Source: an uncultured Actinomycetota bacterium (lineage in GTDB: Bacteria; Actinomycetota; Actinomycetes; Mycobacteriales; QHCD01). Taken from it: 64,000 nucleotides of DNA. Below are positions 1 to 64,000 of the stretch, piece after piece (within the stretch, counting starts at the first letter, position 1; every line of letters starts with the position of its first letter). The stretch is from contig CAWHER010000001.1 in the NCBI GenBank assembly GCA_963828605.1, positions 696,318 to 760,317 of the forward strand, read 5' to 3'. The translations under genes were made by a program, and so were the position numbers. The notes beneath the pieces are model-generated. The model was not told where the DNA came from, did no database searches, and saw only the letters and a list, made by a program, of their open reading frames with translations.

Positions 1-876
1 CGCGCCGGTGAAGCAGGCCGCGGTGTAGGCGGCGGTGCCCCAGTTGGCGTCGAGGCTGGCCGACGACGCGCCCAGGTCGATGCGGGCCAGCTGGTCCCGC
101 GTGCTGGCGGTGCCGCCCTCCGGACCGACGCTGGTGAAGTTGCCGACGGCGACGAGGTTCGCGCCGGACGGGTCGATGTCGAAGGCCTTGACGCCGACGG
201 CGCCGTTCGCACAGCCCGTCCCGGTGCAGTTGACGCCGAAGTTGTGGTGCCCGGTGAAGGACAGGTTGACGTAGTTGGTGGTCTTGCCGGTGGTCGGATC
301 GAGCGAGGCGAGTCCATGGTGGCTCGCGCCGCCCGCGACCGTGAAGTTGCCCCCCACGAAGAGCGTGCCCTTGGACAGCACCAGCTTCGTCACGGCGCTG
401 TTGATGCTGGCCGGCTTCCAGGTCGAGATGATCTGGCCGTTGGTGGTGTTGAGCAGGGCGACGCGCATGGCGACGCCGTTGACGGTCGTGAACGACCCGC
501 CGATGTAGACCTGTCCCGCGGCGGGGCCGGGGATGATGGTGTCGACCTCGCCGTTCACTGCCGGCACGAACCCGGCGTCAACCACGCCGGTCGTCGGGTT
601 GAATGCCAGGATCTTGTTACGCGTGAGCGTCGTACCCGGCTGGCCGTGCGGGCTCACCGACGTGAAGTCGCCGCCCAGGAAGACCTGGCTGCCGACCTGG
701 CCGATCGAGAAGACCGTCCCGTCGTTCACGTCCGGCGTATTGGTCTGCGGAACCGCATTGACGACCGTCGACTGCGGCGCCTGAACGGCCTGCGCGGCAC
801 CCGAGGGCAGCAGGAGCGCGAACGCCGAGGCGATGAGCGCCAGTACGACGACCACGGAGGTCCGCGCCCGCATCAT
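1..876 (-). CDS. secreted beta-propeller-type repeat protein; the 3' end lies outside the window (partial)
   Basis: It is absent from the ORF track because it runs off the left edge. Manual minus-strand translation from ATG ATG (871-876) gives MMRARTSVVVVLALIASAFALLLPSGAAQA, a signal peptide with an AQA cleavage site. Four repeats of the form GGxFTxV follow (FLGGDFTSV, YIGGSFTTV, FVGGNFTVA, AVGNFTSV) at about 45-50 aa spacing. The frame is open down to position 1. Confidence 0.6.
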   Translation of the reverse strand, partial: MMRARTSVVVVLALIASAFALLLPSGAAQAVQAPQSTVVNAVPQTNTPDVNDGTVFSIGQVGSQVFLGGDFTSVSPHGQPGTTLTRNKILAFNPTTGVVDAGFVPAVNGEVDTIIPGPAAGQVYIGGSFTTVNGVAMRVALLNTTNGQIISTWKPASINSAVTKLVLSKGTLFVGGNFTVAGGASHHGLASLDPTTGKTTNYVNLSFTGHHNFGVNCTGTGCANGAVGVKAFDIDPSGANLVAVGNFTSVGPEGGTASTRDQLARIDLGASSASLDANWGTAAYTAACFTGA

Positions 877-1201
877 GCGAGCCGCCAGGACGGAGTGACT
901 GCCATCATCAGGTCGGCGGACCACCTGTCGACCAGGTGCCCGCTGACCGTCCTAGCCAGCGCTCGACGTCACCGACATCGGCTGCCTCCATCTCTGTATC
1001 GCAAGGCGGAAACACACCCAGGATCAGAGTCGTGCCCCCATGTTGCAGCGCATGGCGAATGTAACCGAGTGAGCCCGATCACGTCTGTCATCCCAGAAAC
1101 TCACGGAGACGGTGCGGGCCGTCACTGCGGGTAGGTCTCCGAGACCTCGGAATGCCGACGCCGCCCCACATGCCGGGCGCCGCTCCGCGTGCGTGATCGG
1201 A

Positions 1202-2287
1202 TCAGCTGGGGAGGCGCCGGCCGGTCGCGGCGTCGAAGACGTGGACACTGCCCGGCTTCGGCACCAGGGTCGTCCGCAGGCCCCGGTCGGGAACCTGCTC
1301 CGGGTCGACCCGTACGGCGAGCTGGGCGCCGTCGAGTTCCGGGTCATCGGCGGTGCAGTAGGCGTAGGCGTCGGTGCCGAGCTCCTCCACCAGTTCGACG
1401 ACGACCCGCAACCCCGGCTCACCCGGGGCCAGCACAAACCCGCCCGGACGGATGCCGAGGATCACTCCGGGCGCGGACAGCGGAGCCCGCTGCGCCGACG
1501 ACAACGGCACGGTCAGCCCGGCGACATGGGCGCTCTCGCCCTGCACCCTGGCCGGGAAGAGGTTCATGGCCGGCGAGCCGATGAATCCGGCGACGAAGGT
1601 GTTCGCCGGCCGGTCGAAGAGGATCCGGGGTGTGTCGCACTGCTGCAGCCGGCCGCCGTCGAGCACCGCGACCCGGTCCCCCATCGTCATCGCCTCGACC
1701 TGGTCGTGGGTGACGTAGATCGTGGTGACGCCGAGCCGTCGCTGTAGCGACGCAATCTGGGTGCGGGTCTGCACCCGCAGTTTCGCGTCCAGGTTGGACA
1801 GCGGCTCGTCCATGAGGAACACCTGCGGTTCGCGGACGATCGCGCGGCCCATCGCGACGCGCTGCCGCTGCCCGCCGGACAGATTCGCCGGCTTGCGGTC
1901 GAGGTAGGGGTCCAGATCGAGCAACCGGGCCGCCTCGGCGACCCGGCGGGAGATCTCCGCCTTCGGCGCCTTGGCGATCTTGAGGTGAAAGCCGATGTTC
2001 TGCGCGACGGTCATGTGCGGGTAGAGGGCGTATTCCTGGAACACCATCGCGATGTCCCGCTCCTTGGGCGGCAGATTGGTGACCGCGCGGTCCCCGATGT
2101 AGATCGATCCCTCGTCGACGCCTTCGAGACCGGCGAGCATGCGCAACGTCGTCGACTTCCCGCAACCCGACGGTCCGACCAGCACCATGAATTCGCCGTC
2201 GGCGATCTCCAGGTCCAGCGCGTCCAGGGCCGGTACGTCGCTCCCGGCGTAGATACGCGTCGCCTGGTCGAAGATGACCTCGGTCAT
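1202..2287 (-). CDS. sugar ABC transporter ATP-binding protein (MalK/UgpC/MsiK type)
   Basis: Translation MTEVIFDQATRIY... contains Walker A GPSGCGKST, the signature LSGGQRQR and Walker B FLMDEPLSNLD, plus a MalK-type C-terminal regulatory domain. I placed the start at the internal ATG at 2285-2287, because the upstream part of the ORF is Cys/Trp-rich junk. Confidence 0.9.
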   Translation of the reverse strand: MTEVIFDQATRIYAGSDVPALDALDLEIADGEFMVLVGPSGCGKSTTLRMLAGLEGVDEGSIYIGDRAVTNLPPKERDIAMVFQEYALYPHMTVAQNIGFHLKIAKAPKAEISRRVAEAARLLDLDPYLDRKPANLSGGQRQRVAMGRAIVREPQVFLMDEPLSNLDAKLRVQTRTQIASLQRRLGVTTIYVTHDQVEAMTMGDRVAVLDGGRLQQCDTPRILFDRPANTFVAGFIGSPAMNLFPARVQGESAHVAGLTVPLSSAQRAPLSAPGVILGIRPGGFVLAPGEPGLRVVVELVEELGTDAYAYCTADDPELDGAQLAVRVDPEQVPDRGLRTTLVPKPGSVHVFDAATGRRLPS

Positions 2288-2303
2288 GTGCGATCTCCTT
2301 GAC

Positions 2304-3221
2304 TCACTTCGTCGCTCCGAGGGTGATGCCGGCGACGATCCGGCGGCCCAGCCAGATGTAGACCACGAGCATGGGCAGCACCAGCACGCAGACGCCCGCG
2401 AAGAGCGCGCCGTAGCTGGCATGGCTGCTGTACTGCGTGATCGTCGACATGAAGGACAGCAGGGACAGCGACAGGGTGTATTTGCCGGTGTCCTGGATGA
2501 ACACGAGCGCGATCAGTGTCTCGTTCCACAGCCCGATGGCGTTGAGGATCATCGCCGTGATCATCCCCGAGCGGGCGAGCGGCAGCATGATCCGCACGAA
2601 CGTCTGCACCGCGCTCGCCCCGTCGAGGGTGGCCGCCTCCTCGAGCCGGCCGGGCAGCGACCGGAAGAACCCGGTGAGCAGGAAGACCGTGAACGGTAGC
2701 GAGATCGCGGTGTAGATGACGTAGAGCCCGAAGAGGCTGTCGACGAGGCCGACCCGGGACATCATGACGAACAGCGGGATCACGATGACCTGCGCCGGTA
2801 TGCCGATGCCGAGCGTGAAGAAGACGGTGAGGAATCCCGCCGAGCGGGTCTGGGTGCGCGAGAGCATGTACGCCGCCGGCGCCGCGATCACCAGGATCGT
2901 GACCGACGAGCCGACCACCAGCAGGATGGTGTTCACCGCCGCCCGGCCGAAGCCGTTGCCGCTCCATGCCTGCGTCCAGTTCTCGACGTGCCAGGTGGTC
3001 GGCGGCGACCAGGGCGACTCGAAGATCTGGTTCGTCGTCTTGAACGACGAGAAGAGCATGAAGACGAGGATGAAGACGTCGAACGCCGCCAGCAGCCAGG
3101 TGAGCGCGGTGCCGACCGCCTGGAAGGCGCTGTGCCGTTCGGTGCCCGGGGCCGGTCGGCCGCCCTTGCGCTTCCCGGACCGTGGCTCGGTCGCCCGGGA
3201 TGTGCTCATGGTCGTGGTCAT
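2304..3221 (-). CDS. carbohydrate ABC transporter permease (MalG-like)
   Basis: A multi-TM protein with the EAA-type loop LEEAATLDGASAVQTFVRIMLPLA, tightly packed with the neighbouring transporter genes. Confidence 0.88.
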   Translation of the reverse strand: MTTTMSTSRATEPRSGKRKGGRPAPGTERHSAFQAVGTALTWLLAAFDVFILVFMLFSSFKTTNQIFESPWSPPTTWHVENWTQAWSGNGFGRAAVNTILLVVGSSVTILVIAAPAAYMLSRTQTRSAGFLTVFFTLGIGIPAQVIVIPLFVMMSRVGLVDSLFGLYVIYTAISLPFTVFLLTGFFRSLPGRLEEAATLDGASAVQTFVRIMLPLARSGMITAMILNAIGLWNETLIALVFIQDTGKYTLSLSLLSFMSTITQYSSHASYGALFAGVCVLVLPMLVVYIWLGRRIVAGITLGATK

Positions 3222-3239
3222 GCTGCCTCCTCCCCGGCC

Positions 3240-4205
3240 CTAGAACTGGATCGCGTCACGGCGCAGCAGCCGCCGGAGCAGCACCACGAAGACGGCGAAG
3301 AGTGCGAGCATGAGCATCGCGCAGGCCGAGGCGTAGCCGAAGGCGTAGGACGGCACCCGCCCGCCGAAGGACTCCCCGTAGATGAACAGTGCCGAGTTCC
3401 ACACCGACTGGCCCGGCAGGTCGTTGGTCGTCCCGCCGAACGCGAAGATGAATTCGAACAGCTTGAGCGAGTTGATCGTCCAGAGCACCGCGGCCACCGA
3501 GATGACGTCCCAGGTCATCGGGAGCGTCACGTGCCGGAACCGCTGGAACGCATTGGCGCCGGCGATGGCGGTGTCCTCGTAGTAGTAGGCCGGGATGCGG
3601 TCGACGCCGGCCAGGATGATCGTCGAATAGAGCCCGACATTGATCCATACCAGGCCGAGCAGGATCATCCGGAACTGGTTGCTCGACGAGAGCCACCCCA
3701 CCGGGCTGCCGCCCAGCGCCGTCAGGACGTCGTTGACCAGCCCGTCGCGCTGGAAGATGAACCCCCAGATGATCGACAGGACGATGGCCGACACGATGTA
3801 GGGGAAGAAGAGGATCGACCTGGCCGCCTTCGAACCGCGCATCCCCCGCAGCACCATCGTGAGCAGGAAGCTCACGGCGAAGACGAAGGCTCCGACGACC
3901 ACCAGGATGATGAGGGTGTTGAGGAACGCCGTGTGGAATACCGGGTCCTGGATCAGCACCGTGTAGTTGCGGACGCCCCGCCAGGTCATCGGGCCGGATC
4001 CGGTCCACTTGGTGAAGCTGATCCAGAGCGCGCCGATCGTCGGGGCGATGAAGAAGATCAGGTAGAGCACCAGCGCCGGCAGCACGAACGGGTAGAACAA
4101 CCGGCGCCGCTGTGTCTCCAGCGGGCTCTCCGCGGGTCGCCGTACCCCCGTCGTACGGCGGCCCGGCCGACGGCGCCGGGTCAGCGCCTCGGTACTGGAG
4201 CTCAT
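3240..4205 (-). CDS. carbohydrate ABC transporter permease (MalF-like)
   Basis: A multi-TM protein with the EAA-type loop YYEDTAIAGANAFQRFRHVTLP. Its start abuts the stop of the upstream binding-protein gene at 4205. Confidence 0.88.
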   Translation of the reverse strand: MSSSTEALTRRRRPGRRTTGVRRPAESPLETQRRRLFYPFVLPALVLYLIFFIAPTIGALWISFTKWTGSGPMTWRGVRNYTVLIQDPVFHTAFLNTLIILVVVGAFVFAVSFLLTMVLRGMRGSKAARSILFFPYIVSAIVLSIIWGFIFQRDGLVNDVLTALGGSPVGWLSSSNQFRMILLGLVWINVGLYSTIILAGVDRIPAYYYEDTAIAGANAFQRFRHVTLPMTWDVISVAAVLWTINSLKLFEFIFAFGGTTNDLPGQSVWNSALFIYGESFGGRVPSYAFGYASACAMLMLALFAVFVVLLRRLLRRDAIQF

Positions 4206-5518
4206 CAGCCGTTGAGCTTCCAGTACTGCGCCTGCGCCGCCTTCGCCTTGCCCGCGAATTCGGCGGCGCTGAGCTTGCCGGTGATCAGGTCCCGGGCCAA
4301 CGGCTGGAACTGCTTGTCCAGATCCGGGAAGTCGGCGCTCACCCCGTCATCCACCGGGTAGAGCGGGTTGCTCTTCATGAGGTTCTGCAGGTCGCGCAGC
4401 ACCGGCGGCACGGTGATGTCCGGCCGTGGCGTGAGGATCTGCGCCTTGGTCGACATCTGGGTCAGCCACTTCCTCCCCATGAGGTAGGCGATGAACTTGT
4501 CCGCCGCCGGGCCGTTCTTGGCCTTGGTCGGGATCGCGAACCCGAAGGTCTCCGCCGGCACGGAGTGGTCCGTCCCGACCAGCGTCGGGAAGTTGAAGGT
4601 CCGCAGGTCGAAGTCCTTCGCTGCATCCGGACCGTCGTAGTAGGGAACCCAGCTGCCCATGTAGAGGAAGGCCGCCTTGCCGTGTGCCCAGTCCTTCTCC
4701 ATGGCCGGGTACTTGCTCGAGTCGTAGCCCGGGATGTAGTCCTTGCTGCTCGCCAACGCGGAGATTGCCTGCAGGGCCTGGGCCACCTTGGGGGCGCTCC
4801 AGCCGGACCCGTCATGGCTCGCGGCCAGCTTGTGCAGATTGCCGGGGCCCAGTGCCCGCTCGAGTGCGGCGTAGACCAGGGTGCCGTCGTAGCCGAGGAT
4901 GTCGGTGTCCTGGGCGAGCGGGTTCTGACCCTGGCTCTTCACCTTGGCGAAGTCGGCGGAGAGTTCCGCCCAGGTCGTCGGCGGGTTGTCCGCCACCTGC
5001 GGATAAGCCTTGCCGCTGACCCACCACGTCTGCGCCGACACGTAGTACGGAACGACGATCTTCTTGCCCGCGGCGGTGTCCAACGAGTCGTAGCTGGTCG
5101 GCACCACGTCCCGGACGGTCTTGCCCGGCTCACCGGGAATCGCCATCTTGTAGACCGAGGACAGGTCGAGCGCCTGGCCGGACAACCCGAGCCCGGCCTT
5201 GATGGTCGGGAAACCCTGATCGACGAGGTCGGGCACGTTGTCGGTGTTCAGCGCCGCCTTGACCTTGGTCATGGAGTCGCGGCCCTGCCACTGCACGTGG
5301 ACCTGGACGCCGGTGTCCTTCTGGAAGGACGCGATGGCGCTCTGCAGCACCTTGGCCACCGGCTCGTCCTTGGTCCAGAACGACCAGAAGGTGAATTCCT
5401 TGCTGCCCGTGCCCCCGTTTCCCGAGGAACTGCTTCCGCAGGCGGCGACGCCCGCGGCAAGCACCAGGACCGCCAGAACCGCCGATATCCGCGCGCCCAG
5501 CGCACCGCGAATCGACAT
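4205..5518 (-). CDS. extracellular sugar-binding lipoprotein of the ABC transporter
   Basis: The internal start MSIRGALGARISAVLAVLVLAAGVAACGSSSSGNGG has a lipobox (AAC). A purine-rich sequence (AAAGGATGG) precedes the ATG at 5516-5518. The remainder looks like a family-1 solute-binding protein. Confidence 0.85.
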   Translation of the reverse strand: MSIRGALGARISAVLAVLVLAAGVAACGSSSSGNGGTGSKEFTFWSFWTKDEPVAKVLQSAIASFQKDTGVQVHVQWQGRDSMTKVKAALNTDNVPDLVDQGFPTIKAGLGLSGQALDLSSVYKMAIPGEPGKTVRDVVPTSYDSLDTAAGKKIVVPYYVSAQTWWVSGKAYPQVADNPPTTWAELSADFAKVKSQGQNPLAQDTDILGYDGTLVYAALERALGPGNLHKLAASHDGSGWSAPKVAQALQAISALASSKDYIPGYDSSKYPAMEKDWAHGKAAFLYMGSWVPYYDGPDAAKDFDLRTFNFPTLVGTDHSVPAETFGFAIPTKAKNGPAADKFIAYLMGRKWLTQMSTKAQILTPRPDITVPPVLRDLQNLMKSNPLYPVDDGVSADFPDLDKQFQPLARDLITGKLSAAEFAGKAKAAQAQYWKLNG

Positions 5519-5593
5519 GTCGCCACCATCCTTTCGGCACCGGTTCGGTGCCTCTCCGCCCGGGGAGGCAAGCGTGCGCTCGCTCTTGCGCAA

Positions 5594-5633
5594 ATTAGCC
5601 AGCAATTGAGCAGTGGTCAACATGATTAAGCAG
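5594..5633. promoter_or_regulatory. three direct repeats ATTAGCCAG / ATTGAGCAG / ATTAAGCAG in the divergent promoter region; candidate DeoR operator
   Basis: The repeats lie at 5594-5602, 5605-5613 and 5625-5633. This is the only AT-richer stretch between the binding-protein start (5518, minus) and the deoR start (5755, plus). Confidence 0.25.
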
Positions 5634-5754
5634 CGTCCGAGCATTGAGGCTTTGCTCGGGCGACTGTGGGAAGGCGCACATTCCTGACTGGTCGTGCGTG
5701 ATACTTGCTCTCGCACGGGGCTGTCAGTCCACGGCAACACGGAACGAGGTGCGC

Positions 5755-6540
5755 ATGGATCGCCACGAGCGACTCTCCACGCTGCTGGAGCTGCTCGGGC
5801 AGCGCGGCAAGATCGACGTCGATCCGATCGCCGCGGAGCTGGCCGTGTCGGCCGCGACGATCCGTCGCGACCTCGACCACCTCGCGGCCCAGCAGCTGCT
5901 GACCCGTACCCGGGGCGGCGCGATCGCCCAGAACGTCGCCTACGACCTTCCCCTGCGCTACAAGACCGCGCGGCACGCGCCGGAGAAGGAGCGCATCGCC
6001 CGGGCCGCCGCGGCCATGGTCGAGCCGGGTGCCGTGGTCGGGCTCAACGGCGGCACGACCACGACGGAGGTCGCACGCAGCCTCGTGCTGCGGGTCGACC
6101 CCAACCCCTCGGGTGGCGAGCCGCCGCTCACCCTCGTCACGAACGCCCTGAACATCGCCAACGAACTCGTGCTGCGTCCCCAGGTCAAGGTCGTGGTCAC
6201 CGGAGGTGTGGCCCGGCCGCAGTCCTTCGAGCTGACCGGGCCGCTCGGCACCCGAATCCTCGACGAGATCACCCTCGACGTCCTCTTCCTCGGCGTCGAC
6301 GCGATCGACCCTGAGGACGGCACCTTCGCCCACAACGAAGGGGAAGCGAGCATCAACCGCTTGATGGCCTCCCGGGCCGAGCGGGTCGTGGTGGTGGCCG
6401 ACAGGTCGAAACTGGGGTGGCGCGCGTTCTCACAGATCTGTCCCATCGCCACGATCGACGTACTCGTGACCGACTCCACCGCGCCGGCCGACCTGGTCCG
6501 CCGCTTCGAGGCGAACGGCGTCCAGGTCAGGACCGTGTGA
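5755..6540 (+). CDS. DeoR family transcriptional regulator
   Basis: MDRHERLSTLLELLGQRGKIDVDPIAAELAVSAATIRRDLDHL is a typical DeoR N-terminal HTH, and the C-terminal part looks like a DeoR sugar-phosphate-binding domain. It is divergent from the sugar ABC operon. Confidence 0.9.
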   Translation: MDRHERLSTLLELLGQRGKIDVDPIAAELAVSAATIRRDLDHLAAQQLLTRTRGGAIAQNVAYDLPLRYKTARHAPEKERIARAAAAMVEPGAVVGLNGGTTTTEVARSLVLRVDPNPSGGEPPLTLVTNALNIANELVLRPQVKVVVTGGVARPQSFELTGPLGTRILDEITLDVLFLGVDAIDPEDGTFAHNEGEASINRLMASRAERVVVVADRSKLGWRAFSQICPIATIDVLVTDSTAPADLVRRFEANGVQVRTV

Positions 6541-6549
6541 CCGGGCCGC

Positions 6550-8376
6550 TCAGGTCAGCAGGGTGATGCGGTCGAGCTTCGACGGGCTGATGGTGCCCTG
6601 TGCCCGGAGGTACTTGATGAAGCCTTCATGGTCGCGGTCGTTACGGACCGGATCGGTGAAGACGCTGAACGCCGGGAACCCGTCGGCTCCGATGAGGGTG
6701 TAGGCAAGGCCGGCGACCCGGTAGGACCTGGCCGGGTCGAGCGGCGCCCCGTCGATGAGGAACGCCGCGGGATCAACCCGCGAGCCGACCGGCTTGGTCG
6801 AGTCGTAGGTCGCCCGCACGTTGGCCGAGACGTTGAGCGGGGCGAAGGTCACCGACCCGCTCTGCTGCGGCTGCCACTGCTGCTCGAGGGCCTGCCGGAT
6901 CTGGTCTCCGGTGAGCGTCACGGTGAGGACGGGGTTCTCGTAGCCGAGATAGGCATAGGCCTCGCCGTAGAGAATCAGCCCGTCCTGGTCCGCGGCGTCG
7001 GTGCCCTTCGCGTAACGGAAGTCTCCCCGCAGCGCCGTCGATCCGGTCGACGGTTTCGCCGACATCAGCGCGAGATCGGCCTTCCCGGCGTCGGTCGAAT
7101 TGGCATCCCAGAGCATGAAGTCCGCGGCAAGGTCACCCATCGAGCACGAGCCGTCGGCGTTCAGCGTCCGGGTGAAGTCCGCCGTGACGTGGCCAGCCGG
7201 AAGCGCGTAGCGCTGGTCGCCGAACCCGGTCCAGTAGTCCACGATCCGCGCGATCTCCGGATCGGGTGTGACGTCGAGGGTGACCGGGTGGTTGGTCGAG
7301 ACGGTCAGGTCGCGGGCCACCTTGCCGGTGCGCGGATCGAGCTTGAGATTGACCTCATTGATCATCTGACCGGCGTGGGATGCCTCGACCACCGGTCGGA
7401 CTACGCCGTCGGGGTCGGGGAGCATGGCGTTGAACCACCAGTGCCAGTGTCCGGTGATGATCGCGCAGATGTCCGGGTCGACCTTGGCCGCGAGCTCGAG
7501 CGCCGGACCGGTCGACATGTTGCCGCCGTTGATGGGCGCGTGCCAGTTGTCGACCTGCTGCGCACCGTCGTGGATGCTGATGACCAAGGCATTGACGCCG
7601 CGCCGCTTCAAGAGCGCGGCATAGGTGTTGGCGGTCTCGATCTCGTCGTAGCCCAGCAGTTGCGGCTCGTAGGAGCTGGAGCCGGTCGGCGTACCGGAGA
7701 GGGTGAGGTGGATGAATCCGATCGGGTACGCCCGGCCGTTCCGCCCGCGCACCCACTCGATGTTGTAGGGCTGCAAGAAGGTCCGCCCGGTGCGCCTGGA
7801 GACCATGTTCGCCGAGTAGTAGGGGAAGTCGATCCCGTGGTAGCGACGGCCGGTCGAGTCCCGGAAGCTCGAGTCGCGCCCGACGACGCCGGACGGCCGG
7901 CCCTTGATCATGTGATTCACCAGGTAGTCGACGCCGTAGTCGAGCTCGTGGTTGCCCAGGGTCGAGAACTGCAGGCCGAGCTTGTTGAGCACCTCGACGG
8001 CGCCCTCGTCGCGCACCAGCTTGCCGTCCAGCGGCTGGCTGCCGCACCAGTCGTCGCCGACGGAGAAGAAGAACGAGTTCTGCGGCTTGCGCAGTTGCCG
8101 CAGATGCGTGGCGAGGTAGGCGGCGCCGCCGACGTTGATCGTGCCGGTCCCGCCGTTCGGGTCCGGGATGAAGCCGTCGGCAGCCGTCGTCGGCGTCCGG
8201 AGGTTGCCGTGGAAGTCGGTGATGTTGAGCAGCTGCACGTCGATGTAGTCGGGTGAGGAGACCTCACGGGCGGCGTCCGAGGCGTAGGCGGGGGTGCCGA
8301 TCGCGAATGCGGTCGCGAGGCCGCCGGCGCCGGCGAGGAGGGAACGACGGGAGATGGCGGTCGTGGAAGAAGTCAC
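6550..8376 (-). CDS. Tat-exported bifunctional metallophosphatase / 5'-nucleotidase
   Basis: It has a twin-arginine signal (SRRSLLAGAGGLATAFAIGTPAYA) and metallophosphoesterase motifs NITDFHGNL, GDDWCG and GNHELDYG, followed by a 5'-nucleotidase-type C-terminal domain. The start is uncertain: GTG at 8376 or ATG at 8430. Confidence 0.85.
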   Translation of the reverse strand: MTSSTTAISRRSLLAGAGGLATAFAIGTPAYASDAAREVSSPDYIDVQLLNITDFHGNLRTPTTAADGFIPDPNGGTGTINVGGAAYLATHLRQLRKPQNSFFFSVGDDWCGSQPLDGKLVRDEGAVEVLNKLGLQFSTLGNHELDYGVDYLVNHMIKGRPSGVVGRDSSFRDSTGRRYHGIDFPYYSANMVSRRTGRTFLQPYNIEWVRGRNGRAYPIGFIHLTLSGTPTGSSSYEPQLLGYDEIETANTYAALLKRRGVNALVISIHDGAQQVDNWHAPINGGNMSTGPALELAAKVDPDICAIITGHWHWWFNAMLPDPDGVVRPVVEASHAGQMINEVNLKLDPRTGKVARDLTVSTNHPVTLDVTPDPEIARIVDYWTGFGDQRYALPAGHVTADFTRTLNADGSCSMGDLAADFMLWDANSTDAGKADLALMSAKPSTGSTALRGDFRYAKGTDAADQDGLILYGEAYAYLGYENPVLTVTLTGDQIRQALEQQWQPQQSGSVTFAPLNVSANVRATYDSTKPVGSRVDPAAFLIDGAPLDPARSYRVAGLAYTLIGADGFPAFSVFTDPVRNDRDHEGFIKYLRAQGTISPSKLDRITLLT

Positions 8377-8480
8377 GCGCCGGACTCTAACCACTACTGA
8401 GCGAAGTCGTCCAGAACTATCTCCGATCAAGCAACAATGCGCATCGTCGCTGTCCGAGAGGCCACCGACTCCTCCGGCAC

Positions 8481-8566
8481 CCGATTCCGCGCGCCGTTCC
8501 GCACTCGATTCCGCGTGCCGTTCCGCACTCGATTCCGTGTGCCGTTCCGCACTCGATTCCGTGTGC
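8481..8566. repeat. tandem array with 12-bp periodicity (RTTCCGYnnnnn, about 7 units; equivalently three 24-bp units GCCGTTCCGCACTCGATTCCGYGT)
   Basis: Read directly from the sequence: 24-bp units at 8493-8516, 8517-8540 and 8541-8564, with partial units on both sides. The array merges into the palindromic element that begins at 8567 with CATTCCGCAT. Confidence 0.85.
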
Positions 8567-8629
8567 CATTCCGCATGAACGTGACGTTCATGCGGCTAGA
8601 TCGCTTGAACGTGACGTTCAAGCGGAATG
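8567..8629. repeat. 63-bp nested-palindrome intergenic element, copy 1
   Basis: CATTCCGCATGAACGTGACGTTCATGCGGCTAGATCGCTTGAACGTGACGTTCAAGCGGAATG contains two adjacent 12-bp-stem palindromes, and its outer arms CATTCCGC/GCGGAATG are also complementary. It lies 52 bp downstream of the FGE stop codon. Confidence 0.9.
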
Positions 8630-8680
8630 GGGGGCCGGCGTCACCCGATGCGTACGCCGGCATCGGCATCGGCCACGGGG

Positions 8681-9541
8681 TCAGGCGGCGGGGGCGGCGC
8701 AGCGGAAGCCCATGTGCCCTGTCGTGCTGTCCGGGGTGTTCGAGGTCCGCGCCGCCACCCGATAGCGGTTGCAGTACGACGCGTGGCACAGGTAGGACCC
8801 GCCCCGGATCACCCTGGCCTCCCCGGTCGGCGGGCCCTGCGGATCGGCCCGCGTCTCGGGCCGATCCTCGCTGTGCCAGCTGTCGCTCCAGCGGTCGGAA
8901 CACCATTCCCAGACGTTTCCCGAGGTGTTGTAGAGCCCGAACCCGTTGGGGCGGAAGGACTTCACCGGAGCGGTGCCGAGATAGCCGTCCTCGCGGGTGT
9001 TCTCGCGGGGGAACCGGCCCTGCCAGATATTGCACCGATGAGCGCCCCGGGGCGTCAGATCGTCGCCCCACGGGAACCGCGCCTGCTCCAACCCGCCACG
9101 CGCGGCCCGCTCCCACTCGGCCTCGGTGGGCAGCCGCTTGCCGGCCCATGCGGCATAGGCCGTGGCGTCGTTCCACGACACGTGTACGACCGGGTGGTTC
9201 GGCCGCTCCCCGATCCCCGACCCGGGCCCGTCCGGGCATCTCCAGGTGGCACCACCGACCGGAAGCCACCACGGCGCATCGGGCACCACGCCGTCGCGGA
9301 CCGCGGACCCTGCCTCCGGCGCGAGCAGTGCATGGAAGACGTAGGACCAGCCGAAGTGTTCGGCGTCGGTGACATACCCGGTGCCCTTGACGAAGGCCGC
9401 GAACTGCCGGTTGGTGACCGCTGTGGCGTCGATGCAGTACGACGGCAGCAGCACCGACCGGACCGGCCCCTCACCGTCGCCGGCGAAGGCGTCCGGGTCG
9501 TTGCCGCCCATCAGGAATTCCCCCGTCGGGATGACCGCCAT
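8681..9541 (-). CDS. formylglycine-generating enzyme (SUMF1/FGE family)
   Basis: MAVIPTGEFLMGGNDPD...HPVVHVSWNDATAYAAWAGKRLPTEAEWERAARGG...NVWEWCSD...RGGSYLCHASYCNRYRVAARTSNTPDSTTGHMGFRCA are typical FGE-sulfatase domain motifs. The start is set at ATG 9539-9541, because the upstream part of the 432-aa ORF is Arg/Pro-rich junk. Confidence 0.88.
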   Translation of the reverse strand: MAVIPTGEFLMGGNDPDAFAGDGEGPVRSVLLPSYCIDATAVTNRQFAAFVKGTGYVTDAEHFGWSYVFHALLAPEAGSAVRDGVVPDAPWWLPVGGATWRCPDGPGSGIGERPNHPVVHVSWNDATAYAAWAGKRLPTEAEWERAARGGLEQARFPWGDDLTPRGAHRCNIWQGRFPRENTREDGYLGTAPVKSFRPNGFGLYNTSGNVWEWCSDRWSDSWHSEDRPETRADPQGPPTGEARVIRGGSYLCHASYCNRYRVAARTSNTPDSTTGHMGFRCAAPAA

Positions 9542-9642
9542 GCCCCGCCGCACCGCGGCCGGATCGCGCGGTGGACGGGCGACGTCAGGCCGGTCCTCGC
9601 CGGGTCGGCGGTCACCCGGCGAACGCGGCGCGCAGCACGAAC

Positions 9643-11136
9643 TCACCGGCCCACTCCGTCGACTGCGGCGTCGGCGATCCGCTCGCGGGTGTGGCGCAGC
9701 ACGGTGAGCGCCTTCCGGCCGGCGACGAGGTCGCCGTTCTCGACGTAGCCCTCCTCCCGCCCGGTGAGGCTCTCGACGAGTCGGGCACGCCACAGGTCGC
9801 GGCAGCCGGTGTGCGCGGGATCGCCGGCGAGATTGCGCGTCTCGTCGGGGTCGGCGACGAGGTCGAACAGCTCCTCGGACCCCGCGCCGGAGGCCCAGCA
9901 GTACTTCGTTTTCCCGTCGGTTACCCATTGCAGCGACTGGTCGAGCAGGGCGTGCTCGCCGTGCAGGTAGTCGCGCCACACCGGTCGCTCCCCACGCAGG
10001 AACGGCGCGAGGCTGCGGCCGTCGACGGACTCCGGGATCGGCAGGCCGGCGAGATCCAGCAGGGTCGGCATGAGGTCGCGCAACTCGACGACCTCGTCGA
10101 CGACATGGCCGCGGGCGATCGTCCCGTCGGTCGGGGCACCGGCTATCAGGAACGGGATGCGGGCGGAGCCCTCGTAGCCGTATCCCTTCCGGAACATGTG
10201 GTGGTCGCCCATCATCTCGCCGTGGTCGGAGACGAAGGCGACGACCGTGTCGTCGGCGAGGCCGAACTCGGTGAGCGCCTCGCGGATCCGGTTGACCTGC
10301 TGGTCGATCTGCGCCATCAGGCCGTAGTAACCGGCCCGGGCGCGGTGCACGACCCTCGGGTCGAGGTGCCCGACGAAGGCATCGTGCGCGCCGTCACGTC
10401 GGTGTGCGTCGTAGTGGTGTTCCCAGTCGCCGACCACCGGTTCGTACGGCGGCAGGTCCAGGTACTGGTCGAACGCCCACGCCGGCGGGTCGTAGGGCGG
10501 ATGCGGGCGGTGGAAGGACAGGTAGAGGAAGAACGGCCGGGTGGGGTCGCGCCGGTAGAGCCAGTCGATCGCCTGCGTGCCGAGCCACGAGGTGGGGTGC
10601 AGCGCCTCCGCCTTGTCCCAGGGACGGGCGACGGTGGAGTTGCAGCTCACCCCGTGGTCGAAGTAGTCGGCATCCGGTGTCGAGCCGGGCTGCCGTCGCA
10701 GCCACGGGACGTAGTCGTCGAAGAACTCGAACTGGCGCCGGTGCCCGCGCCGCGAGTGGTGCAGGAATCCGTCGTGCAGCAGCACGTCGTCGAAGCCGAT
10801 CCGGGAGCGCTCCGGCCAGACGTGCATCTTGCCGATGGCCTTGGTGTGGTAACCGGCCCGGCGGAATTCCGCCGGCATGGTCACCGGGTGCGCCTGTGCG
10901 AACGGGATGCCGTCCTCGTAGCCGACCCGCCCGTGCACCTCCTGGGACTGCCCGGCGAACAACGCGACCCGGGCCGGCACACACGTCGGCGTCGCGGAGT
11001 AGCCGCGGCTGAACCTCGTCCCGTCGCCGGCGAGCTCGTCCAGAAACGGCGTCCGGAGGTGCTCGTGGCCGGCCGCCGAAAGGCAGTCGCCGCGCCACTC
11101 GTCGACGCAGATCAGGACGACGTTGGGGGCCGTCAT
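9643..11136 (-). CDS. arylsulfatase-family sulfatase (Cys-type, FGly-dependent)
   Basis: MTAPNVVLICVDEWRGD... carries the CxPxR maturation motif (TPTCVPARVALFAGQ), plus GKMH and VSDHGEMMGDH. The start ATG at 11134-11136 overlaps the stop of the upstream gene (ATGA). Confidence 0.9.
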   Translation of the reverse strand: MTAPNVVLICVDEWRGDCLSAAGHEHLRTPFLDELAGDGTRFSRGYSATPTCVPARVALFAGQSQEVHGRVGYEDGIPFAQAHPVTMPAEFRRAGYHTKAIGKMHVWPERSRIGFDDVLLHDGFLHHSRRGHRRQFEFFDDYVPWLRRQPGSTPDADYFDHGVSCNSTVARPWDKAEALHPTSWLGTQAIDWLYRRDPTRPFFLYLSFHRPHPPYDPPAWAFDQYLDLPPYEPVVGDWEHHYDAHRRDGAHDAFVGHLDPRVVHRARAGYYGLMAQIDQQVNRIREALTEFGLADDTVVAFVSDHGEMMGDHHMFRKGYGYEGSARIPFLIAGAPTDGTIARGHVVDEVVELRDLMPTLLDLAGLPIPESVDGRSLAPFLRGERPVWRDYLHGEHALLDQSLQWVTDGKTKYCWASGAGSEELFDLVADPDETRNLAGDPAHTGCRDLWRARLVESLTGREEGYVENGDLVAGRKALTVLRHTRERIADAAVDGVGR

Positions 11137-12428
11137 ACGCGGGCTCCTGTCGTGTCGGCGGCGGCCAGGTAGGGGATGGTCTGCGGGCCTTCCGGCAGGA
11201 CGCACACCCGGGCATCCGGACCGGCGGCGGCAAGCGCGTCGGTGACCGTCGCACTGATGTCGTCGGTCTGGGCCAGGTGCGCGCTCCTCAGGTCCGCGTC
11301 CGTGAGGTATCCGGTGTGCATGACGACCTCGGCGTGACACTGGATCTTGGCCTGGATCTGGACCTGCCACTGGTCGGGGGTCACCGTGCCGGCGGACTCG
11401 ATCGCGTCGAGCAACGCCCGCGGCGACGGCCGGGAGGCCAGCACCTGCCGGTAGGAGCCGTGCCCCGGAAAACCGTCGCGGCACTCGGCGGCGCAGACGA
11501 TCAGGCCGCCCGCCTTGACGACCTTGGCGGCCGCCGACATGCCCTTGACCGCCTGGTAGAGGTTCTGGTCGAGCGGATAGCCGGAGTTGGTCGTGACGAC
11601 GACGTCGAACGGCGCCGGCACCGGCCGCATGGCGACCTGCTTCGCGGCGGCACAGGCCGACTCGTGCATGGCGAACAGCTCCCCCGCGAACGCCCGGACG
11701 ATCTGCTGGTCGCGGTTGAGAACGACGTCGACGGCGAAGTCGACCCCCGTGCCGGCGGCGATGGCGCGGACGTCGTCCTGCACCGGATTGCCCTCGATCA
11801 CTCCCCAGGTGGCGCCGGGATGGCCGATCCGGGCCGCGTCGTGCAGGGTGAGGACGGTCTCGAGAGCCGCTAGGCCGGGGGCGACGAGCTTGGGCCCGCC
11901 GGAGAAACCGGCGAAGAAGTGCGGCTCGACGAAGCCAGTGGTGATGCGGACGTCGGCGGCCACCCACTCCCGGTTCAGCCAGACGGGGACGCCGTTCCCG
12001 TAGCGGCCGCGCCAGACCAGGCTTGCGGTGTCCAGAGCGTCGTGGTTGACCACCCGCACCGACTCCACGATGTCGTCGCCGAGCATCTCGCGCAGCTCGG
12101 CGTCGGTGTTGGCCCGGTGGGTGCCGGTCGCGACCAGCAGGACGACGTCGGCGAGGTCCACGATGCCGTCGAGCTCGTCGAGCACCGCGGGGATCATCAG
12201 GTGCCGGGGCTGGGGGCGGGTGCCGTCGCACAGTGAGATCGCCACGGTCTGGCCGGGCCGGACCACCTCGCGCAGCGGCTTGCCGGCCACCGGATTGCGC
12301 ACGGCCTCCCGGAGCAGCCCGGCAGGGTCGGCGGCCGCCGGCTGGTACGCCGGCTCCACGACCGTGGTCGCCGCGTCGGGTAGGTCGATCGCGAGCCTGG
12401 ACCTTCCGTAGGCGAGCGACACCTGCAT
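11133..12428 (-). CDS. LarA-like nickel-pincer-dependent 2-hydroxyacid racemase/epimerase (DUF2088 family)
   Basis: MQVSLAYGRSRLAIDLP... contains VATGTHRANT and TGFVEPHFFAGFSGGPKLV, the His and Lys positions I recall for LarA. It is the first gene of the operon with the sulfatase and FGE. Confidence 0.75.
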   Translation of the reverse strand: MQVSLAYGRSRLAIDLPDAATTVVEPAYQPAAADPAGLLREAVRNPVAGKPLREVVRPGQTVAISLCDGTRPQPRHLMIPAVLDELDGIVDLADVVLLVATGTHRANTDAELREMLGDDIVESVRVVNHDALDTASLVWRGRYGNGVPVWLNREWVAADVRITTGFVEPHFFAGFSGGPKLVAPGLAALETVLTLHDAARIGHPGATWGVIEGNPVQDDVRAIAAGTGVDFAVDVVLNRDQQIVRAFAGELFAMHESACAAAKQVAMRPVPAPFDVVVTTNSGYPLDQNLYQAVKGMSAAAKVVKAGGLIVCAAECRDGFPGHGSYRQVLASRPSPRALLDAIESAGTVTPDQWQVQIQAKIQCHAEVVMHTGYLTDADLRSAHLAQTDDISATVTDALAAAGPDARVCVLPEGPQTIPYLAAADTTGARV

Positions 12429-12598
12429 GGGCTTCCTTCGGTCGGTGCTGACGCGACCCGTCCACCTTCCCACTCCGGGCCATGAGGCCGGGAACCCCGG
12501 TCCGCAGGTATCCGACTGTGGGCCCCTCGAGGCGGTCAGTCGGCCCAGACAGGCGGCCGGCCGAGGACGTCAGCGAAGGCACCGCTCCTCAGCCACCC

Positions 12599-12644
12599 GA
12601 ATGGAACCGGGCCATTCTAGAATGGTCGGCGTGTCGGCCCATTC
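12599..12644. promoter_or_regulatory. array of four GAATGG/CCATTC half-sites including the perfect palindrome CCATTCTAGAATGG; candidate operator
   Basis: The half-sites are GAATGG 12599-12604, CCATTC 12612-12617, GAATGG 12620-12625 and CCATTC 12639-12644. The array ends one base before the GTG start at 12645, inside the 216-bp divergent region between the larA-like gene and the ADP-ribosylglycohydrolase gene. Confidence 0.4.
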
Positions 12645-14768
12645 GTGATTGGAGCTCGCCGCGTGGCTCAGAGTTCACTGCCCGACGACTATGCCGAGCG
12701 GGTCTATGCCGGTGCTCTCGGCAAGTCTCTCGGTGTCTATCTCGGCCGGCCGTTCGAAGGCTGGACCTACGAGCGCATCATGGCCGAACTCGGCGAGGTG
12801 GATTACTACGTCCACGACAAGGTGGGTGTCCCCCTGCTCGTCACCGACGACGACATCGCCGGGACCTTCACGTTTCTGCGCGCACTCCCCGACTACGGCA
12901 ACGATCCCGGGATCACCCCGGCGCAGATCGGCCGGACGTGGCTGAACTACATCATCGAGAATCGCGCCATTCTCTGGTGGGGAGGCCTCGGGAACTCGAC
13001 CGAGCACACCGCCTTCCTGCGGCTCAAGCGCGGAATCGACGCGCCCCGCAGCGGATCGATGGAGCTCAATGGCCGGGTCGTCGCCGAGCAGATCGGGGCA
13101 CAGATCTTCATCGACGGATGGGCGATGGTCTCGCCTGGGCGGCCCGACATCGCCGCCGACCTCGCCCGGCGGGCCGGGAGCGTGAGTCACGACGGCGAGG
13201 CGGTCTTCGCCGCACAGGCGCTCGCGGCGATGGAGGCCCAGGCGTTCGTCGAGAGTGACATCGACAAGCTCCTCGACACCGGCCTGTCGGTCATCCCGGC
13301 CGGCTGCATCATCTCCGAGATGGTCCAGGACATCCGGGAGTGGCACCGGAGCGAGCCGGACTGGCGACGGGCTCGCGAGCTGCTGGCCGGGAAGTACGGC
13401 TACGACGTCTACGGCGGCAACTGCCACGTCATCCCCAACCACGGTCTGATCGTCCTCGCGCTGCTGTACGGCGCCGGGGACTGGGGCCGGTCGATGATGA
13501 TCGTCAACACCTGCGGCTGGGACACCGACTGCAACTCGGGCAACCTGGGCTGCCTGCTCGGGCTCCGCAATGGACTCGCCGGCTTCGACGGCGGGCCCGA
13601 CTGGCGGGGACCGGTCGCCGATCGGATCTACCTTCCGACCGCGGACGGCGGGCGCTCGATCACCGACGTCGCGACCGAGTCCGTCCACATCGCCAACATC
13701 GGCCGCGCGCTCGCGGGTCAACCCGCGGTCCACCCGAAGAACGGCGCCCGGTTCCACTTCGAACTCCCCGGCAGCGTCCAGGGTTTTACCGTCCAGCGTG
13801 GCAGTGCCGCACTGACGAACGTCGACGGACACAGCTCGACCGGAAGCAGGAGCCTCGCGATACGACCGGAGAGCGGCAGCGGACAGGTGGAGGTGACGAC
13901 GCCGACCTTCATTCCTCCGGACGCGATGTCGATGCCCGGCTACCAGCTGCTGGCATCGCCGACCCTCTACAGCGGCCAGCAGGTCCGCGCGGTCGTGGCT
14001 GCGGCCGCGGACAACGCCGCGGGCCTCGCGTGCCGACTGATCCTGCGGCACTACGACGGGGACGACGCACTCGTGGCGGTCGACGGTCCGGTGACGACCC
14101 TGGAGCCCGGGGCCGTGGGCGAGTTGTCGTGGCCGGTCCCCGACACGGCCGGGCAGCCGATCCAGTCGGTCGGTCTGGTCCTGTCCGGGGAGGGGACCAC
14201 GCCTGGCGTCGCCTTCCTCGATCACCTGACCTGGGACGGCGAACCCGACGTCACCCTCACCCGACCCGTCGACGGCGGGACCATGTGGCGGCGCGCGTGG
14301 GTCGACGGTCTGGACCAGTTCGGTCCGCGCTGGCCCGAGGCTTACCGCCTCATCCAGAACGAGGGTCGCGGGCTCCTGATCCACGGCACGGGCGACTGGC
14401 ACGACTACCGGGTCACCGCGACAGTCACGCCGCACATGGCCGAGGCGTTCGGGCTGGCTGCCCGCGTGCAGGGCCTGCGCCGCTACTACGCACTGATCGT
14501 CAGGAACGACGGCACGGTGCGGCTGGTGAAGTCGCTCGACGGCGAGCGGGTCCTCGCCGAGTCGTCGCTCGGGTGGGAGCTCGGACGCGCCTACACCCTG
14601 ACCCTCCGGGTCACCGGGTCGCAGCTTCAGGCGTCGGTCGACGGCACGGTTCTTCTCGCGGCCGAGGACGACGAACGGCCGCTCGACGGCGGCGGAATCG
14701 CCCTGATCTGCGACGAGGGACGGGTCGCCTGCGACTACGTACGCGCTCAACCCGCCGCACAGAGGTGA
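12645..14768 (+). CDS. ADP-ribosylglycohydrolase-family domain fused to a roughly 330-aa C-terminal beta-rich (lectin/LamG-like) region
   Basis: The N-terminal 370 aa have ARH-like motifs (VTDDDIAGTF, NTCGWDTDCNSGNLGCLLG). The C-terminal half (FHFELPGSVQGF...GWELGRAYTLTLRVTGSQLQASVDG) is not part of a normal ARH. The gene starts with GTG. Confidence 0.75.
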   Translation: MIGARRVAQSSLPDDYAERVYAGALGKSLGVYLGRPFEGWTYERIMAELGEVDYYVHDKVGVPLLVTDDDIAGTFTFLRALPDYGNDPGITPAQIGRTWLNYIIENRAILWWGGLGNSTEHTAFLRLKRGIDAPRSGSMELNGRVVAEQIGAQIFIDGWAMVSPGRPDIAADLARRAGSVSHDGEAVFAAQALAAMEAQAFVESDIDKLLDTGLSVIPAGCIISEMVQDIREWHRSEPDWRRARELLAGKYGYDVYGGNCHVIPNHGLIVLALLYGAGDWGRSMMIVNTCGWDTDCNSGNLGCLLGLRNGLAGFDGGPDWRGPVADRIYLPTADGGRSITDVATESVHIANIGRALAGQPAVHPKNGARFHFELPGSVQGFTVQRGSAALTNVDGHSSTGSRSLAIRPESGSGQVEVTTPTFIPPDAMSMPGYQLLASPTLYSGQQVRAVVAAAADNAAGLACRLILRHYDGDDALVAVDGPVTTLEPGAVGELSWPVPDTAGQPIQSVGLVLSGEGTTPGVAFLDHLTWDGEPDVTLTRPVDGGTMWRRAWVDGLDQFGPRWPEAYRLIQNEGRGLLIHGTGDWHDYRVTATVTPHMAEAFGLAARVQGLRRYYALIVRNDGTVRLVKSLDGERVLAESSLGWELGRAYTLTLRVTGSQLQASVDGTVLLAAEDDERPLDGGGIALICDEGRVACDYVRAQPAAQR

Positions 14769-15721
14769 CCGGCGCCGTCGCCGGAGAGCCGGCTGCGACT
14801 GCCGTGCCGGTGGTCGTCGTCGGCTCCCTCAACGCCGACGTCGTCACCCGGGTGCAGGCAATCCCCCGCCCGGGCGAGACGGTCCTCGCGTCGTCGGTGG
14901 AGATCCGCGACGGCGGCAAGGGTGGCAACCAGGCCTGCGCGGCGGCCCGACTCGGTGCGGCGACGACGATGATCGGGTGCGTCGGTGCCGACGACGCCGG
15001 CAAGGAGGCGGACGCAGGGCTGCGGGCGGCGGGGGTCGACGTATCCGCCCTGCAGGTGGGCGACCGGCGTACCGGGACAGCCACGGTCCTGGTCGCCGAC
15101 GACGGAGAGAACGCCATCATCGTCGATCCGGGCGCGAACGCCCTGCTCACGCCCGAGCATGTCCGCGACGCCCTCGCCGCCTTCGATCGGGCGGTGGTCC
15201 TCATCTCGCTGGAGATACCCGCCGAGACGGCGATCGCCGCTGCCGTGTGCGCGGCGTCGCGCGGTTTCACGGTGGTGGTCAACCCGGCGCCCGCGCATCC
15301 CCTGTCCGCAACCCTCCTCGCGGCCTGCGACGTTCTGGTCCCCAACCAGCACGAGGTCGACCACCTCGGCGTGGCCGACATGGCGACTCTCCTCCGATCG
15401 GGTCCGGACGTCGTCGTCGTGACCCGGGGGCGTCGGGGCGCCGACGTGTGGCGGGCCGACCGGGAGCCGCGCCACCAGCCCGCCTTTCCCGTCGACGCCA
15501 GGGACACCACCGGAGCCGGCGATGCATTCTGCGGAGGACTGGCCTGGGCCCTCGCCCGTGGCGAGGAGATCGATCGCGCCGTTCTCGTCGGAGCCGCTGC
15601 CGGTGCCCTGGCGACCCGGGACACCGGGGCACGGTCGAGCCTGCCCGGGCCGCAGGACGTCGCCCGGCTCATCGGCGGGGCCCCGCCGGGATCAGTCCCC
15701 GACCGCGCGGACCTGGCCTAG
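14765..15721 (+). CDS. ribokinase / PfkB-family carbohydrate kinase
   Basis: VVVVGSLNADVV, GGKGGNQACAAARLG and DTTGAGDAFCGG are ribokinase-type signatures. The GTG start forms a GTGA overlap with the upstream stop codon. Confidence 0.85.
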   Translation: MTGAVAGEPAATAVPVVVVGSLNADVVTRVQAIPRPGETVLASSVEIRDGGKGGNQACAAARLGAATTMIGCVGADDAGKEADAGLRAAGVDVSALQVGDRRTGTATVLVADDGENAIIVDPGANALLTPEHVRDALAAFDRAVVLISLEIPAETAIAAAVCAASRGFTVVVNPAPAHPLSATLLAACDVLVPNQHEVDHLGVADMATLLRSGPDVVVVTRGRRGADVWRADREPRHQPAFPVDARDTTGAGDAFCGGLAWALARGEEIDRAVLVGAAAGALATRDTGARSSLPGPQDVARLIGGAPPGSVPDRADLA

Positions 15722-16716
15722 CCCGACCGGCCGGGCGGTGCGGTCAGCTCGGGGTTCAGACGGGCGAGCACCTGCTGCACCGGTGGCGTGGCGTACTCGG
15801 CCTCGCTCGCGCTGAGCCAGCGGAATTCCGCGATGTCCCGGCCGGGCCGGACGCTCCCGTCGGCCCGGGCGTGGTAGCAGTACATGGTCGGCTGGTCCTT
15901 CCCGGTGGGATCGGATCCCTGCGCCGGCACCGAGAACGCCTGGCGCAGATCCGTCAGGCGCAGGCCGAGGTCCTCCTTGACGCCGCGTTCCAGAGCCTGC
16001 TCGAAGGTCTCGCCCGGCTCGACCACGCCACCGGGAAGGGCGAAGTGGTTGTGGTCCTCGCCCCGGACCGTCAGCAGGCGGCCACCGCGCAGCTGGATCC
16101 ACCCGACCATCGCGGACTCGGTCCGCGGGCCGCCGTCCGACGACACGCCGCGACCCCGGTCGGACCATTTCCGTGCCGGGTGCTCGTAGCCGGTGACGAA
16201 CCGCAGGAAGTCATCGGCATCACCGACCACGCCGAGCGACTTCAGGTAGACCGGGTTGATGTAGCCGCTCTCAACGGCCAGGTGCAGGTGGTCGATGAGC
16301 AGCCGGAAGAAGCCGTCGACGTCGAGCAGGGCGGTGGGCTTGCTGTGCAGGCCCAACTGACCCCAGGTCCAGACCTCGAACAACTCCTCGAGCGTTCCCG
16401 CGCCGCCCGGCAGCGCCACGAACGCGTCGGCGAGGTCGGCCATCCGCGCCTTGCGGTCGTGCATGGTCGTGACGATGTCGAGCCGGGTCAGGTCGGGGTG
16501 CGCGATCTCCTGGTCGGCAAGGTGGCGGGGCATCACCCCGACGACCTCGCCGCCCGCAGCCAGCGCCGCGTCGGCGACGACGCCCATCAGCCCCACCCGG
16601 CCACCGCCGTAGACGATGCCCACCCCGGACTCGGCCAGGCGCCGGGCGAAATCGGCCGCCGCCCGCCGATGAGATTCCGGTCCCTCGCCCGACCCGGTGA
16701 ACACCGCAACCCGCAC
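15718..16716 (-). CDS. LOG-family (TIGR00730-type nucleotide phosphoribohydrolase) / Nudix hydrolase fusion protein
   Basis: The N-terminus has VYGGGRVGLMG and LPGGAGTLEELFE (LOG motifs). The C-terminus has LPGGVVEPGETFEQALERGVKEDLGL, a Nudix box reading RGVKED where REUXEE is expected. Confidence 0.8.
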   Translation of the reverse strand: MRVAVFTGSGEGPESHRRAAADFARRLAESGVGIVYGGGRVGLMGVVADAALAAGGEVVGVMPRHLADQEIAHPDLTRLDIVTTMHDRKARMADLADAFVALPGGAGTLEELFEVWTWGQLGLHSKPTALLDVDGFFRLLIDHLHLAVESGYINPVYLKSLGVVGDADDFLRFVTGYEHPARKWSDRGRGVSSDGGPRTESAMVGWIQLRGGRLLTVRGEDHNHFALPGGVVEPGETFEQALERGVKEDLGLRLTDLRQAFSVPAQGSDPTGKDQPTMYCYHARADGSVRPGRDIAEFRWLSASEAEYATPPVQQVLARLNPELTAPPGRSG

Positions 16717-16819
16717 CCGGTCTCACCACCCCTTCCCTTCAACCGTACGACCCGATATCCGACTTGGGGTCGACATCCGGATGTGGCGACAGGACGGAAG
16801 CCTGGGCAGGCTTCGGATC

Positions 16820-17782
16820 TCAGTAGCCGGACTCTTTGTCGACGACGTTGACCAGGTCGCGGCCGGTCGTGAAGCGGCGGAGGTTCTCCAGGAAGATGTC
16901 GACGCCGCGTTCGCCGGTCTGGGGCGTCGTCGCCCCGTTGTGCGGTGTGACGATCGTGTTTGGAGCGGTCCAGAAGGGGCTGTCGGCTGGCAGCGGCTCG
17001 ATCCCATGGGCGTCGAGCCCGGCTCCCGCGATCTGTCCCTCCTCGAGCGCCCGCAGCAGCGCGGCGTCGTCGGCGATCCCGCCGCGGGAGAAGCAGATGA
17101 AGATCGCCGTCTCCTTCATCGCCCGGAATTCCGCGGCGCCGAGCATCCCGCGGGTCTCACCGGTGAGCGGCGCGGTCACCACCACCACGTCCGACCCGGC
17201 GAGGAAATCGTGCAGGCGTTCGCGCGGGAACATCCGGTCGACGTACGGCGCCGCCTGTGCCTGCCGGCGCAGTCCGTGCACCCGCATGTGGAACGCCTTG
17301 GCCTTCTGCGCGAGGTCGATGCCCGAGTGGCCGAGCCCGATGATGCCGCAGGTGAGCCCGGCGAGTTCGGGATGGGTGAACCGCTCCCAGCGGCGTTCCT
17401 CCTGCGCCCGGACCCAGCGGAGCGCGTTCCGGTTCAACATCAGGATCAGCAGCATGGCCTGCTCGGCCAGCGGGACCGCCCCATTGCCCTTGGAGCAGGT
17501 GAGGACGACCGGGCTCGCGACCATCTCGGGGTACAGCGCCCGATCCGGGCCGGCCGCCCAGGTGTGCACCCAGGTGAGCCGGTCGGCCTTGGCCAACGCC
17601 TCGGCCGGGATGTGGCCGGCGATCACGTCGGCGTCGGCCACATGGTCCGGCAGGTCGGCCGGATCCGCCAGATGCTCGACCGTGACCCCGGCCGGTGCCT
17701 CGGACCGGATGCGCGCGACCCGCTCCGGCGGGAGCGGACCCACGAGCAGAACCATCGGTGGACGGGCCTCGATCATCGACAT
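16820..17782 (-). CDS. D-isomer-specific 2-hydroxyacid dehydrogenase family protein
   Basis: MSMIEARPP... contains GIIGLGHSGIDLA (NAD-binding fold), VVVTAPLTGETRGM, FSRGGIADD and TPHNGA. The 869-aa ORF in the track is a read-through artefact. Confidence 0.85.
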   Translation of the reverse strand: MSMIEARPPMVLLVGPLPPERVARIRSEAPAGVTVEHLADPADLPDHVADADVIAGHIPAEALAKADRLTWVHTWAAGPDRALYPEMVASPVVLTCSKGNGAVPLAEQAMLLILMLNRNALRWVRAQEERRWERFTHPELAGLTCGIIGLGHSGIDLAQKAKAFHMRVHGLRRQAQAAPYVDRMFPRERLHDFLAGSDVVVVTAPLTGETRGMLGAAEFRAMKETAIFICFSRGGIADDAALLRALEEGQIAGAGLDAHGIEPLPADSPFWTAPNTIVTPHNGATTPQTGERGVDIFLENLRRFTTGRDLVNVVDKESGY

Positions 17783-17793
17783 CTCTCCGTCGG

Positions 17794-19299
17794 CTAGCGG
17801 GTCTCCTGACCCTGGCGGCCCGTGCGCGTGACGAACTCCGCCAGGTCGGCGGACTGCTGCAGTCGGCTGGGCTCGTGGATGTACATCATGTGACCGGCGT
17901 CGTGGTAGCGGAATTCTATGTTGTCCCGCAGCCCGGCCGGGAGGGCGACATGGGCGACGGCATGCTCGGCGGCGAAGTACGGCGTCGCCCCGTCGTAGCG
18001 ACCACAGGCCACGTAGACGCGCAGATGCGGGTTGTGCCGGATCGCCTCGGACAGCTGGGCGGCCACGCTGACGTGCCGGCCCTCGAAGTCGCTGTAGCTC
18101 CACGGCTGCACCCGTCCGGTCAGCAGCTCGTAGGGCAGGTCGTTGTGGTAGTCGAGGTCGACGTTGACGTAGTGGTTGATCGCGGCGGAATAGGGCCCCC
18201 GGATCGCGACGTCGCTGGGATCGTGGGCGGCCTGCTCGCCAACGTCGTCGCTGTCCCAGCCGGTGAAGCGGCCGTCGAGCCGGCCGATTACCTGCCCACG
18301 GTCGCGCAGCAGCTCCCGGAAGAAGCGCTTGTGCTCGATCCGCAGGTCGGCGCGGTCGACATAGTCCGGCGAGAGCCCGGTGACACCGGCGATCCGGCCG
18401 ACCATCTCGGCCCGGTCCCCCGCCGACAGCCGGCTGCCGCGCGCCAGGGCGTAGGGATAGTCCCGGGCGGCGAGCTCCTCGGCCTCGGCGCGGACATCCT
18501 CCAGCGGCCGGTCGCCGAGCCGGCCGTGATAGTGGGCGAGGCACGCATACGTCGGCAGGAATAGCGCATGTACGACGTCGTTTCCCTCGGTGAAGCGGAT
18601 CGTGCCGAAGTCGAGCACCGACGAGATCAGCACGATCCCGTTGAGATAGAGCCCGTAGCGACGCTGCAGGTGCGCCGCGAGGGCGGCGGCCCGCACCGTG
18701 CCGTAGGACTCCCCCGCGACGAACTTCGGTGACAGCCAGCGCCGGTGGCGGGTGGTCCAGAGCCGGATGACCTCGCCCACGGCCTCGATGTCCCGCTGGA
18801 AGCCGTGGAACTCCGCCGGCTTGCCGCCCTCGGTGATGCGCGAGTAGCCGGTCGACACCGGGTCGATGAAGACCAGGTCCGAGTGGGCGAGCAGGCTCTC
18901 CCGGTTGTCGGTGACGCCGTACGGCGGTGGCAGCAGGTCGCCGGCGTCGCCCATGACTACCCGGCGCGGGCCGAGGAGCCCCAGGTGCAGCCAGACGCTC
19001 GACGACCCGGGCCCGCCGTTGAAGGCGAAGGTGACGGGCCGGTCGGGTCCGGCGTCGTCCCGGCAGTAGGACACGACGAAGAGCTCGGCCTTGGCCTGAT
19101 GGCCGTCGAACGCCCCGTCGGTGTGCACCTCCTCGCGGAGCACCACCCGGCCCGTGGTGGCGGTGTAGCTGATCTCGCCGTCGGCGGTGCGCAGCGTGTG
19201 GTGGGTCGAGACGGTGTCGTCGACGGGCTGCCGCCGGTCGGATCGCGGCCGTTCGGGATGGTCGTTGTCGCCGCGGTCGGCGCCGTCCGGCTGGGTCAC
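17794..19299 (-). CDS. S10-family serine carboxypeptidase-like peptidase
   Basis: It contains FAFNGGPGSSSVWLHLG and the nucleophile motif FVAGESYGT. Confidence 0.75.
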   Translation of the reverse strand: MTQPDGADRGDNDHPERPRSDRRQPVDDTVSTHHTLRTADGEISYTATTGRVVLREEVHTDGAFDGHQAKAELFVVSYCRDDAGPDRPVTFAFNGGPGSSSVWLHLGLLGPRRVVMGDAGDLLPPPYGVTDNRESLLAHSDLVFIDPVSTGYSRITEGGKPAEFHGFQRDIEAVGEVIRLWTTRHRRWLSPKFVAGESYGTVRAAALAAHLQRRYGLYLNGIVLISSVLDFGTIRFTEGNDVVHALFLPTYACLAHYHGRLGDRPLEDVRAEAEELAARDYPYALARGSRLSAGDRAEMVGRIAGVTGLSPDYVDRADLRIEHKRFFRELLRDRGQVIGRLDGRFTGWDSDDVGEQAAHDPSDVAIRGPYSAAINHYVNVDLDYHNDLPYELLTGRVQPWSYSDFEGRHVSVAAQLSEAIRHNPHLRVYVACGRYDGATPYFAAEHAVAHVALPAGLRDNIEFRYHDAGHMMYIHEPSRLQQSADLAEFVTRTGRQGQETR

Positions 19300-19334
19300 G
19301 GGTGGGTCGTCTCCTGGTTGCTGGTCGGGCCGGG

Positions 19335-20564
19335 TCAGATCCGGCGGGTGTGGAACCGGCCGCCGACCACGATCGCGTGCAGCCGGTCGCGGTCCTGGAG
19401 CACCGAGATGTCGGTGAGCGGATCGCCATCCACGACGAGGATATCGGCCCGCTTCCCGGGCTCGATCGTGCCGACCTCCTCGGCGATCCCGATCAGTTCG
19501 GCGTTGGTCCGCGTCGTCGCGATGAGGGTCTCGTGGGCACCGAGGACCTTCGCCTTGATCGCGAGCTCGCGGGTCTTGTGCCGGGCGAGCGGGCCGAGCA
19601 GGTCCGATCCCGAGCCGATACGCACGCCGGCGTCCCGGGCCCGCTGCAGGCTGTCGAGCCCCTCACCGAGCACCCGGTCGAGCTTGTCCAGCTTGTCCTG
19701 GGCGAAGCCGTGCTGGCGTCCCTCCTCGTGCAGCTTCTCGTAGGCGACGAAGGTCGGGACGAGGTAGGTGCCCCGAGCCGCCATGAGCCCGGCGGTCGCC
19801 GGGTCGAGGAAGTTGCCGTGCTCGATCGACCGCACCCCGGCCTCGACGGCGTTGCGGATCGCGGTCGGGGTGTAGGCGTGGGCAAGTACGTAGGCTCCCG
19901 CGCCCTCGGCCGCGGTGACGGCCGCGCGCAGCTCCGGCACGGTGTACTGGATCGACTCGAGGCTGTCGGTCGGCGACGCGACGCCGCCGCCGGCCATCAC
20001 CTTGATCGCGTCGGCGCCGCGCCGCAGCTCCTCCCGCGCGGCCCGCAGCACCTCGTCCGGGCCGTCGGCGATGTGGTGCACCATGCCGATGTGGGCGCCA
20101 CAGCCGCACCCCTCGTCGTCCTGCGCCCGGGTGCGGCCGTCGCCGTGGCCACCGGTCTGGGAGAGCGGGCGGCCGCTGACGAACATCCTGGGGCCGGCGA
20201 GCAGGCCGCGTGCGACGGCCTCCTTCATCCCCCAGTCGGCGCCGCCGGCGTCCCGCACCGTGGTGTAGCCCTGGTCCAGGGTCTGCTCGATGACCCGGCC
20301 GATCGCGAACGCCAGCAGACTGGTCGGATAGTCCCTTCCCTGCCGGGGTATCTCGACATCGAGCGACGCGACGTGCACATGGGCATCGATCAGGCCCGGC
20401 ATCAGCGTGCGCCCGTGGCAGTCGATCCGCTCGCCGGTGACCGTTGCGGGACGGCCGGCGCCGACCTCCCGGATGACACCGTCCTCGACGGCGACGAATC
20501 CGTCGACCGGCTCCGCGCCCGTGCACGGGATGATGGACGCGTCGGCGAAGACGGTGACGCTCAC
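19335..20564 (-). CDS. metal-dependent amidohydrolase (dipeptidase / imidazolonepropionase-like superfamily)
   Basis: It contains MPGLIDAHVHV (the HxH motif), HAYT and IEHGNF. Confidence 0.8.
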   Translation of the reverse strand: MSVTVFADASIIPCTGAEPVDGFVAVEDGVIREVGAGRPATVTGERIDCHGRTLMPGLIDAHVHVASLDVEIPRQGRDYPTSLLAFAIGRVIEQTLDQGYTTVRDAGGADWGMKEAVARGLLAGPRMFVSGRPLSQTGGHGDGRTRAQDDEGCGCGAHIGMVHHIADGPDEVLRAAREELRRGADAIKVMAGGGVASPTDSLESIQYTVPELRAAVTAAEGAGAYVLAHAYTPTAIRNAVEAGVRSIEHGNFLDPATAGLMAARGTYLVPTFVAYEKLHEEGRQHGFAQDKLDKLDRVLGEGLDSLQRARDAGVRIGSGSDLLGPLARHKTRELAIKAKVLGAHETLIATTRTNAELIGIAEEVGTIEPGKRADILVVDGDPLTDISVLQDRDRLHAIVVGGRFHTRRI

Positions 20565-20585
20565 GTCTGCTCCCTGCTCGGTGGA

Positions 20586-21524
20586 TCAGCGACGGCGCAG
20601 CCGGGCGTCGAACGAGTCGCGCAGGCCGTCGCCGATGAAGTTGAACGCGATGACCACCAGCACTATCGCCACCCCGGGCGGGTAGATCAACCACCAGTAG
20701 CCGTCGTAGGAGTATTGGACACCATCGGTGAGCATGGCGCCCCAGTTGGTGTCCGGCGGCGGCAGGCCGAGCCCGAGGAAGCTGAGGCAGGCGACGTAGA
20801 GGATCGCGTCGGCGACCTGGAAGCTCGCGTTGACCACGATCGTGCCGAGGGTGTTGGGCACGATGTGCCGGGTCACGATGCGCCAGCGCCCGCCGCCCAT
20901 CAGCCGGACGGCCTGGACGTACTCCCGGCTCCGCAGGGTGAGCGCCTCGCCGCGCACCAGCCGGGCCGGGACCAGCCAGGACGATCAGTCCGATCAGCAC
21001 GACCAGCAGCGGCACGTCGGGGTCGCAAGATCGCCGCGACCACGAGCAGCAGGAACAGCGCCGGGATCGACAGCATCGCGTCGACCACCCGCATCATGAC
21101 GGCGTCGACGACGCCGCCGAAGTAGCCGGCCACCGCGCCCCACAGGCTGCCGATCACCGTGGCGAGCAGGCCGCGCGCCGAGCCCGATCTCCAGGGACGT
21201 GCGGCCGCCGGCCATCAGCCGGCCGAGCTGGTCATAGCCGACCTGGTCGGTGCCGAGCGGGTGCCCGCCGTGCCCGGCCGCAGGTTGACCGCCGAGAGGT
21301 TCGTGTGCACCTGGTCGGTGTGGTAGACGAGCGGGCCGAGGAAGCTGAAGAACGCAAGCAGCACCACGATCGCCAGACCGGTGACGGCGAGCTTGTCGTC
21401 GAGGAAGGTCGCGACCAGAAGCCGGGCGTTGCTCGTCGGCTTGCCCTGGCGCCACCGCCCCGGCGGCGGGCGGGGCGGGGCCGCGGGACGGCGTCCCGCT
21501 GATCGCCGAGCTTCCGGTGCTCAT
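20586..21524 (-). pseudogene. peptide ABC transporter permease (DppC/OppC-like) disrupted by about five frameshifts
   Basis: Recognisable pieces sit in alternating frames. The ATG at 21524 forms an ATGA overlap with the dppB-like stop. The pieces are RWRQGKPTSNARLLVATFLDDKLAVTGLAIVVLLAFFSFLGPLVYHTDQVHTNLSAVNLRPGTAG, HPLGTDQVGYDQLGRLMAGGRTSLEIGLGA, LATVIGSLWGAVAGYFGGVVDAVMMRVVDAMLSIPALFLLLVVAAILRP, DVPLLVVLIGLIVL and RGEALTLRSREYVQAVRLMGGGRWRIVTRHIVPNTLG...DSFDARLRRR. The frame changes fall near 21470, 21260, 21175, 20995 and 20960. Confidence 0.8.
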
Positions 21525-22474
21525 GCCGGCACGTACCTCACCCGCGGGTCGAGGACCGCGTAGATCAGGTCGACGACGAGGGACGCCGCCACCGTCGCGA
21601 GCGCGACGATGAGCGCGACCGCGAGCAGGATCGGGTAGTCGCGGGTCTGCGCGGCGTTCCAGAAGAGCAGGCCCATGCCCGGGTAGTTGAACATCGCCTC
21701 GGTCACCAGGGAGCCGCCGAAGAGATACGGCACGTAGAGGCCGAGCAGCGTGACCACCGGGACGAGTGCGTTGGGCGCGACATGCCTGGCCAGCACCCGC
21801 GGCTCGTGTGCGCCCTTCGCCCGCGCCGTGCGCACGTAGTCCTCGCCGAGGTTGTCCAGGGTCGCCGAGCGCGCGTAGCGGCTGAACGCCGCGATCGTGA
21901 TCAGCGACAGGGTGGCGACCGGCAGGACGAGGGCGTTGCCCTGCGACAGCACGGCAGCCACCGAGTTGCCCTGCGGGGCCTCGGAGGGGAACCAGTGCAG
22001 GGTCTGTGCGAAGACGATGATCAGGATGAGGCCGAGGAAGAAGATCGGCATCGCGTAGAGCACGAACGCCAGCCCGGTGACGACGTAGTCCGTGGGCCGG
22101 TTGCGGCGGGTCGCCTGCAGCATGCCCAGCGGTACGGCGACGGCCAGCGCGACCACCGTGGCGAGCACGGTCAGGAGCAGTGTCTTGGGCAGCCGCTGGG
22201 CCAGCAGCGACGTGACGCTCTGGTTGAGCTTGAACGAGTACCCGAGGTTGCCGTGCAGCAGGCGCACCAGGTAGTGGCCGTACTGCACGACGATCGACTG
22301 GTCGTAGCCCTGCTCGTGGTTGAACGCCGTGACTTGGGCGGGTGTCGCCTGCTGCCCGAGGATCGCGCGGGCCGGCCCGCCGGGAAGCAGCCGCAGGAGG
22401 ATGAAGACGATCACGGTGACCAGCAGGACCACCGCGATCGCCTGCAGGATGCGCCGGAGCAGGTACGTCGTCAT
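21521..22474 (-). CDS. peptide ABC transporter permease (DppB/OppB-like), intact
   Basis: MTTYLLRRILQAIAVVLLVTVIVFILLRLLPGGPARAILG is a typical DppB N-terminus, and the EAA loop is EDYVRTARAKGAHEPRVLARHVAPNAL. Confidence 0.88.
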   Translation of the reverse strand: MTTYLLRRILQAIAVVLLVTVIVFILLRLLPGGPARAILGQQATPAQVTAFNHEQGYDQSIVVQYGHYLVRLLHGNLGYSFKLNQSVTSLLAQRLPKTLLLTVLATVVALAVAVPLGMLQATRRNRPTDYVVTGLAFVLYAMPIFFLGLILIIVFAQTLHWFPSEAPQGNSVAAVLSQGNALVLPVATLSLITIAAFSRYARSATLDNLGEDYVRTARAKGAHEPRVLARHVAPNALVPVVTLLGLYVPYLFGGSLVTEAMFNYPGMGLLFWNAAQTRDYPILLAVALIVALATVAASLVVDLIYAVLDPRVRYVPA

Positions 22475-23386
22475 GACGGCCGGTCCGCGGTCCCCCGCGG
22501 CCGGGACCTGTCGAGCAGGGTCAGGACGCGGTCCCGCCGGTCATCCGCGGCGAGGGCCGGTTCGCGCAGCAGGTAGTCCTCGAGCCGGTCGTTGTGGCTG
22601 CGGGCCCGCGCCAGGTAGGTGGTGGCAAGTTCGTCGAGGCCGCGCATTCGCCGCGGTGATCGCGGTCCATACCGTCAGCAGCGGGTCGGTGGGCACCGCG
22701 GCGGCGGCCGCCGCGAGACGTTCGGCCGCCTCGGGTGTCCACTCCTGGTCGCCCTCGTCCGAGAGCGCGCGGTGCAGTTCGTCGTGCGCCGCCCGGATCC
22801 GCACCAGGCGGGCGATCTCGGCGACCGGCGCGGCCGAATCGTCGACCCTGAGGTCGACCTCCAGGGTCTCGTCCTGTGGATCGGCGGAGATGAGGATCGC
22901 CGCGGACTGCCGGCCCCGCACGTCTCCCCCGGCGTCCTCCGCGGCACCCAGGGCCGCGACCAGCCGGTCCTCGAAGCTGCCCGCCGCGCCCGCGTAGGCG
23001 TCGAGCATGTCGTGCCACACCTGCGACCGGGTGAGCAGGTTCCCGGCAGCCACGGCACCGTCGCCGGTCACGTGTCCGGCGGCGGTGATGCAGGAATCCC
23101 CCGTATGGGCGGCGACCCCGCCCGCGGCGTCGACGACCGCCACCTGACCGCTCTCCCCGCCCGGCAGCGCGGCGATGCCGGCGACGACGTCCCCGGCCGC
23201 CATCCCCCTTGCCAGCAGGGCGGTCGCCGGGCGGCGGTACCACGAGGCGTACCCGGCCTGGACGGCGACGGCGCCGTGCGCGCCGGCGAGTGCGGGCACT
23301 CGGGTGCCGACCGCGAAGACGCAGCTCTGCACGGCGACGCCGAACCGGCCGGTCGCCGGGTCGACGGCGGTGATGGAGTAGGTCAC
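22471..23386 (-). CDS. DUF1028-family (Ntn-hydrolase-like) protein with an apparent frameshift near 22645-22680
   Basis: The N-terminus (V)TYSITAVDPATGRFGVAVQSCVFAVGTRVP...GAVAVQA matches what I recall of DUF1028. The tail of the 281-aa ORF is Arg/Pro junk. Another frame reads (M)RGLDELATTYLARARSHNDRLEDYLLREPALAADDRRDRVLTLLD and ends in an ATGA overlap with the dppB-like start at 22471-22474. Confidence 0.65.
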
Positions 23387-25100
23387 GACGGCATCCGGCG
23401 GTCGATCCAGTCCGTCATGACGGTGTCCAGCACCGACAGCGGAAGCGAGCCGTGACCGATCAGTTCGCTGTGGAAGTCCCGGAGCGCGAACCGGTCGCCG
23501 AGCCGCTTCTCGGCCTCGTCCCGGATCCGGTGATCTCCAGCCGGCCCATCATGTAGCCGAGCGCCTGGCCGGGCCAGCCGATGTAGCGGTCGATCTCGTT
23601 CTCGATGTTCTTCGGGGTGAGCGCGCTGTGGTCGACCATGTAGCGGACCGCCCGGTCGCGGGACCAGCCCATGGCGTGCATGCCCGAGTCGACGACGAGC
23701 CGGCAGGCACGCCAGAAGTCGAACGAGATCATGCCGAGCCGGTAGATGTCACCGGAGTAGAGGCCCATCTCGTCGCCGAGTCGTTCGCAGTAGAGCGCCC
23801 ATCCTTCGCTGAACGCGGTCACGTGGGCGTGCCGGCGGAAGTCCGAGAGCCCGGGCAGCTCAGCGGCCAGCGCCAGCTGGGTGTGGTGTCCCGGCACCGA
23901 CTCGTGGAAGGCGAGGGTCTGGGACTCGAACCGGGGCCGGGTCGTCGGCCGGTAGGTGTTGATCCAGTAGGTGCCGGGGCGGGAGCCGTCGCGGGTGGGC
24001 CACTGGTAGTGCCCGAGGTCACCGTTCTCCACCTCGTACGGCGTCATCGGGAGCACGACGCACTCCGCCCGGGGCAACCGCCCGAGCCACTGCGGAAGCG
24101 CCTGCTGTGCCCGCTGCAGGCCGTCCCGCGCCGCCTCGGCGACCTCGTCGGGGGTGCGGAAGTAGAGCTCGGGGTCGCTCCGCAGCCGTTCGATGATCCG
24201 CGCGAAGTCAGCCGTGCCGAACACCCGCTCGCCGAGGATCCGCATCTCGTCGGTGAGGCGCTGCACCAGCTCGATGCCGGTGCGGTGGATCTCCTCGACC
24301 GTCCGATCGGTCGTCGTGTGCTCGGCCGCGAGCTGCGCGTAGAGCCCGGCCCCGTCGGGGAGATGCGCCAGGCCGACCTCGCTGTCCGGGCGGGCACCGG
24401 GCGCCACGACGTCGGCGAGCTCGTTGCGGTACGCGGCCATGGCCGGCCGGACGTCGTCGCGGACCACCCGCGCGAGCCCGTCCCGCCATCCCGGGTCCGC
24501 GCCGTCGGGCGGCTCCTCGATCGCCAGCAGCGGATCCTTCGCCAGCGGCGCATCGAGGTAGGCGTCGAGCTGCTCGATGGACCGTTCGACGAGCCGCCGG
24601 ACGGGTGTGCGCCGCCGGGCGCGGCCCTCGCGCAGCTGCGCGGTGGCCTGCTCGAGCAGGCCGGGCACCTTCAGGCAGCGCTGGACGTATCGGTCCGCGT
24701 CGGCCGCGCCGGAGAGCGCCGCCTTCGGGAAGGCGATGATCACCGACGCCCCGACGCCGGTCTGCGGGATCGGGGTGACGGTGAAGTCGGAGGCACCGAC
24801 CGTCAGGGCGAGCTGGGCGTCGTCGATCTTGCGGAGCAGGACCTCGTGGGTGATGCGCCGCTCCCGGTCGAGCCCGGCCGGATCGATCTGGTGCACCCGG
24901 TCGGCGAGATGCTGCAGTTCGCCCCCGCGATCGACGCGCGCCTCCGTACTGAGATCGGGGACATCGGCGATGAGCTCCGGGTACCCGCGCATGCTGGCGT
25001 AGACCGGGTTCCAGCGCAGGTCCTGGCCGAACATCTCGTCCGCGGCCGCGTCCAGCAGCCGCCCCGCCTCGCCGTCGGTGGCGCTGGTGCTCTCATCCAT
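23383..25100 (-). CDS. DUF885-family protein (metallopeptidase-like) with an apparent 1-nt frameshift near 23530
   Basis: It contains AFHESVPGHHTQL. After GYMMGRLEI the listed frame turns into junk. The adjacent frame reads RIRDEAEKRLGDRFALRDFHSELIGHGSLPLSVLDTVMTDWIDRRMPS and ends in a GTGA overlap with the DUF1028 start (23383-23386). Confidence 0.7.
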
Positions 25101-25148
25101 GACGCTGCAATGCCTCCTGGAGGTGGATTCGTGGCCGTCGTCAGGACC

Positions 25149-26975
25149 TCAGCCCTGCCAGTGCCATTCCTCCGGCGTGATGCCGATGTAGGGGTTCTGC
25201 GCGTCCGCGCCCTTGAGCGAGTCGCGGATCATCGACAGCTGGTAGGTCAGGTTGGGGACCCAGATGACCGGGACCTGCTTGACGAGGTACTGCTCGTACG
25301 CCCGGAGCGCCGCCGGTCCGCCGGTCTGCGTCGCGGCGATGAGCCGGTCGGCCTGCGGGTCGGCGTAATGGCCGGCGTTGGACGCCCCGCCAGAGGCGAA
25401 CAGCTGTTCCCCGGTCGGATAGGGCAGCAGGTTGGATCCGCCGCCCCAGTCGGCCATCTGCCACGGGCAGCTCGCGGCCTTGCTCCTGGTGCAGCTCGCG
25501 AACGCGTCCGAGATGACCTGGGTGAACGGCTGCGGGCGTACCTGCAGGTCGATCCCCGCCGACTGCGAGAACTGCGACTTCAGGGCCTGCATCTCGAGGT
25601 TGACCGGATGGTTCCCGCTGTTCACCAGGAGGGCGAAGGACAACTTCGTCCCGGCAGGGATGTCTGCACCGCACTGCGTCGGGCCCGATCCCGGCCGGGC
25701 GCAGGTGCTCACTCCCCCGGGCTGCACGTGCCATCCGTGCCGACGGAGTAGGGCGACCCCGGCGCTCGGGTTGAACGGGTTGGGGTTGGTGCGGACGGTG
25801 ACGAACGGGTTCGCCGGATCGAGCGCGATCGGGCCGTAGTTCTGCGCGCCCTGGCCCTGGAAGATCTGCTTGATGATCTGCTGCTGGTTGACCAGTGCCT
25901 CCATGGCCTGCCGGACGTAGAGCTGGCGGAACAGCGGCCCGGTCGTCGCGTTGTTGTAGTTGATCGCGATGTAGTTGACCGTCCACAGATTCCAGGCGGA
26001 GAAGTGGTAGCTCTGCGATGCGACCCGGGCCTTCTGCTTAAGGTCGCTGAACGGGAGGTAGCCGTAGTCGACGCTACCGGCGAGCAGGCTGTTGAACTCC
26101 GCGTCGTCGGTCGCGAAGGGCACCTCCTCGAACTGCTTGACCGACGCCTTCTTCGGGCCGCGGTAGCCGGCGTTGGGGACGAAGGTGATGTGACCGTCGG
26201 TGTCGTAATTGGACAGCTTCCACGGGCCGTCGACAGTCTTCCAGAGCGGATCCTTGTCGTACGCCGCCAGCTTCTTCGACTTGTCGATGAGGTAGGCGAG
26301 GACCTTCTTGGCACCGGCACTGGTGCGATCGAGGTTGCCCACCGTCCCGCCGTCGCTGGACTTGTCCCAGGTGTGTTGCGGCATCGGGGTGATCAGTGAC
26401 AGCTGGTTGGCCGTGAACCACTGGGGTGACGTGGGCTTCTTCAGCGTCAGGCGGAATGTCTTGTCGTCGACGACGGTGAACTTCGACACGCTGTCGGGGA
26501 TGTTGCCCGCGACGTAGTTGGACCACTGGTCCGTGTCGAACTTGATGAGGTTGTACCAGAACTCCACGTCGCGCGCGGTGACGAGCTTCCCGTCCGACCA
26601 TGCGTAGTTGCGCAGCCGCACGGTGACCGTGCGATTGCGGTCGCCGTAGGTCGGTTCGTCGGCCAGGCTCAGCGACTGGTCGATCGGCGGTGTCGATCCC
26701 TTGCCCTGCCAGTAGAGCGGACGCCACATCAGGTAGGAGAACTGCTCCGTGTTGGGCGATCCCGTGTGGCCCGGGTCGGTGATCGGCAGGATCCAGTTGG
26801 GGACGGAACCGGGGAACTCCGCGAAGCGGATTACGCTCTTGTCCGTCGAGGAGGATGAGCCCCCACAGGCGGCGACGCCCATCACCAGGACGACCGCCGT
26901 CACCGCGACGCTGATGCGCTGGACTGTCCGACGTACGGAATTCTCGGTCAACGCTGTCCTCCCGGCCCGGCACAT
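25149..26975 (-). CDS. family-5 (peptide/nickel/opine) ABC transporter substrate-binding lipoprotein
   Basis: The signal/lipobox is RISVAVTAVVLVMGVAACGGSSSS, and the roughly 580-aa mature part looks like DppA/OppA. The start is set at ATG 26973-26975; the upstream part of the ORF is non-coding-like. Confidence 0.85.
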   Translation of the reverse strand: MCRAGRTALTENSVRRTVQRISVAVTAVVLVMGVAACGGSSSSTDKSVIRFAEFPGSVPNWILPITDPGHTGSPNTEQFSYLMWRPLYWQGKGSTPPIDQSLSLADEPTYGDRNRTVTVRLRNYAWSDGKLVTARDVEFWYNLIKFDTDQWSNYVAGNIPDSVSKFTVVDDKTFRLTLKKPTSPQWFTANQLSLITPMPQHTWDKSSDGGTVGNLDRTSAGAKKVLAYLIDKSKKLAAYDKDPLWKTVDGPWKLSNYDTDGHITFVPNAGYRGPKKASVKQFEEVPFATDDAEFNSLLAGSVDYGYLPFSDLKQKARVASQSYHFSAWNLWTVNYIAINYNNATTGPLFRQLYVRQAMEALVNQQQIIKQIFQGQGAQNYGPIALDPANPFVTVRTNPNPFNPSAGVALLRRHGWHVQPGGVSTCARPGSGPTQCGADIPAGTKLSFALLVNSGNHPVNLEMQALKSQFSQSAGIDLQVRPQPFTQVISDAFASCTRSKAASCPWQMADWGGGSNLLPYPTGEQLFASGGASNAGHYADPQADRLIAATQTGGPAALRAYEQYLVKQVPVIWVPNLTYQLSMIRDSLKGADAQNPYIGITPEEWHWQG

Positions 26976-27131
26976 CGCTCCCGCAGATGACGCAACGACG
27001 CTAGACGAGGAGCGGGTCCGGGCGTATCCACACGTGTCGAAGAGATCGCCCACCGATTCCGACAGTCGTCGCAGGCGACGGCGGCTAGTTTCGCCGCATT
27101 GTCGGCTGGTTTCCTGCCTGCTGAAGGACTC

Positions 27132-29195
27132 ATGACAGCCCTGCTCCAGATCACCGACCTGTGCACCCGGATCACGCGCCGGCACGACGCCGTCCGCGCG
27201 GTCGACGGCGTATCGCTCACCGTCGACAGCGGCGAGGTGCTCGGGCTGGTCGGCGAGTCCGGGTGCGGCAAGACGATGACCGCACTGTCGGTGATGCGGC
27301 TCCTGCCGCCCGGCGGGAAGATCACCTCAGGCCGGATCACCTTCGACGGTGAGGAACTCACCTCCCGGACGGAGCGGGAAATGGCCGCGATCCGGGCCGC
27401 GCGCATCGCGATGGTCTTCCAGGATCCGCTGACGGCACTCAATCCGACGATGACGGTCGGGGCCCAGATCATCGAGGCCGTCCTCCTGCACCGTGACGTG
27501 TCGCGGTCGGCGGCCCGGCAACGTGCCGAGGACGTCTTCGACCTGGTGCGGATCCCGGCCGCCCGGAGCAGGTTGGGTGACTACCCGCACCAGTTCTCCG
27601 GGGGGATGCGCCAGCGGGCGATGATCGCCATGGCACTTGCCTGCGAGCCGGACCTCCTCATCGCCGACGAACCGACGACGGCGCTGGACGTGACCACTCA
27701 GCAGCAGCTGCTCAGCCTCTTCGACGAGCTGCGGAATTCGCTGCAGATGGCCATGATCCTGGTCACCCACGATCTCGGAGTGATCGCCGGCCGGGCCGAC
27801 CGGGTCAGCGTCATGTACGCCGGGAAGATCGTCGAAACCGCCGACGCGGAGGACCTTTTCGACGATCCGGGTCATCGCTACACCGAGGCGCTCTTCCGTG
27901 CCCTGCCCGACGGCGTACGCCGCACTGATCGTGAGTTGACGAGCATTCCGGGGCTTCCGCCCGACCTGGCGAACCTCCCGCCCGGATGCCGGTTCGCCCC
28001 GCGGTGCGCCCACCGCGCGGAGGACTGCGTGGCGGACGAACCGGTCCTACGCTTCGTGGACGGGGAGAGTGTCGAAGGGACCGGTGGTCCGGAGCACGGG
28101 TTCGCCTGCTTCCACCCGCCGGATCCGGGGATCAGGCCACCCCGCGGGTCGGCCGTTGCGCGCCCGCAGGACGAGCACGCCCCGGCTCCGGCCGATGTCG
28201 TACTGTCCTGCCGCAACGTCGTGCGCGACTACCGGCGCGGCCGGGCCGTGTTCGGCGCCCGGGGCCGCAGCACGATCAGCGCCGTCGCCGACGTGACCCT
28301 CGACGTGCTGCGGGGTGAGACACTCGGCCTCGTCGGTGAGTCCGGGTGCGGCAAGTCGACGCTGAGCCGGCTCCTGGTCGCCCTCGAGCGGCCCACCAGC
28401 GGGTCGGTGCTGTTGGGCGACACCGACCTCGCCCGCTGCGGCGAACGCGCGCTGCGGGCCCGTCGGCACGAGCTGCAGCTGGTCTTCCAGGACGCCGCCG
28501 CCGCGCTCGATCCACGGATGCGGGTGGGTTCGATCCTGGCCGAGCCGCTGCGGGTCCAGCGCTCGGGGACCCGGCAGGAGCAGCGCCGGGTGGTCGACGG
28601 CCTGCTCGACGAGGTGGGCCTCCCGGCCGGTTCGGTCGAGCGCTACCCGCACGAGTTCTCCGGCGGGCAGCGGCAGCGGATCGCCCTGGCCCGCGCTCTC
28701 GCGCTGCGGCCCCGGGTGGTCGTCGCCGACGAGCCGGTCTCCGCCCTGGACGTGTCCGTCCAGGCTCAGATCCTCAACCTGATGGCCTCGCTTCAGCGCG
28801 AACACGACCTCACCTATGTCTTCATCTCGCACGACCTCTCGGTCGTCCGCTACCTCGCCGATCGCATCGGGGTGATGTATCTCGGCAAGCTGGTGGAGCT
28901 CGGCCCCCGGGACGGCGTCGCCCAGGCGCCGCTGCACCCCTACACCCGTGGGCTCATCGACGCCGCTCCCGTCCCCGATCCCGGCGTCGAGCGGGCCAAG
29001 AAGGGTGTCGCCGTAGGGGGTGAGCCTCCGTCCGCCGCCGACCCTCCCTCGGGGTGCCGGTTCCGCACCAGATGCCCGCAGGCGGAGGAGATCTGCGGCC
29101 AGGTCGAGCCGCCGATGCGGCCGGCGGCCGACCCGCGGCACGTGGTCGCCTGCCACTTCCCGCTCGGCGAGATGCACAGCGGTCCGGCGGCGTAG
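27132..29195 (+). CDS. fused double-ATPase subunit of the peptide ABC transporter (DppD-DppF-like)
   Basis: There are two complete ABC cassettes: [28 protein letters not shown] and [28 protein letters not shown]. Each is followed by an oligopeptide-type C-terminal Cys motif ([18 protein letters not shown]). The RBS GAAGGA precedes the ATG at 27132. Confidence 0.92.
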
Positions 29196-29258
29196 CTTCG
29201 GCTCTACGAGGGCGCACACGACGTGTCATCCGTCCGGAATCGACTTGAGGGAGCGCAG

Positions 29259-30155
29259 GTGCCGGCACCAGAGCCGCGGTTCGGCGGCCTTTACGTAGCC
29301 ACGACGACGACCTTCGACGACCGTGGTGACCTCGACCTCGAGGCCCATGCGGACCACTGCCGGTGGCTGGTCGACTCCGGTGTCACCGGCCTCGTCCCGT
29401 GCGGATCCCTCGGCGAATACGAGGCGATGACCGACATGGAGCGCATCGCGGTCGTCGAGACCACGATCCAGGCGGCCGGAGGCACCGATGTGGTGCCCGG
29501 CGTCTCCGCCAAGTCCGGCGCGGAGGCCCGCCGCTGGGCCGACCACGCGGCCGCGGCCGGCGCCACCGCCGTCATGTGCCTCCCGCCCACCTCGCACGCA
29601 CCCACCGATGCCGAGGTCGTCGCCCACTTCGCCGAGGTGGCCCAGGCCGGGCTGCCGATCATCGCCTACAACAACCCGTTCTCGACGAGGGTCGACCTGA
29701 CACCGGCGCTGCTCGAGCGGATCGCCGACGAGGTCGAGCTCGTCCGCGCGGTGAAGGAGTTCTCCCAGGACGTCCGCCGGGTCGCGGCGATCAGGGAGAC
29801 GGCGCCCCGGCTGGAGGTCCTCTGCGGCTGCGACGACGTGTTCGTCGAGTCGATGCTGATGGGGGCGACCGGCTGGATCGCCGGGTTCGTCAACGCCGTT
29901 CCCGCCGAGACGGTGGACCTCTACCGGTCCTGCGTCGAGGGCCGGTGGTACGACGCGGTCGCCACCTACCGGCAGATGCTGCCGATGCTGCGGTACGACG
30001 CGCTCCCCACCTTCGTGCAGGCCATCAAGGTCGCGCAGGAGGAGGCCGGCCGGCCGGGTGGCACGGTGCGGTTGCCAAGGCTCCCGCTCCCGCCGGACGT
30101 CGACAAGCACGTGCGCCAGGCGACCCGCGCCTTCCTCGCGACCGTCGGCCGATGA
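29259..30155 (+). CDS. DHDPS/DapA-family lyase; probable delta1-pyrroline-4-hydroxy-2-carboxylate deaminase-type enzyme
   Basis: It has DapA-family features (YVATTTTFDDRGDLDLEA...GLVPCGSLGEYEAMT...IIAYNNP...AVKEFSQD) and sits directly upstream of a hydroxyproline-epimerase-type gene. The start is the GTG at 29259, preceded by GAGGGAG; the alternative is the GTG at 29223. Confidence 0.7.
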   Translation: MPAPEPRFGGLYVATTTTFDDRGDLDLEAHADHCRWLVDSGVTGLVPCGSLGEYEAMTDMERIAVVETTIQAAGGTDVVPGVSAKSGAEARRWADHAAAAGATAVMCLPPTSHAPTDAEVVAHFAEVAQAGLPIIAYNNPFSTRVDLTPALLERIADEVELVRAVKEFSQDVRRVAAIRETAPRLEVLCGCDDVFVESMLMGATGWIAGFVNAVPAETVDLYRSCVEGRWYDAVATYRQMLPMLRYDALPTFVQAIKVAQEEAGRPGGTVRLPRLPLPPDVDKHVRQATRAFLATVGR

Positions 30156-31165
30156 GGTCGCGCCTGGCCTTCACCGCGGTGGACAGCCATACCGAGGGGA
30201 TGCCGACCCGCGTCGTCACCTCCGGGGTCGGCACCCTTCCTGGGGCGACGATGGCCGAACGGCGCCGGTACGTCATGGAGAAGCGCGACGACCTGCGCAC
30301 CCTGCTGATGTACGAGCCGCGTGGCCATGCCGCCATGTCCGGGGCGATCCTTCAGCCGCCGACGCAGGACGACGCCGACGTCGGCGTCGTGTTCATCGAG
30401 GTCTCCGGCTGCCTGCCGATGTGCGGCCACGGGACGATCGGCGTGGCGACGGTGCTCGTCGAAACCGGCATGGTCGAGGTCGTCGAGCCGGTGACGACGA
30501 TCCGCCTGGACACCCCTGCCGGGCTGGTGGAGGCGCGGGTGAGCGTCGACGGCGGGCGGGCGACGGCGGTCGAACTGCGCAACGTCCCGTCCTTCCTCGC
30601 CCTCGCCGATGCGGCGATCGAGCTGCCCGACGCCGGTCGGGTCGTTCTCGATCTCGCCTGGGGCGGCAACTTCTACGCGATCCTGCCCGGCGCGTCGCTC
30701 GGGCTCGAGGTGCGCCCGGCCGAGCACGACCGGATCATCACCGCCGGGCTCCGAATCATGGACGCCGTGAACGACCAGCTCTCCTTCGCGCACCCCACGA
30801 TGCCCGAGGTCGCCCACTGCGGCCACGTGATCTTCACCGCTCCCGGACATGCGGGCGCGAGTGCGCGCGGCGCCGTCGCGATTCACCCCGGCTGGATCGA
30901 CCGGTCGCCGTGCGGCACCGGGACCTCGGCGCGGATGGCCGCCCTTTTCGCCCGGGGCCGGCTCGGCATCGACGAGGCGTTCGTGCACGAGTCGCTGATC
31001 GGGTCGCGGTTCGAGGGCCGCCTCGTCGCCGAGGCCACGATCGGCGGCGTTGCTGCCGTCGTACCGACCGTGCGGGGGCGGGCATGGGTCACCGGTCTCG
31101 CGACCTACCTGCTCGACCCCACCGACCCCTATCCCGCCGGCTTCCTCATCGGACCTCGCGGGTGA
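30152..31165 (+). CDS. proline racemase family protein (4-hydroxyproline 2-epimerase / proline racemase type, Cys/Cys)
   Basis: FTAVDSHTEGMPTRVV, then the first catalytic Cys in SGCLPMCGHGTIG and the second in DRSPCGTGTSA. There is an ATGA overlap with the upstream gene. Confidence 0.85.
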   Translation: MRSRLAFTAVDSHTEGMPTRVVTSGVGTLPGATMAERRRYVMEKRDDLRTLLMYEPRGHAAMSGAILQPPTQDDADVGVVFIEVSGCLPMCGHGTIGVATVLVETGMVEVVEPVTTIRLDTPAGLVEARVSVDGGRATAVELRNVPSFLALADAAIELPDAGRVVLDLAWGGNFYAILPGASLGLEVRPAEHDRIITAGLRIMDAVNDQLSFAHPTMPEVAHCGHVIFTAPGHAGASARGAVAIHPGWIDRSPCGTGTSARMAALFARGRLGIDEAFVHESLIGSRFEGRLVAEATIGGVAAVVPTVRGRAWVTGLATYLLDPTDPYPAGFLIGPRG

Positions 31166-32331
31166 GCATCCCCCCGACGGCCGACGTCGTCATCGTCGGC
31201 GCCGGGATGATCGGCTGCGCGACCGCGGCGATGCTCACCGCGGCCGGCCGGCGGGTCTGTGTCCTCGACCGGACCGGTCCGGTGGCGGGAACGACGTCGG
31301 CGGGGGAGGGAAACATCCTGGTCTCCGACAAGTCGCCCGGAGTCGAGCTGGATCTTGCGCTGCGCAGTCTCGAGCTGTGGCACGCCGCCGCGGCCGAGTT
31401 CGGCCCCGGCATCGAGTTCGACGCCAAGGGCGGCCTGGTGGTCGCCACCGACGACACTCAACTGCGTGCGGTCGGGGACGCCGCCGCTCTCCTCCGTACG
31501 GCGGGCGTGACGGCCGACGCGTGCGATCCCGCCGGCCTGCAGGCGGTGGAACCGCAGCTGTCCCGCGACCTGCCGGGCGGGATGTGGTTTCCGCAGGATT
31601 GTCAGGTCCAGCCGATGGCGGCGGCCACGGCGTTCCTCGCCCACGCGGTCGCCGGCGGTGCGGTCATGGTGCCGGATGCACCGGTGGTCGGCGGCGACGT
31701 CCGCGCCGGACACTGCACGGCGGTGCGCACCAGCCGCGGCACGGTCAGCGCGGACACCGTCGTCATCGCCGCCGGTGTCTGGTCCCCGGAGGTCGCCGAA
31801 CACCTGGGCGGGCACGTGCCGGTCCGCCCACGGCGCGGTCACATCATCGTCACCGAACCGGTGCCGGCGCTGGTCCGGCACAAGGTCTACGAGGCCGACT
31901 ACGTCGACACCATCGCCTCGACGGACACGCTGTCATGCTCGGCGGTCGTCGAGGCGACGGCGAGTGACACCGTCCTGATCGGTTCCTGCCGGGAGTTCGT
32001 CGGCGTCGACCGCTCCCCCGACCGGGCCGTGCTGGCCGAGCTCGCCCGCCGCGCCGTTCGGCTGTTCCCCGCGCTGCGGACCGTCCGGGCGATCCGCTCC
32101 TACACCGGTTTTCGCCCGGCCAGCCCCGACAACCTCCCGATCATCGGGCCCGACCCGCAGGTGGGCGGCCTGCTCTACGCCACCGGCCACGAGGGCGCCG
32201 GCATCGGCCTCGCACCGGCCACCGCCGAACTGGTCACCGCACTACTCACCGGGACGGCGCCGGCCGTCGACCCCGCGGCGTTCACCCCGGCCCGGTTCGA
32301 CCGGTCGGGAGCGATGGGCGCGCCGGCATGA
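31162..32331 (+). CDS. FAD-dependent oxidoreductase (DAO family; beta-subunit type of D-hydroxyproline dehydrogenase / opine oxidase)
   Basis: VVIVGAGMIGCATAAML is a dinucleotide-binding fold, and the C-terminal HEGAGIGLAP is also present. There is a GTGA overlap with the upstream gene. Confidence 0.8.
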   Translation: MSIPPTADVVIVGAGMIGCATAAMLTAAGRRVCVLDRTGPVAGTTSAGEGNILVSDKSPGVELDLALRSLELWHAAAAEFGPGIEFDAKGGLVVATDDTQLRAVGDAAALLRTAGVTADACDPAGLQAVEPQLSRDLPGGMWFPQDCQVQPMAAATAFLAHAVAGGAVMVPDAPVVGGDVRAGHCTAVRTSRGTVSADTVVIAAGVWSPEVAEHLGGHVPVRPRRGHIIVTEPVPALVRHKVYEADYVDTIASTDTLSCSAVVEATASDTVLIGSCREFVGVDRSPDRAVLAELARRAVRLFPALRTVRAIRSYTGFRPASPDNLPIIGPDPQVGGLLYATGHEGAGIGLAPATAELVTALLTGTAPAVDPAAFTPARFDRSGAMGAPA

Positions 32332-32612
32332 GCGACCCGACCGGCCGGGTGCGGTTCTCCTTCGACGGCACTCCGATGACGGCACCGGCGGGATCGACGG
32401 TGGCCGGCGGACTTCTCGTCAACGGCGTCGTGGCTCTCCGGTCGACCCGGGTGGGTGCCCGACCGCGCGGCATCTTCTGCGGGATCGGGTGGTGCTTCGA
32501 CTGTCTGGTCGATCTCGACGAGCAGACGGCCGTCCGCGCCTGCGTCACGCCGCTGCCGGACGGTGTCCGGGTACGCCGGTCGCGGTCGGTGGGAGGCGAC
32601 CGTGCACGCTGA
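32328..32612 (+). CDS. small (2Fe-2S)-binding subunit
   Basis: The 94-aa protein has FSFDGTPMTAPAGSTVAGGLL...GIFCGIGWCFDCLV, as in the small subunits of opine oxidase, HCN synthase and heteromeric D-Hyp dehydrogenase. There is an ATGA overlap with the upstream gene. Confidence 0.7.
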   Translation: MSDPTGRVRFSFDGTPMTAPAGSTVAGGLLVNGVVALRSTRVGARPRGIFCGIGWCFDCLVDLDEQTAVRACVTPLPDGVRVRRSRSVGGDRAR

Positions 32613-34020
32613 CGTCGTGGTGATCGGCGCCGGCCCCGCCGGGCTGCGGGCCGCTCTGGCCGCCGCCGACCACGGCCTGCAGGTGGTGGTCGTCGACGGA
32701 AACGCCGCCGTCGGCGGCCAGTACTTCCGGCAGCGCCTGGTCGGGCCGGAAGCCGGCGGGTCCGCGGGCCTGCCCGGCCGGCTGGGCCGGGTCGGGGCAC
32801 ACCCCCGGGTGTCGGTCGTCCCGGGCAGCTGGGTCTGGGGTGCGGAGCGGAGTCCGACCGGCGTGCTGGTGCACGTCGACGGCGCCACCACCGGCGCCGT
32901 CACTGCGACCGCCGCAGTGGTCGCGACCGGCGCCGCGGAGCTCACGCTGCCCTTCCCCGGCTGGACGCTCCCCGGGGTGGTGACCCCGGGTGCGGCGCAG
33001 GCGCTGTGGAAGGGCCAGCGGGTGCGGATCGGCCGGCGGGTGGTCGTGGGCGGGTCGGGGCCGTTCCTGCTGCCGGTGGCCGCGGGGTTGTCGGGCGCCG
33101 GCGTCGAGGTCGCGGCGCTCGTCGAAGCCACCCGGCCGCGGTCGGTCGGCGGCGCTGCCTTCTCGACGCTGCGCCATCCGGCGCGGATCCGCGAGGCGGC
33201 CGGCTACCTGACCGGGCTGGCCCGCGCCGGTGTGCGGCCCCGCGGCGGCCGCGCGGTGATCCGGTGCGAAGGCACCGACCGGGTCGAGGCCGCGGTGGTG
33301 GCGCAGGTCGACCGGGACTGGAGCCCGATCCCCGGCACCGAACGGACGATCGCCGCCGACGCGGTCTGCGTGTCGTTCGGCTTCAGCGCCGCCCTGGACG
33401 TGTCCCGCAGTCTCGGCTGTGCCGACGTACCGCACCCCTCGCGGCCGGTCGGATCGGTGTGCCACGACGACGACCAGGCGACGACCGTCGAAGGGGTCTT
33501 CGCCGCCGGTGAGACGACGGGCGTCTGTGGCGTCCGCGTCGCCGAGGCGGAGGGCCACGTCGCCGGTGTCTCGGCGGCGCGGCTGCTCGGCGCGGTCACG
33601 GCCGCCGACCATGCCCGGGAGGTCCGGCCGCTGCGGCGGGTACTCACCCGGCAGCGCCGCTTCGCCGCCCTGCTGGACCGGCTCTATCCCCTGGGCTCCG
33701 GTTGGACGGACTGGCTCGAGGACGACACGGTCTTCTGCCGGTGCGAGGAGGTGCCGTGGCGCGCGGTGTCCCGGTCGACCGGCGGCGGGTCGACCGCGCG
33801 CACCGCCCGCGCGGTCACCCGGTGCGGCATGGGCTATTGCCAGGGGCGGATCTGCGGCCCGCCGTTGCAGAGCGCGCTGGCCCACCGGACCGGGAGGGAT
33901 CCCGCGGCGGTCGGCGACCTGCAATGGCGGACCATCGTGACTCCGACCCCGCTCGGCGTGATCGCGGACGCGGGCATCACGTCCGCAGCGGGTAGCGCCC
34001 GGCCAGCCGGGCCAGCTTGA
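32602..34020 (+). CDS. NAD(P)/FAD-dependent oxidoreductase (alpha-subunit type of opine oxidase / D-hydroxyproline dehydrogenase)
   Basis: VHADVVVIGAGPAGLRAALAAA is one dinucleotide fold and VVVGGSGPFLLPVAAGL is a second. The C-terminus has a Cys cluster (FCRCEEV...RCGMGYCQGRICG). The start is the GTG at 32602. Confidence 0.78.
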   Translation: MHADVVVIGAGPAGLRAALAAADHGLQVVVVDGNAAVGGQYFRQRLVGPEAGGSAGLPGRLGRVGAHPRVSVVPGSWVWGAERSPTGVLVHVDGATTGAVTATAAVVATGAAELTLPFPGWTLPGVVTPGAAQALWKGQRVRIGRRVVVGGSGPFLLPVAAGLSGAGVEVAALVEATRPRSVGGAAFSTLRHPARIREAAGYLTGLARAGVRPRGGRAVIRCEGTDRVEAAVVAQVDRDWSPIPGTERTIAADAVCVSFGFSAALDVSRSLGCADVPHPSRPVGSVCHDDDQATTVEGVFAAGETTGVCGVRVAEAEGHVAGVSAARLLGAVTAADHAREVRPLRRVLTRQRRFAALLDRLYPLGSGWTDWLEDDTVFCRCEEVPWRAVSRSTGGGSTARTARAVTRCGMGYCQGRICGPPLQSALAHRTGRDPAAVGDLQWRTIVTPTPLGVIADAGITSAAGSARPAGPA

Positions 34021-35167
34021 AGCCGACGTGCGCGGACAGCCGGTCCTCGCCATTGCGGAGATCGATCCCGGCGGCCTCCTGCGCCTTCTGCAGCCGGTAG
34101 TAGAGCGTTCCGCGGTGCAGATGTAACTTGCCGGCGGTCACCTGCGCGTCACACCCGCCGTCGAGATAGCACTCGAGCGTGTCGAGGATCCGGTCGTCCC
34201 CGGCGGCGAACAGCGCGGCCATCCGCGGGTCGATCGAGTCGACCATCGCCTCGACCGGCAGCTGTACGACGGCCCGCAGCGCACCCAGGCCCGACCACGC
34301 GGCGATCTCCCCGACCCGGGGCAGCTGGGCCGCGGCACGGGCGCTGAGCCGGGCCTGGCGGTAGGACAGTTGTGCGTCCAGCAGGCGCTCCTGCACCTCG
34401 CCGACTCCGACCACGACCCGCACCTCGCCGCCGTGGCGACGCATACAGTCCCGCAACTCCCGCCCGATCCGCATGGCGTGGCCGGCCCGGTCTCCCCCGG
34501 GCGCGAAGGTGAGCACCGCACCGTGGTCGGCGTAGGCGACGCCCAGGACCTCGCCGCGGACGTGAAGCCGGCTGACGTCCCGGATGCAGTCACCGACGAG
34601 CGTCCGGGTCGAGGAATCGGTCGACAGCGGGACGATGACGCTGACGACGACCGGCGAACCCGCCGGAACGATGCCGTCGTCCACGACCTGCGCGGCGGCG
34701 AGGGTGCGAACCTCCTCCGACTGCACCAGCAGATGCGCCAGCGCCGAACTCGCCAGCCGCTCGGCCAGCATCTCCTCGTGCATGAGGATCGCCGCGTGCC
34801 GGGACGTCTCTTCCGCGGCCGCCACCTGGGGCTCGGTCAGGGATTCGTCGTCGTCGATGAGCCAGAGAAACCCGTCCAGCCGGTCCCGGTGGCGGATCGG
34901 GATGCACAACCGTCCCAGGATCCCCCGCGACCGGTCGCGCGGAATCCGCACCGGTTCCGTGCAGGACACGATGCCGAACTTTCGGAACCACGCCCGCACC
35001 TCAGGACTCGTCCTGCGCTGCAGGATCGAATCGCGCCGTACGTCGTCGATCTGGTGCTGCTGGGACGAATAGACGATCACCCGGTGGTTGTCGTCCTCGA
35101 TGGTCGCCGGGAGGTCCAGCCGCTCGGCCAGATCGTCCACCAAAACCTGCAGGTCGCCGGAGAACAT
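33977..35167 (-). CDS. PucR/CdaR-family transcriptional regulator
   Basis: The C-terminal HTH is KLHLHRGTLYYRLQKAQEAAGIDL, preceded by a GGDEF-like/PucR middle region. It is convergent with the oxidoreductase operon and overlaps its 3' end. Confidence 0.85.
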   Translation of the reverse strand: MFSGDLQVLVDDLAERLDLPATIEDDNHRVIVYSSQQHQIDDVRRDSILQRRTSPEVRAWFRKFGIVSCTEPVRIPRDRSRGILGRLCIPIRHRDRLDGFLWLIDDDESLTEPQVAAAEETSRHAAILMHEEMLAERLASSALAHLLVQSEEVRTLAAAQVVDDGIVPAGSPVVVSVIVPLSTDSSTRTLVGDCIRDVSRLHVRGEVLGVAYADHGAVLTFAPGGDRAGHAMRIGRELRDCMRRHGGEVRVVVGVGEVQERLLDAQLSYRQARLSARAAAQLPRVGEIAAWSGLGALRAVVQLPVEAMVDSIDPRMAALFAAGDDRILDTLECYLDGGCDAQVTAGKLHLHRGTLYYRLQKAQEAAGIDLRNGEDRLSAHVGFKLARLAGRYPLRT

Positions 35168-35274
35168 CGCCGGACGATACCTGCGGATCGAGTCGATGAC
35201 GTTACGAAAGGAGCACGTTTATCACCGGCGATCACATCGCCGGTCCCTCTGTGATCAAGCGTCGTGCGCCCCCT

Positions 35275-35337
35275 CATTCCGCATCAACGTGACGTTGATG
35301 CGGCTAGAGCGCTTGAACGTGACGTTCATGCGGAATG
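35275..35337. repeat. 63-bp nested-palindrome intergenic element, copy 2
   Basis: The sequence is CATTCCGCATCAACGTGACGTTGATGCGGCTAGAGCGCTTGAACGTGACGTTCATGCGGAATG. It lies in the divergent region between the PucR-family gene and the phosphatase gene. Confidence 0.9.
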
Positions 35338-35404
35338 GGGGTGGGGTTTCGGCCGGCGAACGTCGATCGTCGGGCGTCGGCCGGCGTCCGTAGAATGACC
35401 GACC

Positions 35405-36145
35405 GTGACGGACACCGGACGCACGATCGTCGAACACGCCGAGCGCGACCTGCACTGGCCGGACTGCCTCAACGTCCGCGATCTCGGCGGGCTGCCGGTC
35501 GACGGCGGTGGCGCGATCCGGCGCGGTGCCCTGATCCGCGCCGACGCCCTGAGCCGGCTGACCGGCGAAGGCGTCGCCGCGGCCCGGGCGGCCGGGGTGA
35601 GCCGGGTGATCGACCTGCGGCGTCCCGCAGAGGCGGGGAGCGTGTCCCATCCGTTCGCCGGCGATCCCGTCTACCGCAACATCCCGGTCCAGAACCCCGC
35701 GGATCCCAACCACGAGTGGCTGACCCTCGCCGAGATCTACTGCACCATGCTCGACCTGCGCCCGGATCTCTTCGCGCAGGCGTTCGCGGCGGTGGCCGAC
35801 GCGCCGCCGGGCGCGGTCGTCGTGCACTGCGCGGGCGGCAAGGACCGCACCGGGATCATCACGGCGTTCGCGCTGTCCGTCGCCGGCGTCGCCGACGACG
35901 TCATCGCCGCCGACTACGCGCTGACCGAGGAGCGGTTGCGCGAGGACAGCCGTGCCTTTCTCGAACTGATCGACGATCCGAAGTTGCGCACCGTCCTCGC
36001 CGGGCTGCAGCCGACTCCGCCGACGATCATGCTCGACACCCTCGCCCACCTGCGCGAACGGCACGGCGGGGTGGCGCGCTACCTGCTGGCCGCCGGGGTG
36101 ACCGAGAGCCAGATTGCCGCGGTCCACGACCGCCTGACCGCCTGA
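35405..36145 (+). CDS. tyrosine-protein phosphatase (CX5R family)
   Basis: The active-site loop is VVHCAGGKDRTGII. The gene starts with GTG. Confidence 0.85.
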   Translation: MTDTGRTIVEHAERDLHWPDCLNVRDLGGLPVDGGGAIRRGALIRADALSRLTGEGVAAARAAGVSRVIDLRRPAEAGSVSHPFAGDPVYRNIPVQNPADPNHEWLTLAEIYCTMLDLRPDLFAQAFAAVADAPPGAVVVHCAGGKDRTGIITAFALSVAGVADDVIAADYALTEERLREDSRAFLELIDDPKLRTVLAGLQPTPPTIMLDTLAHLRERHGGVARYLLAAGVTESQIAAVHDRLTA

Positions 36146-36162
36146 TCGCCTCGTCGCGCGAC

Positions 36163-37140
36163 CTAGAGCGCCACGTCGATCCCGACGCCGGCGGACCGGG
36201 CGGCGGCCAGCACGAGGCCGGCCGCGGCGACGTCCTGTGCAGCGATCCCCACCGACTTGTAGAGCGTGAGCTGGTCGGCGGACGTGCGGCCGCGCCGGTC
36301 GCCGGCCAGCAGCTCGCCGATCTCGTGGACCTGGCCGGGCGCGAGCAGACCTTCGTCGATCGGCGCCAGCAGGTCCTGCGATCCGGCCGGCGGCGGAGCG
36401 AGAGCGGCGGCCCGGGACTCGACCACGACGAGGGAATCCGCCACGGTCGCGGAGTCGATCTCCCGCCCGGCGGTGTTGTATCCGACCGACGTCACGTGCG
36501 TTCCGTCGCGGAGGAAGTCCCGGGACACCACCGGCGTCGGCGAATGGGTGGCGGCACAGACGATGTCGGCGTCCGCGCAGGCGGCGGCGAAACCTCCGCT
36601 CGGCTCGACGTCGACGTGCAGGTCGGCGCGCAGGTCCGCCGCGAGTGCCGCGGCCCGGTCGGCATCGCGGCCGGCGACCCGGATCCGGCGGATCGGTCGG
36701 ACCCGGACCACGGCGTGCGCATGGGCACGGGCCTGAACCCCGGTCCCGAGTATCGCCAGCGTTTCGGCGTCCGGACGGGCCAGCAGGTCGGCCGACAGTG
36801 CCGACCCGGCGGCGGTTCGGACGGTGGTGATCCAGGTGCCGTCAAGCAGGGCGACCGGCTCCCCGGTCTCCGGATCGAAGGCGACCACGACCGCCTGATG
36901 GGTCGGGACCGGGGTCCCGGCGTTGCCCGGGAACAGACTCACCAGCTTCGTGGCGAGCCCACCGACGGGGAGGTACGCCGGCATCGCGGCAAGGAGACCG
37001 CGGTCAGGCACCGTGGCCGCGATCCGCGGCGGCATCGACGCCCGACCGCCACTCACGTCCCGCATCGCCGCCGCGAGTGCGACCCGCAATTCGTCGAGGT
37101 CGAGCAGGCTCCGCGTCTCAGCCCCGGTCAGTATCAGCAC
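36163..37140 (-). CDS. ornithine cyclodeaminase / mu-crystallin family protein (possible pyrroline-carboxylate reductase)
   Basis: MLILTGAETRSLL..., WITTVRTAAGSALSADLL and LAILGTGVQARAH are typical OCD/mu-crystallin motifs. Confidence 0.85.
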   Translation of the reverse strand: MLILTGAETRSLLDLDELRVALAAAMRDVSGGRASMPPRIAATVPDRGLLAAMPAYLPVGGLATKLVSLFPGNAGTPVPTHQAVVVAFDPETGEPVALLDGTWITTVRTAAGSALSADLLARPDAETLAILGTGVQARAHAHAVVRVRPIRRIRVAGRDADRAAALAADLRADLHVDVEPSGGFAAACADADIVCAATHSPTPVVSRDFLRDGTHVTSVGYNTAGREIDSATVADSLVVVESRAAALAPPPAGSQDLLAPIDEGLLAPGQVHEIGELLAGDRRGRTSADQLTLYKSVGIAAQDVAAAGLVLAAARSAGVGIDVAL

Positions 37141-37188
37141 GCCGCCCAGTCTGCATCGCGGGGACGAGCAAAAGGTGCGGCCGTGGCT

Positions 37189-38079
37189 TCATGGCCGGAG
37201 TGACTTCTCGAACCAGTGGTGTGCGTACGGCTCGTCGTTGAACGGGTCGACCTCGCGGTAGCCGGCCGCCCGATAGAGCCCGATCGCCTCGGTGAGTGCG
37301 CGGTTGGTCTCGAGGTGCAGCGTGCGCACGCCGTGTGCGGCCGCGCAGGATTCGAGTTCGGTGAGCAGCCGCCGGCCCAGCCCCAGTCCACGTGCCGTCG
37401 GCGACACCCACATCCGCTTCAGCTCCGCCGGAGCCCGGTCGTTGAACTTCACCGCGCCGCAGCCGACCGGGTCCGAGTGCAAGGTGGCAACGAGCAGCAG
37501 ACCCGACGGGAGTGTCAACTCCGCGTCCTCGGCGGACAGACTGCGGTCCGGGTCGAACCCCCCTTCGAACCGACGCGCCAGCTCGTCGACGTACGCGCGA
37601 ATGCAGCTGCGGGCCGCCGCGTCACGGGGGTCGATCACGGCGACCTGCACCATCGAGGCAACCAGGAGACGCTCGACCTCACCCATCGCCGCGACCAGGC
37701 GACTGCGCTGCTGACTGCTCAGCGGTGTCAGGATCGAGGTGGCCAGGTCGTCCGAGCGCCGGTCGAGCTCCGTCCGCTCGGCCCGACCCGCCCGGGTCAG
37801 CCGAACCGTTCGCACCCGCGCGTCGGCCCCGCCAGCCGCGACGACGACCAGCCCGTCGGCCTCCAGCGAGCGCAGCAGCCGGCTCAGATAGCCGGAGTCG
37901 AGATCCAGCCGCGAGCGGAGGGACCGCACCTCGGTCCCCTCGGCGCCGATCGCCCAGAGCAGCCGGGCCTGCCCGAGCGGCCGACTGCGGGCCAGGAATC
38001 CGTCATCGAGCGCGCCGATCCGCTGGGTGACGATGCGGTCAAAGCGACGGACCTGCTCGACCAGTCCGGCGTCCATCAT
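37189..38079 (-). CDS. MarR-type HTH / GNAT N-acetyltransferase fusion protein
   Basis: The N-terminal part has a MarR-like wHTH (LDLDSGYLSRLLRSLEADGLV). The C-terminal part has a GNAT motif A (RMWVSPTARGLGLGRRLL). Confidence 0.85.
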   Translation of the reverse strand: MMDAGLVEQVRRFDRIVTQRIGALDDGFLARSRPLGQARLLWAIGAEGTEVRSLRSRLDLDSGYLSRLLRSLEADGLVVVAAGGADARVRTVRLTRAGRAERTELDRRSDDLATSILTPLSSQQRSRLVAAMGEVERLLVASMVQVAVIDPRDAAARSCIRAYVDELARRFEGGFDPDRSLSAEDAELTLPSGLLLVATLHSDPVGCGAVKFNDRAPAELKRMWVSPTARGLGLGRRLLTELESCAAAHGVRTLHLETNRALTEAIGLYRAAGYREVDPFNDEPYAHHWFEKSLRP

Positions 38080-38136
38080 CTGACTTTAGTCAGAGATCTT
38101 GGCCGTGGTCAACGCAGGACGGACCGTCGGGTCGGG

Positions 38137-38529
38137 CTAGCGGCCGGCGAGCAACCGGTCCGGGGTGACGGCGATGACGACCCGATCGGGATCTGTCGGG
38201 CGGTCCCCCGGATCCGTTCCGGGCAGATACCTGGCGAAGAGCCGGCGGGACAGCTCGGCGTGACCGGCCTCCTCGATCTCCGCCTTGCCGTAGGCGACGA
38301 CGTAGGACGCGGTCCCCGGGTCGTTGACGAGCAGCGAGATCGCCGGATCGCGGACGATGTTGGCGTATTTCGCCCGGGACCGCGTGGTCGAGAAGCGGAA
38401 CGCCGAGCCGTCCCACTCGTACCAGACGACGGTGAGCTGCGGTGCGGCGTTCGGCCGGTTCAGGCCGATCACCGCGAAGAGCGGCTTCGCCAACATGTCG
38501 CTCACTTCGGCCGAGGCTTCGGCGCTCAT
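38137..38529 (-). CDS. PPOX-class (probably F420-dependent) oxidoreductase
   Basis: MSAEASAEVSDMLAKPLFAVIGLNRPNAAPQLTVVWYEWDG is a pyridoxamine-5'-phosphate-oxidase-like fold. The RBS GGAGGA precedes the ATG at 38527-38529. Confidence 0.75.
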   Translation of the reverse strand: MSAEASAEVSDMLAKPLFAVIGLNRPNAAPQLTVVWYEWDGSAFRFSTTRSRAKYANIVRDPAISLLVNDPGTASYVVAYGKAEIEEAGHAELSRRLFARYLPGTDPGDRPTDPDRVVIAVTPDRLLAGR

Positions 38530-38664
38530 CCGTTCCTCCAGGTATCGAATCGGAATTGGTGTCGAATTGGAATCGAGGGTGCCGGATCCGGCACGCACGC
38601 GCGGCGAATATGCTGGACGTACTCATCCGTCGACGATGACCTCTCTGCGATTGCACGGGAGACC

Positions 38665-39180
38665 ATGGTGCTCACCTTGGTGCGCCACGCGCACGCCGGA
38701 AGCAAACGGCGGTGGAACGGCCCGGACGATGAGCGCCCGCTGACCGAGCGCGGATTGACGGAGGCCCACGGGGTCGGCGCAGCCTTACGGGCGCAACCGC
38801 CGTTCCGGCTCATCTCCAGCCCGCTACTCCGCTGCCGGCAGACCCTCGGACCGACCGCCGTCACCTTCGATCTCGAGATCGAGATCAGCCCGGCCCTGGG
38901 CCCGGACGCCACCCTGGACGAGACCCTCGCCCTCGTCATCGACCCGGGCACCGATGGCTGCGTCCTGTGCACCCACGGCGAGGTGCTCAATCGCCTGCTC
39001 GACCGATGGCGCGCCGACGGCTCGCCGCGCATTCCCGCCGGCGCCACCACGGCCAAGGGTGCCGCGTGGAACCTCAGCGGCTACCCGGGCCTGCGCGCGA
39101 CTGCTCGCTACCAACCGCCCCGGCAGGTGACGCTCTCCCCGTCGGGTACGCCGACCGGGACGCAGACCTGGCCGGGCTAG
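38665..39180 (+). CDS. histidine phosphatase family protein (SixA-like)
   Basis: LVRHAHAG is the RHG motif, and a second His lies in CTHGEVLN. Confidence 0.8.
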   Translation: MVLTLVRHAHAGSKRRWNGPDDERPLTERGLTEAHGVGAALRAQPPFRLISSPLLRCRQTLGPTAVTFDLEIEISPALGPDATLDETLALVIDPGTDGCVLCTHGEVLNRLLDRWRADGSPRIPAGATTAKGAAWNLSGYPGLRATARYQPPRQVTLSPSGTPTGTQTWPG

Positions 39181-39199
39181 GACAGACGCAGGAGACCTC

Positions 39200-39877
39200 G
39201 TGACGGTGCTGTTCAACGCCAATACCCGCGCGGCCTACCAGGCCGGCTACTACCTCGGCTCCCACCGCATCGCCGACGTCCTCACCCACGGCGACACCGG
39301 ACTCGGGGCGCTCGACGGCAACGACGGGGAACTCGTCATCGACCGTGGCGTCGCCTACCGCACCGCCGAGGACGGCAGCACCGCAGAACTCGACGGCGGG
39401 ATCGGCACGCCGTACGCGACGGTCGTCCCGTTCCGCGCCGAGCAGACGTTCGGCGTCGACGACCCGCTGAACCGGGCCGCGTTCGAGCGCCGACTGGCCG
39501 GACTGATCCCGCTGGCAAACCGGATCTGGGCACTGCGGATTCACGGCCACTTCTCGGCGGTGACCGCCGGCGCGAGCGGCCGGCAGCACCCGCCGTACCG
39601 GCCGTTGGACGAGGTCATGCCGACCTACCGCAACCTCACCCACGTCGACACCACGGGAACGCTCATCGCCTTCCACTGCCCGGTCTTCCTCACCGGCACC
39701 GACTTCGTCGGCGCGCACTACCACTGGCTCTCCGACGACCACGGTCAAGGCGGCCACGTCGCGGACTTCCGGCTCACCCGCGCGAGCATCGAGGTCTGTG
39801 AGGCCGACGGCTACACCGTCGACCTGCCCACCACCGGGGAGTTCCGCGACCTCGATCTCACGCCGTACTACGGCTGA
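39200..39877 (+). CDS. alpha-acetolactate decarboxylase family protein
   Basis: HGDTGLGALDGNDGELVIDRGVAY... and GAHYHWLSDDHGQGGHV are AlsD/BudA-type His motifs. The gene starts with GTG. Confidence 0.8.
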   Translation: MTVLFNANTRAAYQAGYYLGSHRIADVLTHGDTGLGALDGNDGELVIDRGVAYRTAEDGSTAELDGGIGTPYATVVPFRAEQTFGVDDPLNRAAFERRLAGLIPLANRIWALRIHGHFSAVTAGASGRQHPPYRPLDEVMPTYRNLTHVDTTGTLIAFHCPVFLTGTDFVGAHYHWLSDDHGQGGHVADFRLTRASIEVCEADGYTVDLPTTGEFRDLDLTPYYG

Positions 39878-39920
39878 CCGACCCGCGCGGTGCGAACCGG
39901 CCGCCTTCTCCCCCGCTCCC

Positions 39921-39978
39921 CCATGATCAAGAGGGGATTCACGCGCGAAACGCCGAGCGAATCCCCTCTTGATCATGG
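39921..39978. repeat. perfect 20-bp inverted repeat with an 18-nt spacer (stem-loop; possible terminator or repeat element)
   Basis: The arms are CCATGATCAAGAGGGGATTC (39921-39940) and GAATCCCCTCTTGATCATGG (39959-39978). There is no U-tract. It lies 44 bp after the decarboxylase stop codon. Confidence 0.8.
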
Positions 39979-40032
39979 AAGAAGGGCGTGGGCGGGCCGA
40001 TCTCTTGACGAGCCGGCCACCGCGCTGGCACT

Positions 40033-40056
40033 ATTTATCTATGACGATAGATAAAT
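40033..40056. promoter_or_regulatory. AT-rich perfect inverted repeat ATTTATCTAT-gacg-ATAGATAAAT overlapping the gntR start codon; candidate autoregulatory operator
   Basis: The arms are at 40033-40042 and 40047-40056. The ATG of the GntR gene is at 40041. This is a strikingly AT-rich 24-mer in a roughly 70% GC context. Confidence 0.5.
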
Positions 40057-40475
40057 GGGATAGCGCCCGGGCGATCGAGTTCCGGCTCGACGCCGCGTCC
40101 GGAGTGCCGACCTACCTGCAACTGGTGCAGCAGGTCGAGCACGCCCTCCGGCTCGGTTACCTCGTTCCGGGCGACCAGCTGCCCAGGGTGAAGGATGTCG
40201 TGGCCTCCCTCGCCATCAACCCCAACACCGTGCTGAAGGCGTATCGCGAGCTCGAGCACAAGGGCCTCGCCGCCGGCCGACCCGGCCAGGGCACCTTCGT
40301 CGAGGGAACCCTCGACGTCGTGCCGCTGCGCGACCAGCAAGCGCTGCGCAGCGGGCTGGCCCGATGGATCTCCGACGCCGCCGGGGCGGGTCTGGACGAG
40401 GAGGGGATCCGCGCGCTGTTCAGCAGCGCGCTGCACGACCACGCCCGCCGGCGCAACGGAGGACTCGCCTCATGA
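40041..40475 (+). CDS. GntR-family transcriptional regulator (short YtrA-like type)
   Basis: VPTYLQLVQQVEHALRLGYLVPGDQLPRVKDVVASLAINPNTVLKAYRELEHKGL is a GntR wHTH. The short C-terminus and the ABC exporter genes downstream fit the YtrA-like type. Confidence 0.85.
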   Translation: MTIDKWDSARAIEFRLDAASGVPTYLQLVQQVEHALRLGYLVPGDQLPRVKDVVASLAINPNTVLKAYRELEHKGLAAGRPGQGTFVEGTLDVVPLRDQQALRSGLARWISDAAGAGLDEEGIRALFSSALHDHARRRNGGLAS

Positions 40476-41386
40476 ACGCGATCGAGACGCACGGAGTGGG
40501 CAAACGCTACGGCCGGTCCTGGGCCCTGCGCGAGTGCACCCTCAGCATCCCGGCCGGTCGCGTGGTCGCCCTCGTCGGCCCGAACGGCGCGGGCAAGACC
40601 ACTCTGCTGCACCTGGCCGTCGGACTCACGGAGCCGAGCGCGGGCGGGATCGCCGTACTCGACGGCATTGCTCCCGGCTCGACGGACGCACTCGGCCGGA
40701 TCAGCTTCGTCGCCCAGGACACCCCGCTCTACCCCTACCTCAGCGTCGCCGACACCCTGCGGCTGGTGGCCAACCTGAGCACGCGCTGGGACGAGGCCAA
40801 CGCCCGCGCCCGGCTCGCGGCGCTCGACATCCCGCTGACCCGCAAGGTCGGCAAGCTGTCCGGCGGCCAGCACGCCCAGGTCGCACTCGCCGTCGCGCTC
40901 GCCCGACGGCCTGAACTGCTGATCCTGGACGAGCCGGTGGCGCGGCTGGATCCCCTCGCCCGGCACGACTTCATGGCGGCGCTGATGGCCGCGGTCGCCG
41001 AGGACGGGGTCTCGGTGGTGCTGTCCTCGCACGTCGTCGCCGAGTTGGAACGGGTCTGCGACTACCTCGTCGTGCTCGCGCATGCGGCCGTGCAGGTCAT
41101 CGGCGACGTCGACGACCTGGTCCGGACCCACCGGGTGCTGTCCGGGCCGACGGCGCAGGCCGACGCCGTCGCCGCCACACTGTCCGTCGTTCATGAACAC
41201 CGTGCCGAGCGCCGGACGAGTCTGCTCGTGCGCGTCACCGGTGATGGCGCTCCCCCGCCAGGGTGGGAGATCGAGCCGACCAACCTCGAAGAACTTGTGC
41301 TCTCCTATCTGCGCGCACCCGACGCGTGCGCGCTGCCCGGTCCGGCCGTGAGCCACGACGGCGCGATCGAGGCGATGCCGGCATGA
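40472..41386 (+). CDS. ABC transporter ATP-binding protein (ABC-2 exporter type)
   Basis: Walker A is GPNGAGKTT, the signature is LSGGQHAQ and Walker B is LILDEP. There is an ATGA overlap with gntR. Confidence 0.88.
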   Translation: MNAIETHGVGKRYGRSWALRECTLSIPAGRVVALVGPNGAGKTTLLHLAVGLTEPSAGGIAVLDGIAPGSTDALGRISFVAQDTPLYPYLSVADTLRLVANLSTRWDEANARARLAALDIPLTRKVGKLSGGQHAQVALAVALARRPELLILDEPVARLDPLARHDFMAALMAAVAEDGVSVVLSSHVVAELERVCDYLVVLAHAAVQVIGDVDDLVRTHRVLSGPTAQADAVAATLSVVHEHRAERRTSLLVRVTGDGAPPPGWEIEPTNLEELVLSYLRAPDACALPGPAVSHDGAIEAMPA

Positions 41387-42399
41387 CCGCGACCACCGTC
41401 CGGCCGGCGCAGGATCGCCGGCGGCTACCTCACCTCCATGGCCTGACTTGGGTGACCTGGCGGCAGCACCGCATGGCACTGGCCGGCATCGTCGTACTGC
41501 TCGGCGGCACCGCCGTGCTCCTGGTGTTGACCGGCCTGCCCATGCACCGCGCCTACACCAAACTCGGTTTGGCCGCGTGCGGAGACATCTCGAGCAGTGC
41601 CTGCGTGGAGCCGTTCCGGATTTTCAGCTCGGGCTACCAGGGCTGGGCGATGTTCCTGCCCCGATTCCTGATGTTCCTCCCGGCCGCGGTCGGCGTCTTC
41701 GTCGGAGCGCCGCTGGTCGCCCGGGAATTCGAGTCGGGCACCTTCCGCTTCGCCTGGACGCAGGGCCGCAGCCGGGTGCAGTGGATCGCGGCGAAGCTCG
41801 CGTTGCTCGGCGTCGCGCTCAGCGCACTGGCACTCGCCTTCTCGTTCCTCTTCGCGTGGTGGTTCGGCCCATGGGAATCGATCATGGGCCGGATGATCAG
41901 CGGCCAGGCCTACGAGGTCCTGGGCATCGTCTTCGCCGCCCGAACCCTCTTCGCCTTCACGCTCGGAGTGCTGCTCGGCGCTGTTCTCCGGCGAACCGTT
42001 CCGGCCATGGCCGCGACCGCCGCGATCTGGTTGGCCGTGGTGTGGCCGTCGGTCGTCTACCTGCGCCCCCTGATCGTCAAGCCGCTCATCGCGCCGGACT
42101 CCGCCTCCATCGGACTCGACAAGGCCTGGGCGATCAGCGCCTGGATCCAGGACGGGGCCGGGCGCCACCTCAGCACGGATGCGGTGACCGGTCTCCTCAA
42201 CCGGGCGCGCGCCACCGGCGTCAGCACCCCGGCTCAGTTCGACGCGTGGCTGGCGAAACGGCACTACACGCAGTGGGTCTCCTACCAGCCCAACAACCGC
42301 TTCTGGCACTTCCAGCTCATCGAAGCGGGGAGTTTGGTAGTGCTTGCGCTCGTGCTCGCGGCCGCGTCGGTCTGGTGGCTGCGCCGCCGCGCCAGGTAG
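41383..42399 (+). CDS. ABC-2-type transporter permease
   Basis: It has six predicted hydrophobic segments and the motif REFESGTFRFAWTQGRSR. There is an ATGA overlap with the ATPase gene. Confidence 0.75.
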   Translation: MTATTVRPAQDRRRLPHLHGLTWVTWRQHRMALAGIVVLLGGTAVLLVLTGLPMHRAYTKLGLAACGDISSSACVEPFRIFSSGYQGWAMFLPRFLMFLPAAVGVFVGAPLVAREFESGTFRFAWTQGRSRVQWIAAKLALLGVALSALALAFSFLFAWWFGPWESIMGRMISGQAYEVLGIVFAARTLFAFTLGVLLGAVLRRTVPAMAATAAIWLAVVWPSVVYLRPLIVKPLIAPDSASIGLDKAWAISAWIQDGAGRHLSTDAVTGLLNRARATGVSTPAQFDAWLAKRHYTQWVSYQPNNRFWHFQLIEAGSLVVLALVLAAASVWWLRRRAR

Positions 42400-42472
42400 C
42401 CCTCCCCTCTTGATCACGCCGGAAGGGGGCCACTGCACCGCTGCAGAACCGGTGCGGGATACCGTCCGTCCC

Positions 42473-43786
42473 ATGCCGGTTCCCGCCCGGACCGCAGCCC
42501 AGGCGCGCATCTCGGCGGACGACGCCCGCCGGATCGCCCTGGCGGCACAGGGTTTCGCCGATCCCCGCCCGACCGGGCGGGTCGACGCGCGGCACGTACG
42601 TCGGGTGCTTGGCCGGATCGGCATCCTGCAGCTCGACTCGGTCAACGTGCTGTGCCGGTCGCACTATCTTCCGGTGTTCGCGCGACTCGGTCCGTACCCG
42701 CGGGAGCTGCTCGACCGGATGGCCTGGGGCGGCCGGCGCCGCGAGCTGTTCGAGTACTGGGGGCACAAGGCGTCGCTGCTGCCGCTGGACACCCGGCCGC
42801 TGCTGCGGTGGCGGATGGAGGCCGCGCTGCGCCATGTCTGGGGCGGTGACCTCCGACGCTGGCGGTCGCTGCTGGACCCGGCCCTGCTGCAGGCACCGTG
42901 GGCGGTGATCGAGGGAATGTGGCGGCTCGCCGCCGACCAGCCGGAGCTGGCCGCGCAGGTGCTCGCGGTCATCGCCGACCGCGGTCCGATCAGTGCCGCC
43001 GACGTCGGGCTGACCGCGCAGCGGCGCCTCGAGCATGGCGGGCTGTGGAACTGGAACGACGTGAAGGTCGCGCTCGAGTGGTTGTTCTACTGCGGCACCG
43101 TGACGACAGCGACGCGGCGCGGCTTCGAGCGGATCTACGACCTCACCGAACGGGTCCTCCCGCCGGCGGTTCTCGCCGAAGCGTCACCGGGCCAGGATGA
43201 CGCGCAGCGCGAGCTGATCCGCATCGCCGCGCGGGCCCAGGGCATCGCCACCGAGCGCGACCTGCGGGACTACTTCCACCTCCCCGCCGACCACTCGAAG
43301 GCGCGGGTCGCCGAGCTGGTCGAGACGGGTGAACTAGCGCCGGTCCGCTTCGAGGACGTCGGCCCCCTGCACTACCTGTGGTCCGGCGCCCGAGCGCCCC
43401 GCCGGCTGGCGGCCCGGGCGCTGCTGTCGCCGTTCGACTCACTGATCTGGAGTCGGGACCGGGCCCTCCGGCTGTTCGGGTTCCACTACCGGATCGGGAT
43501 CTACACGCCGGCGGCGAAGCGGACCCACGGCTACTACGTGTTGCCGTTCCTGCTGGGCGACCGGCTGGTCGCCCGGGTCGACCTCAAGGCCGACCGGCCC
43601 ACGTCCACCCTGATGGTGCAGGAGGCGCACGTCGAGGCCGGTGTGCGCGGGGCCGGGGTCGCGGCGGAGCTGGCCGACGAGCTGCGGTTGATGGCCGGCT
43701 GGCTGGAGCTGGACCGGGTGGCGGTGCGACGCCGGGGCGACCTGAGCCGGCCGTTGTCCCGCGCGATCGGGGCCGCCGCGTCGTGA
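42473..43786 (+). CDS. YcaQ/AlkZ-family winged-helix DNA glycosylase-like protein (HTH_42)
   Basis: ARRIALAAQGFADPRP...VLGRIGILQLDSVNVLCRSHYLPVFARLG...YWGHKASLLP is the typical family N-terminus. It has a Q-L-D motif (the QxD variant). Confidence 0.7.
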   Translation: MPVPARTAAQARISADDARRIALAAQGFADPRPTGRVDARHVRRVLGRIGILQLDSVNVLCRSHYLPVFARLGPYPRELLDRMAWGGRRRELFEYWGHKASLLPLDTRPLLRWRMEAALRHVWGGDLRRWRSLLDPALLQAPWAVIEGMWRLAADQPELAAQVLAVIADRGPISAADVGLTAQRRLEHGGLWNWNDVKVALEWLFYCGTVTTATRRGFERIYDLTERVLPPAVLAEASPGQDDAQRELIRIAARAQGIATERDLRDYFHLPADHSKARVAELVETGELAPVRFEDVGPLHYLWSGARAPRRLAARALLSPFDSLIWSRDRALRLFGFHYRIGIYTPAAKRTHGYYVLPFLLGDRLVARVDLKADRPTSTLMVQEAHVEAGVRGAGVAAELADELRLMAGWLELDRVAVRRRGDLSRPLSRAIGAAAS

Positions 43787-43808
43787 CCGTCGCAGCTACG
43801 ATGCAGCG

Positions 43809-44504
43809 ATGCCTGCTCGGACCGCGTACGACGGTGCGCTCGGCGACTTCTTCGCCAGCAACGCCGACACCAGTCCCTACAACGCGCACACCGACCGCCC
43901 GGCGATGCTCGACCTGGCCGGACCCGTCGACGGATCGCGGATTCTCGACGCGGGCTGCGGTGCCGGGCACTACGCGGCGGAACTCGTGGCGCGCGGAGCT
44001 GACGTGGTCGCGGTCGACGGCAGCGAGACGCTGCTGGAGCACGCCCGCAGGCGCCTGGGCGGACGGGCCGAGCTTCACCTGCAGGATCTGGACGAGCCGC
44101 TCCGATTCGCCGACGCGTCGTTCGACGGGGTGGTGTGCGCTCTGGTGCTGCACCACGTCACCGACCGCCCGCGGCTGCTGGCCGAGTTGCGGCGCGTCCT
44201 GCGTCCGGGCGGCTGGTTGCTGGTGTCGACCACCCACCCCACCGCGGACTGGCACCGTTTCGGCGGCTCCTACTACGCCGAGGACTGGGTCGACATGGCG
44301 CTGGCGGACGGCCGGTGGGAGATCCGCTTCCAGCGCATGACCCTGCAGACGTTCCTGGGCGAGCTGCTCGCCGCCGGATTCGTGCTGGAGAAGCTCGTCG
44401 AGCCGCGCCCGGCTCCCGACCTCCGGGACCGCGACGCCACGGCCTACGACCGGCTGCAGCAGGCTCCGTGCTTCCTCGCGGTCCGGGTCCGCCGCGACGC
44501 TTGA
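43809..44504 (+). CDS. class I SAM-dependent methyltransferase
   Basis: Motif I is ILDAGCGAGHYA, and the post-I acidic residue is in VVAVDGS. Confidence 0.8.
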   Translation: MPARTAYDGALGDFFASNADTSPYNAHTDRPAMLDLAGPVDGSRILDAGCGAGHYAAELVARGADVVAVDGSETLLEHARRRLGGRAELHLQDLDEPLRFADASFDGVVCALVLHHVTDRPRLLAELRRVLRPGGWLLVSTTHPTADWHRFGGSYYAEDWVDMALADGRWEIRFQRMTLQTFLGELLAAGFVLEKLVEPRPAPDLRDRDATAYDRLQQAPCFLAVRVRRDA

Positions 44505-44513
44505 CCCCTCGGG

Positions 44514-45775
<1,262 letters not shown>

Positions 45776-45779
<4 letters not shown>

Positions 45780-46117
45780 AGCGGCCAGAACGGCCTCAGC
45801 TCGACCGCACCGAAACGGGCGACCGGATGCTTGGCCGCCACCTCGATGGCCTCGTCGAGGTCTTTGCACTCGAGAATGTCGAAGCCGGCCATCTGTTCCT
45901 TCGTCTCCGCGAACGGCCCGTCCACGACCAGGACGTCCTCGTCGCGGACGCGTACGGTCGTCGCGTCACTCACCGGCCGCAGCCGGTCCCCCTGCAGCCG
46001 CACCCCGCGGCCGTCCATCTCCGCGACCCAGGACTCCGTCGCCGGGCCCATGGCGGCGTCCTCCTCCGGGGTGAGCTTCACAGCCTCATCGGCGCAGATC
46101 AGCAGCATGTACTTCAT
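45776..46117 (-). CDS. YCII-related (DGPF) domain protein
   Basis: MKYMLLICADE...VVDGPFAETKEQMAGFDILECKDLDEAIEVAAKHP is the family pattern. A strong RBS (AGGAGGAGGA) lies upstream. Confidence 0.85.
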
Positions 46118-46158
46118 GGTGTCCTCCTCCTGTAGACGATATATACGACGCTCAGCCG

Positions 46159-46182
46159 AACGGATTCCGCAGCGTGCGTTCC
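46159..46182 (-). promoter_or_regulatory. candidate ECF-type promoter (GGAAC-N15-CGTT) upstream of the YCII/sigma operon
   Basis: The minus strand reads GTGACGGAACGCACGCTGCGGAATCCGTTCGGC about 45-65 nt upstream of the YCII ATG. The spacer is one nucleotide shorter than the usual 16-17. Confidence 0.25.
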
Positions 46183-46240
46183 GTCACCATGACGACGAGC
46201 GAGATCGCCAGGATGGACACCTCCCCGCGAAAGGACCCCG

Positions 46241-46480
46241 ATGGGGACCCGCAGCGCGCCGACCCGGGTCGTGGAGCACGCGGCCGCATTCAACGCCGCC
46301 GGCCGGTCCGGAGAATGGGACGCCTTCGCCGACCGGTTCGCCCCGGACGCCACCATGCACATCTCCGGCGTTCCCGCCGGGCCCTTCACCGGCCGGTCCG
46401 AGATCGCCCGTGCGTACGCCGAGCAGCCGCCCACCGACACGCTGGCCATCGACGAGGTGAAGTCGGCCGGTGCGGTGGAC
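46241..46480 (+). pseudogene. NTF2/SnoaL-like protein gene, apparently truncated at the 3' end
   Basis: VVEHAAAFNAAGRSGEWDAFADRFAPDATMHISGVPAGPFTGRSEIARAYAE...LAIDEVKSAGAVDRV looks like the first roughly 80 aa of a SnoaL-like fold. After that the frame runs antisense into the 3' end of gene D and turns into Arg-rich junk. Confidence 0.45.
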
Positions 46481-46484
46481 AGGG

Positions 46485-48047
46485 TCAGGCGTCCTCGGCG
46501 AAAACGTCGAAGCGCAGATGAGAGCTGGGCGGTCCGGTGACCGGCCTGCTGCTGCGCTCGACCCAGAGCACCGGCCGGCCCGCGGTGTCGCGGGCGAGGA
46601 CCGTGCGCCGTTGCAGGCGCACCCCGTTGCTGGCGATCGCCGTCGGGGCCAGCTCGTGCCCGCGGCCGAGACCGGTGCCCGACGGACCGCCGATCAGCCT
46701 CGAGACCGGGCCGGAGCGCGGCACCGGCACCGGGCCGGTGAGGTCGGCGAGCACGGCCTGCCGCCAGTAACCCGACTTCCCGTCGCCGGCACCCACCACG
46801 ACCGCCGGGTCGTCGGCGGGGTCACCGGCGCGCACCCGCTGGTAGGGGTGCCAGTGGTCGGGCAGGGTGGTCGACGGCAGGTAGCGGAAAGTGCGGGTGC
46901 CGGTGCGGGTGGTCTCGGCGACGGCCGCGTCGGTCGCGGCATCGGGCAGCAGCTGGAGCCCGTCGGCGCGCAATTCGACGGCCCACGCGAGGTTGGCGTC
47001 CTCGTCGACGCCGATCAGGACGTCGTCGAGCACTTCGCCGGTGTTCGGCGCGACGGCGACCGGCCAGACGAGGAGTTCGGACTCGGCGAGGCCCGTGGTG
47101 TGGAAGAGCGACCACGCACCGGGGCCGGTGGCCGGCGGAGCCGGCAGGGGCCAGACCTGGTCGAAGCTGTCCTTCACGGTGACGTCGGACAGCCGGACGA
47201 GTACGCCGACGGACGGCGGGTCCTCCCCCGCGACGGGTGGCGGCGGGACGTGGAAGGTGAACCAGTCGTCGGAGTGCGCCACGGCGACGTCGATCAACAG
47301 CATGGTCGCCAGGTGCGACCGGTCCGGCGCGAAGCCGCCGATGTCGACCGCCCGGTCCTCCAGCTGCCACCAGCGCGGGTTGGGCGCGCCGGGATAGTCG
47401 AGCCGGCTCGGGACGACGAGCCGGCGCTGCGTGGCGGTCGCGTCGGCGGGCGGGACGACGACCGCGTCCGGGTCACCGTCGACGGTGAACCAGTCGACGT
47501 CGCCGCCGTCATGGGCCGGTGCCCGTAGCGCCGTGTCCTCAGCCGCGAACGACGCGGCGTAGTCGAGCTCACTGCTCGACCACCGGTCCGGCAACGGCAC
47601 CGGAACGTCGGCCCAGATGGCGTCGCCGGCCAGCACGCCGGAGTCGAATACGGCCCGGCCGTCGACCCCGTCGGAGAGTCGGTCGTACGGCGGTGCCAAC
47701 GTGCCGAAGGCGAAACGCGCTCGGCCGTCCGCGTCGAGCAGCGGCGCCGCGGCCCGGCCGAGGCGCAGCCGCCGCCCGACCGTCCACCAGTCGCCGGGTT
47801 CGGCCTCCAGCAGCGCTTCGGCCGGCACGACGGTGGGGTCGAGGTCGGGACGCGTCGCGTCGTAGCTGATCGGGATGTGCCGGGAGGTCACGTCGATCGC
47901 GACCGGGCTGGAGGCGTCCTCGCCGTGCTGCTCGCCGAGCTGCCACTGCCGCGCGAGGAACCAGACCGGGTCGGCGACCCGGGCGCGGAAGCCTTCGTCG
48001 AGGTCGGGCCGGCCCGGCTCGAGCCAGAGATAGAGCGGCGTGGTCAT
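46485..48047 (-). CDS. giant-operon gene D: 520-aa protein of unknown function
   Basis: This is a long clean ORF. An ATGA overlap (48044-48047) links it to the gene C stop; the alternative ATG is at 48056. Its motifs are DPVWFLARQWQLGE, NPRWWQLEDRAVDIGGF, AHSDDWFTFHVP and the C-terminal SHLRFDVF. I found no signal peptide, TM segment or catalytic motif by eye. Confidence 0.8.
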   Translation of the reverse strand: MTTPLYLWLEPGRPDLDEGFRARVADPVWFLARQWQLGEQHGEDASSPVAIDVTSRHIPISYDATRPDLDPTVVPAEALLEAEPGDWWTVGRRLRLGRAAAPLLDADGRARFAFGTLAPPYDRLSDGVDGRAVFDSGVLAGDAIWADVPVPLPDRWSSSELDYAASFAAEDTALRAPAHDGGDVDWFTVDGDPDAVVVPPADATATQRRLVVPSRLDYPGAPNPRWWQLEDRAVDIGGFAPDRSHLATMLLIDVAVAHSDDWFTFHVPPPPVAGEDPPSVGVLVRLSDVTVKDSFDQVWPLPAPPATGPGAWSLFHTTGLAESELLVWPVAVAPNTGEVLDDVLIGVDEDANLAWAVELRADGLQLLPDAATDAAVAETTRTGTRTFRYLPSTTLPDHWHPYQRVRAGDPADDPAVVVGAGDGKSGYWRQAVLADLTGPVPVPRSGPVSRLIGGPSGTGLGRGHELAPTAIASNGVRLQRRTVLARDTAGRPVLWVERSSRPVTGPPSSHLRFDVFAEDA

Positions 48048-51000
48048 GCCGGCCATCCGGCGAGGAAGCTCACGGGCTCCGAGGCGTGCACCAGCGGCAT
48101 CGGCGTCGCGTAGGGCAGGCCGCCGCGATCACCCGGCCGGGCCGCGCGGGCGTGCGCCAGCTGCCGCGTCTGCAGCACCACCTCGAGGAGGCCCGCGGTG
48201 TCCAGCCGCGTCGCCGGGTCGGGCGGCACGGCCAGCAGAATCGCCTGTGGAGCACGGGATTTCGGTGCGTTGAACCCGAAGGTGGCGGCCGTGGTGTGCC
48301 GCCGGCCGGGCACCGAATCCGTCCAGGCGTCGAGCGCGGCGACCGCCACCCGCGCCGGCGGGTGCACGGCGGCCGGACCGTAGGCGGCAAGCACCGGTCC
48401 GGCCGGGAGCCACGGATCGGTGGAACCACCGGGCGCCGCAACGGCCGCCGGCCAGGGCGTCCCGAACTGGTGCGCCTCAAGCGCGGCGAGCCGCGGCCGG
48501 ACCGCGGCGACGATCTCCAGCCACGCCTCGTCGAGTGCCGGCGCGGCCCTCAGCGCCGGCAGCAGGTCCGCCGCGACGACCGGCAGCACCGGCAGCGCGG
48601 CGTCGCCGGCCAGCGCGCGCAGTGCGGCCCGCCGCAGGTTCAGCGCCGCATCGGTCGTCGGCCCGGGCGGCACCGCGGGGTTCGCGGTCAGCCGGTCGCC
48701 GAGCGCCGCGGCCAGTGCCGCCTGCATGTCCGCGGTCGACGGTACGGCGGCCGTCGGGTCGTCGGGTGCTACGACGCTGAGGTCCACGTTCCACCGCCCG
48801 GCCGTCGCGGTGATCTCGTCGTCGCTGCCGGCGGCACCGGGGTCGAGCGCGACGACGGCGTCGTGCACCGTCAGCGTCAGCCCGCGCAGCCGGTCCAGCC
48901 GGGCGTCGAGGTCGGTGCCCATCGCCGTGCGCAGGTCGTCGTCGGCGGTGGCCGGCAGACCGTCGTAGGACCCGCCGACCAGCGTCGGCACCGGCGCGTG
49001 GGGGTCACCGCCGCCGAGTACGCCGGCCAGCCGCTGCCGGTCCGCGGGCGTCGCCTCGGCGCCCAGCTCACCGCCGACCAGCGCGGCGAACGCCGGATCG
49101 GCGACGTCGGCGGGCGCCGTACCGGCCGTGAGCGGCGGAACGTCGCCCTCGGGCAGCAGCACCCACGCGCCGACCCGCACCGTGGTGGCCGCGCGTGGGG
49201 TGCGGATCGCGCGCAGCTCGGGTGGCGCGCCGAGCCCGGCGGCAGCCTCCATGGCGGCGTTCGCCAGATCCGCCCGGCCGGTGACCAGCGCATGCACGCC
49301 GTCGGCCATCAGGAGATCGGCGTAGGTGTCCAGAACGTCGTCCAGCGGCGCCAGCCGGTCGGGCAGGTCCGCCGGTAGACCCGCGACCAGGGCGCCCCTG
49401 CGCGCCGCCGCGAGCACCGCCGCGCCGTCACAGACCCGGCGGTTGTCCTGCCCGCCGGCCAGCGGGTAGGTCTCGCGCAGGACGCGGACGACGTCCCAGT
49501 CACCGGCCACCGCCTCGACCTCCAGGCCGAGCGCCTCGTAGGGGTGCACGCCGAGGCGCACCCGCTCGGCGAGCGCGATCGAGCCGCGGACCTTCGCCGA
49601 GTCGATCGTCAGGTCCCAGCGCTTGTCGGCGGAATGCCGCACCGCGGCGTCCCGCAGGAGTGCGGCGGTCAGGGCCTGATCGCGCGACGGTGCGTGCAGC
49701 AGGCCGGCCGCGGTCGCCCCCGGCGTCAGCGCACCCGTCGCGGCGGCCGGCCGCGGGGCGTCCACCCATCCGTAGGCGCCGAGCAGGAACGGCGCGCCAT
49801 CGGTGGTCATGCTCCGCAGGCGACGCTCGGCGAGCCCGGTCAGCCAGGGATCGACGCGGAATGCCGCCGTATCGAGTGCCGCGAGCGTCGCGCCGAACAA
49901 CGCGTCGTGTTCATCCGCCCACAGGTCGGCGACGGCCGCGAGTGCCTTCTGCACCTCGCGGAACCGCGTGGCGACCAGCTCGCCGTTGCCGTCGGTGGCC
50001 GTCTCCAGCTGGGTCACCGACGACTCACCGCCGCGCATGACGTAGCTGCGGTAGGTGTTCTCGTCGTCGAGCGGCAGCGGCTGGGCGAGATCGACGACTC
50101 CGGCGGCCTGCCAGCGCGTGATCGCCTCGCCGACCACGGCGCGCGCGGCGATCAGTGACTCACGGAACAGGTGTCCGACGAGGCCGAGTTTGTCGAAACC
50201 CTGGAAATACAGCGGCTCCGGCTCCATCGTGCACAGCTCCTTGAGACGCTCCGGGTCGTCAACCGCATCGGAGGGCGGGCCGGGCACAGGGCCGGCGTGG
50301 GCGGCGGCGGCGATGGGGAACGCTGGAGCCGGCCAGTTGCGCCAGCTCACCGCGGTGTCGGCGTCCCATTCGGTCAACGTGACCGGCTCAATCCCGGCCA
50401 TGATCCGAGCCACCTGCACGGCGACGAGGCCGGCCACCGGCCGCACCTGCCAGTGCCGGCTGGGTGCGTGCAGCCCGAGCACGTCGAGCAGCCCGTCGGT
50501 GTCGGCGCCGTCGACCCACGGATGGGCCGCCTCGGCCGCAGCGGCCGAACCGGCACACCACGCCAGCGCCCAGCGCAGGATCCGGTCCTCGACCGGAGTC
50601 AGCGGATCGCCGGGATCGGCCACCCACGACGTGAAGGACGACGTGGGCAGCAGGCCGTAGGGCTGCTCGCCGACCCGGATCGCCGGTCGCGGACCCTCGA
50701 CGGCCAGGTTGCGGACCGCCCACCCGGCGAGATCGATGTCCGGCTCGTCTCCGGCGACGACGTCGCGCAACGCCCGGCCCCACAGCACCGGCCAGAATCC
50801 GCGTACCGCAAGGGATCCGGGCTCGCGGTAGTCCAGATCCCCGCCGAGCATCGGAAGCGCGCCCGCAGGGACCCGTCCGGTCAGCGCCGTGAGCACCGCC
50901 CCGGTGGACTCCTGCGCCGCCGGATCGACGTGCAGCAACGGGTAGACGGAGTCGGCGTCCGCACCGAAGTCGGTGGTCGGCTCGCCGTCCACGGTGTTGG

Positions 51001-51710
51001 TCGGCGTACCGGGCGCGAGGACGGCCAACCCCGCAGCGGCGTTATGCGCGTCGACGAGGTCGGCCGCGCCGGTGTCCCCCACCCCGAGTACGACGAGTGC
51101 CTCGAGTGCGGGCGGGTCGGCGCCGATGTCGATGTCGACGGCGAGGCCGAGCTCGACGGCGCGCCGATAGGACAGCCACCAGGTGTCGGGCAGGGTCCCG
51201 GCGGCAAGTTCGGCGGAGCCGGCGAAGGACGTGATGTCGAGGTCGGCGCCGATCCCGGCGAGGTCGAGCGCAAGCGTCGCCGCGAGCTGCCGACTGCCGT
51301 CGGCGTAGGCGAACCACACCTGCAGCTGCGTCGGCAGGCCGACCGCGCCGTGCACCTGCAATCCGGACGGCTCGGTCTGGTCGGTGCGGTCGACCCTCAG
51401 GCCGCCCGCGCCGTCGACGACGACGCAACGCCGCCACAGACCAAGACCACGTCCGGCGCCGACCGCAGCCGCGAACGAGGCGAACGCCGCCGCCTCGTCG
51501 ATCGGCGGAGCGGCCGTGATGCCTGCGACCGCCTCGACCAGCCGGTCGAGTTCCTCCGGCGACGGTGGCGCGACGGTGCGGGGTATGGAGAAGTCGTCGG
51601 GGTAGATGCGGATCCGCAGCATGCCACTGCGGCACGCCGTCGGCGCGTTCGGCCGGCGGGACGAACCGGGTCTCGAGCCGCACTGGGGCGAGCACCTCGA
51701 CGGTTGTCAT
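48044..51710 (-). CDS. giant-operon gene C: roughly 1,220-aa protein of unknown function (apparent frameshift near 51625)
   Basis: The 1,192-aa ORF begins MLRIRIYPDDFSI. Immediately upstream, a second frame reads MTTVEVLAPVRLETRFVPPAERADGVPQ from an ATG at 51708-51710, which overlaps the gene B stop (ATGA). I recognised no motifs. Confidence 0.75.
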
Positions 51711-54257
51711 AGCAGCGGTCCGATCAGTACCCGGACGGGAAGGGCGAAATGGTTGTAGGCGTAGTTGGCCGCGGATGAGTCGGCCGACAAGCGCCGCGCT
51801 CTGTGCGAAGAAGCGGTAGCCGGCCGGCGGTTCCTCCAGCACCACCCAGTAGTCGGCCAGCCTTCCCGGGTCGATGGGGAAGCCGAAGAAGGTGATGTCG
51901 GCGCCGATGGTGCCGGTGAAGACGTGTTCGACCCGGTTGGCGTCGACGAGCACGTCGCCGGCACCGGGCGGTGTGAACGCGGCGTCGGCGGCGTAGAGGT
52001 AGACGACGGTCGAGGGATAGCGCCGGAACAGCGGCGTCTTGAAGGCCACCACCGCCTCCGCGGCGCGCCCGCCGTCGACGAGCGCCGGGGCGCCGAGCGG
52101 CTTCGCCTGCGGCCAGTTCTTGATCGGGAGGATGTCGAGCTCGACGCTGAGCTGCGCTGCCAGAACTTGCGCAGCGGCGACCAGCGGGTGACGAGCGGGA
52201 TGTTGCGCCAGCGCAGCTCGCCGCCGGCCTGCAGGTTGGCTCCGGTGAGCAGCGCCTCGACGAACGCCGGGTTGGTCGCCAGGGCGACCACGTCGCCCTC
52301 GATCAGGTCACCAGCGCCCGGCAGCATCCAGTCCGGGGCGGACGCGGACAGGAAGCTCCACAGCGGCAGGTCGAGTTCCGGTTCGACCTCGACCGGGCCG
52401 ATGCCGGTGCGGCCGGGCAGCGTCGCCAGCACCCGCACGCACTGCGGGCGGCTGATCGCCGGTCGGGTCGACGGCCCCGGCGACGGCGCCGGCGAGCCCG
52501 GTGAGGTCGACCGGCTCGCACGGTGTCGGCGGCGCGAACTCGTCGACCCAGCCGGTCCATCCCGAGACCTGCGTCGTCGGGTCGGGATGCTCCTGGGTGT
52601 TGAGGAACGCCTGCACCGCCGCGCGGTCGGGCCGGCCGTCCTTGCCGGGGGCGAGAGCAAGCAGCGCCGCGGTGAGCTCCGCAGGACTGGGCAGCCGCCC
52701 GCCGCCGAGCAGCCGGTCCAGAATGCGGTCGGCGAGCTCTTCGTCGCCGGCGGCTGCGGCCTCGACGGCGGCCTTCGTCGCCTCCTCGACCCGGCCCGGG
52801 TCGACGTCGCGCCGGGGCGGGATGTCGGCCGGGTCGTCGGGGGGTGCCGGGCACCGGTTGGCGCTGCGGAGTACGGCGCCCAGATCGCCGGCACCGTCGG
52901 CCGCGCGGGCGGTGCGCGCCGGCCCGGGACGTAGCGCGCGGCGGGCCGCCGACGAGAACAGCGCGCGGGACAGGCCCGGAGTGTGGCCGGCGACCGCGTC
53001 GAGGACGGTCCCCCCGTCGGTGGGCAACCGGCCGAGCACGGGGAGGAGGACGGCGAGCAGATCGGCCGCGGCGGCGAGCGTCGGCACCCGGCGCCGCCAG
53101 ACGGAGCGACTCGCCTCGACTCCCAGGGCGACGTGCCGGATGCGGTCGTCGGCGACGGACAGACCGGCCAGCTTGGTGGTCGCGGCGTCGGCGATCCGGT
53201 CCTGCCACTCGATCGCGTTCCAGGCACCGATCCCGGCCGCGCCACGCGCCCGCGGGTCGCCGCGCAGCTCGTCGATCCACCCGCCGGCGGTGAACGTCTC
53301 CTGGTCGGCGAGCGTCGCGAACGGCGCGTCGTAGCGCGGTGCGGTGACGACGCCGCGGCCGTCCGGGGTGACGATGCGGTCGCTGAGGTGAGCCGTCTCG
53401 CTCGCCACGTCGGGAGGCGGCGGCTGGTCCGCCGGATCGGGTCCGGCGACCGGGTCCGCCGGCAGCCGCAGTGCGCCGGCGGTGCTGAGCACCCAACTGT
53501 CCGGATCCCCCGGGCCGCGCCGGAGGTAGGTGACATCGGCTCTGCCGAACGGCGTCCCGCCGGCGGCATCGATCGCGGCCAGGTCGGCCTTGTGCAGCTT
53601 CGCGGCCAGCTCCGGAAAGTCGCCGAGCGGCCCGGTCCGGAACGTCCAGGTGTCGTAGCACGGGCAGGTGACCGGCGCCGTACCCGTCCAGGCGTCGGCG
53701 CCGTCAGGTGTGAACGCCGGCACCAGGCACGCGACGTATTCGGTCTCCTGCGCGAACGGGGCCGGCGAGAGCAGCCGCGCCACCCGGCGGCCGTCGACGT
53801 CGTGCACGTGCGCCCACTGGAACGAGTCGGCCAGCGCATGGATCTGCTGGGTCGCCGTGCCGAGACCGACCTGTCCGTCCGGGCGTAGGACGATCTCGTC
53901 CGGCGTACGACGGCCGACGACGAGCACCAGCCACGGGCGCAGCACCGCGCCGACGGCAGCGCGGGGCGTGTAGCGCCACGGCAGGTCGACGGCGGAGAAC
54001 TCGATCAGTGCGACCTTGGGCTGCTCGGCGTCACTCGAGCCGGGCGCCGGGAAACGCCGGGCGATGGCGCCGACCGCGAGCCGTTCGACGTCACCGGGAC
54101 CGAACAACTCGTAGTCGGTGTCGATCAACCGGGTATCCGCGGGGTTGGCGAGGTCGGCGATGCCCACCGGCACCGTGCTCTGCAGCCGTCCGTCGACGAC
54201 GGTGGTGGCGCCGATCCGCAACGCCTTCTCGGCCCGCGAGAAGTAGGTGGCCGCCAC
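51707..54257 (-). CDS. giant-operon gene B: roughly 850-aa protein of unknown function, broken by three apparent frameshifts
   Basis: The 649-aa ORF (V)AATYFSRAEKALRIG...PWRYTP...RPWLVLVV...ACLVPAF is sensible down to ...LAGAVAGAVDPT (about 52455). It continues in another frame as RPAISRPQCVRVLATLPGRTGIGPVEVEPELDLPLWSFL...WSPLRKFW, down to about 52160. A further frame reads AAQLSVELDILPIKNWPQAKPLG...VAFKTPLFRRYPSTVVYLYAAD...PAGYRFFAQSAALVG, down to about 51785. The last piece is DSSAANYAYNHFALPVRVLIGPLL followed by the stop. Confidence 0.7.
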
Positions 54258-56504
54258 TCAGACCACCCCTGCCAGCGAGACCGGCGCCGCGGCGTCGACG
54301 GCGGCCAGCGCGACCGAGTCGTTGTACCGCGCGAACTGGTGCGCGGCGGTCGCGCTGGTGAACGTCCCGCCCGCGACGGTGGTCCACTCCTCCGGATCCA
54401 CCGCGACCATCGACGTCGGGTCGCTCAGCGCGGGTGGCCGGCGGGCCGCGTCGGTGAGCGCGGCCATCTCCCCCAGCGCCAACACCTCACCGACGAGGAT
54501 GTGGCGGTGGCCGCCGGTGATGACGATCTGCTGGACCTTGCGGTTTTCGGCCACCGGGTCGAACGGCGGCGGGTCGGCCAGCGACAGCTCCCGGCCGCTC
54601 GCCAGCACGTCGAAGGGCGGCCGATTCACCGCTTCGGCCGAAGTGAGGGTGACGTAGCTGCCCGGGCTGAACCGCTCGGTCACGTCGGCGCCGGCCGTGG
54701 TCACGACGACGCCCTGGCCACCGTCCAACGGACGGCCGTCGACCCGCTCGATGAGAAGCCCGAGCGGGGCCCGGGTCTGCTCGATCCGCAGGGTGCCGGT
54801 CGGCGGTACGGCGGCCACCGAGTCCCGACCGGGCCGCGGCGCCAGGACGACGTCCGGGTCGCCGACGCTGCCGGCATGCACGTTGTCGGTCTTGCCGAAC
54901 TCCTCGGCCACGACATCCAGCAGTCGCGGCGGGCTCGGCAGCGTGTCCGACGGGCCGCTGCCCAGGGTGAACGTCTGGTCCCAGGAGATCGAGAAGAGGA
55001 AGACGTCGATGCTGAGCGACCCGCGGATCACGACCGGGCCGGGCCCCGCGATCGACCCGTCCAGGGTCACCGACGCGAAGCTGAAGCCTTCCACCGATAC
55101 GTCGAAGCCGGCCGAGATCTTCGCCTCGAAGTGGAACGGCCGGAACTGCACGATCGCGTCGAGCTGGATGAAGCCGTGCGCCTCGATGATGAGGTCGATG
55201 CCGACCTCGAGCCGGCCGCCGAACTGCACCGAGTTGGAGGTGATCGCGAAGTAACCTTCGACCCGGATGTCGATGATCGAGATCGGGTTGTCGATGGCCA
55301 GCCCCACCCGGCGCATCGCGGGGATCCGCGCCGGCTCCGGATTGAACCCCGGGTAGAAACCGCCGACCGACACGACGAAGTACCCGTTCGAGCCCCAGCT
55401 GAACCGCATCGCGGCGTCGCCGTAGATCTCGAAGATGCCGAGTACGTGGCTGTCGACCAGGCTGGCATCGATCGACACCAGTTCCTGCACCGGATCGATC
55501 TCGCCGAGCAGATCGAGGCGCAGGTTCAGGACGAACTCGAGGCCGGGTATCGCCGCCCTAGCGACGCCGAGGATGACGACCTTGCCGGTCGGGATCTCGA
55601 CGACCACGCCGAGGTCGAGCGACAGCAGGCTGCCGGACGGCCCGAACGACAGCCAGGACACCCGCAGCGACGGGCCGACGAGGTGGGTCCCCGGATGCGC
55701 CGGGAAGAGGTGGTCGGCGGCGGTCACCAGTGCCAGCGGCGATGCCGGCGGCCGGGTGGCGAAGAGCACGTCGCCGGCGGTGCCGGTCCGCACGGCCGCA
55801 CGCAGCGCGTCGGTGTCGGCGCGGCGATTGACCCCGACGATGCCGCCCACGCGGTCGAGGGAGAAGCCGAAGGACAGCTGGATCGGCGGCAGGAAGGCGA
55901 TTCCGAGGATCGCCAGGAACGACGGCTCCCCGTCGATCATCGCGAGCACAGCTGCCGCGCTGACCTGCGCCGGGCCGAGGGGCAGTTCGAGCGTGCCGCC
56001 GTAGCCGCCGGCACCGGGCAGCCGCACGATCGATCCGCCGCCGGGCAGGCCACCACCGAACGGCGAGGACAGCGACGCGGCGATCTCGCCGACCTCGAAC
56101 GGACCGACCGGGATCGGCGCCGGCACCGTCCCGTCCGGCAACGTCGGCGGCTGCACGACCAGGGTCGACGACGCCACCGACAGATGCACCGGCCCGATGT
56201 CGACCTCGCCGTGGATGCCGCTGGCGGCGATGTCACCGAGGTCGTCGGCGAGATCTGCGAGCCCAGGCACCTCTGCCAGCACACCGAGCAGGAAGTCGGC
56301 GAGGTGGCCGGCGATCTGGTTACGGGCGGACTCCCACGCGGCCTGCGCCCCGGCCACCGCCAGCGGGTCGCCGGCGAGCGCCGTCTCCAACGACTGGGCG
56401 GCGGCGACCAGCTGCGTCAGTTCGCCCTGCAGCTGCGGGTCGGCGCCGGGACTGAGCGCATCACGCAGCCGAACGGCGTACGACGTGACCTCGCCAGCGG
56501 CCAT
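54258..56504 (-). CDS. giant-operon gene A: 748-aa protein of unknown function (helical N-terminus, Gly-rich linker, long beta-rich region)
   Basis: This is a clean 748-aa ORF whose stop TGA is followed directly by the GTG of gene B. It has the Gly-rich stretch GGGLPGGGSIVRLPGAGGYGG. Repetitive beta-like segments follow (LSLDLGVVVEIPTGKVVILG, FGGRLEVGIDLIIEAHGFIQLDAIVQFRPFHFEAKISAGFDVSVEG). From memory it resembles the DUF6603 family, but I have not verified this. Confidence 0.8.
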   Translation of the reverse strand: MAAGEVTSYAVRLRDALSPGADPQLQGELTQLVAAAQSLETALAGDPLAVAGAQAAWESARNQIAGHLADFLLGVLAEVPGLADLADDLGDIAASGIHGEVDIGPVHLSVASSTLVVQPPTLPDGTVPAPIPVGPFEVGEIAASLSSPFGGGLPGGGSIVRLPGAGGYGGTLELPLGPAQVSAAAVLAMIDGEPSFLAILGIAFLPPIQLSFGFSLDRVGGIVGVNRRADTDALRAAVRTGTAGDVLFATRPPASPLALVTAADHLFPAHPGTHLVGPSLRVSWLSFGPSGSLLSLDLGVVVEIPTGKVVILGVARAAIPGLEFVLNLRLDLLGEIDPVQELVSIDASLVDSHVLGIFEIYGDAAMRFSWGSNGYFVVSVGGFYPGFNPEPARIPAMRRVGLAIDNPISIIDIRVEGYFAITSNSVQFGGRLEVGIDLIIEAHGFIQLDAIVQFRPFHFEAKISAGFDVSVEGFSFASVTLDGSIAGPGPVVIRGSLSIDVFLFSISWDQTFTLGSGPSDTLPSPPRLLDVVAEEFGKTDNVHAGSVGDPDVVLAPRPGRDSVAAVPPTGTLRIEQTRAPLGLLIERVDGRPLDGGQGVVVTTAGADVTERFSPGSYVTLTSAEAVNRPPFDVLASGRELSLADPPPFDPVAENRKVQQIVITGGHRHILVGEVLALGEMAALTDAARRPPALSDPTSMVAVDPEEWTTVAGGTFTSATAAHQFARYNDSVALAAVDAAAPVSLAGVV

Positions 56505-56687
56505 GCCAACCCTGTTTCGCCCGAAGTTGGCTCACCCTAACGCGGGGGCGGGTCGCCATCCGTCCGCGACGCGCGCGTCGGGCCGGTCGTCGGTGCATTG
56601 GCGCGGCGGAACGGGTCGACGCCCGCGTGGACGGCACGCCGGGAATCCGGTCGCCGGGGCGACCCGGGGCCCGTTACCCTCGCGCGG

Positions 56688-57224
56688 GTGACCGGCGACC
56701 CGACCCCGTTCCTGTGGCTCTGCGGCCCGTCCGGCGTCGGCAAGTCCAGCGTGGGGTTCGAGATCTTCGCCGAGCTCACCCGCGCCGGCATCAAGACCGC
56801 CTACCTCGACATCGACCAGATTGCGCTCTGCTATCCCGCGCCGGCGGGCGATCCGGACAACCACCGGATCAAGGCACGAAATCTCGGCGCGATGTGGCCG
56901 ACGTACCGGTCGGACGGTGCCCGCTGCGTCGTGCTGTCGGGGATCATCGAGTCCCGCGACCTCGCCCGGTCCTACGCCGACCAGCTACCGGACGCGGCGT
57001 TGACGTTGTGCCGGCTCCGCGCGGGCCGGGATGAACTGCGGCGCAGGTTCATCGGCCGGGGATGGCGCACCGACCTGGTCGACGACACCGTGCGCGACGC
57101 GGATGCCCTCGATCGCAGCGACTTCGCGGACCTGTGCATCGACACCGACGGGGTGCCCGTCCCGGAGGTAGCCCGGCTGGTCCGCGAGCGGGCCGGCGGG
57201 TGGCCACCAGGTCTCGCGCCGTGA
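56688..57224 (+). CDS. P-loop NTPase / small-molecule-kinase-like protein, paralog 1
   Basis: (V)TGDPTPFLWLCGPSGVGKSSVGFEIF carries the Walker A motif, and the conserved block DPDNHRIKARNLGAMWPT is present. The start is chosen by analogy with paralog 2; the ATG at 56598 is the alternative. It is divergent from the giant operon. Confidence 0.7.
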   Translation: MTGDPTPFLWLCGPSGVGKSSVGFEIFAELTRAGIKTAYLDIDQIALCYPAPAGDPDNHRIKARNLGAMWPTYRSDGARCVVLSGIIESRDLARSYADQLPDAALTLCRLRAGRDELRRRFIGRGWRTDLVDDTVRDADALDRSDFADLCIDTDGVPVPEVARLVRERAGGWPPGLAP

Positions 57225-57826
57225 CCGACCGTCCCACACCCGTTCTCTGGGTCTGCGGTCCCCCGTGTGTCGGAAAGTCGACGGTCGGGTGGGAGATCTT
57301 CGCGCAGCTCACGGCGTCGGGAATCACAGCAGCATACGTCGACCTGGCACAGATCGGATTCTCCCGGCCGGTGCCGGATGACGATCCCCACAACCACCGG
57401 ATCAAGGCGCGCAATCTGGGTGCGATGTGGCCGACGTTCCAGGCCGCCGGGGCTCGCTGCCTGGTGATCTCCGGTGGTGTCGAAGACCGCGACGACGTCG
57501 CGCGGTACGCCGGCGCACTGCCCGGAACGGCGCTGACCCTCGTGCGGCTCCATGCCGGGCGAAGTCAGTTGGCGGAACGGATCCAGCGCCGCGGTCGGGG
57601 CGAGGGGCCGTCGATACCGGGCAACGAGCTGAAGGGGCGCAGCGCCGCATTCCTCGGCCGCTTCACGGAGCGGGCGATCGCGGACGCCGATGACCTCGAG
57701 CACGCGAAGCTCGACGCCCTGCGCGTCGACACGGACGGGCGATCGGTCGCGGACCTGGCGGCCACGGTGCGCACCCGGGCAGGCGGCTGGCCCGACCTCG
57801 CCCCGCTGCATTCCGCATCAACGTGA
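57221..57826 (+). CDS. P-loop NTPase / small-molecule-kinase-like protein, paralog 2
   Basis: (V)TDRPTPVLWVCGPPCVGKSTVGWEIF carries the Walker A motif, and the block DPHNHRIKARNLGAMWPT is present. There is a GTGA overlap with paralog 1. The last 6 codons and the stop lie inside repeat copy 3. Confidence 0.75.
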   Translation: MTDRPTPVLWVCGPPCVGKSTVGWEIFAQLTASGITAAYVDLAQIGFSRPVPDDDPHNHRIKARNLGAMWPTFQAAGARCLVISGGVEDRDDVARYAGALPGTALTLVRLHAGRSQLAERIQRRGRGEGPSIPGNELKGRSAAFLGRFTERAIADADDLEHAKLDALRVDTDGRSVADLAATVRTRAGGWPDLAPLHSAST

Positions 57827-57871
57827 CGTTGATGCGGCTAGAGCGCATGAACGTGACGTTCATGCGGAATG
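57809..57871. repeat. 63-bp nested-palindrome intergenic element, copy 3
   Basis: The sequence is CATTCCGCATCAACGTGACGTTGATGCGGCTAGAGCGCATGAACGTGACGTTCATGCGGAATG. It provides the stop codons of both flanking convergent reading frames. Confidence 0.9.
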
Positions 57872-58150
57872 GGCGGCGGCGTTGACTCCCGCCCAGAAGT
57901 CCAGCATCAAGGGTGGCGGCTCCGGTGAGGTGACCGCGCGTTGGGCGAACAGGATCCCGTCGCGGGCCAGGGGCGTGTGATCGGTGAAGGACGGCGTACC
58001 GACCGTGTCGACGTGCACGTCGTCGCCGCGCGCCACGAGGGTGACGAGCCCGGGAAGTCGACCGGCGGCGACATGGGCCGCCATCGAATCGTGTAGGCGA
58101 GCCAGGGCCTCCGTCGGGAGCGGGCCTGCGGATGTCTCGTCGCTGGTCAG
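57860..58150 (-). pseudogene. N-terminal remnant of a beta-lactamase-related serine hydrolase
   Basis: ALARLHDSMAAHVAAGRLPGLVTLVARGDDVHVDTVGTPSF is a typical N-terminus of the PF00144-type family. Where the SxxK motif is expected the sequence reads AVTS, and the frame stops after about 95 codons inside repeat copy 3. Confidence 0.5.
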
Positions 58151-58252
58151 TGTTCGGCTCCCGGATCATGTCATGTGGTGTAGACGTCGGGCCAGCCTCG
58201 AACTCATCGGCGCACCTTGTCAACGTTCGCGCCGCCGTCCGATCATGGCCCG

Positions 58253-59056
58253 ATGCGGATCGGCGACATCGACCTCCAGCCCATCTCCGACGGCACCTTC
58301 ATCGCGCGCCCGAGCTACTTCGGCGACCACATTGGACCGGACGCCCACCCGGAGCTCTTCTCCCGGCACCGGACCGCCTGGCTGCCGCTCGGCTGCTTCC
58401 TGATCCGTACGGCGGACAGCGTCGTCCTCATCGACGCGGGCATGGGACCGGACCAGGACGAACTACCGCACGGCATGCGTCTCGTCGGCGGCCAACTCCT
58501 CACCGGACTGCGCGCTCTCGGCGTCACCACCGGCGACATCACCGACGTCGTCTGCACCCATCTGCACACCGACCACGTCGGCTGGCTCTTCGCCCTCGAC
58601 ACCGCTCCGATCTTCCCGAAGGCGACGATCTGGTTCGGCAATGGTGACTGGCACCATTTCGTCACCGGGCCCGGCTACCTGCCCACCCACATCCGCGACG
58701 GGTTCCGCGCCCCGACGAACACCCCGGGCCTGCGCCCCATCGACCACGACACCAGCATCGCGCCCGGGGTCACCGCACTGCCCACGCCGGGACACACCCC
58801 CGGGCACATGTGCGTGGTGGTCTCGTCCGGTCAGGAACGCGCCCTCCTCCTGGGTGATGCCATCACCTGCCCCATCCAGCTCGACGAACCGACCTGGCAC
58901 TCCATCGGCGACGTCGACCCCGCACTGGCCGACCGCACCCGGGAACGCCTGTGGCGTGAGCTCGAAGGCGACCGCATCGTCGGCGTCGGCGCCCATTTCC
59001 CCGAACTCCGGTTCGGGCGCGTCCTGCGGGGAACCCCGCGACGCTGGATCGGCTGA
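58253..59056 (+). CDS. MBL-fold metallo-hydrolase (lactonase-like)
   Basis: It has the HxHxDH motif CTHLHTDHVGW, plus PTPGHTPGH and a later D...H. Confidence 0.85.
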   Translation: MRIGDIDLQPISDGTFIARPSYFGDHIGPDAHPELFSRHRTAWLPLGCFLIRTADSVVLIDAGMGPDQDELPHGMRLVGGQLLTGLRALGVTTGDITDVVCTHLHTDHVGWLFALDTAPIFPKATIWFGNGDWHHFVTGPGYLPTHIRDGFRAPTNTPGLRPIDHDTSIAPGVTALPTPGHTPGHMCVVVSSGQERALLLGDAITCPIQLDEPTWHSIGDVDPALADRTRERLWRELEGDRIVGVGAHFPELRFGRVLRGTPRRWIG

Positions 59057-59067
59057 TCGACCCAGGA

Positions 59068-59766
59068 CTACGCCGATTCCCGGCCCGCATCCGATGGGCG
59101 CGATCCCTCGTCGACGTCCACCGTCAACTTCCGCAGCACGTCGTATCCGAGAAAGGTGAACATGCGGGTGCCGACGGCCAGCGGCTGTGGCTCGCGGGCG
59201 AAGCGGTGCGCGCCGACGCCGTACCCCGCGTCCGGTTCGGACAGCCAGTGCAGGGTGAAGCCGCTCGCGCCGAGCCGGTCGCAGATCATCGGCACCCGGT
59301 CGGGAGTGCGACGGTGGCGGGTCCAGATCACGGTCCCGCCGTTCCTGCACAACTGGGCGCAGCAGTCGATGGTGCGCTCGATGTCCTCGTCGGAGATGTT
59401 GCCGAACACTCCGCAGGCCAGCACGAGGTCGGCCGGGACGAAACCGCGGTAGTGGTCGATGAGGGCGGCGTCGGCGGTCAGCACCTCCACCCCGTCCAGG
59501 CCGGCGGACCGGGCTGCCTCCGCCGCGGACGCCGCGTTTCCCGCGTCCAACTCCACCAGTCTCGCCCGGACGTCATCGCGTCGTGGGTGGTCGGCCAGTA
59601 CCTCGAGCAGGTCGCGCCCCTGACCGGCGCACATGCTCACGACCTGCAGCGGACCGGGCGGTCTGCTGTCCAGCGCGTCCCGGATCTGAGACTGAACCGC
59701 CTGAAGTCGCCGGGCCAGCCGCGAGCCGGGAAGGTCGTATTCGTCGTGCCAGGTCCGCCAGTCCAT
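59068..59766 (-). CDS. SAM-dependent methyltransferase-like protein
   Basis: It has a motif I-like sequence VVSMCAGQGRDLL, an acidic residue in LVELD, and VFGNISDED. Confidence 0.6.
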   Translation of the reverse strand: MDWRTWHDEYDLPGSRLARRLQAVQSQIRDALDSRPPGPLQVVSMCAGQGRDLLEVLADHPRRDDVRARLVELDAGNAASAAEAARSAGLDGVEVLTADAALIDHYRGFVPADLVLACGVFGNISDEDIERTIDCCAQLCRNGGTVIWTRHRRTPDRVPMICDRLGASGFTLHWLSEPDAGYGVGAHRFAREPQPLAVGTRMFTFLGYDVLRKLTVDVDEGSRPSDAGRESA

Positions 59767-59859
59767 TGCAGAACCCTATGGCGACGGGAGCCCGGCGGGC
59801 GACCCAGTAACGGTCCGTCGACGTCGGTTCGGGCAATCACGGTGTGAGAGCGTCTGAGC

Positions 59860-60504
59860 ATGGATGCTGTCGACGTGGACGCCTCTGGACCCTCAGACCC
59901 GCAGCAGCGGGCGGGATACCGGCGATCGGCGGGATCGCCGCGCGGCGAGGCCCGGCGCCGGGAACTGCTGGAACGGGTCACCGACGACCTCGCCGCAAAC
60001 GGCCTGGTGGACTTCTCGCTACGGCGGGCCGCGCGGGCGGCGGGCACCACCCACAAGGTGCTGCTCTACCACTTCGACGGAGTCGACGACCTGCTCGTGC
60101 AGGCCGTCCTCCGACTGCGGGAGCGGCGCACCGGACGCGCCCTGGCCGCCGCCACCCGGGGACCGGCGCGCCGGTCGCTGGCAGACCGGGTGCACGCGAT
60201 GTGGCCCGTTCTCGTCGGTGAGGAGGCACGCGTGCTCGACCAGGCGATCGGCCTGGCGATGTACGACCCCGAGCACTACGCGGCACTCGCGCGGGAGGCG
60301 TCGCAGCAGTACCTGCCCACGCTGCAGTCCCTGTGTCCGGAGGCGTGGTCCGACCGGCGCAAACTCGAGGTCGCCGAGATGATCCTCGCGGTGCTCCGCG
60401 GCTTCCTGGTGGACTGGCGGACCAGCGGCGACGCTCCCGGGATCGACGCGGGGTTCGCCGCCCTGATCCGCGCGCTGGAACGCGAGGAGGCCGCCCGCGG
60501 GTAA
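59860..60504 (+). CDS. TetR/AcrR-family transcriptional regulator
   Basis: The N-terminal HTH is FSLRRAARAAGTTHKVLLYHF. Confidence 0.85.
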   Translation: MDAVDVDASGPSDPQQRAGYRRSAGSPRGEARRRELLERVTDDLAANGLVDFSLRRAARAAGTTHKVLLYHFDGVDDLLVQAVLRLRERRTGRALAAATRGPARRSLADRVHAMWPVLVGEEARVLDQAIGLAMYDPEHYAALAREASQQYLPTLQSLCPEAWSDRRKLEVAEMILAVLRGFLVDWRTSGDAPGIDAGFAALIRALEREEAARG

Positions 60505-60577
60505 CCGTCCTGGACATCATGCGAACCGCGTGGTTCACTTTGTGGAGAGCGTCAATCTGAACCACTCGGAGGTCGGC

Positions 60578-61537
60578 ATGCGGGTCCCCGTGCAGCGGGA
60601 GAAAGTCCGGTTCGCCAGCGGCGACACCGAGTGCGTCGGATGGCACTATCCGGGGACCAACGGCGCCTGCGTGATCATGGCGGCCGGCGGTGGGGTGACC
60701 AAGGAGCCGGGTACCGACCGGTTCGCCGGGCGCTTCCAGGAGGCCGGGTTCGCCGTACTCGCCGTCGACTACCGCCGCCTCGGGGAGAGCGGCGGGCAGC
60801 CGCGGCAGATCGTGAACATCGCCGAGCAACTCGCCGACCTGCAGGCCGCGATCGCCTTCGCCGCGACGCTGCCGGACGTCGACCCGGGCCGGCTCGCGAT
60901 CTGGGGCTTCTCCCTGTCCGGCGGCCACGCCATCCGGGTCGCGGCCCGCAACCCGGCGCTCGCGGCCGCGATCGTGCAGACACCGCTCGCCGACGGCCCG
61001 GCCGCATCGCGGGCGGCGATGCGCTACTCCACGCCGCTCGCGATGCTGCGGCTCACCGGGCGCGGCATCCTCGATCTGCTCGGCGGTCTCGTCGGCCGGC
61101 AGCCCCTGCTGGTGCCGCTCGCCGGTGCACCGGGCACGGTGGCGATGCTCTCCACGCCCGACGGCCTCGACGGCGACCGGGCTCTCAACCCCGGCAAATC
61201 CTATCCCGACTGGCAGCAGGAGATCGCCGCCCGCTCCACACTCGGCATCGGCTACTACCGGCCCGGCCGGGACGCGTCCCGCGTCCGATGCCCGATGCTC
61301 GTCGTCGCCTGTGACCAGGACCAGTCGGTGCTCCCCGGCCCCGCCGTACGCGTGGCCCGGCGGGCGCCGGGAGCGGAGCTGGTCCGCCTCCCCGGCGGGC
61401 ACTACGCGCCATTCCTGGACGCGCACGAGGCGGCGGTCGAGGCCGAGCTGTCGTTCCTGCAGCGGCACCTGGTCGATCGGTCGCCGACGGATCGCCCGGC
61501 CCCCGCCGAAGCCCTGCCCACCGGCGGTCGGGCATGA
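60578..61537 (+). CDS. alpha/beta hydrolase
   Basis: The nucleophile elbow is GFSLSGG. The RBS GGAGG precedes the ATG at 60578. Confidence 0.8.
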   Translation: MRVPVQREKVRFASGDTECVGWHYPGTNGACVIMAAGGGVTKEPGTDRFAGRFQEAGFAVLAVDYRRLGESGGQPRQIVNIAEQLADLQAAIAFAATLPDVDPGRLAIWGFSLSGGHAIRVAARNPALAAAIVQTPLADGPAASRAAMRYSTPLAMLRLTGRGILDLLGGLVGRQPLLVPLAGAPGTVAMLSTPDGLDGDRALNPGKSYPDWQQEIAARSTLGIGYYRPGRDASRVRCPMLVVACDQDQSVLPGPAVRVARRAPGAELVRLPGGHYAPFLDAHEAAVEAELSFLQRHLVDRSPTDRPAPAEALPTGGRA

Positions 61538-62382
61538 GCGAGATCGAGCTGTCCGCCGGGACGGTCGAGTACGACGACTCCGGCGGCGACGGGCCGGTCA
61601 TCGTGCTGCTGCACGGGCTGATGATGGACTCCTCGCTCTGGGACGAGTCGATCGCCGATCTGTCCGTCGACCACCGGTGCGTGGCACCGACCCTGCCGCT
61701 CGGCGCGCACCGCCGCGCGATGCACACCGACGCCGAGCTGTCGCTGCCCGGGATCGCCCGGCTGGTCGCGGAATTCCTCGACCGCCTCGATCTGCGGGAC
61801 GTCACTCTCGTCGGCAACGACACCGGCGGTGCGCTCGTCCAACTGCTGATGTCCGAGGGCGCCGAGCGCGTGGGTCAGGTCGTGCTCGCCTCGTGCGACG
61901 CGTTCGACAACTTCCCGCCCGGGCTGACCGGCAAGACGCTGGTGCTCGCCGGCCGGCTCTCACCCCGGCTGTTCGGCGTGGTCATGCAGCAGATGCGGCT
62001 GCGGATGGTCCGCCGGCTCCCGATCGCGTTCGGGTGGCTGACCAAGAGGGGCGACGCCGCCACCGCCCGGTGGATGGCGCCGGTCCTGACCCGGCCCGAG
62101 ATCCGTCGCGACGCCGTACGCGTCCTTCGGTCAGTGGCGGCCGACCCGCACCTCCTGCTCGACGCCGCCGAGCACCTGCCGACCTTCACCCGTCCCGCCC
62201 TCGTCGTCTGGGCCGGCGAGGACCGCGTCATGCCGCCCGAGCACGGCCGGCGCCTCGCCGGTCTCCTCCCCCACTGTCGGCTCGTCGAGGTGGACGACAG
62301 CTACACGCTCATCCCCCTGGACCAGCCGGCGGAGCTCGCCCGGACCATCCGGGAGTTCACCCGCGCATCCGAACCTGCGTAG
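61534..62382 (+). CDS. alpha/beta hydrolase (Asp-nucleophile type, haloalkane dehalogenase / epoxide hydrolase-like)
   Basis: It contains VLLHGLMMDSSLW and GNDTGG, with Asp at the nucleophile position. There is an ATGA overlap with the upstream hydrolase gene. Confidence 0.75.
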   Translation: MSEIELSAGTVEYDDSGGDGPVIVLLHGLMMDSSLWDESIADLSVDHRCVAPTLPLGAHRRAMHTDAELSLPGIARLVAEFLDRLDLRDVTLVGNDTGGALVQLLMSEGAERVGQVVLASCDAFDNFPPGLTGKTLVLAGRLSPRLFGVVMQQMRLRMVRRLPIAFGWLTKRGDAATARWMAPVLTRPEIRRDAVRVLRSVAADPHLLLDAAEHLPTFTRPALVVWAGEDRVMPPEHGRRLAGLLPHCRLVEVDDSYTLIPLDQPAELARTIREFTRASEPA

Positions 62383-62602
62383 CGCCCGTGAGCGGGTCGA
62401 TGGGGCGCGGCGGCCGGCGCCTGGCGACATCGTGCGTCCTACTCGCCGATCTGACTCCAGAATGCGAGTACGGCGCACGATGATGCCCGCATGTCGCGCG
62501 ACGGCGAGCTAGGTGACGCGGGAACGGTCCGACAGCCGCCGCCCGTCGGGACCGGTGCATGATCATCCGGAGCCCCCGACAATGTAGAGGCAGGCATACC
62601 CG

Positions 62603-63550
62603 ATGTCCGTTGCGCGGCCCGGCCCATCTCGCCGTGCTGTATTGGTCGCGGCTGCTCTCCTGCCACTGGCGGGGTGCGGGGCGCGCGGCCGCTCGGCATC
62701 CCCGGCGTCTCGCACGTCGCAGCACCCCCCTCCGAGCCCCGCGGCACCGGGGCGCCGCACTCCCCGGGCTGCTGACAATCCACGGTTCGCGGCGCTGGAA
62801 CGCCGGCACAGTGCCCGTCTGGGCGTCTACGCGCTGGCGACCGCGACCGGAGCCACCGTCGCCTACCGTGCCGACGAACGGTTCGCCTTCTGCTCCACCT
62901 TCAAGACACTCGCCGTGGCGGCCGTCCTGCACCGACACCCGCTGAGTTACCTGGCCGAGCATGTCAACTACACCGCAGCCGACGTCAACTCCATCTCGCC
63001 GATCACCGAGCAGCACGTCGCCACCGGAATGACCATCGGGCAGCTGTGTGACGCCGCCATCCGCTACAGCGACGGCACGGCCGCCAACCTGTTGATGCAC
63101 GACGTCGGTGGTCCGGCGCAGTTGACCGCCTACCTGCGCGGACTCGGCGACACGATCAGCCGCATGGACCAGTACGAGCCGGAGCTGAACAGGAACCGTC
63201 CGTACGACCCGCGCGACACCACCACCCCGCGGGCGATCGCGGCCGACTACCGCCGACTCGTGCTCGGTGAAGCGCTGACCGCCGACAAACGGGCCCTACT
63301 CAAGGGCTGGCTCGAACGCAGCACCACCGGCGACAAGCGCATCCGGGCCAGCGCTCCCCGGGGATGGACGGTCGCGGACAAGACCGGCACCGGCGACTAC
63401 GGCAGAGCCAACGACATCGCGATCGTGTGGCCGGCCCACAGAGCTCCGCTCGTCGTCGCAATCATGTCCGACCGCTCCGGGTACGGCGCCCAGCCGAGCG
63501 ACGCCCTGATCGCCGAGACAACGACGCAGATCGTCGCCGCTTTCACCTGA
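62603..63550 (+). CDS. bla: class A beta-lactamase, Tat/lipoprotein-type signal
   Basis: The signal region has SRRAVLVAAALLPLAGC (twin-Arg plus lipobox). The catalytic motifs are STFK (SxxK), SDG (in place of SDN), EPELN (Glu166) and KTG. Confidence 0.9.
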   Translation: MSVARPGPSRRAVLVAAALLPLAGCGARGRSASPASRTSQHPPPSPAAPGRRTPRAADNPRFAALERRHSARLGVYALATATGATVAYRADERFAFCSTFKTLAVAAVLHRHPLSYLAEHVNYTAADVNSISPITEQHVATGMTIGQLCDAAIRYSDGTAANLLMHDVGGPAQLTAYLRGLGDTISRMDQYEPELNRNRPYDPRDTTTPRAIAADYRRLVLGEALTADKRALLKGWLERSTTGDKRIRASAPRGWTVADKTGTGDYGRANDIAIVWPAHRAPLVVAIMSDRSGYGAQPSDALIAETTTQIVAAFT

Positions 63551-63634
63551 CCGGCCCGGCCACCCGAGGCACGAGGGTGGGCTCGTGTCTGCGGGGCGGA
63601 ACCGGCGGCGGAGGGTGCCTGCGCCGTCAGCCGA

Positions 63635-64000
63635 TCAGAGCCGGACAGCGAGGTCGTCCGAGCGTCCGGCCGCGAGCCGGGGCCACTGGGAGATGGGCCG
63701 TCCGTCGATCCGCACATGCCCGTCGACCTCTTGTGGCCAGCCGGCGGGCGAGTCCTCCCACGGCTCCTGGCGTCCGTACGCGGTGAGGTCCATGAGCGAG
63801 TAGCTGTTGTCCATCGCCTCGACGCCGCGGCCGGTCGTCCAGTAGGTCTCGAAGACGCGGTCGCCGTCCCGCAGGTAGCACACGATGTGGAACAGTCCGA
63901 CCTGACGCCCGACGAGGAGCTCGTCGAGGGAGTCTTGTGCCGAGTACCACGGCATGTCCCAGCCCATGAAGTCGCGGTAGCGCACGCTCACGTCGTAGGG
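63635..64000 (-). CDS. DUF899-family thioredoxin-like protein; the 5' end lies outside the window (partial)
   Basis: FMGWDMPWYSAQDSLDELLVGRQVGLFHIVCYLRDGDRVFETYWTTGRGVE matches my recollection of the DUF899 C-terminal half. The frame is still open at the window edge. Confidence 0.6.
   Translation of the reverse strand, partial: PYDVSVRYRDFMGWDMPWYSAQDSLDELLVGRQVGLFHIVCYLRDGDRVFETYWTTGRGVEAMDNSYSLMDLTAYGRQEPWEDSPAGWPQEVDGHVRIDGRPISQWPRLAAGRSDDLAVRL

Follow-up and report, generated by a model that had tools for sequence, protein, structure and literature searches.

Among the systems closest to the locus described here, Tc (ABC) toxins are encoded by operons of very large proteins without signal peptides and without an NTPase, and consist of an A pentamer and a BC cocoon. 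eCIS, T6SS and phage-tail-like bacteriocins are particles that are built in the cytoplasm, act on other cells, carry variable binding modules and occur in bacteria and haloarchaea. Multi-gene anti-phage systems made up of large proteins, as collected in PADLOC-DB 2.0, are accessory, horizontally spread cassettes with interchangeable hydrolase neighbours. A further point of reference is the DUF6603 family (PF20248), a family of unknown function whose Pfam entry records a single domain and which was not mentioned in the literature searched. Here, we analyze a 64,000-nucleotide stretch of DNA from an uncultured Actinomycetota bacterium (the window), which harbours a copy of a four-gene cassette that is widespread and has been transferred horizontally.

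Organization of the cassette

The minus strand between 46485 and 56504 carries four genes, A, B, C and D, head to tail within ca. 10 kb. This arrangement, proposed in an initial annotation of the DNA, was confirmed from open reading frames and translations, and all protein motifs quoted there were found in the translations. Features are given below with reference to L059, an intact copy with 91% DNA identity.

56505-56549, minus strand: leader upstream of gene A; DNA similarity to L059 begins at 56549
54258-56504, minus strand: gene A, intact open reading frame, 748 aa
51707-54257, minus strand: gene B, about 848 aa once repaired; GTG start abuts the TGA of A
52439, minus strand: +1 insertion in B, GTGCGTGCGG versus GTG-GTCCGG of L059
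52147-52148, minus strand: +2 insertion in B, unpaired versus L059
51785, minus strand: +1 insertion in B, unpaired versus L059
48044-51710, minus strand: gene C, about 1221 aa once repaired; ATG at 51710 overlaps the stop of B
51622, minus strand: +1 insertion (an A) in C, GTGGCATGCTG versus GTGGC-TGTTG of L059
46485-48047, minus strand: gene D, intact, 520 aa; ATG overlaps the stop of C (ATGA)

The junctions read exactly as first described, with the GTG of B at 54257 directly following the TGA of A (GTC TGA GTG GCG) and ATGA overlaps linking B to C at 51710-51707 (CTGCT-ATGA-CAACC) and C to D at 48047-48044 (GGC-ATGA-CC). The open reading frame of D as listed spans 46485-48056, and the ATG at 48047 is its most likely start. 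We defined the A-B-C-D cassette, a family of the present analysis, by homologues of all four proteins that share a strand, follow each other as A, B, C, D and are joined by overlaps or short junctions, all of which is found in the window. The order is kept in 46 of 58 fetched loci, with all four genes intact in 38. Given this identical order and a GC3 of 0.88-0.92 in the coding frames, the four-gene arrangement is far beyond chance. One set of A, B, C and D amounts to about 3,340 residues (about 370 kDa), and all four proteins are strongly acidic. The conserved leader contains a TAGGGT hexamer ca. 35 nt upstream of the ATG of A, a possible actinobacterial -10 element; a consensus sigma-70 scan detected nothing, so that the promoter is only putative.

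Gene A encodes a helical N-terminus followed by a Gly-rich linker and a beta-strand-rich DUF6603 region. The resemblance to DUF6603 suggested in the initial annotation proved right: the match of A to PF20248 scores 295.3 bits with E 1e-87 and extends from position 25 to 499 of the 502-position profile. We took a score above the curated gathering threshold of 27 bits across most of this profile as membership, which also holds for the A orthologues of L063, L064 and L068. The A protein of L059 is 95% identical to that of the window. A orthologues are the first gene of the cassette in every case and carry the RefSeq name 'DUF6603 domain-containing protein'. D is the best conserved of the four proteins, with 786 homologues at 61-93% identity among the best matches and about 70% identity between one Actinomycetota and one Acidobacteria copy. 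Its family comprises 3,323 clusters at 50% identity (E<=1e-3).

Frameshifts in genes B and C

Comparison with L059 located three frame-shifting insertions in B and one in C. All four fall within 820 bp and none lies in a long homopolymer; B and C are thus broken in the window copy. The gene lengths given earlier hold for A and D as single open reading frames, whereas those for B (about 850 aa) and C (about 1,220 aa) are repaired lengths only. As sequenced, B read straight through reaches a stop at 52308 after 649 aa. The insertions at 52439 and 52147-52148 jointly restore its frame after about 290 nt, while the one at 51785 moves the last ca. 25 codons into the frame ending at TGA 51707. An intact Longispora B aligned by tblastn to 54245-52437, 52447-52157, 52136-51810 and 51793-51710 in alternating frames, and the GC3 frame plot also shows frame changes in B. 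In case of C, the frame is broken 88 nt from the start, and a long reading frame (48044-51622, 1192 aa), which lacks the conserved N-terminal strand VLAPVRLETRF, starts at an ATG that only arises through the inserted base. In L059, B has 848 aa and C has 1221 aa, the latter being 90% identical to the C protein of the window.

In each of the four genes, third codon positions show 4-5 times the substitutions of positions 1 and 2, and downstream of the first frameshift in B the pattern is unchanged (0.033/0.017/0.133 by codon position). Since this bias is kept past the breaks, the breaks are either recent or sequence errors, so that the window copy was inactivated very recently or the stretch holds sequence errors. 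Judged from the four frameshifts, the copy may be inactive. We give slightly less than even chances to the reading that it is a dead remnant, with real insertions, B truncated at 649 aa, the N-terminus of C lost and nothing functional made here, whatever the family does elsewhere. Four unpaired insertions outside long homopolymers point in this direction. In addition, an assembly with errors throughout is hard to reconcile with the other long open reading frames of the window, all of them intact, among them A, D and the remainder of C. However, the unchanged codon pattern, together with GC3 that follows the ancestral frames, means that any inactivation would be very recent. Further, the frameshifted copies among the fetched loci all come from long-read metagenome bins, making local assembly error a live alternative, and clustering in one 820-bp stretch resembles a local consensus problem more than random decay.

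Searches for known families and folds

B, C and D had no match in Pfam, NCBIfam, PADLOC, PHROGs or PDB sequences, and profiles of all four proteins yielded nothing below E 0.17 against PDB sequences. Pfam was equally empty for 27 members of the B family, for 240 C homologues and for 27 C orthologues. None of the 5,027 PADLOC-DB 2.0 models was matched by any of the six cassette fragments (0 families, E<=0.01). TcA domains (VRP1, neuraminidase-like, TcA_TcB_BD), SpvB, MidN and RHS gave no Pfam match in B, C and D of the window or in 27 B and 27 C orthologues. Contractile-injection parts (sheath, tube, gp25/gpJ baseplate, spike, AAA+ ATPase) were absent by Pfam, NCBIfam, PHROG and inspection of the window neighbours.

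Signals and membrane segments were assessed by eye, regular expressions and hydropathy. No Walker A, HExxH, GxSxG or lipobox pattern was found in the cassette proteins and no 19-residue window exceeded a Kyte-Doolittle value of 1.85, in agreement with the lack of Walker, HExxH, lipobox and transmembrane signatures noted initially. The core proteins contain no NTPase, nuclease, TIR or SIR2 module, recognisable catalytic motif, signal peptide or transmembrane helix. The marks of a secreted or surface protein (signal peptide, lipobox, transmembrane segment, C-terminal sorting signal) were not found, the first three being absent even from variants with surface-type domains.

An AlphaFold model of a C ortholog was confident (pLDDT 87.8), while the D model was poor (pLDDT 53.6). 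Using Foldseek, the C model had no match in the PDB at E<=0.001 (best E 0.89, TM<=0.07) and none among viral models (BFVD). At least one large architecture, that of C, is apparently new. A confident hit to an already characterised machine had been named as an outcome that would overturn the initial reading; profile searches of B, C and D and Foldseek of C returned none. The cassette matches no known machine, enzyme, defence system or solved structure, with sequences tested for all proteins and the fold for C only.

If the cassette were part of a virus or other mobile element that has escaped recognition, for example as the structural module of a capsid or tail-like particle, this could explain large proteins without secretion signals, horizontal spread and the lysozymes near one locus. 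Foldseek also aligned the C model to lambda tail-tip proteins, though very weakly (probability 0.12-0.20). We regard this explanation as highly improbable, as there is no PHROG match, no cassette relative among 2.9 million IMG/VR contigs, and neither a terminase, portal or integrase gene nor repeats flanking the cassette. The sole 'phage' record matched (MT835531) is an unverified contig of about 77% GC with a variant cassette and not a phage.

Distribution and transfer

Cassettes were found in Actinomycetota, Acidobacteriota, Pseudomonadota, Planctomycetota, Chloroflexota and Myxococcota as well as on haloarchaeal plasmids. The co-occurrence of the four families beyond close relatives, posed as a test in the initial annotation, is therefore borne out, the order being the same in six or more bacterial phyla and also on plasmids of haloarchaea. 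Intact copies are present in isolates of Cupriavidus, Pseudoxanthomonas, Microbacterium, Nonomuraea, Streptomyces, Actinoplanes, Micromonospora, Frankia, Geodermatophilus, Kitasatospora and Longispora, among them the cultured strains Cupriavidus gilardii CCUG 38401, Microbacterium yannicii DSM 23203, Geodermatophilus amargosae DSM 46136 and Longispora sp. K20-0274. Plasmid-borne copies occur in Nocardia, Streptomyces, Rhizobium and haloarchaea. Similarity between the window and L059 is limited to 56549-46483, that is the cassette and 45 nt upstream, and the flanks differ. Two divergent cassettes can reside within one genome (L036/L045 and L008/L058), and a few dozen of 185,579 species representatives carry the cassette. 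The four genes thus keep a fixed order and are passed on together, both by inheritance and by transfer.

Fusions, variant domains and neighbouring genes

Junctions across the comparison loci are mostly -4, -1 or under 30 nt. Full C-D fusions were found in seven representative proteins (1,678-1,877 aa), and in Rhizobium lusitanum B and C are each divided into two coupled genes. Because of these fusions and fissions and the overlapping or abutting codons, it is very probable that the products of A to D assemble in fixed proportions into a single multi-subunit complex. As far as sequence can tell, the initial proposal of a large complex with a structural or assembly role, and not of a metabolic pathway, would agree with the tightly coupled genes, the fusion of C to D and the splitting of B and C.

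Variant cassettes carry FG-GAP/VCBS, lamin-tail or peptidoglycan-binding domains within B, C or D. Examples are two PG_binding_1 domains fused to D in protein P0372, an FG-GAP domain inside a B protein and two lamin-tail domains (LTD) in a haloarchaeal D. In Streptomyces longwoodensis, PG_binding_1 occurs in a 1,514-aa gene upstream of A and an RHS protein is encoded nearby; the Rhizobium cassette has GH25 lysozymes and a glucosaminidase in its vicinity. An S8 peptidase directly follows D in 17 fetched loci (tblastn), and also in L065 and on a Nocardia plasmid, other neighbours in this position being M64 and M14 peptidases. A PhoD-like protein or an LCAT-like lipase can precede A, and two variants have a CHAT protease and an NB-ARC protein in their neighbourhood. 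Surface-type domains and hydrolase neighbours are restricted to a minority of variants; the four-gene form of the window has no adjoining hydrolase partner gene, and its neighbours are housekeeping-like rather than a defence island.

Discussion

Our tentative best explanation, which we hold with less than even confidence, is a complex without an NTPase that is built in the cytoplasm and acts on cell envelopes like a toxin complex. Assembly in the cytoplasm is suggested by the lack of a signal peptide, lipobox or transmembrane segment. The complex would target a cell envelope, most likely the envelope of a cell other than the producer, and may function as a carrier or scaffold similar to a toxin complex or bacteriocin-like particle. 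In variant cassettes, B, C or D would provide surface-binding modules and the neighbouring genes interchangeable hydrolases. In the four-gene form without a partner gene any activity would have to lie in the core itself, for which the beta-rich A, with one hydrophobic stretch, would be the obvious candidate. Several observations speak against an envelope-acting complex. No lysis, secretion or immunity gene lies beside the cassette in the window or most loci, and surface-type domains and hydrolases are confined to the minority noted above. The peptidases might just as well serve in maturation or as the effectors of a defence system inside the cell, the conservation of D is unlike that of an arms-race receptor binder, and the C model does not resemble Tc toxins, phage tails or pore formers.

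A conflict system inside the cell (anti-phage or abortive infection) would use the core as a sensor scaffold that activates an S8, M64 or M14 peptidase, lipase or phosphoesterase effector upon infection, the four-gene form depending on its own core or on an effector gene at another site. The patchy, transfer-driven distribution with plasmid copies, the variable hydrolases beside a conserved core, which is a pattern typical of defence systems, the CHAT and NB-ARC proteins and the paired divergent cassettes all agree with it. We nevertheless consider it unlikely, since PADLOC models are not matched, modules such as NTPase, nuclease, TIR or SIR2 are lacking, peptidoglycan-binding, lamin-tail and FG-GAP fusions are odd for a cytoplasmic sensor and the window shows no defence island. 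Still less probable is a structure of the producer's own envelope or development, in which a scaffold positions peptidases and cell-wall enzymes for remodelling of its own wall. Links to PG_binding_1, M14 carboxypeptidase, GH25 lysozymes and glucosaminidase, and the many filamentous or sporulating actinomycetes among the hosts, would suit this role. However, hosts include Gram-negatives, planctomycetes and haloarchaea with very different envelopes, the proteins lack a signal peptide or membrane anchor that would take them to the wall, and an accessory, plasmid-borne cassette of such limited occurrence is a poor fit to a core function.

Returning to the envelope-acting complex, a more specific version is an unrecognised four-part machine without an NTPase, of folds without a solved relative and exchanged among bacteria and haloarchaea, which is released, binds envelopes and carries or positions hydrolases; we consider this version possible but doubtful. 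A conserved complex of ca. 370 kDa without an energy-transducing component is hard to place in known categories, and thousands of distinct cassette versions exist in soil and other environmental microbes. As intact copies are present in obtainable cultured strains, the question of function is directly testable.

Compared with known systems, gene A is a full-length member of PF20248, whose Pfam entry does not record the obligate partners B, C and D; for these three, neither a family entry nor a relative of solved structure exists, and the literature searched does not mention them. In case of anti-phage systems, the cassette shares the accessory, mobile character and hydrolase neighbours but differs by the missing PADLOC match, the lack of an ATPase, helicase or nuclease and the extracellular-type domains fused to its core. 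If it were a defence system, it would be of a kind missed by current catalogues. With eCIS, T6SS and phage-tail-like bacteriocins it would have in common the presumed assembly in the cytoplasm and action on other cells, along with variable binding modules and occurrence in bacteria and haloarchaea, whereas sheath, tube, baseplate (gp25/gpJ), spike, PAAR and AAA+ ATPase, PHROG or Pfam matches and a tail-like fold in C are all lacking. Tc toxins are similar in operon structure, protein size and absence of signal peptides and NTPase, in subunit genes split or fused between lineages, in binding domains inserted into a large scaffold in some variants and in the RHS protein adjoining one cassette variant. 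In contrast to Tc toxins, the cassette has four distinct core proteins, no sequence match to the VRP1, TcA, TcB, SpvB or RHS families, no Foldseek match of the C model to TcA, TcB or TcC structures and, in its four-gene form, no toxin cargo gene. Either way, the cassette defines three new protein families (B, C and D), and if it encodes a device for antagonism between microbes, its particles would constitute a new class of weapon, with new protein scaffolds, beside Tc toxins, tailocins/eCIS and umbrella particles.

Gene organization and frameshifts

The four head-to-tail genes A to D constitute a conserved, horizontally mobile, four-subunit cassette without an energy-transducing or recognizable catalytic component, and it lies outside every catalogue tested. 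In the window, which has a G+C content of approximately 72%, they appear as four consecutive minus-strand coding regions running from 56504 to 46485 with GC3 values of 0.88-0.92.

Genes and junctions of the cassette
54258-56504, minus strand: gene A, 748 aa, reading frame intact
A/B junction, minus strand: TGA followed immediately by GTG
51710-51707, minus strand: B/C junction, ATGA overlap
48047-48044, minus strand: C/D junction, ATGA overlap
46485-48047, minus strand: gene D, 520 aa counted from the ATG overlapping the stop codon of C, intact

The four-gene arrangement described in the initial annotation, a predicted operon, was confirmed as a whole: all three junctions match the window sequence exactly and every motif it quoted was found in the translations. 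The reported lack of enzymatic motifs and transmembrane helices was likewise borne out, with no Walker A, HExxH, GxSxG, lipobox or TM-like segment detected. All four proteins are strongly acidic. A promoter and terminator scan of the cassette returned nothing.

The description of four packed genes holds for A and D, which are intact, but not for B and C, which are not single ORFs in the window. Based on a GC3 frame plot and tblastn with the intact Longispora orthologues, the reading frame alternates 2-1-2-1 along B and 2-1 along C. The metagenomic relative L059, which shares 91% DNA identity with the window, carries all four genes intact (748 aa for A, 848 for B, 1221 for C and 521 for D), and alignment against it located the breaks.

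Insertions in the window, unpaired versus L059
52439, minus strand: +1 insertion in gene B
52148-52147, minus strand: +2 insertion in gene B
51785, minus strand: +1 insertion in gene B
51622, minus strand: +1 insertion, an A, in gene C

None of the four sites falls within a long homopolymer run. At 51622, the extra A by itself makes an in-frame ATG (GGC-A-TGC) opening a 1192-aa ORF, so that an N-terminally truncated C, minus the conserved first beta strand VLAPVRLETRF, could still be translated. Between the window and L059, substitutions at third codon positions are 4-5 times more frequent in all four genes, and B shows the same bias past its first frameshift (0.033/0.017/0.133 for the three codon positions); the breaks are thus either very recent or sequence errors. 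Frameshifted copies in the comparison set were confined to long-read metagenome bins, while long ORFs in the remainder of the window are intact, which speaks against a general error. True inactivation of the window's copy, a question independent of family function, is given a slightly less than even chance.

Conservation and mobility

Using a word-indexed search, 786 significant homologues of D were found, the best 120, none of them named, being 61-93% identical. With a D profile, exhaustive HMMER searching yielded 3,323 clusters (50% identity) at E<=1e-3, 902 of them at E<=1e-30. An alignment scan with D across one genome per GTDB species gave 56 loci in Actinomycetota, Acidobacteriota, Alpha-, Beta- and Gammaproteobacteria, Myxococcota, Planctomycetota and Chloroflexota. 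The four families co-occur in other genomes from several phyla: tblastn with the four Longispora proteins recovered the order A-B-C-D in 46 of 58 loci, the remaining ones being truncated contigs, and all four genes were intact in 38. Longispora, Cupriavidus gilardii and Microbacterium yannicii are among the carriers of an intact cassette. Junctions in these loci are mostly -4, -1 or <30 nt.

Similarity between the window and L059 extends no further than 45 nt ahead of A and 2 nt past D. Being confined to the cassette, it indicates a discrete unit that is either moved or retained as a whole. Copies were also found on plasmids or secondary replicons of Nocardia, Paraburkholderia, Streptomyces, Rhizobium and three haloarchaea. 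Neither meaningful direct or inverted repeats at the cassette flanks nor an integrase could be found, and IMG/VR contained no relative; that the genes form a structural module of a mobile element is highly improbable. The sole 'phage' record with a match was discarded as a phage link. This locus (L060, MT835531.1 18106-40042), labelled 'UNVERIFIED: Bacteriophage sp.' and derived from human faeces, has 75-79% G+C and enlarged proteins (B ca. 1,300, C ca. 1,800, D ca. 680 aa), and is apparently an actinobacterial contig filed in error.

Cassettes of two different clades coexist in each of two genomes (L036 and L045 in MAG SMAG_U9354; L008 and L058 in MAG MFD04850.bin.2.297). Relative to the window's D, the D proteins of the latter pair show 61% and 24% identity. 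Such coexistence suggests that cassette variants are non-redundant.

Evidence for a single assembly

C and D are fused end to end in seven representative proteins of 1,678-1,877 aa, one of them a RefSeq Nocardia protein, and two further representatives join the C-terminal half of C to D. Conversely, B and C are each divided into two overlapping genes on Rhizobium lusitanum plasmid p_3. Gene fusions and splits of this kind, combined with stop and start codons that overlap, form a classical signature of subunits belonging to one assembly, and we read A to D accordingly. An apparent extra gene between B and C, a ca. 500-nt gap in some loci, proved to be an N-terminal extension of C.

Family assignment and structure

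Gene A encodes a full-length member of DUF6603 (PF20248, E 1e-87), as suggested in the initial annotation. This was the sole match for all fragments in Pfam, NCBIfam, PADLOC and PHROGs; B, C and D had none, and Pfam searches with 27 diverse orthologues each of B and C returned nothing. Sequence-profile searches of the PDB with all four proteins gave only noise at E up to 10, so no characterized machine was matched. No mutual relationship of B, C and D was detectable by hhalign. A PD-(D/E)xK-like site suggested in D by regular expression was rejected: it is a Gly-rich stretch where the 75-sequence consensus has R, not K. The literature searched mentions neither DUF6603/PF20248 nor the cassette.

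For C, the complete Longispora orthologue, 60% identical to the window's C, was modeled with AlphaFold using 60 sequences, mutually <62% identical, chosen from two collected homologue sets. The model is confident (mean pLDDT 87.8, pTM 0.75). It opens with a long beta hairpin at the N-terminus (residues 4-31), which corresponds to the conserved motif LPVRLETRF...LRxRxYPD; alpha/beta regions and a large core of helices (about residues 470-990) are also seen, and a region rich in beta strands lies towards the C-terminus (about residues 1043-1115). Foldseek matched it to no known machine, with nothing at E<=0.001 in the PDB (best E 0.89, TM<=0.07) and no significant match among BFVD viral models (best E 0.37). 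Weak alignments to the lambda tail tip (probability 0.12-0.20) were not counted as evidence. The AlphaFold2 model of D was poor (pLDDT 53.6 with 75 close homologues) because the alignment was nearly without diversity (Neff at 62% identity of 1.3). On present evidence the system is new in kind, with a function that is only predicted, and the initial proposal of an undescribed candidate system is supported.

Neighbouring genes and grafted domains

Flanking features in the window and related loci
42344-43786, plus strand: AlkZ-like DNA glycosylase (E 5e-62), preceded by an ABC-2 transporter permease gene
43809-44504, plus strand: UbiE/Methyltransf_11-type SAM methyltransferase, convergent to D; same-type copies at L059 18563-19273 and L001 (Longispora) 11510-12262
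44514-46449, minus strand, directly downstream of D: 111-aa ORF without family match, YCII-domain ORF, ECF-type sigma factor
56598-57823, plus strand: two small P-loop proteins divergent from A, with weak AAA_16/APS-kinase and AAA_33 matches

A SAM methyltransferase is encoded convergently with D, 0-4 kb away, in the window, L059 and Longispora, and is the only gene common to the flanks of the window and L059. These two methyltransferases share 59% amino-acid identity versus 90-95% for the cassette proteins, indicating either recent cassette exchange or paralogous methyltransferases. YCII and ECF sigma factors are an ordinary actinobacterial pairing; this pair, whose sigma factor has 451 aa and a DUF6596/TPR C-terminal region, is absent from other cassette loci. 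The P-loop ORFs, which overlap in different frames as listed, are not conserved beside the cassette elsewhere. AlkZ-type enzymes are often self-resistance genes in clusters for DNA-crosslinking natural products.

In the clade nearest the window, a cytoplasmic-looking S8 peptidase of ca. 800 aa (1,236 aa in Nocardia) directly follows D in 17 fetched loci (tblastn), in comparison locus L065 and on the Nocardia plasmid NZ_CP109567; it is absent in the window, L059, Longispora and Microbacterium. Five-gene versions of this kind include those of the Nocardia plasmid and of Cupriavidus. Other lineages have an M64 peptidase or M14 carboxypeptidase at this position. An intracellular defence system with peptidase effectors is an unlikely explanation. 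One variant cassette has a convergently oriented gene for a CHAT (caspase-like) protease, and an NB-ARC protein is encoded close to the cassette variant of Streptomyces longwoodensis (L067 18605-20665; L062 17186-19648); such neighbours are typical of conflict systems, yet may be coincidental.

In a middle clade, A is extended by ca. 400 aa at its N-terminus, and a gene for a PhoD-like protein of ca. 750 aa lies ahead of it. In 8 loci, a seemingly conserved gene ahead of A was dismissed as an antisense shadow ORF of a longer A. In S. longwoodensis the gene before A is enlarged to 1,514 aa and contains PG_binding_1, B carries internal FG-GAP/VCBS repeats and an RHS protein is nearby. In Halalkalicoccus, C has decapeptide repeats, is annotated 'BGTF surface domain' and reaches 3,124 aa; D has two lamin-tail domains, and A is preceded by a 915-aa protein and a small LCAT-like lipase. 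Two PG_binding_1 domains occur in one metagenomic D, and in Rhizobium two GH25 lysozymes, one glucosaminidase and one CVNH lectin are found within 15 kb. None of the enlarged variant proteins has a signal peptide or C-terminal sorting signal; a structure of the producer's own envelope is a still less probable reading than a defence system.

As the favoured reading, though one well short of even probability, we tentatively propose that A to D would form a complex resembling toxin complexes: built in the cytoplasm, it would carry or scaffold hydrolases and act on cell envelopes, probably belonging to other cells. Against this proposal stand the lack of lysis, secretion or immunity genes, the rarity of accessory features, the high conservation of D and the lack of an effector gene in the four-gene form. 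In its favour, extracellular-type binding modules are the sole recognizable domains added to B, C or D or to the upstream partner, and the sole recurrent neighbours are swappable hydrolases. The missing secretion signals of the cassette proteins also fit such a carrier, as Tc toxins, tailocins and eCIS likewise have none.
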